Source of the DNA: Macrostomum lignano | Lineage: Eukaryota | Direction: 5' to 3' | Assembly (NCBI GenBank): GCA_002269645.1 | Contig: NIVC01004246.1 | Coordinates: forward strand, 1 to 53,395 | Length of the DNA: 53,395 nt | Part shown: positions 1 through 53,395 of the stretch, piece after piece | Layout: every line of letters begins with the position of its first letter | Numbering within the stretch: position 1 is the first letter of the stretch | Made by a program: the position numbers and the translations under genes | The notes under the pieces: generated by a model | What the model saw: only the letters and a program-made list of their open reading frames with translations | What the model was told of the DNA's origin: nothing | The model's database searches: none

Positions 1-3000
1 GTATCCAAATTTATATGTAAGCTTAATTGATTTTTATAAATTATTTGCATAAGCTTTAAATTGTTTCAATTTAAAAAATAACTTTAAACAAAAAATGAAT
101 TAACTCATATTTATTTATTAAGAAAATTATGCTAGCTACTATTCAATTATACATTGTAACTAAAAAAATTCTTTTTGTATTAATATACTTTTTCAATCCA
201 ATTGCCAAATACTTTCTAGATAAAATAGTAGGTTTAGGCTTCTTGACTAGAAAAAATTATTTATAGTACAGTTTGCCAATGCATATTAGCATATATTATT
301 AAAAAGTAAAATAAAAAATCAATATAAATATATAATATATCATTAATAGTAGGAATAGCTAAAAATAGCCCACACATACATGCATAACTGTTGGTATATA
401 GACATATACTAATAAGCTGATGAGGCATTTAGCCTTTATAAAATAGTCAAGTTAATTGTGCCATTTACCCAAAATTATATTAACTTTGCTTTAGTGTTTT
501 TTTATAGGTTATTCACATTTTTGGTCAAAAAGTAAGTCACATAGCACATGGCCAATATAAATGGGGGTTGCAGTTGTGCATATATAAACTCATATTAATA
601 CTTCAAATTACTTTGACTTTGGCTCTAAATATCCAAAATAGTAGGAGGCAATGATGCACATTATATTAACTCTTGTTACTTAAGAGTATTTGCTTCCTTG
701 CTATACCTTTAGACTGCTATCTTATCTTATGGCTAATTTATTTAAACTATGCTATAGTGGACCTAACTAATGAAGTAGGCTATTTTGTATTATTTTTAAA
801 TAGGCTTACTTAGACCTAGTTTAAATTCATTAAAAATTATATTTAAAAACTAAGAATAAAAGAAATTAGAATATTTTTAACAATTTTATATTAATAAAAA
901 TAACATGAATACCTACTTGCGTAATAATAAGATAGCAAATTTAATAAGTTATTTACTTTCTAATTGTTAAACTTACTAAATAGGTTTCAACCCATTTTGG
1001 TAAAAGAATTTTTTACGAAAGTCAATAATGACAAAAAATACTTAACATAATGGCCAATAAATTAGTTGTTTTATTGGATGCTCTTCCATTACGACAGGAT
1101 TTCAAAGTACGATTTTAGGAACTAGAACCAGTGGAACAACTTAAAAACCAAATTTATACACCATTATTATCCCTAATCAATTGATTGCATATCAATAGAT
1201 TGCATGTAAATACCATAACTATTATAGCATGAGTTTTTTAATTTTCTAACTGCAAATAATTTGCAGCAATGAATAATTTATTAAAGGCTTCAATCACCAA
1301 ATATAGGGGGGGCCTATATTTTCAATTATATATGTATTATATAGCAATCTTTTCACCAAACTGTCACTTTCTTTCACCATAATATATATTGATTTAAACT
1401 AAAAAATCACTTTTGCTGAAGCATCTTTTGCCAAAAATTCCTTTGCCAAAATGGGCTGCACCTATTAAATATAGGCCAGCTATTTTGAATTGAATGTTAG
1501 TATGCCATATAGATAAGACAATATGTAGTGAAACTATAAGAAAACTTGGACTCTTAGAGCTGAATTGCAATTATATTTATGAAATCACAGCTAAGGTCTA
1601 ATTTCAGAATACAATTTGGAAGTCAAGATACTATATAGCATCCTAAGTACATAGGCCTAGGCCCCTAGTCTAGGTTTTTTCCTTGGCACTAAGATGCAAA
1701 ATCATATCCTAAATTGTACTTTATGTCTGGGAAAAGGTCCTAAGCCTATACTCAACTTTTGTAGCTGTTGATTTTGCTAGGTTTTCCAGAAAACGACGCC
1801 CATATATTGATATCAATATATCGATATAGGATATGAGATATCCTATATTGTAGGTATAGATACAATATATGGGCATATACAACTTTGTTATATATTGATA
1901 TCGATATATGGGCATCATTTTCCGGAAAACCTAGCAAAATCAACAGCTACAAAAGTTGAGTATAGGCTTAGGACCTTTTTCATAAATGAATTGAATTGAA
2001 TTGAATTCAATTCAAATAGGTCTAGGCTTAGTCATATTTTTGGTTTTTACTTACTAAAAAAAACCTTAGCTTCTTTACGATAAAATTAAATTCTTTTCTC
2101 AGCTTCAAAAACTCAAATTGTTTATTCAGTGACCAGTTGGCGTTGCGTTATTTAATTTAGCTAGCATTAAATAAAGGACGGAATAATATTTAAAGGCCTT
2201 CAATGTTCAATTCTAAAGTTTGACATATCTAAATAAAATAGCACAACTTTAGAAATTAGAAATTAGGTTTGAGGTGAGAAAAGCTAAAAACTAAAACGTT
2301 AAATAAAATAATGCTTTTATTTTTATTTGAGTTAATGATAACAATGTCAACTCAACTTGCAGGAGAAATAATAAAGCACAAACTGATCAAGTCAGTTCAA
2401 TTTGAACAATTCATTAAAAACACTTCCGAGCAAAATTTGAAATCATTGAATAATCAGCTGTGAATTTTTGTCTTCAAATAACAAACTAAAAAGCAACCTC
2501 AAGTTTAGGCAGGCAAATGACCTCAGTTAATAAAGAAAGAGATAATATTTTTTTCTCGGCGCTCTGCATAAGAAAACTAGGAGTATACGGAGTTTTATAA
2601 CGTTTTGAAAACTGCATTATTGAAAATTTGAAAAATTGCATTTTAGTATTTCTTACAATAAATCTTTACAATTACAATAATAATTTTAGTATACATTCTT
2701 ATTACGATAAACAGCCTGTTCACAATAAATCTTAGGACGAAAAGTAGTTCTTATTCTTACTGGCCAAACAGGCTGTTTGCCTGAGCCAATTTACTACTAT
2801 TAGGCTATTTAGCTATTTATCATTTTTCTTATCGAGTGTAAATTAGTAAGCTGATGAAAACCAAATGACAAATTATGTAGGTCTATGTAATATTTCATGT
2901 CACACACAAAACTAAATAACTACACAGACACAATTTCCTAAAACGAAGTCAAAACGACATACCTATGTCCTATTGGCATGGCTATGCAGACATGTTTGTT

Positions 3001-5870
3001 GACAATTGCATTTGGTTGCAGCAAGCTCCTTTAAGTTAGCCTATTCATTATTCAAATAGCTTTGTCAAATAAGCAAAATATAGTATGTAATATATAGAAC
3101 TTGACATAACTATAACTATAACTATCTAGGCCTAGTTTGTTTATCATACTAATAGGAGGTCAGGAGGATAGGTATTTGTACAAATAAAATAAGATGTCTT
3201 GATTTAAATATCTAGGCTGCCTTAAACTTCTATAAGCTTACCTAATATTAATAAGTTTATGCCTGCAATATGTCTATATAGGCCTATAATCCTACCTAAT
3301 CCTAGTCTTATTCTTAGCTTATTTAGATAATATATTAGGCCTATCTTACAATTAACATCTTGACTTAGTCTTAGATATTGTAAAAGATAATTGTAAAAAT
3401 TAACTTAAACTAATTATATTTTTAAAACTTTTTTAATCCTATTTTTTAACTATTATTAAAAATGAATCCAATACAACTATAAAACCCAAAAGCTTTGTAA
3501 CAATGCTTATAGAAATTAGCCTTAAACTTAAATGCATAATAAGAAGAAAATATCAAAAATAATTTAATTATTTTTGCTATTGCCATTTGTCTATAATTTT
3601 TGTCTTCTTATAATAAACATTTAAGCATACAAATGTTGTTTCCTAATTAGGACAACAATGCTAACAAACACCATTACCAACAATGCTGAAAAATTCAAAA
3701 TAGTAAGAAGTTTATTAAAATTTTAAGTATATTAAATAAACAGATTAGTTAAGAATAGAAAAAAATAGTTTGAAAATTTTAACATAAAGGCTTTGTATTT
3801 TATAATAAACTTTTATACTAGTGTCTAAAACATTTTTTGTATTTAATAAGGCCAAGGGCCTTATTCTTTTCTACGAAAAAAGATAATATAGTTTATTATA
3901 ATCCCATTGGCATTGAAAGCCAGTCCTATTTTTGTTTTTTGTTTTTTAGGTTTTACTTTTTCTTTTATTTCTAATTAATATTTGCTTTCTAATCCATATC
4001 ATTAGACTGCAAAGTTTTTCATTTGAAAAAAGTATATTTTTATTCAAATTTGCCTTTTGAATATTGGCAAGCCATGGGACCCTTATTGAAGTTCCTATTT
4101 AAGTATAAATCCTAGGACTTATAGGGTCTAATAATATATATAGACTAAATTAACTTGTGTATTCAGTATGCTTATATACAGTTTTATAAGTCTGATACTT
4201 GTAGAACAGATTGGAGTTATATTTTAAGTATTAAAAAATTGCCTGTTTTTAACTTAAAAAAATAGTTTATAAAGGCTGTTAGAAAATTTCTAGTTTGTTT
4301 AATAACTTTAAAAGCATATATATGTTTTTTATGAGTTAATATTTGACACATAGACTAGGCCTATGATAATTGCTTACTTAGGGTCTCAATTTTCTGCCTT
4401 AATATTGTTATTAAGCCAAAGTAGCAGGTTGTCAAAGTCAATACCATTGTGTATCTTCATTGTAAAATAAGTTAGCAATGAAATAAAATTTGATACATAA
4501 CCACTTAAGAGATAGGTATGTCCACATATTCAAAGTATTAGCCAAATGACCTACAGTTGAGTCATATGAGTCATATGAGTGAGATACAGTGAACTTGGCT
4601 TACTATAGTGACTCAAAACAAAGGTATGAAATGATGCTATGCCAGCTATGCCATTAGACTTACAACTAAAAGTTAAGGATTTGATTCCAAACCCATTGGG
4701 AACAATTTATGTCCTTGAACAACACTTAACTCTGCATTGCTTCAGTTCACCTAGCTGTAAATGGGTACTAGCATTAGCTGGGATAATTGAGGGTATGTGT
4801 GGGGACTCCTTTAGCCCTTGTACTAAACAGCCTAATAATAATTATTATTATATATTAAGGCAGAAAATTGAGACTGAATAAGTGCTCAGATATCATAGAT
4901 TGTGCATGCTAAATTAGCACATTAGCGCATGAACTTCTGAGTTATTAACCAATATGCAGAACTTTTTTAATAGCCCTTGTATGAGTTTCATGAGTATAAG
5001 CTTAGGAGTTATGAGCTAATGAGCTAAGCATTTCAAATTGTTTTTGCAGTTTTACCATTTCAATAGAGTAGATGTGCAGAGAGTTGTGGCTAAAATTTCA
5101 ACTCATTTAAATCTACTGTTATTCAGGAAATGCAGTCTAGAAACTTTTGCAATGTTTCATATTTTTACACAATGTCTCAGCAAAATTATATAATCCTACT
5201 GTTTATGCTTGCACCATGGCATACCAGGCTAGTACAAGGAAGTCGTGTAAGTTTGCTTTTTGTTGATTGTATGTATACATTGCCATATTGTATTATCTTC
5301 TAATCGAAATAAATAAAATATAACTACTTGAAGTAGTAATGACAGAGTGTTGAAATTGCTTGGGATTCTGATCCTGTGTTTTCTCTGCCAGTTTTAAGTT
5401 GTATTGCTGCAAATTTTGCTCTTTAAAAGCATGTTTAGATTGGTTTTCGTCAGATCTTTTGGCCTTGCATTTGACTTACTAATGTATGAAATGCATTGAA
5501 TTGAAGTTCATTGCTATGAATTGAAATGTAAATTACTGACCATGAAAACTGCTCTACACACATTTCAGCCATAGGTATTTGTCACATCTCAATGTTTCAA
5601 ATTGATTATCACGAATTAATAATTGAGTTACCAGATGCATGCTGCTCATGGTATAGCCCTCCTTATTCAAATGCCTTGATAACCTATTATTTCTAATGAG
5701 TTTTTGTTTTTTTAATATTAGTAAAGTCTTTTTAATAGCTAATATAAACCTATTTGCTGCACTAATCAATGTTTATCTACTGCAGTGTGCTGTGCTTCAT
5801 TTTTTAAAGTATTTAAAAATAATAGATTGACAGTTTTATATTTACCTTCTTAGCCAATCGCTCAGTTATG
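1..5870. other. AT-rich, CpG-depleted block with no convincing coding region
   Basis: Roughly 70% A+T by eye (not computed), CG dinucleotides rare, only short ORFs; contrasts with the GC- and CpG-rich remainder. Confidence 0.8.
1732..1979. mobile_element. Long inverted repeat, MITE/foldback-like
   Basis: Arms 1732-1820 and 1891-1979 are reverse complements at 85/89 nt, with a 70-nt spacer. No target-site duplication found, so the MITE call is tentative. Confidence 0.55.
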
Positions 5871-6196
5871 AATCAGTTGTAGACAGCAGCCGAAGCATGC
5901 ATTTACACCATAATAATCCCATTCCCTACTCTGATGCTAACTGTCTCCCAGATGGCAGGCTGGGGCTTCCCATCTACATGAAGGGCAAGTTTCAATACTG
6001 CACTGCTGATGTCTGCGTACTGTGACACTGTGCACTTTGCACACTGGTGTGAAGTGTGTTCGCAATTACCGCTGCAGTAACAGGGTGTAGTGCGTCAACG
6101 TGATAAAATGCGCTTTTAAATGCAACAGAAACCTATTTGAGTACTTCTATTGACAAATTTCTCACTTTTTGGATTATCGCTTTTTACTATAAACTG

Positions 6197-6643
6197 GTTT
6201 AGTGCCAGAAAAGGCAAACAGCAGAGGTGTCAGTTTAGTGCCAGAAAAGGCAAACAGCAGAGGTGTCAGTTTAGTGCCAGAAAAGGCAAACAGCAGAGTG
6301 TCAGTTTAGTGCCAGAAAAGGCAAACAGCAGAGGTGTCAGTTTAGTGCCAGAAAAGGCAAACAGCAGAGGTGTCAGTTTAGTGCCAGAAAAGGCAAACAG
6401 CAGAGGTGTCAGTTTAGTGCCAGAAAAGGCAAACAGCAGAGGTGTCAGTTTAGTGCCAGAAAAGGCAAACAGCAGAGGTGTCAGTTTAGTGCCAGAAAAG
6501 GCAAACAGCAGAGGTGTCAGTTTAGTGCCAGAAAAGGCAAACAGCAGAGGTGTCAGTTTAGTGCCAGAAAAGGCAAACAGCAGAAGTGTCAGTTTAGTGC
6601 CAGAAAAGGCAAACAGCAGAGTGTCAGTTTAGTGCCAGAAAAG
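6197..6643. repeat. 36-bp minisatellite, about 12 copies
   Basis: Unit TTTAGTGCCAGAAAAGGCAAACAGCAGAGGTGTCAG. Confidence 0.95.
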
Positions 6644-7057
6644 CAAAGAATTCCAGATAAAATAAAATCTGCATAACTTGACGCATTTTTAAAGTTCCTC
6701 CCCTACTGCTAGCGGTCCTTGCGCAATTGCCCGCACTTTCAGCTGTCTGTCTGTCTGTCTGTCTGCGGGCTGTTCAGTCCTGGTGCAGAGCACGAGTACA
6801 GAAAGTAACAGTTTTTACATCATGAATGTCCAGCTTGAACTTTTTCTAATCGCCAAGGCGCTTCACAGTTTACGCAGACACGTAGCGTGCGTGCAGTTCG
6901 TGTTGTTCATGTCTCGAGTGTTCTGCATCAACTAGCGAACTCATCTTAATATCGGAGACTGCCGCTAGTCCGGCACACACTTCATTTGCGCCAGTTCCCA
7001 CCTGCCGCTCATCCTCAAATCCCCGCCGTGACTTCCGCAGTCACGGACGCGCTCCGC

Positions 7058-7414
7058 ATGCTGCCGCTGCACGAGCGGCCGGCTTTGGCCGTCTTCACCT
7101 CCGGCGGCGACTCGCAGGGCATGAACTCCGCCATCAGGGCCGTGGTCCGCATGGGCCTCTACTGCGGCTTCCGGGTCTATCTTATCTACGAGGGCTACGA
7201 AGGGATGATCGGCGACGGCGAAGACGGCCAGGAGATGATCAAGGAGGCCAATTGGGCCTCGTGTCCGGCATCATCCAGCTGGGCGGCACCGTCATCGGCT
7301 CCGCCCGCTCCGCCCGCTTCCGGACTCGCGAGGGCCGCCTACAGGCCGCTAGGAACCTCATCCGCCGCGGCATCACCAACCTGGTGGTCATCGGCGGTGA
7401 CGGCTCACTGACCG
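7058..7414 (+). CDS. Pfk: ATP-dependent 6-phosphofructokinase, coding exon 1 (one base missing at 7260/7261)
   Basis: [20 protein letters not shown] and GGDGSLTG motifs; frame switches at EANWAS/VSGII; donor G|GTGGG at 7415. The start codon is uncertain because an acceptor-like ttccgcag ends at 7040. Confidence 0.9.
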
Positions 7415-7427
7415 GTGGGCTGGGGGA

Positions 7428-7632
7428 GGATTGAGATGCTGAGAAAGGGAAGGCGGATTGAGATGCTGGGAGTAAGGATTGAGATGCTGGGAGTAAGGAT
7501 TGAGATGCTGGGAGTAAGGATTGAGATGCTGGGAGTAAGGATTGAGATGCTGGGAGTAAGGATTGAGATGCTGGAGTAAGGATTGAGATGCTGGAAGGGC
7601 GGATTGAGATGCTGGGAGGGAAGATTGAGATA
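7428..7632. repeat. 21-bp minisatellite in Pfk intron 1
   Basis: Unit GATTGAGATGCTGGGAGTAAG. Confidence 0.95.
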
Positions 7633-7708
7633 GGAAAGGCTGGTAAAAAGGCAGCGGGCTAAGGCCAACACAGCACGGTTTCGAACCAACAACCCCCCAC
7701 CCCCGCAG

Positions 7709-8085
7709 GAGCGGACCTGTTCCGCCAGGAGTGGCCGTCCCTGGTGGACGAGCTGCTCAAGGAAGGCGCGGTCACAGAGAAGCAGCGGCGCGACTATGCC
7801 AGCCTGCACATCGCGGGGATGGTCGGGTCCATCGACAACGACTTCTGCGGCACCGACATGACCATCGGGACGGACTCGGCGCTGCACCGCATCATCGAGG
7901 CCTGCGACGCCATCGCCACCACCGCGCAGAGCCATCAGCGTGCCTTCGTCATGGAGGTGATGGGCCGTCACTGCGGCTACCTGGCGCTGGTGTCCGCCCT
8001 GTGCTGCGAGGCCGACTTTCTGTTCATCCCTGAGGAGCCTCCGGGCACCGACTGGCCCGATGTGATGTGCAACCATCTGATCAAG
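7709..8085 (+). CDS. Pfk: 6-phosphofructokinase exon 2
   Basis: ccccgcag acceptor; GMVGSIDND and [10 protein letters not shown] motifs; AAG|GTGAG donor. Confidence 0.95.
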
Positions 8086-8115
8086 GTGAGCCTCGGTGCC
8101 CTCCAGTAACCTGTG

Positions 8116-8298
8116 ACCCCTGCCCTTCAGTACCCTGCAACCCCAGCCCTTCAGTACCCTGCAACCCCAGCCCTTCAGTACCCTGCAACCCCAGCCTTTC
8201 AGTACCCTGCAACCCCAGCCCTTCAGTACCCTGCAACCCCAGCCCTTCAGTACCCTGCAACCCCTGCCCTTCAGTACCATGCAACCCCTGTCCTTCAA
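8116..8298. repeat. 24-bp minisatellite in Pfk intron 2
   Basis: Unit CCTTCAGTACCCTGCAACCCCAGC. Confidence 0.95.
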
Positions 8299-8332
8299 CA
8301 CACTGACAGTCGCTCCGCCCTCGCCACCGCAG

Positions 8333-8617
8333 GCCCGGCAACGCGGCAAGCGGTTGAACATCATCATCGCGGCCGAGGGCGCCATCGACACTGAGGGCAA
8401 CGCCATCAGCGCCAACCTCATCCGGGACACGATCAGCCAGAAGCTGAAGTACGACACCAGGGTCACCGTCCTCGGCCACGTACAGCGTGGCGGTGCCCCA
8501 TCTGCCTTTGACCGCCTGCTGGGCTGCCGTATGGCTGCCGAGGCCGTGCTGGCCCTGCTGGACGCCCGCCAGAACCCGGAGCTGCCATCCATCGTTGTCA
8601 GCCTCGATGCCAATCAG
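8333..8617 (+). CDS. Pfk: 6-phosphofructokinase exon 3
   Basis: ccgcag acceptor; AEGAID and LGHVQRGG motifs; CAG|GTACT donor. Confidence 0.95.
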
Positions 8618-8699
8618 GTACTGCACAGGCGCCCGGGCTCCTTCCGCCTCTGGTTGTAGGGGTGAATCTGTGACTTCTTGAATGGCATGCATCTGAGAG

Positions 8700-9135
8700 T
8701 GACTGTGCCTGTGAGTGCCAGCCTCTGTGAGTGTTAGACTCTGAGTGCCAGCCTCTCTAAGTGTTAGACTCTGAGTGCCCGCTTCTCTATGAGTGCCAGA
8801 CTCTGTGAATACCAGCATCTCTGGGTGCCAGGATCTCTATGAGTGCCAGACTCTGTGAATACCAGCATCTCTGGGTGCCAGCATCTCTGGACGCCAGCAT
8901 CTCTGTGAGTGCCAGACTCTGTGAATACTCGTGCCAGCATCTCTGGGCGCCAGCATCTCTATGAGTGCCAGACTGTGAATACCAGCATCTCTGGGCGCCA
9001 GCATCTCTATGAGTGCCAGACTGTGAATACCAGCATCTCTGGGCGCCAGCATCTCCATGAGTGCCAGACTATGTGAATCTCTGCATCTCTGGGTGCCAGC
9101 ATCTCTGCAGACCAGCATCTCTGGGTGCCAGCATC
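8700..9135. repeat. Compound degenerate tandem repeat in Pfk intron 3
   Basis: Recurrent GAGTGCCAGACT(CT)GTGAATA and CCAGCATCTCTGGG modules. Confidence 0.85.
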
Positions 9136-9180
9136 TTACAACCGTTTACCGAAGCCATCGCTTCCCTCCCTCCGCCGCAG

Positions 9181-9603
9181 GCTGTGCGGCTGCCGCTGGT
9201 GGAGTGCGTGGCCCGCACGAAGGCGGTGAACGAGGCCATCCAGGCCAAGAACTACGCCCAGTCCGTGGAGCTGCGCGGCAAGTCCTTCATCAACAACCTG
9301 GCCACCTACCGGACCCTGAAGAAGCTGCACTCGCCCGCCAACGCCTGCAGCGACAGCTGCCCGACGCTGCTCATCGTGATGGTCGGCGCCCCCGCCTGCG
9401 GCGCCAACGCCTGCGTGCGCGCCTTCGTCCGCACCGGCATCAGCAACGGCTTCCGCGTGTTGGGCGTCAACGGCGGTTTCGACGGCCTCGTCAAGGCCAG
9501 CTTCCGCCCGCTGAGCTGGGAGTCCGTGTCCGGCCTGACGTCCTCCGGCGGCAGCTGCCTCGGCACCAAGCGGATCACCGCGGAGGAGGTCGGCATCGCC
9601 GCC
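9181..9603 (+). CDS. Pfk: 6-phosphofructokinase exon 4
   Basis: ccgcag acceptor; RGKSFINN, VGAPACGAN and GGSCLGTKR motifs; GCC|GTGAGT donor. Confidence 0.95.
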
Positions 9604-9649
9604 GTGAGTTGCCAGGAAGCTGCAGATTTGCTACCTAAGCTGTCACAAT

Positions 9650-10168
9650 TTGCTAAGCTCTTCTACTGTCTGCTAAGCTCTCCCACTATCTGCTAAGCTC
9701 TCCCACTATCTGCTAAGCTCTCCCACTATCTGCTAAGCTCTCCCACTATCTGCTAAGCTCTCCCACTATCTGCTAAGCTTTCCCACTATCTGCTAAGCTC
9801 TCCCACTATCTGCTAAGCTCTCCCACTATCTGCTAAGCTCTCCCACTATCTGCTAAGCTCTCCCACTATCTGCTAAGCTCTCCCACTATCTGCTAAGCTC
9901 TCCCACTATCTGCTAAGCTCTCCCACTATCTGCTAAGCTCTCCCACTATCTGCTAAGCTCTCCCACTATCTGCTAAGCTCTCCCACTATCTGCTAAGCTC
10001 TCCCACTATCTGCTAAGCTCTCCCACTATCTGCTAAGCTCTCCCACTATCTGCTAAGCTCTCCCACTATCTGCTAAGCTCTCCCACTATCTGCTAAGCTT
10101 TCCCACTATCTGCTAAGCTCTCCCACTATCTGCTAAGCTCTCCCACTATCTGCTAAGCTCTCCCACTG
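9650..10168. repeat. 20-bp minisatellite in Pfk intron 4
   Basis: Unit CTGCTAAGCTCTCCCACTAT, nearly invariant. Confidence 0.97.
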
Positions 10169-10250
10169 TCGGCACGCCTTCCACCTTTCCATAAGTTTTC
10201 CAATTTAGATTCTACCTGTAATTTCCTGGCCGCCATTCAATGCCGCCCAG

Positions 10251-10812
10251 GTGGCCGAGGCCCTGTCCAAGGTGGAGAACCTGAGAGGCATGCTGCTGAT
10301 CGGCGGCTTCGAGGCCTTCAGCTCGCTGGTGCAGCTGTTCCAGGCCCGGCCAAGCCAGCCAGCCCTGGCCGTGCCCATGCTGGTGGTGCCCTGCACAATC
10401 TCCAACAACGTGCCCGGCACGGACTTCTCCATCGGGGCTGACACCGCGCTCAATGAGATCACGCAGATCATCGACAAGATCAAGCAGAGCGCCGTTGGCA
10501 CCCAGCGCCGCGTGTTCGTGGTGGAGACCATGGGCGGCTACTGCGGCTACCTGGCCACCCTGGCTGGCCTGGCCGGCGGTGCGGACGCTGCCTACATCAA
10601 GGAGGACAAATTCGACCTGGCCGTGCTGCTGGACGATGTGCGCCACCTCAAGCAGAAAATGCACGACGACTGCGGCCTGCAGCGGGGCCTCATCCTGCGC
10701 AACGAGCTCGCCAACGAGAACTACTCGACTGACTTTGTGTACCGCGTCTTCAAGGAGGAGGGCAAGGGCGTCTTCGACTGCCGTTCCAACGTGCTGGGCC
10801 ACATGCAGCAGG
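10251..10812 (+). CDS. Pfk: 6-phosphofructokinase exon 5
   Basis: gcccag acceptor; [16 protein letters not shown] and [11 protein letters not shown] motifs; G|GTGGGT donor. Confidence 0.95.
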
Positions 10813-10904
10813 GTGGGTGTCGGGCGCTGTTTCTTGGCTGTAAATTTTGGTCAGCCCGCTTGCTTTCGGATGTTGGTCAGCTTTGTTTGTTGAAGTACCG
10901 GCTG

Positions 10905-12590
10905 AAGTGTGCCCTGACTGCTTCCTGCAGTGGGTCCTGGATTTTTCCTGCAGTGGGTCCTGACTGTTTCCTGAAGTGGGTACTGACTAAATCCCGAAGT
11001 GGGTACTGACTGTTTCCCGAAGTGGGTACTGACTGTTTCCTGAAGTGGGTACTGACTGTTTCCTGAAGTGGGTACTGACTGTTTCCCGAAGTGGGTACTG
11101 ACTGTTTCCTGAAGTGGGTACTGACTAAATCCCGAAGTGGGTACTGACTGTTTCCCGAAGTGGGTACTGACTGTTTCCTGAAGTGGGTACTGACTGTTTC
11201 CTGAAGTGGGTACTGACTGTTTCCCGAAGTGGGTACTGACTGTTTCCTGAAGTGGGTACTGACTGTTTCCCGAAGTGGGTACTGACTGATTCCTGAAGTG
11301 GGTACTGACTGTTTCCCGAAGTGGGTACTGACTGTTTCCCGAAGTGGGTACTGACTGATTCCTGAAGTGGGTACTGACTGTTTCCCGAAGTGGGTACTGA
11401 CTGTTTCCTGAAGTGGGTACTGACTGATTCCTAAAGTGGGTACTGACTGATTCCTGAAGTGGGTACTGACTGCTTCCTGAAGTGGGTACTGACTAAATCC
11501 CGAAGTGGGTACTGACTGATTCCTGAAGTGGGTACTGACTGCTTCCTGAAGTGGGTCCTGACTGTTTCCTGAAGTGGGTACTGACTAAATCCCGAAGTGG
11601 GTACTGACTGTTTCCCGAAGTGGGTACTGACTGTTTCCCGAAGTGGGTACTGACTGTTTCCTGAAGTGGGTACTGACTGTTTCCTGAAGTGGGTACTGAC
11701 TGATTCCTGAAGTGGGTACTGACTGTTTCCCAAAGTGGGTACTGACTGTTTCCTGAAGTGGGTACTGACTGTTTCCTGAAGTGGGTACTGACTGATTCCT
11801 AAAGTGGGTACTGACTGTTTCCCGAAGTGGGTACTGACTGTTTCCCGAAGTGGGTACTGACTGTTTCCTGAAGTGGGTACTGACTGTTTCCTAAAGTGGG
11901 TACTGACTGATTCCTGAAGTGGGTACTGACTGCTTCCTGAAGTGGGTACTGACTGTTTCCTGAAGTGGGTACTGACTGATTCCTGAAGTGGGTACTGACT
12001 GTTTCCCGAAGTGGGTACTGACTGCTTCCTGAAGTGGGTACTGGCTGATTCCCGAAGTGGGTACTGACTGTTTCCTGAAGTGGGTACTGACTGTTTCCTG
12101 AAGTGGGTACTGACTGATTCCTAAAGTGGGTACTGACTGATTCCTGAAGTGGGTACTGACTGCTTCCTGAAGTGGGTACTGACTGCTTCCTGAAGTGGGT
12201 ACTGACTGTTTCCTGAAGTGGGTACTGACTGCTTCCTGAAGTGGGTACTGACTAAATCCCGAAGTGGGTACTGACTGTTTCCTGAAGTGGGTACTGACTG
12301 CTTCCTGAAGTGGGTACTGACTGATTCCTGAAGTGGGTACTGACTGATTCCTGAAGTGGGTACTGACTGATTCCTGAAGTGGGTACTGACTGATTCCTGA
12401 AGTGGGTACTGACTGCTTCCTAATGTAGGTCTGACTGAATCCTAAAGTGGGTCCTGACTGCTTCCTAATGTAGGTCTGACTGAATCCTGAAGAGGGTCCT
12501 GACTGCTTCCTAATGTAGGTCTGACTGAATCCTAAAGTGGGTCCTGATTGCTTCCTAATGTAGGTCTGACTGCTTCCTGAGGTGGGTCCC
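10905..12590. repeat. 23-bp minisatellite in Pfk intron 5, about 70 copies
   Basis: Unit CCTGAAGTGGGTACTGACTGTTT with variants; both edges are diverged. Confidence 0.97.
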
Positions 12591-12620
12591 GAAAGCCACC
12601 TCCCCGATCTGCTCCCACAG

Positions 12621-12985
12621 GCGGCACGCCATCGCCTTACGACCGCAACTTGGCCACGAAGTTCGGCGTGAAGGCCGCCGACTGGTTCTCTCGGGTGCTG
12701 TCCGGCGGCGCGGCCGGCCGCCCGGCCACCGTGGACGAATCGGCCACGGCCAGCGCGGCCATCGTGGGCATCACGAAGCGCGGCACGAGCGTCAGGCCGG
12801 TGACGGAGCTGCTGAGCGACACGGACTTCAAGCTGCGCATGCAGCGGCCGGACACGCAGTGGTGGCTGAAGCTGCGCCCCCTGCTGCGCATCCTGGCCAA
12901 GCACGACTCTGTTTATGAGAGCGACTCGGTGCAGCGGACCCTCTCCGCCCAGGGGCTCGCCGAGGAGGACGAGATCGCGCTTTGA
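12621..12985 (+). CDS. Pfk: 6-phosphofructokinase exon 6 (terminal)
   Basis: cccacag acceptor completes GHMQQG|GTPSPYDRN; QWWLKLRPLLRILAK; TGA at 12983-12985. The spliced CDS with one base restored is 2370 nt (789 aa), typical of eukaryotic PFK. Confidence 0.95.
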
Positions 12986-13074
12986 GAGGCGAGACTGACG
13001 GCTCCTGGTTTTAGTTGGAGTAGCTGAGTAGCTGATTAGTGACCGGCTCGGCGCGAGCGGGACCGCGCTTCAGA

Positions 13075-13775
13075 TAGGCAGTTTCAGAATTGGCTTTTGC
13101 AGTTTCAGCATTGGTATCGGTAGTTTCAAGATTGGTATCGGTAGTTTCAGGATTGACATTTGCAGTTTTAGGATTGGTATGGGCAGTTTCAAGATTGGTA
13201 TCGGTAGTTTCAGGATTGACATTTGCAGTTTTAGGATTGGTATGGGCAGTTTCAAGATTGGTATCGGTAGTTTCAGGATTGACATTTGCAGTTTTAGGAT
13301 TGGTATGGGCAGTTTCAAGATTGGTATCGGTAGTTTCAGGATTGACATTTGCAGTTTTAGGATTGGTATGGGCAGTTTCAAGATTGGTATCGGCAGTTTC
13401 AGGATTGACATTTGCAGGTTCAGTATTGGTATGGGCAGTTTCAAGATTGGTATCGGCAGTTTCAGAATTGGCATTTGCAGGTTCAGTATTGGTTTCGGCA
13501 GTTTCAGAATTTGTATCGGTAGATTCAGGATTGGCATTTGCTGTTTTAGGATTGGTATCGGCAGTTTCAAGATTGGTATCGGCAGTTTCAGGATTGGGGT
13601 CGGCAGATTCAGGGTTGGTATCGGCAGTTTCAGGATTGGTATCGGCAGATTCAGGGTTGGTATCGGCAGATTCAGGGTTGGTATCGGCAGATTCAGGGTT
13701 GGTATCGGCAGATTCAGGATTGGGGTCGGCAGATTCAGGATTGGGGTCGGCAGTTTCAGGATTGGGATTGGAAGT
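13075..13775. repeat. 21-bp minisatellite with a 63-bp higher-order unit
   Basis: Three 21-mers repeat as a 63-bp block on the left; near-monomeric GGCAGATTCAGGGTTGGTATC on the right. Confidence 0.9.
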
Positions 13776-15161
13776 TCAACATCAGGATTATTCAGGCAGT
13801 TCAGAGTTGCGGATCCGCGGGTTGCCCTCGTGCCGGGCCAGCATGCGACTTCTTATTTATTAGTTTTCTTATTAGTTTTTGCTACCCAGTTTTTTTTCAC
13901 ACCCTGTCGCTATGGAGACCGCTGCATCAGACTGGTTTTGACAGACAAATCGATTCTCAATTTTTTCTCATCAACTTGCGCCAGAGATGCACTGCAGAAC
14001 TTTCATGACCCTCGCAAGCTAGCATAGACATTGCTGTTAGTAGCCTATGTGAATAATCTCAAATTCGCGTGATAAACTCGATTTTCGGATTGCCTCTGTC
14101 TCATTTTATTCACTTGGTTTTATCACTCCGCTTTTTAAGCAAAAATGAACAATGCGTCGTGTCTCAGTTAGTTTTTTGCTGTTCATTTTTAGTCCCCTGT
14201 CTGGCGAGCCCGAATATCTCATTTAATTCTATTGGTCCTTCAATGTCTAATAATTGTTTTTTTACCTTTTTTGTTTTTAGTATTGCTCTCCACAGCAGCC
14301 TGCGTGTCCCTGCTATTGTTTGCTTCGCCCTTCTATCGCTCCGAGCTCACAGCTTTTCCGCTTTTTTCAATTTCGCAGCACCCGCCTCCTCCCTTCAGTA
14401 TTTTTGAAGTTTTAAATCAGATCCCCTTTTTTACTCCCGTTTGTGTGTTTGGTCAGAACAGAACGCCAAGTCACCGATTTGATTTATAGCTCAGCATATT
14501 AGTTATAGCCGACCTCACCTGACAGCTCACTAGAGTTTTATACTAGATAGCCTTACAATAAATACACGAGTTCTCGCCTCGTCTTAATCAGAATTAGAGA
14601 AAACAGTCTTGATTCAGCCGCTCGGCCTTGTCCCTCACTAAGCTTCAGCGTCTTTGTCCGCCTAGTCTTTGTACTTTTGCACTAGTAGCGGGCGGGCGGG
14701 AAAACCTGAATCTATTATTTAACCTTTGTTCACCTTCTGGATTTCAAGTTCGTACACGCATGTGCTGCCGCTGTACACTCTGTGTCAGCTCTGGATGTGA
14801 CACAGATGTGATCAAAGGCATTGCGCCAGGGTGCCCACAGCTCGTGTGAATCGCACGGCAGCCCCCGCCAATATCTGTGCAGGTTAAAGCAGTGACAGAT
14901 TAAATTAAAGCAATGAGTATTGCTTCGAGCGTATTTTAATAGCCTGGCACACTGCAAAGTCGAGCGTTTATAGCATAAGCAGGTGCCGAGGTATATCCAC
15001 CTTGGATGGTATAAGTAGTGTTCAGTAGCTACCGTTAGTGTTCGGCCGATACCTTAGAAAAAGTAAACACTTGGATGCAGCGGTTAATTCCTACGATGGT
15101 ATTTCACTCTTGACACAACGCACTCTGCTCCGTTAGAGATTTTTCAATTTTCATGAAATCG

Positions 15162-15645
15162 TCACTCGCAAAAGTTGCTCAGCGGCTCGACCAGCCGGAT
15201 GACCACCAGGCCGTGCTGGCCGGCGTTGCCGCCAGTGGTGCCGCTGCAGCCGCTGCCAGAGCAGAAGGAGCCGCCGCCGCCTCCAGGAGGGCCCCCGAGA
15301 AGCTGGTGGCGCCTCCGCTGAAGCCGCCGCCGGCCCCGGCAGCGCCCCAGTAGGGGTTCATCGTGCCGCCTCCTCCGCCGCCGCCGAACCCGCCGTCGCC
15401 GGTGTTGGAGCCGCCGGCGTCGCCGCCCAGCCAGCCCTCAGCCCGACTGCCGCCTCCGTCACCATCGTCCGGTCCCCGCCTGGTGCACACCGGCTTCCCC
15501 AGCCAGCCAGCGCCGCAGCCAGCGAGGTTGTGGTTGCCGGTCATGGCGCTGGAGTTGTGGAAGCCCGGCTGTCCGTTGCTGCCGCCGTGGCTGTTTCCGC
15601 TCGGATTCGCGACGGAGCCGTTGACGCCGGCCTCTCCGGGCAGGC
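15162..15645 (-). CDS. Secreted PAN + ALK/LTK-type glycine-rich protein, exon 4 (one base missing at 15292-15296)
   Basis: caacag acceptor; GGFGGGGGG and GAGGGFSGG; after restoring one G it reads GGGGGSFC...GGNAGQHGLVVIRL, the typical end of this domain. Confidence 0.8.
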
Positions 15646-15800
15646 CTGTTGAGATTTTGGATGCGGCTTTTACCAGCTGCGTAGCAATCTGAGATAAGCT
15701 CAAGCTGAGTGTACTATTAGGTGAAGTCCGTTTGATGTTGGGGTATTGTCAGAAATCTGAAGCTGGTGCTGTGTTTCGTATGTAATTTTACTGCACTCAC

Positions 15801-16121
15801 CATCCCTATGATAGGTCCCGGCACCTCCACCGCCGGCTGCAGTCAGCAGCAGCTCGTCTGCCGTCCGGTACACGAAGCTGCCGCCGCCTCCGCCGCCTCC
15901 GCTGTGCAGGGAGCTGGGAAGACCGCCGGCCTGTCCGACCACGACGCTCAGCTGGGTGCCGGCCGTCAGGTTGAAGGCGCCGGACACGAAGGCGCCGCTG
16001 CCGCCAGCCTTGCCTGCGAAGGAGTTGGTGCCGCCTCTGGCGCCCGACACTTCGATCCGGTAGCAGCCGGTCGAGGGGATCGTCACGGACTGGATGGAGC
16101 CGGCCCTGCCCGTGCTGCTGT
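15801..16121 (-). CDS. Secreted PAN + glycine-rich protein, exon 3
   Basis: GSIQSVTIPSTGCYRIEVSGARGG...FNLTAGTQLSVVVGQ...GGGGGGGSFVY...AAGGGG matches the ALK/LTK glycine-rich (PF12810-type) pattern; phase 1/1 with cag and GTGAG sites. Confidence 0.88.
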
Positions 16122-16210
16122 CTGCAGTGAGAGAGGGCGCTGCAGATCAGATGTCAAGGTGCAGCAAATGCTTGAAGCACAGAACTTTGCAAACATGACA
16201 TTTTTCTCAC

Positions 16211-16561
16211 TTCTGAGCTCAATGGTGACATTCAGCATCCTCTTCCTCATCAGCATCAGCTCCGTGAAGTTCTCGGCCGCCCACAGCCTGGCGCCGGGCT
16301 CGGAGCCCACGAGTCTCTGCACGTGAGTCCCGGCCGGTCCCGGCGCCTGAGACGCGTCGTTGAGCAGCAGCAGCTGGCAGACGCGCGAGCTGGGGATGAG
16401 CGAAGCCAGCAGGCAGCCCTTCCGCTGGCACGCTGCCAGACACTCCAGCCGGGTCTGGACGCCGGTCAGGTTGACGAGTTCGCTGCTGGAGGCGTTGCCG
16501 ACCAGGACGGGTCCTGGCGCAACCACAAATCGTCCAGTGACGCTTGACCGCGAATTCGTTG
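16211..16561 (-). CDS. Secreted PAN + glycine-rich protein, exon 2 (PAN/apple-like)
   Basis: CLAACQRKGC-x11-C cysteine spacing; ttttag acceptor, A|GTGAG donor; 351 nt, phase 1/1. Confidence 0.8.
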
Positions 16562-16816
16562 CTAAAATGATTTTAGTTTCAACAAATTCGAGCATTCTTG
16601 AGAGCCACGGCAGCGGCAACCCCGGGCTTCAACCAGTTCGCGGGCCACTTTGGGCCCTCCCGCGAATCAAGGCGCCAGCCGACTGCAACCAGCGTGGAAG
16701 CCAGCAGACGCGCACTCACACAGAGTGTACAGTGGCGCTGATTGTGCGCACTCCGTGCGTTGGGTGCCCTCGGGGGCGGAAATCGCCGAGCCCCAAATGA
16801 ATTCGGCCGCGCATGA

Positions 16817-17441
16817 AAATCGAATAGTTTGGAACGAGAGTGTCTCGAAATCGAATAGTTTGGAGCGAGAGTGAGTCTCGAAATCGAATAGTTTGGAGCG
16901 AGAGTGAGTCTCGAAATCGAATAGTTTGGAGCGAGAGTGAGTCTCGAAATCGAATAGTTTGGAGCGAGAGTGAGTCTCGAAATCGAATAGTTTGGAGCGA
17001 GAGTGAGTCTTGAAATCGAATAGTTTGGAGCGAGAGTGAGTCTCGAAATCGAATAGTTTGGAGCGAGAGTGAGTCTCGAAATCGAATAGTTTGGAGCGAG
17101 AGTGAGTCTCGAAATCGAATAGTTTGGAGCGAGAGTGAGTCTTGAAATCGAATAGTTTGGAGCGAGAGTGAGTCTCGAAATCGAATAGTTTGGAGCGAGA
17201 GTGAGTCTCGAAATCGAATAGTTTGGAGCGAGAGTGAGTCTTGAAATCGAATAGTTTGGAGCGAGAGTGAGTCTTGAAATCGAATAGTTTGGAGCGAGAG
17301 TGAGTCTCGAAATCGAATAGTTTGGAGCGAGAGTGAGTCTCGAAATCGAATAGTTTGGAGCGAGAGTGAGTCTTGAAATCGAATAGTTTGGAGCGAGAGT
17401 GAGTCTCGAAATCGAATAGTTTGGAGCGAGAGTGAGTCTCG
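16817..17441. repeat. 33-bp minisatellite in intron 1 of the PAN gene, about 19 copies
   Basis: Unit TCGAAATCGAATAGTTTGGAGCGAGAGTGAGTC. Confidence 0.97.
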
Positions 17442-17484
17442 TTAACCGCTGAGCTGCTCTGCCCCCTGATAATCCCCAGCTTAC

Positions 17485-17542
17485 CTATCGCAGCGGCCAC
17501 CAAGCAGCTTAGCAGCACTGTGACGCCACCCAGGTGAGTCAT
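17485..17542 (-). CDS. Secreted PAN + glycine-rich protein, exon 1 (signal peptide)
   Basis: MTHLGGVTVLLSCLVAAAI then G|GTAAG; phase 1 fits exon 2. The spliced total with one base restored is 1215 nt (404 aa). Confidence 0.78.
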
Positions 17543-18007
17543 TCTCGGATGCCTTGGCAGTTGCTGGCGAATGTTTCTGTGGTTATTTTTTCTTGACCAG
17601 ATGCCATGCGGAGAGTTTGGGTTGAAACGCATTTATTGGCACATTGTTTCTCTGTTCGTTTCCATGGAGACGATTCCATCCTGCGTTCTAGCTGGGCTTT
17701 CATGACCTTCCCAGCCTTCCAGCTCCATCATTTTGATTGGCATTGAAGCAATTCGCTTTCGTCTTTCTTCAGAAACGGCCTGATTCCTGCCTGCCAGTCA
17801 GTTGTGAGGCGCCATCGCGGAAATCGTGCGACTTTCTAGGCATCCTGAAAGCAGCCCAAGACACACATTTACCATTGTCTGCTGCGCTGGCTGAAACTTT
17901 CATGCAATCGCAGTAAAATAATGGAGACCAGCTTCCTGCCAGCGAACACCTGTGGGGTGGGACATTCTTTCCTGAAAAATTCATCTTTGGCTTGCTAAAA
18001 TTTGCGC

Positions 18008-18130
18008 TGTGAGGATGCTGTGAGGGAGGATGCTGTGAGGGAGGATGCAGTGAGGATGCAGTGAGCATGCTGTGAGGATGAAGTGAGTGAGGATGCAGTG
18101 AGGATTAAGTGAGGATGCAGTGAGGATGAC
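18008..18130. repeat. Degenerate GTGAGGATGCA-type short repeat
   Basis: Several imperfect copies of about 11 bp. Confidence 0.75.
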
Positions 18131-18131
18131 T

Positions 18132-18735
18132 CTAGTGAGAATGGCTGCATTGGAGCTTGGCACCAGTACAACTCCAGTGAGAATGGCTGCATTGGAGCCT
18201 GGCACCAGTACAACTCCAGTCAGAACGGCTGCATTGGAGCCTGGCACCAGTACAACTCCAGTCAGAATGGCTGCATTGGAGCTTGGCACCAGTACAACTC
18301 CAGTCAGAATGGCTGCATTGGAGCTTGGCACCAGTACAACTCCAGTCAGAATGGCTGCATTGGAGCTTGGCACCAGTACAACTCCAGTCAGAATGGCTGC
18401 ATTGGAGCTTGGCACCAGTACAACTCCAGTCAGAATGGCTGCATTGGAGCTTGGCACCAGTACAACTCCAGTCAGAATGGCTGCATTGGAGCCTGGCACC
18501 AGTACAACTCCAGTCAGAATGGCTGCATTGGAGCCTGGCACCAGTACAACTCCAGTCAGAATGGCTGCATTGGAGCTTGGCACCAGTACAACTCCAGTCA
18601 GAATGGCTGCATTGGAGCTTGGCACCAGTACAACTCCAGTCAGAATGGCTGCATTGGAGCTTGGCACCAGTACAACTCCAGTCAGAATGGCTGCATTGGA
18701 GCTTGGCACCAGTACAACTCCAGTCAGAATGGCTG
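18132..18735. repeat. 42-bp minisatellite, left part (about 14 copies)
   Basis: Unit CAGTCAGAATGGCTGCATTGGAGCTTGGCACCAGTACAACTC; interrupted by the LTR element. Confidence 0.97.
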
Positions 18736-18916
18736 TGTAAGAGGCGTGAATGTTTTCGCTGTTGTGTGGTTGTTATTGGGTCGGAGTTATTCATCTGCAA
18801 ATAATCGCGATGTACATTGATTGATGTACATTGCAAATATATAAATCGTTGCGTGTGGCTTTAGCCACTTCGTGTGTGTTTGGTCTCGCTTAACTCTCGC
18901 CTTCTCTCAGTTTACA
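18736..18916 (+). repeat. 5' LTR
   Basis: 180/181 identical to the 3' LTR (T18854 vs C23632); TATA-like ATATATAAA near 18837. Confidence 0.97.
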
Positions 18917-18917
18917 T

Positions 18918-18929
18918 TGGTGGCAGCGG
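18918..18929 (+). promoter_or_regulatory. Primer-binding site, probably tRNA-Leu
   Basis: TGGTGGCAGCGG begins 1 nt after the LTR; it is complementary to the ...CCGCUGCCACCA 3' end that I recall for metazoan tRNA-Leu(AAG/UAG). Confidence 0.75.
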
Positions 18930-18953
18930 CCTCAGTTGCAAACCGGCTCACTC

Positions 18954-19796
18954 ATGGCGCACGCAAATGCACTTTTACCGCCAAAGTTTTCTGGCTCAGA
19001 CGATACCGATATCAACATGTGGCTGCAGATGTTTGAGGACTTTGCAGCAGATTCTGAGTGGAACGACACCAAGATGGCATCCAAGATCAAGCTGCTTCTT
19101 TCAGGTGAAGCCCTCGTGTTCGTCTGGGACCTGCCAGCGGCCAAACAGAGCAGCTAAAAGATCTTAAAGGACGAACTCGTCAAGTTCTACAGAGGCAAGG
19201 ATAACACTTTTCGCGCTATGTCTGAGTTCGAGAGCCGGAAGCGACGCCAAGGAGAGTCGCTGAGGGAGCTGTGCTACGCACTCAAGCTTCTGTACCGAAA
19301 GGCACGCCCGGAGCACGCTCAAACGGTGAGAGATTGCGAAGTGCGACACCGACTGCTAGCTCTGCTGCCGACAGAGATCCGTGAGGCTCTGTTGAAAGCT
19401 TCGGATTATGACAGCAGCAGTCCTGAACAGCTGGCAGACCGCGCCACAGCGCTGGAGAGCATCGGCAGCAAAGGAGCCCCGGCAAGCGTCGCAGTGACAT
19501 CGGTGAGCAGCCAAGTGACAGACCGGCTGGAGCAAATGCAAGAGCAGTTGGCGGATCTGGCTGCGACGGTCGCCACCATTGGCAGCCGCGGAGGACAGCG
19601 CGGTGGGAGAAGGAATGCAGCTCGTGGAAGAGGCAGCACCCGTGGAAAATGCTTCAACTGCGCTCAGCCCGGTCATTTCGCTGCTCAGTGTCCAGGCAAG
19701 CAAGTCGCTCCAGCTGTGCCGTCTGTGTGCAGCCGCTGCTCAGGCAGAGGACACCGGGCCGAGGTCTGCCCGACCCCGGCTTCGGGAAACTTCTGA
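18954..19796 (+). pseudogene. gag: gag with an in-frame TAA at 19155-19157
   Basis: PPKFSG N-terminus; the frame continues past the stop (KILKDELVKFY); two CCHC knuckles, CFNCAQPGHFAAQC and CSRCSGRGHRAEVC. Confidence 0.9.
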
Positions 19797-22700
19797 GGAC
19801 TGGTGAGCGCGGGCCATCACCAGCCCTGCCTAGCAAGGCCCAAACCGTCTCAATATTTCTGCCCGGCAGCATTGCTGGCCGGCCCTGCAGGTGGCTGTTC
19901 GACACTGGCGCACAGGTAACTTTAGTTTCAGCTGCGCTGCTTCGAGTTCTAGGAGTCGATGCTCAGCTTCATCCTCCTATCAGCACTCCGGTCGGAATCG
20001 ATGGTCGACGCTTGGAGTCTCCGGCGAGTGCAACGCTAGCGATACAGCTAGAGGGACTGCCATCCGTGGAGCACCAGGTAATGGTGGTTGCCGGGATTCA
20101 GCCGGAATGCGTGCTCGGTATGGACGCCATCGGGAAAATGTGCTCAAGTTTTAGCGTCAATCTCCCGGCGTCTTCTGTCCAGCTGGGGTCAACCAGGATC
20201 TCGATCTTGCCGGACAGGAGCTCCTCGCAGGCCTGCCGAGTGGTGCCCACCGCCGTGATTGCCAGAGTTGCCAGCACCGTGTCCATTCCAGCCCGCAGCC
20301 GCGTCATCATCTCAGTCAAAGTGCCATCGTCTGTCGAGCAGGGTCTATTCGAGCCCAGCTCAGATTTTATCGACAAGACTGGCCTGCTGCCAAACAGGGC
20401 TCTGGTGGTCTCCAGCGTAGACGGAAATCTCCCAGTGGGCGTCTGCAACGTGAGTGCCGACCCGGTGGTGCTCTACCAGAACCAGGCAATCGGCAACTTC
20501 GACGCTGCAGAAGTAAACGGAGCAGACGGTGAACCTGGTGAAGAGGAAGCTGGCTTTAACATCAACCCGGAGCTGAGCGAGTCGCAGCGCGAGCGCATCG
20601 AATCCTTGCTGTGCCAGGCAGAGCAGGCATTCGCCAGGCACGAGTTTGACCTGGGAACAACACACCTGCTGCAACACGAGATTAATCTGGAACCCGGCAG
20701 TCGCCCCATCAAGCATAGGCAACGGACCGTTCCCCTGAATTACCGGCAGCAAGTGGACGAGAAAATTAGCGAGATGCGGCGTCACGGGATTATCGAGCCG
20801 TCCTGCAGTCCATGGGCGAGTAATCTGCTTGTGGTGCGAAAGAAAAACAACGAGATTCGAATCTGCACCGACTGGAGAGCCCTCAACTCGTGCACCGTGA
20901 AGGACGCCTACCCGCTGCCTCCGCTGTCTGCTGCGCTGGACGCGCTCACTGGAAGCAGTTGGTTCAGCACTCTTGACCTCCGCCAAGGGTTCCTGCAGGT
21001 TGAGCTGCGAGAGCAAGACCGGGAGAAGACCGCTTTCTACACCACGCAGGGCCTGATGCAGTACAGGAAACTCGGGTTCGGCCTCTGCAACGCCCCGGCA
21101 ACCTTTCAGCGCCTGATGGACCTAACGATGGCCGGCCTGAACTGGACAGAGGTGCTCACGTACATGGACGATCTGATTCTGTTTAGTCAGACCTTCGAGA
21201 AGCATGCGGAAACACTGGAACAGGTCCTGGGAAGACTGCAGTCTGCCGGCCTCAAATTGAACAAACGCAAGAGCTACTTCTGCTTCCAGGAGGTTGAGTA
21301 CCTAGGACACAAAATCTCGGCAGAAGGCATTCGACCAACTCAGGACAAGGTCAGCGCTATCCAGTCCATCCCGATACCCGAATGCGCTGAGGATGTTCGC
21401 CGGCTTGTCGGCATGCTGGGCTTCTACCGGCGTTTCGTTCCGCACTTCGCCAGCATCGCTAATCCGCTTCATCAGGCGACTCAGAAGAGTCGACAGTTTC
21501 AATGAACAACTCAGTGCGATGACGCTCTGCGGAAGCTGAAGTCAGCTCTGTCGACACCACCCGTACTGAAGCTGCCTGACTTCTCCAAGGGATTCCGGTT
21601 GTGCTGTGACAGCAGCGGAGTGGCCATCGCCGGCGTCCTGAGCCAGCTCCACGAAGATGCCGAGTGTCCGGTAGCCTACGCGTCGAGAGTCCTGAACAAA
21701 GCGGAGCGCAATTATTCGACCACCCACAGAGAGCTTCTTGCGGTGGTCTGGGCGATGAAGCATTTCCGGAACTACTTGGCGTCCGCTGGCGAAATTCTCG
21801 TCTTCACCGACCACAAGCCGTTGCAAGGGCTGCTCAACACCAAGGAGCCAGAAGGCCGGCTAGCCAGATGGATTACATTTCTGCAGGAGATCAACTTCAA
21901 GCTGCTCTTCAGACCTGGTCGCGAAAACGTGGTTGCGGACGCACTGAGCCGAGCAGCGGCGACCCGGCTGCACCCTGCCTGGTCGGACAACGACATCCGT
22001 GTAGCGCAGGCTGACGACCCAGTGCTAGCGGCGGCTCGACAAGTGCTCCTCGGACAAAGGCCAAGACGTGGCAAGGCTGCAGATGACGCAGAACACCTGG
22101 TGAGGACAGAGAAGCTGGACCTTGGTGAAGATGGCGTCCTCAAGAAGAGTGGCCAACCCGTCATCCCGCGGCAGCTTCGCCAGGACCTGCTGCAGCTGCT
22201 GCACGACGATCCTGCAAGCGGGCACCTCGGAACCGAAAGGACGCTGGCCAGAGTCGTCAGCAGAGCTTGGTGGCCCGGCCTAAAGGACGACGTCCAGCAC
22301 TGGGTGAGCAGCTGCGAAGTGTGTCAGCGTCGCAAGGTACCGCATCAGCACCAGAGGGCACCGCTGCAGATCAACACCGTGCCATCAGCTCCTTGGGAGA
22401 TGGTGCAGGTGGACATCAAAGGGCCCCTCCCAGAGACTGAAGCCGGCCTCAGGTACATCATCTGCTTCACGGACGTGTTTTCCAAGTGGGTTGAGGCGAC
22501 CGCGGTGTCCAACATTGAGGCCCGGACGGTTGCGGATGCGCTGCTAAGGAGTGTCGTTCTTCGCCACGGAGCGCCCGAAGTCATCCACTCCGATCAGGGT
22601 CGTCAGTTTGAAAGTGACATCTTCCAAGAGCTGTGCCGCCTGCTGGATATTCGCAAGACAAGAACGACACCCTTCCATCCCAGCGGCAACCCTGCAGTCG

Positions 22701-23407
22701 AGCGGTTCAACCGAACATTAGGCGACATGCTGGCGGCGTACTGCATGGAACAGCAGAACAAATGGGCGGACTTCCTGCCGTACGTCATCTGGGCGTACAA
22801 CTCTTCAGCGCACTGCACCACCAAGAGGTCGCCCTACGCAGTGCTTCACGGATGTGACCCCAGGATCCCGGCAGAGCTCAGTTTACCTGCAGGCGGCGAA
22901 AGGAGGCTCGTCACGGACACGCTGGCAGACGCTCGCACCGGCTTGCAGCTCGTGCGGCAGCGCCTGCAGTCGACACAGCGGTCACGGAAGCAGCAGTACG
23001 ACAAGCGCCAGCACTTCACGCCGATCCAAGTCGGGCAGCTGGTGATGCTCAGCAACCCGGCGGTGTTGAAGGGCCAGTCCAAGGCTCTCCGTCGGCGGTG
23101 GCTGGGACCGTACCGCGTGCTCGAGAGGCTGGGCCCCGTCACCTACCGGATCTCAAAACCCGCCGGCCGGAGACGAAGCACGGTGGTGCATCACGACCGG
23201 CTCAAGCTGTTCGTGCGCAGGCGGCCGCAGCCCGCTTCCTGGCAGTCCGCCCCGACTCCGCCCGCTGCAGAGGCCGGCCGACCGCCCAGCCCGGCTGTCG
23301 ATCCGCGGCTGACCTGGACGGACTTGCTGGATGAGCCGACCGCAGTCGGCCCTCGGCGTTCTGCAAGGACTCGAAGACCGCCTGATTTTTATGCTGCGCA
23401 AAACTAG
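19784..23407 (+). pseudogene. pol: pol (protease, RT, RNase H, integrase) with an in-frame TGA at 21503-21505
   Basis: LFDTGA, YMDD, CDSS...ELLAVVWA, HHCC zinc finger, D-D-E (VDIKGP, HSDQG, VERFN) and GPY; both ORF-track pieces lie in one frame (FQ*TTQC). Confidence 0.93.
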
Positions 23408-23500
23408 TTTACTGGTTCATTTTGGCTATTAGTGCACTTTTAATTCTCATGGTTTTACTGCCTCTTTTGTCTTTTCGCAGTTTTTTATTATCCTCAATTT

Positions 23501-23510
23501 AGGGAAGGAG
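23501..23510 (+). promoter_or_regulatory. Polypurine tract
   Basis: AGGGAAGGAG ending 3 nt before the 3' LTR. Confidence 0.85.
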
Positions 23511-23513
23511 TGA

Positions 23514-23694
23514 TGTAAGAGGCGTGAATGTTTTCGCTGTTGTGTGGTTGTTATTGGGTCGGAGTTATTCATCTGCAAATAATCGCGATGTACATTGATT
23601 GATGTACATTGCAAATATATAAATCGTTGCGCGTGGCTTTAGCCACTTCGTGTGTGTTTGGTCTCGCTTAACTCTCGCCTTCTCTCAGTTTACA
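23514..23694 (+). repeat. 3' LTR
   Basis: Matches the 5' LTR; followed by the GCTG duplication. Confidence 0.97.
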
Positions 23695-23990
23695 GCTGCA
23701 TTGGAGCTTGGCACCAGTACAACTCCAGTCAGAATGGCTGCATTGGAGCTTGGCACCAGTACAACTCCAGTCAGAATGGCTGCATTGGAGCTTGGCACCA
23801 GTACAACTCCAGTCAGAATGGCTGCATTGGAGCTTGGCACCAGTACAACTCCAGTCAGAATGGCTGCATTGGAGCTTGGCACCAGTACAACTCCAGTCAG
23901 AATGGCTGCATTGGAGCTTGGCACCAGTACAACTCCAGTCAGAATGGCTGCATTGGAGCTTGGCACCAGTACAACTCCAGTCAGAACGGC
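23695..23990. repeat. 42-bp minisatellite, right part (about 7 copies)
   Basis: Same unit as 18132-18735, resuming in register after the TSD. Confidence 0.97.
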
Positions 23991-24911
23991 TACAATGAAA
24001 AGAAGCGACTTCTCCCAAGCTTTCTGAGTCAATTTTGCATCGGAAGTGCGAGCGAATATATTTGCCAAATACGAATATTTTAATACAGCGTGTGTGAATA
24101 CATTCAAATACCTGTCAGTGCATGACTGCGCGAATTCTGACAAAATAGCAATATTTAAATCATTCAGAGCTCATTAAGCAAATTTAAACCTTATGCAATT
24201 CCGCACGAGTCAGAGATCTGGTTGGCCGAGCACTGCTCACCTGCCAGCTGGTTAGCAGGTAGGAAGGAGTTGATAGCAGACTCTAGTTACAGTTACACGT
24301 GAGTGAGTTAATACTGTCTTGTGTTGCAGTGCTGCTGCTATGCAATGATTCGAGATATTCGGAGTAAGAGCAGGTGCACGGGACACTGCCGGTAATAGTA
24401 CACTGTGTACTTCAGTCAATTAAAACTTCTAAATCCTAATATCCCATAGAATGCAGTTGCTTAATCATGCATCATCAGCCATTGTTGGCACCCACACGAG
24501 TGTTGTGCCCCACCCAACACCGAGCACTGCTGTGGCCTAACGGTAGGATGCGCTGTGCCCCAACCCACACCGAGCACTGCTGTGGCCTAACGGTAGGATG
24601 CTGTGTCCTCTCAATCGCAAGCACTTGCTTTTGTGTGCCAATTGAGGCTAAAGTTCAGATTCGGTGAATACAAAAAGTCGCTTCAATCAGCACCAAACAA
24701 GAGGCATTCGTTGTGGTGGCTTTGATTCAAAGAGTTTTTATTCATTCGCTGGAGTGCCTTAATGCGGCCGAGCAGTGCAGAGCAGGTGCAGAGGAGTTGG
24801 GGTGTCGGGGCAGATTCGACTCGGTTTGTGCGGGTCGAATGCGACTCGGCTGCAAGGGGCGGCAACGGCAAGGGCGGCTGTGGCAGCGGCGGCTGGTTCT
24901 GAAGTGCAAAT

Positions 24912-26042
24912 ATGAAAACGCGTCTGTATCCGTGTGTGCTGTTCAGGCTCGTTAACCTATTAGTTTTGATTAGAAGACCTATCGAGGACCATTCTACCGA
25001 GGACCATTCTACCGAGAAACATTCTACCGAGGACCATTCTACCGAGGACCATTCTACCGAGGACCATTCTACCGAGGACCATTCTACCGAGGACCATTCT
25101 ACCGAGGACCATTCTACCGAGGGCCATTCTACCGAGGACCATTCTACCGAGAAACATTCTACCGAGGGCCATTCTACCGAGGACCATTCTACCGAGAAAC
25201 ATTCTACCGAGAAACATTCTACCGAGGACCATTCTACCGAGGGCCATTCTACGGAGGACCATTCTACCGAAAAACATTCTACCGAGAAACATTCTACCGA
25301 GGACCATTCTACCGAGGGCCATTCTACGGAGGACCATTCTACCGAGAAACATTCTACCGAGAAACATTCTACCGAGGACCATTCTACCGAGGGCCATTCT
25401 ACGGAGGACCATTCTACCGAAAAACATTCTACCGAGGACCATTCTACCGAGGACCATTCTACCGAGGACCATTCTACCGAAAAACATTCTACCGAGGACC
25501 ATTCTACCGAAAAACATTCTACCGAGGACCATTCTACCGAGGGCCATTCTACGGAGGACCATTCTACCGAAAAACATTCTACCGAGGACCATTCTACCGA
25601 GGACCATTCTACCGAAAAACATTCTACCGAGGGCCATTCTACCGAGGAACATTCTACCGAGGACCATTCTACCGAGGGCCATTCTACCGAGGAACATTCT
25701 ACCGAAAAACATTCTACCGAGGGCCATTCTACCGAGGGCCATTCTACCGAGAAACATTCTACCGAGGACCATTCTACCGAGGACCATTCTACCGAAAAAC
25801 ATTCTACCGAGGGCCATTCTACCGAGAAACATTCTACCGAGAAACATTCTACCGAGGAACATTCTACCGAGGACCATTCTACCGAGGGCCATTCTACCGA
25901 GGACCATTCTACCGAAAAACATTCTACCGAGGGCCATTCTACCGAGGAACATTCTACCGAGGACCATTCTACCGAGGGCCATTCTACCGAGGGCCATTCT
26001 ACAGAGGACCATTCTACCGAGGACCTTTATGATTGTCCATGA
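24912..26042 (+). CDS. Candidate (D/K/G/E)HSTE repeat protein; may be a non-coding 15-bp minisatellite
   Basis: ATG, hydrophobic N-terminus, about 69 uninterrupted GAG-NNN-CAT-TCT-ACC units, TGA. No expression evidence. Confidence 0.3.
   Translation: MKTRLYPCVLFRLVNLLVLIRRPIEDHSTEDHSTEKHSTEDHSTEDHSTEDHSTEDHSTEDHSTEDHSTEGHSTEDHSTEKHSTEGHSTEDHSTEKHSTEKHSTEDHSTEGHSTEDHSTEKHSTEKHSTEDHSTEGHSTEDHSTEKHSTEKHSTEDHSTEGHSTEDHSTEKHSTEDHSTEDHSTEDHSTEKHSTEDHSTEKHSTEDHSTEGHSTEDHSTEKHSTEDHSTEDHSTEKHSTEGHSTEEHSTEDHSTEGHSTEEHSTEKHSTEGHSTEGHSTEKHSTEDHSTEDHSTEKHSTEGHSTEKHSTEKHSTEEHSTEDHSTEGHSTEDHSTEKHSTEGHSTEEHSTEDHSTEGHSTEGHSTEDHSTEDLYDCP
24982..26027. repeat. 15-bp variant minisatellite
   Basis: Unit GAGGACCATTCTACC with GAAAAA, GAGAAA, GAGGGC and GAGGAA variants. 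Confidence 0.97.
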
Positions 26043-26523
26043 CAGGCAGCAGAGTATATGAAGGACCATTGCCAGTAATTAATTCAGTAATCTGCTCTCA
26101 GTTTGGGTCTTGAAATGTGAAAATTGCGAGCACACTACTAACAAGTAGCATGGCACGGACGGCTGAACCAGCGCAACAGTTGCGAGTCGGGGATTTGTCG
26201 TCAGCGGGTGGCAAAGACGGCACGGCACGCGGGCTGAAGTTTCATCGAAAGGTCATCGAAAAAACGCTCGGGCGGGCAGCCAGACAGCGGATTGCGCAGC
26301 TGCGGCGCTCGCCACTTGTACTTTTACCACGAGATACTTCCGCCAGTCGCAGCTGATTCCCCTCTGGCGGCTGGGGCAGGGGAGGCCATTTCGCGCTTCA
26401 GCCATTTCGCTCCCGATGAAAAAGAACAGGTTTGGCGGCTGCGGCAGACTTCGCAGTTTTATACCTGTCTGTCTGTCTGAATGCATCGAATCAAGAGGGC
26501 AACAGGAGCATTTACCTTCGGGG

Positions 26524-26822
26524 TCACGGAGCGGCTTCGCTGGCCGCCTCAGACAGGCCAGAGTCCAGCTGATGCAGCCCGGTGAGGCTGGACAGGTCTT
26601 CAACTATTGCCTCCATCCTGGCTGGCGGTGTTGAGTCCTTGTTCTTCAGGATACTGTGCTGCTGGGGCGGCTGCTGCTGGGGCGGCTGCTGGGCCGCGGG
26701 GGCTCGGGGAAACTCGGGGCTGGGGGTCGCCGAGGTTGGCGAGGTGGCCGCGGCGGATCTCGACAGGAGGCGCTTGGACTCTGGGGTTGGTAGCGGCGAG
26801 TTTGGGGAAGATGGGAGGAGAG
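26524..26822 (-). CDS. Shab: Kv2/Shab channel, probable terminal exon 4
   Basis: ctccccag acceptor in phase 1 matches the exon 3 donor; Ser/Pro/Gln-rich frame ending at TGA. Confidence 0.65.
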
Positions 26823-26913
26823 CTGGGGAGTGAAAGTGCATGGGAATGAATTCTCAGAAGAGGAAACAGATGGATACAGATAGCTGAGGTCTGTCTGTGC
26901 GTCCGCGTGTCAC

Positions 26914-27212
<299 letters not shown>

Positions 27213-28039
27213 CTTAGTGCTTTAGTGTCTACCTGCCTGTATAAAAGAGCTTCTCAGATATCTAAAATAAAAATTTGATTCATTAAATAAATTGGCGGAA
27301 CAGTTTAAACAGAGTAGAGCAGTAAACTAACAGGTTGACGATAAGAAAACTCATGCTCAAGCTGCAGTATTTTAAATATTAAAGTGTGCGCTGCACTTGA
27401 CTGAGGTTGGCCCCAGCGCGAGCTTGCGAGAGGACTGAGGGCTGCTGCGCCCCCCCCCCCCCCGGTTCCGTCTGGTTCCGGGCGGGAGGCCCAGAGTCCT
27501 GCACTCTTTGCAACTGCAGCCACATTCGCTGGCAGTAAATTTGCCGGCCAGCTGAGCTGCCGCTCGCCCTCTGAGGGGAGAGAATTATCATTTTTCTCAG
27601 CCAGGCCGGCAATTGATGCAGCTGCAGCTCTGAAGAAGCCGCCTCTCAAAGTCAGGGAATCCGGCAGACCCTCCGGCAGCCCCGGGTCTCTCGGATAACA
27701 AGGGCGGGCATAATTAATCAGCTGCTCGAGACCAGCGCTAAAGCAACTGCTGGGCTGTTCGGGGGCGGCTGGGCTGGGGTCGAGTCCGAGCCCAGCGCCC
27801 CCAGCGCCTCATCTGGTGGCCAGACGGCTGCTGCCTCCTCGAGGGCGGCGCGATTTGTCAGCCCGGCTGCCACAGGCTGCTGCCCGGCGGGACAAGCCGG
27901 GCCGGTTGAAGGCAAGAAAAAAGAAACATGGAATGAGAGGGCCTGACACTGCGGTGGCGCTAATGGGCGGCCGAATCTGCTGCCTTGGCCGCGAGAGACG
28001 GGCAGCGGCCGGTCAAAAAACCGCCTGCGGCTGCCTGCG

Positions 28040-29235
28040 TTCAGATAGGCGAGAGTGAGATGGGGGTGGTGAGAGTGAGATGGGGGTGGTGAGAGTGAGA
28101 TGGAGGTGGTGATTGTAAGATGGAGGCAGTGAGAGTGAGATGGAGGTGGTGAGAGTGAGGTGGAGGCAGTGAGAGTGAGATGGGGGTGGTGAGAGTGAGA
28201 TGGAGGTGGTGAGAGTGAGATGGAGGTGGTGAGAGTGAGATGGAGGTGGTGAGAGTGAGATGGAGGTGGTGAGAATGAGATGGAGGTGGTGAGAGTGAGA
28301 TGGAGGTGGTGAGAGTGAGATGGAGGTGGTGAGAGTGAGGTGGAGGCAGTGAGAGTGAGATGGAGGCAGTGAGAGTGAGATGAAGGTGGTGAGAGTGAGA
28401 TGGAGGTGGTGAGAGTGAGATGGAGGTGGTGAGAGTGAGATGGAGGTGGTGAGAGTGAGATGGAGGTGGTGAGAGTGAGGTGGAGGCAGTGAGAGTGAGA
28501 TGGAGGCAGTGAGAGTGAGATGGAGGCAGTGAGAGTGAGATGGAGGTGGTGAGAGTGAGATAGAGGCGGTAAGACTGAGATGGAGGCGGTGAGAGTGAGA
28601 TGGAGGCGGTGAGACTGAGATGGAGGCAGTGAAAGTGAGATGGAGGCGGTGAAAGGGAGATGGATGTTGTGAGAGTGAGATGGAGGCGGTGAGACTGAGA
28701 TAGAGGCGATGAGAGTGAGGTGGAGGTGGTGATAGTAAGATGGAGGCAGTGAGAGTGAGATGGAGGTGGTGAGAGTGAGATGGAGGCAGTGAAAGATAGA
28801 TGGAGGCAGTGAGAGTGAGATGGAGGCAGTGAGAGTGAGATGGAGGCAGTGAGAGTGAGATGGAGGCGGTGAGAGTGAGATGGAGGCGGTGAAAATGAGA
28901 TGGAGGTGGTGAGAGTGAGAGTGAGATGGAGGCAGTGAGAGTAAGATGGAGGCGGTGAGACTGAGATGGAGGCGGTGAGACTGAGATGGAGACAGTGAGA
29001 GTGAGATGGAGGCAGTGAGAGTAAGATGGGGGTGGTGAGAGTGAGATGGAGACTGTGAGAGTGAGATGGAGGCAGTGAGAGTAAGATGGAGGCAGTGAGA
29101 GCAAGATGGAGGCGGTGAGTGAAATGGAGGCGGTGAGGGTGAAACGGAGGTGGAAAAAGTGAGATGGAGGCGGTGAGAGTGAGATGGAGGCGATGAGAGT
29201 GAGATGGGGTGGTGAAAGTGAAACGGGAGTGGTGG
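28040..29235. repeat. Purine-rich ~20-bp minisatellite
   Basis: Unit GAGAGTGAGATGGAGGTGGT / ...GGCAGT. Confidence 0.95.
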
Positions 29236-30368
29236 GGAGTGTTGTTGGTGCTAAAAATGACAATGGGTTCAGTCAAAGCCATGCAAAAGTAGTAAAACAT
29301 TCATTCCTACACAGAAAATACTGCGAATTCAAACTATACTAATTTAATGAACCGAAGTGAAATACTACTTAGCAACTAGCAGCCTCATTACCTGGGATTT
29401 GTCATCGAGGTATCGCAAGGTGAGATAAAAAATGTCTGAACTGCTACAAATGAAATGCAGGCCACAACAGTTCATTATTAAATCACTGGGAAGGAGTGCT
29501 CAGGGTGCTGCACAGCCTGAACTCGCTGACAAAGAAAAGCATTTCCACGGCATTCAGAAAAGTAAAAAATAACTCGAATAGTTGAGCATTTCTATGAAAC
29601 TGTTTACTGCTAGTGCAGGTAAGATTAGATAGAGAGGAAAGTTGCCTACTACTCGTGCACTGTGCTGACAGTGCCTGTAGCTGTCTATCACTGCCTACTA
29701 GACTGTGCTGACAGTGCCTGTAGCTGTCTATCACTGCTTCGATACCTCAAACGAAGGCTGTCGGGTTGCGTCTGCCCAGCAAAGATTTTCTCTCTGAGGT
29801 TGGCGGCGACATGAAATTGGGAGGGCGGTGGCGGGCAGGCTGCGGTAGACAGGACTTACCGAGAAGTATCTGGCGTTAGAATTTGAAAACATTGTTTCCA
29901 AAAATTATTTACGGTGCAGTTTCACAGAAATAAACTTGCAAAAATAAGCGTTTTCGCTGGATTTGCAACTCTCAAAAGCGCAGCAAGTGAGAAATGCGCA
30001 GATTGCGTGCTATAAAGCGGAACAGCTCGCGTTCCACATCTCGCCAATGCGCCGCTGGAAACGCGAACGCGGTGTGGCAAGTTTTGTTGTAAATTTTCCG
30101 CGAATTGGAGGCGTGGCGCGCTGCTAATTAAGCAGTCCGTGAGCAGCTCAAACTCAAACTCTGCTTTTAGAAGCAGACGCAGGCGGCAGGCAGACGGGCG
30201 AAGTTAGTCAGTTAAGATCGGGCTCAAAAGCACTCAAATGTGAACATGATAAAAATATGGGGGGCAGGAAAAAGTGCACAAACTCGCTCAGCTGCCCCAA
30301 TCAGCATGAGATGCCGAATCGAACCTGAGCTCGAGTTGCAGAACTGCCCACAGCTTCTCCTGTCTTAC

Positions 30369-31023
30369 CTGGCGAGTCCGCCGTCATCTGCAGCTCTTTC
30401 TTGGCGGAGTTCTTGAATCGCTCCCGCAGGGTCGGCTTCTTCTTCGGCTGGCCCGCCGGCGGCAGTGGCGGCTGCAGCGGCGACATCGGCGACGTCGACT
30501 GCGGCGGTGGCGTCTGCAGCTCCTCGTCCTCGGCGGCGAAGTGGATTTTCTCTCGCCGAGGCGGCAGCCGCTGCGGTGGCACCGGCGACTGCTGGCAGGC
30601 GGGACAGCTGGCGGGGCTCAGGGACAGGCTGGGGCTCTGGTTGTTGGACCGGCCCGGCGCCACCGCGGTCGAGCAGGTGGTGGCCGTGGCCGAGGAGTCG
30701 CTGCGGTCCCTGTGGCTGCTGCTGGCCGGCGGACCTGGCGGTGGCTGCGGCTGCGGCGGCTCCACCGGCGAGCTGGGCGCGTGGCTGTTGCAGGTGAGAA
30801 AGCTGTCCGAGCTGGCCAGACTGTGGCTGTGGCTGGCCAGGCCTGCTGTCCGGCCGGCTGCGGCCGCTGCGGCTGCGGCTGCTGCTGAGCTGAGGCTCCT
30901 GGTGAGGCTGGACTCGCGGCTGGGCAGCAGCTGCTGTTGCTGCTGCGATTGTGGCTGCTGATGCTGCTGAAAGCGCGAGGCGCCGCGGCAGTTTTCGTCC
31001 TCGGAGTCGATGTAGAGAATTTC
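30369..31023 (-). CDS. Shab: Kv2/Shab channel exon 3 (cytoplasmic tail with PRC-like motif)
   Basis: tttccag acceptor; the frame is open from EILYIDSEDEN to LQMTADSP; G|GTAAG donor. The ORF track shows only its 3' part (from 30765). Confidence 0.82.
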
Positions 31024-31156
31024 CTGGAAATGAGGGAGGCACTTGTTAATGGGGGGTTGTGGCAGGGCGGAGTATGTTTTCCCTGCCCTAGAAGACCTCG
31101 GCTCGAGTCCAGGCCGAGCAATTCGCTCCCAAAGCCATTCAGTCAGCGACCCTCAC

Positions 31157-32398
31157 CGCTGCACCGAGACTTGCCGCTGTCGCCTGCTGCTGGTTCGCTG
31201 GGCCCAGGCGGCCGCTCCGTAGCCAGGAGGTCCTGAGCTCGCGCCCCCCGTCGGCCAATTCAAGCGACCCGGTCGTCCCAATTTCGCCAGCGGGGTCTTC
31301 GGCGACCCCCCGGCCAGCCACCGGGTTCTGGAAGCAGACGAGCGGCTCCAGCTCGTGCTGGTGGTGCTGATGGTGCTGGTGGTGCTGGTGATGCTGGTGC
31401 TGTAGCAGGTGCTGCTGGTGCCGATCCGAGCAGCCGCCGGAGCTGCCGCCGCTGACCCTGTCCGGGCCGATGGCGGGCCCGGTTGCAGTGGAGGCGCCGC
31501 CGCCGGCGCTGCCGCTCTCGTGGCTGGCGCGGCGCCTGATGCCAGCCACTGAGGCGACGGAGATGAGGCTGCCCTTCCGCTTGGCGGCATCGATGGCCTC
31601 CATGCGGCGCTGGGCCTTCTCCCGGCGAGACTGCTCCTTGTAGTACTCGGCGAAGTTGTTCACGATGATGGGGATGGGCAGCGCCACCACCAGCACGCCG
31701 CAGATGCAGCAGACGCTGCCCACCAGCTTGCCCAGGAAGGTCTTCGGCACGATGTCGCCGTAGCCAACGGTTGTCATGGTGATGGCGGCCCACCAGAAGG
31801 TGGCGGGAATCGACTTAAACGGGTTGGGCCGGTCGCCCTCGCCCGGCTCGTCCTTCTCGGCGAAGTAGGCGAGGCTGGAGAAGAGCAGCACGCCGAGCAG
31901 GACGAACATGATGAGCAGGCCGAGCTCCTTGTAGCTGCGCCGCAGCGTGTAGCCCAGCGACTGCAGGCCGGTGGAGTGGCGCGCGAGCTTCAGCACCCGC
32001 AGGATGCGCAGTATGCGGAAGATCTGGACGATCTTGCGCACCGAGGTCAGCGAGTTGTAGGACTCGCCGCCGCTATCGTCCTGGAGGCTGCGCATGAGGA
32101 TGAGGGACAGGTAGTAGGGCACGATGGCGATCAGGTCGATCACGTTCATCGGGCCCTTCAGGAACTTGCAGGTGTCAGGCGAGGCCCAGAGGCGCAGCAC
32201 GTACTCCAGGGTGAACCACACGATGCAGACGGCCTCCACAATCTCCAGGCGGGGGTTGTCCTCCAGGCTCCACACAACCTGCGCGCTGCTGTTGGTGCCC
32301 ACCACCTTCGTCTGGTTCAGCTGCAGCTCCGGGATGGTGTTGAGCGTCAGGCCGACCGTGGACAGCACGATGAACAGGATGGAGATGATGGCCACAAC
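31157..32398 (-). CDS. Shab: Kv2/Shab channel exon 2 (S1-S6 and pore)
   Basis: S4 [23 protein letters not shown], pore [15 protein letters not shown]6 LPIPIIV; cag acceptor and GCG|GTGAG donor, both phase 0. Confidence 0.95.
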
Positions 32399-33885
32399 CT
32401 GCGGAGGCGGCAAGGGAGCCACATCACTGCAATCAAGCGGCCGGGTTCACTTGGAGGACACGGAGTGACTACATTCAGAAAATAACTGTCGTGCAGAAAG
32501 TACTTTAACCAGATGACAGCGCACTCAGAAATCAACCAGACAGACTTGAATTCGCCAACTCAACGCAGAGGAAGGCATGCGACAGTTTCGCTAAAGTAAA
32601 ATTAATCAAATATTTACATGGGAATGTACTGGGTGCTAATGCATAGGACACCAATAAATCAATAAAATGGATTGCTAATCTAGTCAACAATGATGCACAA
32701 TGACAGAAAAAAATGATTGGCTTTGATCTTGCCCGTTCACACTAAGAAGATTTGCATGTCATGCGGAGCGTCTTCACAAACTCTTTAGTAACTTTTTATG
32801 CCACAGGCAATCAGAATTTGAGCGCGGTTTATCCCGGCTTCTGGCCGTTTCGAGAACCCCCTGCATCAATCAAAAAACTGCTCCGCTTTCACCGCAGTCG
32901 GTTAGCAACTCTGCTGGTCTCCAGCTCGCTGATTTAAAACTCAGTTTCACCTCCCTGCCTCTCCTTCCTCTGCATCCCCTCTCCAGTTGCGGACCCTCGG
33001 CCTCAGGCCCTGCCGGAGACCGGAAAAAGTTTGGGCGGAGGGCGTTTCTAAGAAATTGCGTCCTCGGCCGCCGCTCGCAGCTCCTCATCTCGGCCACCCC
33101 CCCCCCCAGCAACTGCAGCCGCCGGGCCGCAAACCCGCCTGCCTTCCAAGCACTTTTACCAGCTCCGGCCGTCAAAGTCAGAGCTGGGAGGCTGAGCAGT
33201 TATTGAGATGGAGATTTTTCAATTGCCTGCCGCAGCCTCTCGTTAGGCCTGTCGATAAGCTGCATCGCGGCTGAGCTCTTGCAGCCTCCGAAAATCCCTC
33301 TGCCTAGCGGGCTGCCCCTTTTTTCCTCAAAGTGAGCAAAGATTTTCCTCAATAAAGGAGCTGCTCAAAAGCTCAGCCGGGGCTGATGAGGCGGATGCAT
33401 TGCATCGGGCCGCTCTGGAGTCTCCGATATCCGCGCGCGGTGCGCCTAATTTATAGCTGGGGCCCCCAGCAGCTCCCGGAAACCGATCGATATTTGCAGA
33501 GGCACCCCAGCTGCCCTGAGAGCCGCCGGCTTGCAAAATGCATTCCACACTGAACAGTTCAAGACAAAACGGATGCCGGATGAATAGAAAAAACAGCTAT
33601 GAAGCCACACCGACACGGAACTCAACAGAAAGTGAAAATAAATTGCACGGAAAACGAATCTTATCCGATTGACAGTTAAGCACAGGAATTATAAATGAGC
33701 TCCGTTTCTGCTGACTCCTTCTGAGTAATAAATAAATCAGATAGGCGTGACAGAAAATCATTTGCATGGTGACTGGGCCTCGGGTGGGTTTCCATGGTTA
33801 CCTGGTGCGTTTTCACGATTCTTTTCGTTGTGGCGTCATCCTTATGTGAGGATAAATCAAGTAGGCGAATATAGAACAGGCCAGT

Positions 33886-33978
33886 CTGCTGTCATGTCTG
33901 CTGTCATGTCTGCTGTCATGTCTGCTGTCATGTCTGCTGTCATGTCTGCTGTCATGTCTGCTGTCATGTCTGCTGTCA
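33886..33978. repeat. 12-bp tandem repeat
   Basis: (TCTGCTGTCATG)n. Confidence 0.95.
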
Positions 33979-34009
33979 TGTCTGCTGTCATGTCTGCTTT
34001 CAATGTGTT

Positions 34010-34503
34010 CTGGGTGTCAGGGTGCCCTGTCTGGTGTCAGGGTGTCCTGTCTGGTGTCAGGGTGTCCTGTCTGGTGTCAGGGTGTCCTGTCTGGTGTCAG
34101 GGTGTCCTGTCTGGTGTCAGGGTGTCCTGTCTGGTGTCATTGAGTCCTGTCTGGTGTCAGGGTGTCCTGTCTGGTGTCATTGAGTCCTGTCTGGTGTCAG
34201 GGTGTCCTGTCTGGTGTCAGGGTGTCCTGTCTGGTGTCAGGGTGTCCTGTCTGGTGTCAGGGTGTCCTGTCTGGTGTCATTGAGTCCTGTCTGGTGTCAG
34301 GGTGTCCTGTCTGGTGTCATTGAGTCCTGTCTGGTGTCAGGGTGTCCTGTCTGGTGTCAGGGTGTCCTGTCTGGTGTCATTGAGTCCTGTCTGGTGTCAG
34401 GGTGTCCTGTCTGGTGTCAGGGTGTCCTGTCTGGTGTCATTGAGTCCTGTCTGGTGTCAGGGTGTCCTGTCTGGTGTCATTGAGTCCTGTCTGGTGTCAG
34501 GGT
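34010..34503. repeat. 20-bp minisatellite with two variants
   Basis: GGGTGTCCTGTCTGGTGTCA and TTGAGTCCTGTCTGGTGTCA. Confidence 0.95.
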
Positions 34504-34949
34504 CACAGCCAAATGCATTCAAGTCATACCAATATAATTTCACAGCCACTTCTCAAAACCCTTGGGGTAGCAGGTTGGAGCTGGTGGAGTCCCGGCCCGG
34601 TTGGCTCTCAGAAAGATTTGCTGCAATAAAATTCCTACACGGTGACACGAAAGCCACTAAAGGGGAGGCAGCGGGCGCGCTCAAATCCCAAGTGCTGACG
34701 ATGCAGCTAATTAATAATTAATGAGGCAAACGAAGCAGTTGACGACGACAAATCTGGCTGATAACCCGGCCACCAGAAATCCCTGCGAATTCCGACATTT
34801 TCCTGTCGACTCACGGAGTGACCTGCCTGGTGATAAGCCAGTGCCTGCACGGGCAATGGGCCTGGGGGAGGGGGCTGCCCCTGGATGTGGCTGCGACTGG
34901 GAATGGAAAAGACAGATGGGAAAGCAGGGTTGAGACTTGGCTGGGCAGA

Positions 34950-35755
34950 GCTGGGAGAGATAAGACACTGTGAGAGAATAGAGCTTGGAGAGATGAGATA
35001 CTGGGAGAGAAAAGAGCTGGGAGAGTTGAGACACTGGGAGAGATGAGACACTGGGGGAGATGAGACACTGGGAGAGATGAGACACTGGGAGAGATGAGAC
35101 ACTGGGAGAGATGAGACACTGGGAGAGATGAGACACTGGGAGATATAAGACACTGGGGGAGATGAGACACTGGGAGAGATGAGACACTGGGAGAGATGAG
35201 ACACTGGGAGAGATGAGACACTGGGAGAGATGAGACACTGGGAGATATAAGACACTGGGAGAGATGAGACACTGGGAGAGATAAGACACTGGGGGAGAAG
35301 ACACACTGGGAGAGATGAGACACTGGGAGAGATAAGACACTGGGGGAGATAAGACACTGGGAGAGATAAGACACTGGGAGAGATAAGACACTGGGAGAGA
35401 TGAGACACTGGGAGAGATGAGACACTGGGAGAGATGAGACACTGGGAGAGATGAGACACTGGGAGAGATGAGACACTGGGAGAGATGAGACACTGGGAGA
35501 GATGAGGCACTGGGAGAGATGAGGCACTGGGAGAGATGAGGCACTGGGAGAGATGAGGCACTGGGAGAGATGAGACACTGGGAGAGATGAGGCACTGGGA
35601 GAGATGAGGCACTGGGAGAGATGAGACACTGGGAGAGATGAGACACTGGGAGAGATGAGACACTGGGAGAGATAAGACACTGGGAGAGATAAGACACTGG
35701 GAGAGATAAGACACTGGGAGAGATAAGACACTGGGAGAGATAAGACACTGGGGGA
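34950..35755. repeat. 17-bp minisatellite
   Basis: Unit GACACTGGGAGAGATGA. Confidence 0.96.
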
Positions 35756-36404
35756 GAATAGATGCCCGATTTAGATGCATGCAGACTCGGCAACATGTGG
35801 TGCTCGCCGGCCCCTTGGCAGACACATTAAAGCCGGAGTGCATTTGAATATCGCAGGCGCCGGGTTCGCCTTGTTTGCAAGAGCGCCGCCCCGGCGGCTG
35901 ATAGGGGGGGGGGTCGGTGACAAGGCTTTTATCCGCATGAGCTCAAACAGCTCAAACAGCTCAAACAGCGGGCTCCGGAGGCTGACAGAGAGAGACAGGG
36001 AGGCGAGCTCCTACTATCGATTGACTGCGCGCTGGGCTTTCCTAGAAACGGCGGGCCGGCGGGTCCCTGGGGAGGCTGCCGAGGCTCGGGGCGGCCGGGA
36101 GGCTCCTGGGGCGGGTGGTGGAAATCTCTTCAAAAGTCTACTGCAAGCGCCGTGTTATCATCCGGCGACCTCTCCTGTGTTTTTCTGCTTTTTGCCTCTG
36201 CCCGACCCCGCCAGCCGCAGGCCCTGATCACTGCAGGCCCAGCTTCGGTCATTGCCCGGGACCGCCCCGCCCTCTGCGCCAGAAATTTCAGAATAATCGA
36301 ATTGACGGGCCGGCCTCGGGGCTGTTGATTCCCGCCCGCCTGGGGCTGCCATCGATGCCAATTGGAGGGGCCGGCTGTTTCTCGGCAGGAATTTTGCCAC
36401 CGAT

Positions 36405-36678
36405 AGCTGCTGATCGGGCTGCTCACCGATAGCTAATGCTGCTGATCTGGGCTGTTCACCGAAAGCTAATGCTGCTGATCTGGGCTGCTCACCGATAGCT
36501 AATGCTGCTGATCTGGGCTGCTCACCGATAGCTACTGCTGCTGATCTGGGCTGCTCACCGATAGCTAATGCTGCTGATCTGGGCTGCTCACCGATAGCTA
36601 ATGCTGCTGATCTGGGCTGCTCACCGATAGCTAATGCTGCTGATCTGGGCTGCTCACCGATAGCTACTGCTGCTGATC
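36405..36678. repeat. 33-bp minisatellite
   Basis: Unit CTGGGCTGCTCACCGATAGCTAATGCTGCTGAT. Confidence 0.95.
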
Positions 36679-36844
36679 TTTTAATAATCCTTAACAAATA
36701 TAGAAGCGCAGAGATTGCAGCCATGGACAGGTGGATAGCAACCCCAGAAATAGGAATAAACAAGTCTTGAACACACAGGCGACAACCTCGGACATATATT
36801 TAGCAACACAGATAACAGCAATGAACCACATTGGTCAACAACCT

Positions 36845-37112
36845 CGGACACATCAATAATGAAAATGGACGCACACAGATTACAAACCATGGACACATCA
36901 ATAATGAAAATGGACGCACACAGATTGCACACCACGGACACATCAATAATGAAAATAGATACACAGATTACACACCATGGACACATCAATAATGAAAATG
37001 GACGCACACATATTGCACACCATGGACACATCAATAATGAAAATAGATACACAGATTACACACCATGGACACATCAATAATGAAAGTGGACACACAGATT
37101 ACACACAATGGA
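36845..37112. repeat. ~45-bp minisatellite
   Basis: Unit GGACACATCAATAATGAAAATGGACGCACACAGATTGCACACCAT. Confidence 0.92.
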
Positions 37113-37431
37113 CACTCAGGCCTGCATGGCCATGCCGTCACTCCCAGACACGCAGAGATGCGTATGGGGGTGCAAAAGCAGAAATTCCAGGGCGAGATCC
37201 TATGTCGGGGCCACACGGAGATATTGGGATTTGGAATTAATCGGATCAGCCCAGGCGATGGGGCTGGGAGGTTGGAGCCTGGCACCACGCCCTGTCAATT
37301 TCTCATATCTTTCAGAAGAATGGCAGCTTGGCCGGGCACTAATCGCCTCGCTGCCTTCCGTCTGCGTGCGAATTCGCATGCAAAATTCAATTGGTACCGC
37401 GGCGAGGGTGGGAAGCACGTTTTGGCCGTTC

Positions 37432-37842
37432 TTGCATTCTGGTCCAGGAGTCCATGCACCCCAGTCCGAGCATTCTGGTCCAGGAGTCCATGCACCCCAG
37501 TCCGAGCATTCTGGTCCAGGAGTCCAGGCACCCGCCAGTCCGAGCATTCTGGTCCAGGAGTCCATGCACCCCAGTCCGAGCATTCTGGTCCAGGAGTCCA
37601 GGCACCCGCCAGTCCAAGCATTCTGGTCCAGGAGTCCAGGCACCCGCCAGTCCAAGCATTCTGGTCCAGGAGTCCAGGCACCCGCCAGTCCGAGCATTCT
37701 GGTCCAGGAGTCCAGGTACCCCAGTCCGAGCATTCTGGTCCAGGAGTCTAGGCACCCGCCAGTCCAAGCAAGCATTCTGGTCCAGGAGTCCAGGCACCCC
37801 AGTCCAAGCATTCTGATCCAGGAGTCCAGGCAACCCAGTCCG
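37432..37842. repeat. 34-38-bp minisatellite
   Basis: Unit GCATTCTGGTCCAGGAGTCCAGGCACCC(GCC)AGTCCGA. Confidence 0.92.
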
Positions 37843-38339
37843 TGCATTTTTTATGCTCTAAAAGTCAATGCGTTCCACGAATCCTTAGTCTTAGTTACGG
37901 TTCAGGAGTCCATCAAACTCCAGTTTAGGAGTCCATGAATCTGACGTCTAAGAATTCCATGAATCTGAAATCTAGGAGTCCATGAATTCCCAGTCCAGGT
38001 GAGAACGCAATCAAGGTGGTGGACAACTCTGCACGGACCGAGAGCGGCCGCACTCCTGGCCAGGTGATAATGCAATCAGGACGGCCTGTCTTGGAGCAGG
38101 AGGCGGGCAGGAGGTCCCAGCAGCTGAGTAAACAGTGCGAGATTGGGGACGCCGGGAACTCGGCAGAGACTGGACTTGAGATTGAGACAGGCGAAGAGTG
38201 GGCAACAGGTGGGGCTCAGGGGAGCACGCAGAACTGGCAGCACTTTGGGCACTTTGGACTTGTCTGGCTGCGACAATCGGAAACATTTGGCTTTTTGTCT
38301 GAGGTTGTGGCGGTTGTGACTATTAGATAATATGGAAAT

Positions 38340-38727
<388 letters not shown>

Positions 38728-39269
38728 TGCAGACAGTGCAGGCAGTTACACTACTCAAATATCAGACGCAGAGATCTGCAGTGCGAGCGCAATCCTGAAC
38801 TCCTCAGGCCATTGTCTGCCTGCTGTTTTCCCTCTCCCTCCTCTCCTCCTCACCCCAGTGTATATCAAAATGCGCGGATCGTTGAGCCGCCTCCCAGCGT
38901 AAGAGCCCCGGATAGGGGCTGAAGCGCTCGTACTTATAAAATGAAAAATGAGCCGCCTCCCCCAGCCTCAGGCCCGGGCAGACCGACCGAGCGCTCCACC
39001 CGATTTCACTGGGAGTTCTCGCTGACAGGACGGAGAGTGCACTGGCTGGCTGTGTGGCAGGGTGATACCCCCCCCCCCCGACAATGCGGGGACGGCTGAA
39101 GGAAGACAGAAACTGGAAAGACCCGGCTAGACATGAAGCAGAAGGGAAAGCTGCTACGCAGAGCCGAGAATGCTTGAGTCGCTGCCTGCCTCAGATGGAG
39201 AAACTGAGAGGAACTGGCGGGAAGCTGAGGCTTCAGGGAAAATCCTCAGCTTGCCTGTTGGAGCGAGTC

Positions 39270-39500
39270 AGCAGATTCAGAGAGGGACCGGCAGTCCTGC
39301 TGCAGATTCAGAGAGGGACTGGAAATCCTGCTGCAGATTCAGAGAGGGACTGGCAGGGCTGGCGAAGATTCAGAGAGGGACTGGCAGGGCTGGCGCAGAT
39401 TCAGAGAGGGACTGGCAGGGCTGGCGAGGATTCAGAGAGGGACTGGCAGGGCTGGCGCAGATTCAGAGAGGGACTGGCAGGGCTGCTGCAGATTCAGAGA
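39270..39500. repeat. 31-bp minisatellite
   Basis: Unit GATTCAGAGAGGGACTGGCAGGGCTGGCGCA. Confidence 0.9.
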
Positions 39501-40174
39501 AGAAAGGCAGACGGCCGGTTCCACAAAGACAATTTGTCAGAGCAGCTGCGCAAGCCCCAAACGCGCAGGGACATCGGGAAGGATTGGAAAGAAATCCTGG
39601 AACTCGTCCCGCTCGTTCAGTTGCCAAACATTGGCGCTGCGTGCTGCCGCAGAGGCTGAGGCACCCTGGAACCTGACAGCAGCCCCTACAGCCCCCCCCC
39701 CTGCCAGGCCGCTCCGGAAATGTCAGCGGGGCCGCAGACAGGCAGGTAGGAGAGGCTGCGGAAAGCTCGGAGTGGCTGATGATGAACGGCGCGGACCCCC
39801 TTCGATGCCGAAGAAAGCCGGTCTGGCTGGGGAACTGCCGGTGCGCACCGAACTCCCCTCTGGCTCGCGCTGAGCTCCGCTGGCCCAGTTCTGGGCCGCC
39901 TCCCCTCTGCTGGCGGCGAGACAGCGCCGGACTCGCTAACTCGATTTCTTGAAGACGAGTCAAGCCCCCCGGCCTCCGCGCCACTTTTTGTGTCTCCGAT
40001 TTTCATTTCTCTTCTTCCCCTGACAGACAACTTCCTTCCCCGCGTCTCTACTCGTCCCGCCCGGGCAGCCCGTCTGAGTCATGGATGAGACTCAACAAGC
40101 CGCTTAAAGCGCTAAAAGTGCAGTCCGATAGACTTGGGATTCGAGTCACGGGCTCTGCAGCTTTTTTGATTTGG

Positions 40175-40640
40175 ACCATTGAAGCCTGTCTGACTTACTG
40201 GGATTCGAGTCTGGGACCTTTGAATCCTGTCCGACTTACTGAGGATTCGAGTCTGGGACCTTTGAAGCCTGTCCGACTTACTGGGGATTCGAGTCTGGGA
40301 CCTTTGAAGCCTGTCCGACTTACTGGGGATTCGAGTCTGGGACCTTTGAAGCCTGTCCGACTTACTGAGGATTCGAGTCTGGGACCTTTGAAGCCTGTCC
40401 GACTTACTGGGGATTCGAGTCTGGGACCTTTGAAGCCTGTCCGACTTACTGGGGATTCGAGTCTGGGACCTTTGAAGCCTGTCCGACTTACTGGGGATTC
40501 GAGTCTGGGACCTTTGAAGCCTGTCTGACACTGGGGATTCGAGTCTGGGACCTTTGAAGCCTGTCTGGCACTGGGGATTCAAGTCCCAGACCTTTGAAGC
40601 CTGTCTGACTTACTGGGGATTCGAGTCTGGGACCTTTGAC
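40175..40640. repeat. 42-bp minisatellite
   Basis: Unit GGGGATTCGAGTCTGGGACCTTTGAAGCCTGTCCGACTTACT. Confidence 0.95.
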
Positions 40641-40759
40641 ACGTGTCTTCCTCTGGGATTCGAGCCCGGGACCAGAGCATGCAAAGGGCAAGGCAGGGCA
40701 ATTGAGACTCAGCAAAGATGGAGTCAGGGCAAAGCCCTGGTGCAGCAGCCGGCGCTCAC

Positions 40760-41362
40760 CCTGGCCAGCGTGGAGGTCTGCGGCTCCTCCAGGATGTTCC
40801 ACACGATCCGCTTGAACTCGCCGTAACGCCCGAAGCCGAAGTCGTGCTCAACGTTGCGCTGGTTCCACTTCACGGCCTCCATGTCCTTGCGAATCTCCTC
40901 CTCCGCCGTCTCCTTCTTCTGGTGGTACTTGTGCTGGCAGCAGAGGTCGAAGTAGTCCTCGGAGATGCCCCAGTACTTGAGCTCGGCAGCGAAGGAGATC
41001 ACGCAGACGTCGTCGCTCATGTGCAGCTTGCCGGTGCGGTAGAAGTTCAGCACGGGGTGGAAGAACTTCGGGTGCCGATCGAAGTAGAACTCGCCCTCGC
41101 ACGCGCTGTAGTCGTCGCAGAGCTCGCGGATTTCCTCCGGACTGCCGGCGAGTCGCAGGCGGCCCAGGCGGGTCTTGGGCAGGCGGTCCAGCGTGCGCCA
41201 CATGACCTCGTGCCGCTCCCCGCCGACATTCAGCACCACCCGGCGGGGTCGGTCTGCCTCGCCTGAGTGCGGCTGATGGTGATGATGATGATGATGATGA
41301 TGATGAGGCTGCTGAAGAGGGCTGGTGCGGATCCTCAGTGGCTCCCGGGGCTTGGTGATCAT
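40760..41362 (-). CDS. Shab: Kv2/Shab channel exon 1 (T1 tetramerisation domain)
   Basis: RRVVLNVGGERHEVMWRTLDRLPKTRLGRL...FYFDRHP...FYRTGKLH...CCQHKY is Kv2-specific; AGG|GTGAG donor, phase 0. The start codon is uncertain. Confidence 0.92.
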
Positions 41363-42284
41363 CCATGTGCTGCTGCTGCTGCTGATGCTGCATTGTGTGC
41401 TGCTTCCGCCTGCGACTCCGGCATTGGCTGCTGCTGCTCCTGGATGCTCTGACGCAGTCTGCGCTGCCGCAGGGTTCTGCGGTGGCAGCTGCGGAGGCGC
41501 TGGCGGCTTCGGCTGCGGCTCTGGCTACGGCGGCGGCTGCGGCGGAGGAGTTGGTGCAGCCCCCGCTGCGGGCGGCGAACATGCAGTTGGGGCGGGCGGG
41601 GCTTTTCAGTTGGGAATCGCCGGGCGGAGTTTAAATTTAACTCCCGCTCTCGCAGGCCGGATCGCACTGGCTGAGGCTGGGGAGGCCGGCGGGCTGCGCG
41701 GGGCAGAGCGGCGGCGGAGGGGAGGCTGTCCAAGGTCGAATGGGATCAATAGAGGCAGCGAGGGGAGCCCGAGGTGGCTGGTGAGCGCGCTGAGCTGGCG
41801 TCTCTGCCGCTCTGTCTCCACTGGGCAGGCAGGGCGAGCACGGGAGGCCTTTGTGTTGCCCGTTCGAACTGCCGGGGCGATGCGCGGCGGCTGCGGACAG
41901 GAGGCGGCCGAAGGTGCCGGTGGAAGCAGCTTTTCTTCTGGCTGATTAAACAGCTGCCGGCTGGAATTCGGTTGTTGGGGGGGGCGATTAACTGGCAGCT
42001 GGGACTGCCGCTGGTTAGACTACTGCCAGCAGAGTAGTATATGTGGTGTGCATGGAGTGGCAGCAGGCAGTGGTGAAATAATTCAGTGCTCTGCCTTCAA
42101 GTGCTCTTGCCGCCTGCGCGGCGGAACTCGCAGCTGAGCGCAGGATCGATTGAGCGCAGAGTTTTGAATCAGCTGCGTGCCGGCCGTGCTGGCCTGCTCT
42201 TGAGGCCCAGACAGTTTTAAAGAATTTGCCCACAGTCTGTATGTGGCTGCTAAGAACAGCTGAGAAGCTCTCGAGATTCCCCAT

Positions 42285-43050
42285 GAGGCCACAAAGCAGG
42301 CCATCCCGAAATTCCCCATGAAGCCTCAGGGCAGGCTATCAAAAAATTCCACATTAAACCTCAGGGCAAGCCATCCCGAAATTCCCCATGAAGCCTCAGG
42401 GCAATCATCCCGAAATTCCCCATGAGGATTCAGAGCAAGTCATCCCAAAATTCCCCATGAGGATTCAGAGCAAGCCATCCCGAAATTCCCCATGAGAATT
42501 CAGGGCAAGCCATCCCGAAATTCCCCATGAGGATTCAGAGCAAGTCATCCCAAAATTCCCCATGAGGATTCAGAGCAAGCCATCCCGAAATTCCCCATGA
42601 GAATTCAGGGCAAGCCATCCCGAAATTCCCCATGAGGATTCAGGGCAAGCCATCCCCAAATTCCCCATGAGGATTCAGGGTAAGCCATCCCGAAATTCCC
42701 CATGAGGATTCAGGGCAAGCCATCCCGAAATTCCCCATGAGGATTCAGGGCAAGCCATCCCGAAATTCCCCATGAGGTTTCAGGGCAAGTCATCCCGAAA
42801 TTCCCCATGAGGTTTCAGGGCAAGCCGTCCGGAAATTCCCCATGAGGATTCAGGGCAAGCCATCCCGAAATTCCCCATGAGGATTCAGGACAAGCCATCC
42901 CGAAATTCCCCATGAGGATTCAGGACAAGCCATCCCGAAATTCCCCATGAGGATTCAGGGCAAGCCATCCTGAAATTCCCCATGAGGATTCAGGACAAGC
43001 CATCCCGAAATTCCCCATGAGGTTTCAGGGCAAGCCATGCCGGAATTCCC
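42285..43050. repeat. 35-bp minisatellite
   Basis: Unit GGATTCAGGGCAAGCCATCCCGAAATTCCCCATGA. Confidence 0.96.
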
Positions 43051-43519
43051 TCGCGAGCGCCACCTTAGGGGGCCGCATTGCGGGCCAATCGCCAAAATGA
43101 ATTCTTCTTCACGCAGAGCAGGGAAATAATCAGAGCTCACGCGATGCAGCCCTGGAGGCTGGATGGGAATCGGGATAAGCCTGCCGAGACAACAGCCCCA
43201 TCATCGCTCATGGCTTAATCGGCCTCCACAGCCTCCCAGATTGGGATCAGCGCCGCTAAACAAGCGAAGCGAATTTTGGACGGGATGAAAGCTGCAGATC
43301 CCCCTGCCGCTGAGCAGCCGGCAGGCCGCCTGCCGGGCCGCCACCCCCTGCCTGGCAACTGCGGCTGTTAAAAACTGCCGCTCAGCCTCGCAAACTTGCC
43401 AGCTCGTGTGCCGCTGACCCCCCCCCACCACCAGCACCAAGTACAACTGGGGATGGAAATGCACGCAAGCATGGGAAATTTAACTGAGCTTTGAGTCCAT
43501 TTCAATGCATTCAAGCATC

Positions 43520-44183
43520 AGGGGATTAGCATGGATTGCTAGCCTAGTCATTGAGCTGTGGACAGGGGATTAGCATGGATTGCTAGCCTAGTCATTGAAC
43601 TGCAGACAGGGGATTAGCATGGATTGCTAGCCTAGCCATTGAGCTGTGAACAGGGGATTAGCATGGATTGCTAGCCTAGCCATTGAGCTGTGGACGGGGG
43701 ATTATAATGGATTGCTAGCCTAGCCAACGAACTGCAGAGTGGATTAGCATGGATTGCTAGTCTAGCCAACAAACTGCAGAGTGGGATAGCATGGATTGCT
43801 AGTCTAGCCAACAAACTGCAGAGTGGGATAGCATGGATTGCTAATCTAGCCAACAAACTGCAGAGTGAGATAGCATGGATTGCTAGTCTAGCCAACAAAC
43901 TGCAGAGTGGGATAGCATGGATTGCTAGTCTAGCCAACAAACTGCAGAGTGGGATAGCATGGATTGCTAGTCTAGCCAACAAACTGCAGAGTGGGATAGC
44001 ATGGATTGCTAGTGTAGCCAACAAACTGCAGAGTGGGATAGCATGGATTGCTAGTCTAGCCAACAAACTGCAGAGTGAGATAGCATGGATTGCTAGTCTA
44101 GCCAACAAACTGCAGAGTGGGATAGCATGGATTGCTAGTCTAGCCAACAAACTGCAGAGTGCATGGATTGCTAGTGTAGCCAA
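43520..44183. repeat. Minisatellite grading from a 44-bp to a 42-bp unit
   Basis: Main unit GCATGGATTGCTAGTCTAGCCAACAAACTGCAGAGTGGGATA. Confidence 0.94.
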
Positions 44184-44939
44184 TCTAGACCATGCACCCT
44201 ACAGGTGTTGATCGAGGAAGACAATGCATGTACTATAGTAGCTATAATCAAGGAGAGGCCCGGATGCGGCGCCCGTTGAACTTACCCGCTGAACTTTCCG
44301 GATGCAGCAGAGGGGCAGGCGGCGGCGGCTCAGACGGGGAACACAGCGAGTTCCGCAGCAGGGCGCAGAAATTTATCCGCCTGTCTGTCTGGGCGGGCAG
44401 CCGAGGATCTGGGAATCCCCTCGGCCAATAGGGGGGGGGGGGGGGCGGCGCCACGCCAGGCGCGAAGTCCCTTAGGGGTTTGGGGGGCGGATTTAGCAAA
44501 ATGTGACGCGGAAGCGGCCGCGTCCCCTTCGCTTCCACGCGCTCGAGACCAAGAGGCAGATTTTCTGCTTGTCATTTTTGAAATCTTCGACTTGCTGGCG
44601 GCTCGGGACTCAACTGACGGATTTTTATGGGTCAGCTCCTCCGCTCTCTTTTAGAAGACCAAGGAAAGCAGGAAGCGCGGCTGGGCCAGAGGAAGACAAA
44701 CAACTGAGTGGAAACAAGAAATCAAATAAATAGAAAACCAGAGAGACACAGACTAGAGTGCAGGTAGAGAGTAAAGAGAGATGAAGATGAAGGGAAAAAG
44801 TCAGAAAGATGCGAGACAAAGGACAATAGTCAGACAGAAATTTGAGATGATAAGAGAGAGTCAGAGAGAGGCTAGAGATAAGAGGAAAGAGTCAGAGATT
44901 TTAGATCAATGGAACGAGTCAGAGACTCGAAGGGATTGG

Positions 44940-45240
44940 GTTAGAGAGAGACTGGAGATGAATTGAGGGTCAGAGAGAGACTGGAGATGAATGGAGGGTC
45001 AGAGAGGACAGGAGATGAAGGGAGGGTCAGAGAGAGACTGGAGATGAATGGAGGGTCAGAGACAGACTGGAGATGAAGGGAGGGTCAGAGAGAGACTGGA
45101 GATGAATGGAGGGTCAGAGACAGACTGGAGATGAAGGGAGGGTCAGAGAGAGACTGGAGATGAAGGGAGGGTCAGAGAGAGACTGGAGATGAAGGGAGGG
45201 TCGGAGAGAGACTGGAGATGAAGGGAGGGTCAGAGAGATG
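44940..45240. repeat. 29-bp purine-rich minisatellite
   Basis: Unit GAGAGAGACTGGAGATGAAGGGAGGGTCA. Confidence 0.93.
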
Positions 45241-46197
45241 GAGACGTAGTCAGACAGTGGGGGCCAATAAACGCAGATTCCCGCGCACCAACTCGCAGTT
45301 TTATGGTGGGGCATCGTGGAATCGTAAAAAATCAGAGTCAACTGCGGCAGCTCTGGCCGGGCAATCGGCTGCTGCGATGGCTCCACCAGCGCCCTTGGGG
45401 ATCTCTCAGTGTGGCAATAGCCAGCCCCTGAATAGCAGCCGAACAGACTTTCCGCTGTTTCTGGGGAATCCGATATACGCGGCAGTTGAAAAGTTGCGCA
45501 GTTCGTCCTCAGCCGCCGCCGGTAGCTCCCAAGCCGGCCGGCCATCCTTGCCTCATCAATTTTGTTTGAGCGGGCTGCGAGCGGACTCCGCTGCTTGGAA
45601 AAGCAACGGAGCGGCACAAAGGCTGTGGGGGGGGGCCCAGTGTGAAATATTCATCACTGCGCGGCCAAGTGCAGCTCCGCCAACTATGAAATTGGACTGC
45701 AAAATGAAAAGATGAGGCAAGGAGGCTGGTCTAACATGGCTTCTTCATCTGCATCTGATTGGAGCCTCAGATGCACAAGAAAAGTGCAAATAACTGCTGC
45801 TCGGGTGGCCTGCTTTTGTCTGCACTATTTGCCATGTAAATGCGAGCTAGCGGCTTTTAGGCGACAGTTCACTGTTTCAATAAACACAGTATGATGCAGC
45901 ACAGCTTCAGTCTAAGGTTGTATGTACTCTCAGGTATTCTACCCAATAGTCTGGCTCAACTCCACTTTCTACATGTAACTCTTGCTGCAAGGAATTCTAC
46001 TCCATCTTATGTAATCCCTTATCAAGCGTAGCACCCGCTATGCATTGCTGAATGAACAGCATGGATGATCCTCTTTGCATGAGCTTTGAGCATAATTGCA
46101 TCATACATTATTTTTTTAAGCCCAAACACCTCAACTACAGGACTAATACGTGCCTGGTGCAATTTAAGCACGATTTGTAAGCACACCTATGACATTG

Positions 46198-46990
46198 TGT
46201 TTATGGGCCTTGTGATGACTAAGGGCCTTGTGTCTATGGGCCTTGTGATGACTAAGGGCCTTGTGTCTATGGGCCTTGTGATGACTAAGGGCCTTGTGTC
46301 TATGGGCCTTGCGTCTATGGGCCTTGTGTCTATGGGCCTTGTGTCTATGGGCCTTGTGTCTATGGGCCTTGTGTCTATGGGCCTTGTGATGACTAAGGGC
46401 CTTGTGTCTATGGGCCTTGTGATGACTAAAGGCCTTGTGTCTATGGGCCTTGTGATGACTAAGGGCCTTGTGTCTATGGGCCTTGTGATGACTAAGGGCC
46501 TTGTGTCTATGGGCCTTGTGATGACTAAGGGCCTTGTGCCTATGGGCCTTGTGATGACTAAGGGCCTTGTGATGACTAAGGGCCTTGTGTCTATGGGCCT
46601 TGTGTCTATGGGCCTTGTGTCTATGGGCCTTGTGTCTATGGGCCTTGTGATGACTAAGGGCCTTGTGTCTATGGGCCTTGTGATGACTAAAGGCCTTGTG
46701 TCTATGGGCCTTGTGATGACTAAGGGCCTTGTGTCTATGGGCCTTGCGATGACTAAGGGCCTTGTGTCTATGGGCCTTGTGTCTATGGGCCTTGTGATGA
46801 CTAAGGGCCTTGTGTCTATGGGCCTTGTGATGACTAAGGGCCTTGTGTCTATGGGCCTTGTGATGACTAAGGGCCTTGTGTCTATGGGCCTTGTGATGAC
46901 TAAGGGCCTTGTGTCTATGGGCCTTGTGTCTATGGCTTTGTACAATGGGCTTTGTGTCTAAGACCTTGTGCCTAAGACTGTGTTTATATC
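46198..46990. repeat. Composite 15/18-bp minisatellite
   Basis: Modules ATGGGCCTTGTGTCT and ATGACTAAGGGCCTTGTG interleaved. Confidence 0.95.
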
Positions 46991-47889
46991 CTTGTGCCTA
47001 TGGTATTGTCAAAGCCGTTATTGCTTAAACATGTACATGTACAACAATAATGTATGGCCATAGACATCGATAATGCCGGAAATTCCTAGCTATGTTTCAA
47101 CCATGTTTCCAGTCGCTGAGTTATTTAAGTTGTCCTTGCATCTCAGGCAAAAAATATGATAACAAACAGAACAGAACCGCAGCGGCTAGAAGCGGTTTGC
47201 TTTGAAACAGCATGGGGAATCGCTGTGCTGAAGGGTTCGCCTGCTGTATTAGAGCTAGTCAGCCAGGGGCGGTCAGGGGAAGGAACTGCAAAAAAAGGAA
47301 CGGAGGAAAGCAAACTGAAGAACAGTTATATAAATCCGCACACCGCAGTGACGGTCTGTCATAGCAGGCAAACCTTGTAAGCGGTGGGCAATGGAGCTAA
47401 CGGCATACACTGCAACTCGTAGTTACAGACTGCAGCAGGCAAAACGCATTTGTACAGAGTTTCATCATGGTGTGCAAACAGGTAAAAAATTATTCAACTA
47501 AAAGTACTTCTGTGCAGTCATAACTAAATCGCTCAAACAAGTACAATCTGGGCAGGGGCCCAGCCAGAGTTGCTGGTGACTGAAAACAGAAGAGCCTGAG
47601 CGGGCTTTGAGTCGAAAGCAATCAAGGGGAGGCCTCACCTGGGAAGGACAAGCGGGAAGCTGCGAACGCAGTTAATTAATGGATGAGGCTGAATGCGCTT
47701 CGTTCCCGGTGCGGACATTGCTCGCATTATGCGCATTTGCATGAGGGAGAGTTGTACAGTCAATTGTACATCGGTGGGGGTGGGAACAGCAGGCTGTGTA
47801 AGCTATTATAAGGGGTGAAGCTATTATAAGGGCAGAGCCGAGTTTACCTTGGGCAGGACATTGTACATTGCACATTGGGTGCTGCAGAG

Positions 47890-48810
47890 CTGAATGAGCA
47901 TTGATGGGGCTGTAGAGCTGGGTGTACATTGGTGGGGTGGGGTTGGGGCTGTAGAGCTGAGTGTACATTCGCGGGTGTGGGGTTGGGGGTTGCAGAGCCG
48001 AGTGTACATTGGCAGATTTGGGGGTTGGGAGTTGCAGAGCCGGGTGTACATTGGCGGGTGTGGGGGTTAGAAGTTGCAGAGCCGAGTGTACACTGGCGGT
48101 TGTGGGGGTTGGGGTTGCAGAGCTGAGTGTACACTGGCGGTTGTGGGGGTTGGGGGTTGCAGAGCTGAGTGTACACTGGCGGTTGTGGGGGTTGGGGGTT
48201 GCAGAGCCGAGTGTACACTGGCGGTTGTGGGGGTTGGGGGTTGCAGAGCTGAGTGTACATTGGCGGGTGTAGGGGGTTAGGGGTTGCAGAGCTGAGTGTA
48301 CACTGGCGGTTGTGGGGGTTGGGGTTGCAGAGCCGAGTGTACACTGGCGGTTGTGGGGTTGGGGGTTGCAGACTGAGTGTACATTGGCGGGTGTAGGGGG
48401 TTAGGGGTTGCAGAGCCGAGTGTACACTGGCGGTTGTGGGGGTTGGGGGTTGCAGAGCCGAGTGTACATTGGCGGTGTGGGGGTTGGGGGTTGCAGAGCC
48501 GAGTGTACACTGGCGGTTGTGGGGGTTGGAGGTTGCAGAGCCGAGTGTACACTGGCGGTTGTGGGGGTTGGAGGTTGCAGAGCCGAGTGTACACTGGCGG
48601 TTGTGGGGGTTGGAGGTTGCAGAGCCGAGTGTACACTGGCGGTTGTGGGGGTTGGGGTTGCAGAGCTGAGTGTACATTGGCGGGTGTAGGGGGTTAGGGG
48701 TTGCAGAGCCGAGTGTACACTGGCGGTTGTGGGGGTTGGGGGTTGCAGAGCCGAGTGTACATTGGCGGGTGTGGGGGTTAGGGGTTGCAGAACCGAGTGT
48801 ACATTGGCGG
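47890..48810. repeat. ~42-bp G-tract-rich minisatellite
   Basis: Unit GTTGCAGAGCCGAGTGTACACTGGCGGTTGTGGGGGTTGGGG. Confidence 0.95.
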
Positions 48811-50022
48811 GAGTTCAAAGTCAAGTGTACGAGTACACAGAGCCAATCCATTGTCATTCTGTCCAATTTGAGTAATTATTTCTCCGCTCAGGCTTCAAAG
48901 AAGCAAGAAGGAAAAAAAAAATTAAACAGCAAAAAATTGCACAGCAAGCCGGGGTTTACTGAAGGGTTTCTTGTATGTACAGCACAACACCGAAGGTCAG
49001 CTACTCGGGACATGCAGATGTACAGGAAAAGGCAGCAAAAAAGCAAGTAAAGTTTGAGTTGATAAGCATAAAATGTAGAGCTGGACACGGGAGAGGCAGG
49101 GCCGGTCCGTGAAGCGGGAGCTATAGTGGCAATAATGTACAGAAGCGGGCAGAGTAGTCTAGAGTGTAAAATCGATTTTGTGTACCGCAGCTGAGACAGG
49201 GCTGGTGCATCAGTTGAGAATGGGGTGCTCAGTGCGGGCTGCTCAACTCAAGAAGAGAACTTTATAAAAAAGCACAACAGATGGGTACTAAAAAGTTTGA
49301 CAAGAAAATTTGTATTTTTAGAAAAAACGGGGCAAAAATGGAAAAAAGCTAATTATGCGATTAAAGTACCAACTTGCCTACTGAGCAGATCGCCTGTAAG
49401 TAGTCTGTAGCGCGTATAGCAACAAAGCAGAGCAAATGACAAGCGAGCTTCAAGGCTGCAAGGCAAACGGCCTAAAAAAGCGGTGCTCTGTTGGCGAATC
49501 AAGACTCGGCCATGAGGCTACAGCTGGAGAAGCTCGATGAAGAATGGGCAGCTGGGAGCAGCAGGCGGTTCATGGAACAGAGTTTGCCAGTTTTTAAGTA
49601 CTCAGGCAGCGGCGGTAAAAAACGGTGGAATTAATCGACACACTGAGCTGAACTGAAATTGGGCCACGCGTGGATGATAAAATACTGAGCAAAATTTGCA
49701 ACTAAATTTGAATAGGAATAAATAAAACAAAAACTATTCATATTGGTACCGTAGAGGCAGTCGATAATAATAGAGAAACAATAATAATTAATGAACTAAG
49801 CTTGAAGACACGCTGACTAAGAGCAGTGCAGAGTACAGTAGAGTGCGGCTTGACCGCCGATTCACCCCCCATAGGCAAGCAAAAATTTAACTTCTAGAAG
49901 AAACAGCAACAACACGATTCGGGTTAGGGGAACGCCGCTCAAACACCTCAAATAATTGTCAATCAACTACAAACCCCCCCTAGCAACAAGCGGACAGCAA
50001 CAGCATCAGCCTCATCAGTCTA

Positions 50023-50865
50023 TCAGAATCCCGGCGGAGGTGGCGGCAAGTCGTCCGGATTGAAGCTGTGCTGCTGCGGCTGCGGCTGGCGGGGCTGCTG
50101 GTAGGCCGACTGCTGCTGCTGCATCAGGCCGGGGTAGGAGCTCTGTCGGTGCGTGGCCAGCTGCTGCTGCATCATCAGCTCCGGTGGAATCGGCGGCCGA
50201 CCAACGCCACCGCCGCCGCTGCGGACCGAGGCTGCCGACACGGTGGCCGTGTGGCCGCCTCCGCTGCCCGTTGTTGCGGCCGCGCCAACTGCGGCAGCAG
50301 CGGCGGAGGTGGCCGCGTAGTCGGCGCTGACCCGGCGCTCCTGCAGCTGCTGCTGGAAGGCCGGGGCGCTGCCGGCGCTGCGCTGGAGGAGGCCGCCTGC
50401 GGCACCGCCAGTAATGGAGAATTTGCGTTTGGCGGTGCGCTGCAGCTCGCTGAGGTTGGAGTACACGGGCGCCGGCAGGCCCTGGTCCGGGTACAGGCTC
50501 TGGTCCTCCTCGTCCTCGGAGTCCCCGCCGCTGCTCTCCTCCGTTTCGCCGCCACCAGGGGCTCCGGCAGCAGTGCCGCCGACTACCGGCGATTCCCTTC
50601 GGCCCTGCAGCTGCTGCGGCACCTGAGCTGGCGCAGGGGTGGCGGCGGCGGCGGTGGTTGTGGAGCCGGCGGCGCTACCGCCTGCGGCTGCTGTGACTGC
50701 TGTTGCTGCTGCGGCGGCGGGGCCGGCAGCTCCTGGCTGATGAAGCCGCTGTCGCTGGAGGCACCGTGGCTGCCAGGCCGCAGGGTGTGCGCCGGCATGC
50801 CGGGCAGCAGGACGCCGCCAGGGGCGCCCGGGGCGGGGCGCGGGCGCAGTACGAGTCAGCGCTGC
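50023..50865 (-). CDS. Terminal exon of an unidentified Pro/Gln/Gly-rich protein (frame breaks inside)
   Basis: ctaacag acceptor at 50866; exon-like codon use; motifs DSGFIS, PVYSNL and C-terminal DDLPPPPPGF*. The rest of the gene is probably beyond the window. Confidence 0.65.
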   Translation of the reverse strand, partial: AALTRTAPAPRPGRPWRRPAARHAGAHPAAWQPRCLQRQRLHQPGAAGPAAAAATAVTAAAGGSAAGSTTTAAAATPAPAQVPQQLQGRRESPVVGGTAAGAPGGGETEESSGGDSEDEEDQSLYPDQGLPAPVYSNLSELQRTAKRKFSITGGAAGGLLQRSAGSAPAFQQQLQERRVSADYAATSAAAAAVGAAATTGSGGGHTATVSAASVRSGGGGVGRPPIPPELMMQQQLATHRQSSYPGLMQQQQSAYQQPRQPQPQQHSFNPDDLPPPPPGF

Positions 50866-51449
50866 CTGTTAGCGGGAAGGGGGTGAGGGTAAGGCGGCTG
50901 ATTGATTGAGTTTTAGAGAGCAGAGAAAAATTGGTGAGCAAAATTGCGGCCACCATCGCAAACTACACGGGGGGGGCAGTGAGGGGCCGGGCCTCATCAG
51001 CGGCCAGCTGGCGGCACAATGGCCAGCAATGCAAAGCGGCAATAAACAGCTGAGTGCGACAGCAGCACACTGAGGCTGTGCAGCCAGTTGAGCAGAGCAG
51101 GGCGAATATAAATTGGGCCTCAGGGGCCGCCTGAGCTGCGCGAAATTGAATCAGCCGGCCCGGGCTGGGAGAGCTGCCGCCAGTTTGACAGTTTGGGCCG
51201 GCGGGCCGCCAGTGCCGCAAAGTGCAGGAGAGCTGCGGCTGGGAGCTGCACGCGATTGTAAAAACTGAACTGGCCGCTGCAAGGGTTGCGCAATGCTGTC
51301 CGGGGGGGGGCAGCAGCCTGTCAGTCCGGCCTCCCATTCATCAAATTCATCCATAACTTGCTGCTGACCGTCCACGAATCAGCTCAGGCTGTGCGAATTA
51401 CGAGTAAAGGCAATCGATGGGGGACTTCGGGAGCCAGATCAAGTGGAAA

Positions 51450-52420
51450 CAGGGACTCTGAGACACGCAGGTCATGCTCAAGGAACAGCGGCAGGGACTC
51501 GGAGACACACAGGCCATGCTCAGGGGGCAGTGGCAGGGACTCTGAGACACGCAGGTCATGCTCAAGTGACAGTGGCAGGGACTCTGAGACACAGGCCATG
51601 CTCAAGGGACAGTGGCAGGGACTCTGAGACACAGGCCATGCTCAGGGGGCAGTGGCAGGGACTCTGAGACACGCAGGTCATGCTCAAGTGACAGTGGCAG
51701 GGACTCTGAGACACGCAGGTCATGCTCAAGGGACAGTGGCAGGGACTCTGAGACACGCAGGTCATGCTCAAGAGACAGTGGCAGGGACTCTGAGACGCAC
51801 AGGCCATGCTCAAGGAACAGCGGCAGGGACTCTGAGACACACAGGCCATGCTCAAGGGACAGTGGCAGGGACTCTGAGACGCACAGGCCATGCTCAAGGA
51901 ACAGCGGCAGGGACTCTGAGACACACAGGCCATGCTCAAGGAACAGCGGCAGGGACGCTGAGACACACAGGCCATGCTCAAGGGACAGTGGCAGGGACTC
52001 TGAGACACGCAGGTCATGCTCAAGGGACAGTGGCAGGGACTCGGAGACACACAGGCCATGCTCAAGGAACAGCGGCAGGGACTCTGAGACACACAGGCCA
52101 TGCTCAAGGAACAGCGGCAGGGACGCTGAGACACACAGGCCATGCTCAAGGGACAGTGGCAGGGACTCTGAGACACGCAGGTCATGCTCAAGGGACAGTG
52201 GCAGGGACTCGGAGACACACAGGCCATGCTCAAGGAACAGCGGCAGGGACTCTGAGACACACAGGCCATGCTCAAGGAACAGCGGCAGGGACTCTGAGAC
52301 ACACAGGCCATGCTCAAGGAACAGCGGCAGGGACTCTGAGACACACAGGCCATGCTCAAGGGCGACTCTGAGACACACAGGCCATGCTCAAGGAACAGCG
52401 GCAGGGTCGCTGAGACACAG
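51450..52420. repeat. 42-bp minisatellite
   Basis: Unit CAGGGACTCTGAGACACACAGGCCATGCTCAAGGAACAGCGG. Confidence 0.96.
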
Positions 52421-52727
52421 GTATGCTAAAGTATTTCAAGCGTAAACAGAGGAAAGAAAAGCCGAAAACATCATACACACAGACAGGATGCAGCTGCAGA
52501 ACTAAGCAACAGGCGGACCAAAAGCAGCAAAAGAAGAGAGGAAGATACAATTCGCAACAAATTTAAAAAGCGATTTCTTCATACAGGCTTCAGCTGTAGC
52601 ATTAGCTTGAAGGGCCAGCCAGAGGGAAGCCAGAGAATGTAAAAAAATAATTGGCCCAGATATGCGACCACTTCCTGCTGTCCCTGCGCCGCAGTTCAGT
52701 GTGTTCGAGAGCTGGCGCGAGTCCGCA

Positions 52728-53238
52728 GTTCTAAGAAATCGGTTTTAAGAGTCCCCAGTTCTAAGAAATCGTTTTAAGAGTCCCCAGTTCTAAGAAATCG
52801 GTTTTAAGAGTCCCTAGTTCTAAGAAATCGGTTTTAAGAGTCCCCAGTTCTAAGAAATCGGTTTTAAGAGTCCCCAGTTCTAAGATATCGTTCTAAGAGT
52901 CCCCAGTTCTAAGAAATCGGTTTTAAGAGTCCCCAGTTCTAAGAAATCGTTCTAAGAGTCCGCAGTTCTAAGAAATCGGTTTTAAGAGTCCGCAGTTCTA
53001 AGAAATCGGTTTTAAGAGTCCCCAGTTCTAAGAAATCGGTTTTAAGAGTCCCTAGTTCTAAGAAATCGGTTCTAAGAGTCCCCAGTTCTAAGAAATCGGT
53101 TTTAAGAGTCCCCAGTTCTAAGAAATCGGTTTTAAGAGTCCCACGTTCTAAGAAATCGGTTTTAAGAGTCCCCAGTTCTAAGAAATCGGTTCTAAGAGTC
53201 AGTTCTAAGAAATCGGTTCTAAGAGTCCCCAGTTCTAA
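52728..53238. repeat. 30-bp minisatellite
   Basis: Unit GTTCTAAGAAATCGGTTTTAAGAGTCCCCA. Confidence 0.96.
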
Positions 53239-53395
53239 GAGGGCTGCCTTCGCCATAGCGGCACAGAGTGCAGCAGAGAAGAAAAAACTTTTGAGAAAAA
53301 AACCGACAATGGGCTTAATTCACTAGCCTGGAGGGGAACTTCTAAAGCCAGGCTGGCGCCGCTATCTCTGTGCCCGCAGACTGGCTGCCTGCCGC

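Follow-up and report, generated by a model that had tools for sequence, protein, structure and literature searches.

Mammalian Kv2 channels have a second, non-conducting role, in which they build ER-plasma membrane junctions through VAP. According to the part of PMC7458461 that cites Lim et al. 2000, the clustering residues of Kv2.1 are S583, S586, F587 and S589, and an S586A substitution abolishes both clustering and ER-PM remodelling (PMC6233057). Tract, core and flank of the motif read SMSSID-SFISCAT-DF in human Kv2.1 and STSSID-SFTSCAT-DF in human Kv2.2 (PMC9213790, PMC6380216), and peptides of both channels bind VAP-A/B only when position 4 of the core is phosphorylated (PMC7705450). A threonine can serve as position 4, as PTPIP51 shows, and the residue at position 5 fits into a hydrophobic pocket (PMC7705450, PMC9213790). 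On the published Phospho-FFAT matrix (Di Mattia et al. 2020, Table EV4), where members fall below a threshold score, Kv2.1 and Kv2.2 score 0-2.5.

A 2025 bioRxiv preprint (10.1101/2025.09.21.677649) describes this ncFFAT/PRC domain as widely conserved in Kv2 across Bilateria. The domain was once thought to be vertebrate-specific because the first Drosophila Shab isoform lacks the motif, and long Shab splice variants have since been found to carry it. The same authors count at least eight or nine losses and regard the bilaterian ancestor as the most likely origin of the non-conducting role; their text contains no description of the motif in a flatworm Kv2. Since that preprint reached the same conclusion for Bilateria, the idea of an early origin is no longer novel. 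The new points offered here are small, namely a flatworm instance, a pair of paralogs and an apparent absence in parasitic flatworms, and they add coverage, not a new idea.

The window is the whole of contig NIVC01004246.1 (assembly GCA_002269645.1) from Macrostomum lignano, 53,395 nucleotides long. Judged by its predicted product, a gene of at least four coding exons on the minus strand of this window is a Kv2 (Shab, KCNB) alpha subunit. In tblastn, a Kv2.1 probe matches a T1 block at 41245..40751 (-), 50% identical, and an S1-S6 core block at 32401..31556 (-), 61% identical (60.6%). The model protein yields Pfam matches to BTB_2 (5.8e-28), Ion_trans (2.3e-54) and Ion_trans_2 (6.9e-13), and it has the TVGYGD pore and the six-transmembrane core with S4 arginine ladder that are characteristic of Kv2 channels. 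Among the 120 best matches listed, nearly all of the named proteins are Shab/KCNB and not Kv1, Kv3 or Kv4, with 55-76% identity over the core.

Coding exon 1 (40760..41362, minus strand), which was placed by tblastn with the Kv2.1 probe, frame reading and Pfam, encodes the N-terminus and T1 (BTB_2) and ends at the donor AGG/GTGAGC (slashes mark splice sites); its 5' end is provisional, the frame being open upstream to 41524. Coding exon 2 (31157..32398, minus strand; tblastn, Pfam, GC3) carries S1-S6, the pore and the proximal cytoplasmic tail, with CCGCAG/GTT as acceptor and GCG/GTGAGG as donor, the last exon base being 31157. Intron 2 (31024..31156, minus strand) is a GT..AG intron of 133 nt that has a pyrimidine-rich 3' end and a branch-point-like site, CATTAAC. 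Coding exon 3 (30369..31023, minus strand; frame of the database fragment P0121, GC3, paralog exon) encodes a presumably disordered, low-complexity tail with the motif. Its acceptor is ...CTCATTTCCAG/GAA, also given as CATTTCCAG/GAA, its first base is 31023, and it ends at a phase-1 donor, CCAG/GTAAGA. Coding exon 4 (26524..26780, minus strand; tblastn of P0121, frame reading) supplies the C-terminal end, with TGA as stop codon (26526..26524). Use of another AG, 2 nt further down, would start the exon at 26778 and in a different frame; the gene model is 918 aa long, or 892 aa with this second AG as the exon 4 acceptor.

A protein search with the tail only returned a sole match, P0121 (UniProt A0A1I8IH34), a Macrostomum lignano fragment that corresponds to window positions 30606..30295 and 26779..26527. 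It is 99% identical to distal exon 3 in the same frame, runs on into exon 4, and starts downstream of the motif. A match this close places the window in M. lignano or in a nearly identical genome. That search returned no closer orthologue and no transcript-derived protein covering the exon 2/3 junction. P0121 is a 158-aa model named 'WH2 domain-containing protein' that is really the C-terminal tail of a Kv2 channel, and the channel gene is therefore split or unannotated in that annotation. Exon 4 reads through in one frame from the acceptor CAG/26780 to the stop at 26526..26524. P0121 enters exon 4 2 nt later, at the tandem AG, and arrives at this C-terminus only if one base near 26710 is dropped; comparison of exon 4 with P0121 also turns up an extra QQPPQ repeat. 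Allelic or homeolog variation, an error in the assembly, or alternative NAGNAG splicing could each account for the mismatch.

The surroundings of the gene are rich in repeats. Two long plus-strand ORFs at 19649..23407, one encoding an aspartyl protease and reverse transcriptase and the other RNase H and integrase, form a Ty3/gypsy-type retroelement, which is bordered on both sides (18129..18735 and 23695..23991) by arrays of one 42-bp minisatellite. Introns and flanks hold about thirty minisatellite arrays with units of 15-48 bp and up to 73 copies (for example 28051..29221, 34013..35757, 10902..12587 and 24979..26025), and these yield long spurious ORFs on both strands, such as those of SLSPPPSHSH type at 28013..29300. 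The first part of the window (1..6000) has a GC content of 27-32% versus 50-65% elsewhere, with a sharp boundary near 6 kb.

The motif becomes part of the channel only if exons 2 and 3 are joined. In unspliced sequence a stop at 31141..31139 ends the core frame, and the motif frame is shut off on its upstream side at 31155..31153, so that both frames are broken and removal of intron 2 is needed. Three of the GT sites after S6 are consensus-like, all in phase 0, and the one at 31157 is the best; among the AG sites surveyed, 31023 has the most pyrimidine-rich upstream stretch (0.75). Because donor and acceptor are both in phase 0, the join is in frame, and the predicted protein reads ...ATAASLGAA/EILYIDSEDENC... 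across it. The predicted spliced nucleotides are ...GCAGCG joined to GAAATTCTC..., or in a wider reading ...GGTGCAGCG/GAAATTCTCTAC.... GC3 is 0.94-0.96 in the conserved exons (0.96 in the exon 2 core) and 0.83 in the exon 2 tail. In exon 3 the motif frame has a GC3 of 0.86, the highest of its three codon positions, and the GC content of intron 2 is 0.58 versus about 0.70 in the exons on either side. The distribution of GC by codon position thus supports the motif frame of exon 3. The initial annotation had claimed that splicing the exon 2 donor at 31157 to the acceptor at 31023 opens the motif frame, and the canonical, in-phase GT..AG sites agree with it. From these features we infer that the 31157/31023 junction is used.

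It might instead be that the motif lies outside the main channel protein, because the junction sees little or no use or because retention of the intron yields a short isoform, so that most channels are made without the motif. Retention of intron 2 would end the protein at 31139, and the motif exon is alternative in insects, where several isoforms of one gene lack the motif (the preprint 10.1101/2025.09.21.677649 says likewise for Drosophila). However, no better donor or acceptor is available than these two in-phase sites, the coding signature runs on into exon 3, and the annotated fragment P0121 is in the same frame. In addition, the annotated model of the M. lignano paralog is spliced at the equivalent place, and the motif would hardly be conserved unless it were translated. 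We therefore consider it quite unlikely that most channels lack the motif, and prefer the reading in which exon 3 belongs to the main product.

Within exon 3, the minus strand at 30822..30784 codes for SLASSDSFLTCNS, as obtained by translating the reverse complement of 30784..30822 (codons AGT CTG GCC AGC TCG GAC AGC TTT CTC ACC TGC AAC AGC). This PRC-like motif comprises model residues 683-695 and rests on matrix scores and alignment A1. Its seven-residue FFAT core is SFLTCNS (30784..30804, minus strand), which we compared with the SFISCAT and SFTSCAT of the mammalian channels (PMC6380216) under published position rules (PMC9213790, PMC7705450). Matrix scores and alignment A1 likewise define the serine/acidic tract upstream, HSHSLASSD (30805..30831, minus strand), a type of tract whose phosphorylation has been described (PMC9213790). 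The full stretch is HSHSLASSD-SFLTCNS-HAPSSP.

An aromatic residue, F690 (codon TTT, 30801..30799), stands at core position 2 and is the equivalent of Kv2.1 F587. Position 4 holds T692, a Ser/Thr residue equivalent to S589 and the predicted phospho-switch, and position 5 holds the small residue C693, in a column that was part of the selecting pattern. In the upstream tract, S686 and S689 are the equivalents of S583 and S586, accompanied by further serines, and D688 is the equivalent of D585. The motif lies about 225 residues past S6 in a low-complexity cytoplasmic tail whose composition suggests disorder. At the level of sequence, then, every requirement of a phospho-FFAT is present in the window motif. 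The initial annotation had placed such a motif at 30784-30822 in the Kv2 tail, with S, S, F and T as the equivalents of S583, S586, F587 and S589 and with the D and C also present; translation of the minus strand and residue-for-residue alignment with the mammalian PRC bear out each of these statements.

It had also remarked that the ORF track misses this part of the frame, which is correct. The motif reading frame is open from 31152 down to 30301, and the program-made ORF list omits the motif because the first listed start in the frame (ATG, GTG or TTG), a GTG at 30765, falls 3' of it. More generally, the motif is missed because it lies in a small downstream exon without its own start codon and because the database models are fragments that start after it. 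All six frames are open in the GC-rich stretch over the motif. We rejected the plus-strand ORFs there as GC-rich, low-complexity by-products, the codon-position GC signature favoring the minus-strand frame.

A tail that is rich in S, A, P and Q, in a GC-rich stretch with all frames open, might be expected to produce such a motif by chance. We scanned the tails of the 120 listed Shab matches with the pattern [DEST][ST][FY]x[ST]C and built a protostome matrix of 22 columns from 32 distinct instances, with Macrostomum left out and with the serine-rich composition of the window tail as background. The best site of this matrix in the 401-aa tail is HSHSLASSDSFLTCNSHAPSSP, at 18.4 bits, a score equaled in 0 of 20,000 shuffles. 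Because the instances were chosen by regular expression, the six core columns are partly circular in this test. The instances were selected without regard to the 16 flanking columns, so a test confined to these columns escapes that circularity; they contribute 9.0 bits, a value equaled by 1 of 20,000 random 22-mers. When the tail is shuffled with its composition preserved, the core pattern by itself turns up in 31 of 20,000 trials.

A second, vertebrate-type matrix was made from the seven motifs of this kind that 150 cluster representatives yielded; Pfam Kv2channel is present in five of the seven proteins of origin. This matrix selects the same 22-mer in the window tail, with a score attained in 6 of 20,000 shuffles. 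In A1, a MAFFT alignment of 16 segments drawn from all of these groups, S686, D688 and C693 are invariant. Chance resemblance is thus rejected at about p < 0.001 by the shuffle tests, the paralog moreover retains the core, and we regard an origin of the motif from serine-rich, low-complexity sequence alone as extremely improbable.

Shab tails of other protostomes carry the same element, as seen in the pattern scan of the listed matches. It takes the form S[VI]DSSDT[YF]ASC.THPF..S[QE] in insects and SSSDTY[AST]SC.THP..SP in gastropods and bivalves, and reads SSDTYASCYTHP in a nemertean and STDTYASCFTHP in an octopus; the protostome consensus is S.DSSDT[YF]ASC.THP..S. Occurrence in insects, molluscs, a nemertean and a cephalopod argues that the motif is ancestral and not convergent, and the window motif is very probably homologous to the PRC/ncFFAT motif. 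As far as the motif itself is concerned, this distribution supports the earlier suggestion that the ER-tethering role of Kv2 may predate vertebrates, and the comparison of protostome Kv2 tails that had been proposed as a check reveals a motif shared across phyla.

The initial annotation had termed the motif 'vertebrate-type', a description that suits the short motif but not the remaining tail. The Pfam family PF03521 Kv2channel, a 288-position profile with a threshold above 25 bits, has no match in the window protein even at E <= 10. It is also unmatched at E <= 10 in the M. lignano paralog, in Haliotis and in Apis, and a vertebrate control (P0162) scores 438 bits. We accordingly rejected filing the tail under Kv2channel, which matched none of the protostome tails tested.

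The best full-length relative of the window gene is a second M. lignano Kv2, P0001 (locus L001), which is 71% identical over the aligned half of the query and 84% identical over 275 gap-free core columns; a rough neighbour-joining tree places the two genes as sisters. In the annotated model of P0001, a phase-0 intron lies within a few codons of the corresponding position (...AETK/HHVGLCVDDSDD), and its phase-1 donor, ...EST G/GTAAGG, mirrors ...DSP G/GTAAGA of the window gene. P0001 also has an extra intron in the proximal tail, which the window gene lacks.

The two tails cannot be aligned (BLASTP E = 0.30). The P0001 tail nonetheless carries SGDTFGTCSSNPQSP (core DTFGTCSS), which is its best match to the window motif (p = 0.015), the core pattern appearing in 47 of 20,000 shuffles of that tail. 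The copy is weaker, with Gly at position 3 and poor flanks, and both paralogs keep D[ST]Fx TC xS. Of three collinear islands considered between the tails, the one with the motif alone reaches significance when tested by itself (p = 0.015). The one with REKIHF is borderline (p = 0.066), and the one at the exon start was not significant in the register first tried. That the core is kept in both paralogs amid decayed surroundings argues for selection on the core.

Annotated Kv2 proteins of Schistosoma (two groups), Paragonimus, Taenia, Rodentolepis and Protopolystoma contain no such motif, nor was it found in the annotated Kv2 of one rotifer and one nematode. For the parasitic flatworms this absence stands at the level of annotation, with loss unproven, because several of the tails are short and the models may omit a distal exon. 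The Kv2 proteins of parasitic flatworms fall into two groups.

Macrostomum lignano is a free-living, early-branching and genetically tractable flatworm in which transgenesis and RNAi are possible, so that a tether hypothesis is testable in vivo. We think it rather probable that the tail motif is the flatworm copy of an ancestral bilaterian Kv2 PRC/ncFFAT motif and that it tethers the channel via VAP. By analogy with mammalian Kv2.1 and Kv2.2, kinases would phosphorylate T692, at FFAT position 4, together with the upstream serines, and the phosphorylated motif would then dock on the MSP domain of the ER protein VAP. F690 would fit the aromatic pocket of MSP and C693 a small hydrophobic pocket. 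Docking on VAP would pin the channels at ER-plasma membrane junctions, producing clustering independent of ion conduction. Phosphorylation, VAP binding and channel clustering are what we infer for the window motif from this parallel. The flatworm example and the paralog pair also support the date proposed for the VAP-binding motif, the bilaterian ancestor.

It is also possible, though we find it doubtful, that this conserved tail element serves another purpose in protostomes or flatworms (as a kinase or phosphatase docking site, a phosphorylation cluster, a degron, or a site for another partner) and that its use by VAP is a later, vertebrate development. The protostome consensus has T-H-P..S[QP] downstream of the core where vertebrates have T-D-F, which hints at partly different constraints. 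The literature searched contains neither an experiment on Kv2-VAP binding in invertebrates nor anything about Macrostomum, and the preprint (10.1101/2025.09.21.677649) only proposes a function. Against this, the residue classes of a phospho-FFAT are all kept across phyla (aromatic, S/T and small at positions 2, 4 and 5, together with the upstream Ser/acidic tract), and PMC9213790 describes VAP and FFAT recognition as present throughout eukaryotes. The VAP tether is accordingly the reading that we retain.

A further FFAT-like sequence lies near the start of exon 3, which opens with EILYIDSEDEN. LYIDSED (30997..31017, minus strand) resembles the ACBD5 core VYCDSME (PMC9213790), its positions 2, 4, 5 and 7 being occupied by Tyr, Asp, Ser and an acidic residue, respectively. 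Speculatively, the tail may bind VAP at this second site of conventional type as well, 66 residues ahead of the phospho-FFAT. LYIDSED is not kept in the paralog, which has GLCVDDSDD there, and conventional FFAT sequences occur in 13 of 173 Shab tails at no common position; given this scatter, LYIDSED is not a conserved feature. Hymenopteran Shab proteins (P0052 Prorops, P0065 Aphidius, P0077 Microplitis, P0098 Orussus and P0100 Nasonia) share an island, K[DE][FY]RDAEDIMPL, upstream of the PRC-like motif, with a core, E[FY]RDAED, that is close to the canonical FFAT EFFDAxE. Insect Shab may therefore have two VAP-binding motifs. A more elaborate proposal for the flatworm is that a working Kv2-VAP tether was kept in two anciently diverged M. 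lignano paralogs and lost in Neodermata, that the window tail is in two parts, LYIDSED and the phospho-FFAT 66 residues on, and that retention of intron 2 makes a motif-less isoform. We put this forward tentatively and judge it unlikely as a whole.

Among known systems, the Phospho-FFAT proteins STARD3, MIGA2 (SLTSED-SFFSATE) and PTPIP51 (VYFTASS) follow the same logic, being membrane-anchored with the motif in a disordered tail, and their S/T at position 4 needs phosphorylation for MSP binding (PMC7705450, PMC9213790). These proteins are otherwise unrelated to the window gene, the resemblance being one of linear motif only, and they act at endosome and mitochondria contacts and not at the plasma membrane.

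Mammalian Kv2.1 and Kv2.2 are much closer. With them the window motif, SLASSD-SFLTCNS-HA in tract, core and flank, shares its location in the cytoplasmic tail after S6, the spacing S-x-x-S-x-D-S-F-x-[ST]-C, a phosphorylatable position 4, a small residue at position 5 and a serine-rich upstream tract. It differs in having Thr and not Ser at position 4, and N-S-H-A where vertebrates have A-T-D-F, with its acidic and aromatic residues, at positions 6-7 and in the flank. The tail around the motif has no detectable similarity to that of mammalian Kv2. Compared with protostome Shab, the window motif shares SSD-[ST][FY]x[ST]C-x[ST]H and, with molluscs, a distal S-P. It reads D-S-F as in vertebrates, whereas most protostomes have D-T-Y or D-T-F. 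The window motif and the motif of the long Shab isoforms of protostomes are clearly the same element.
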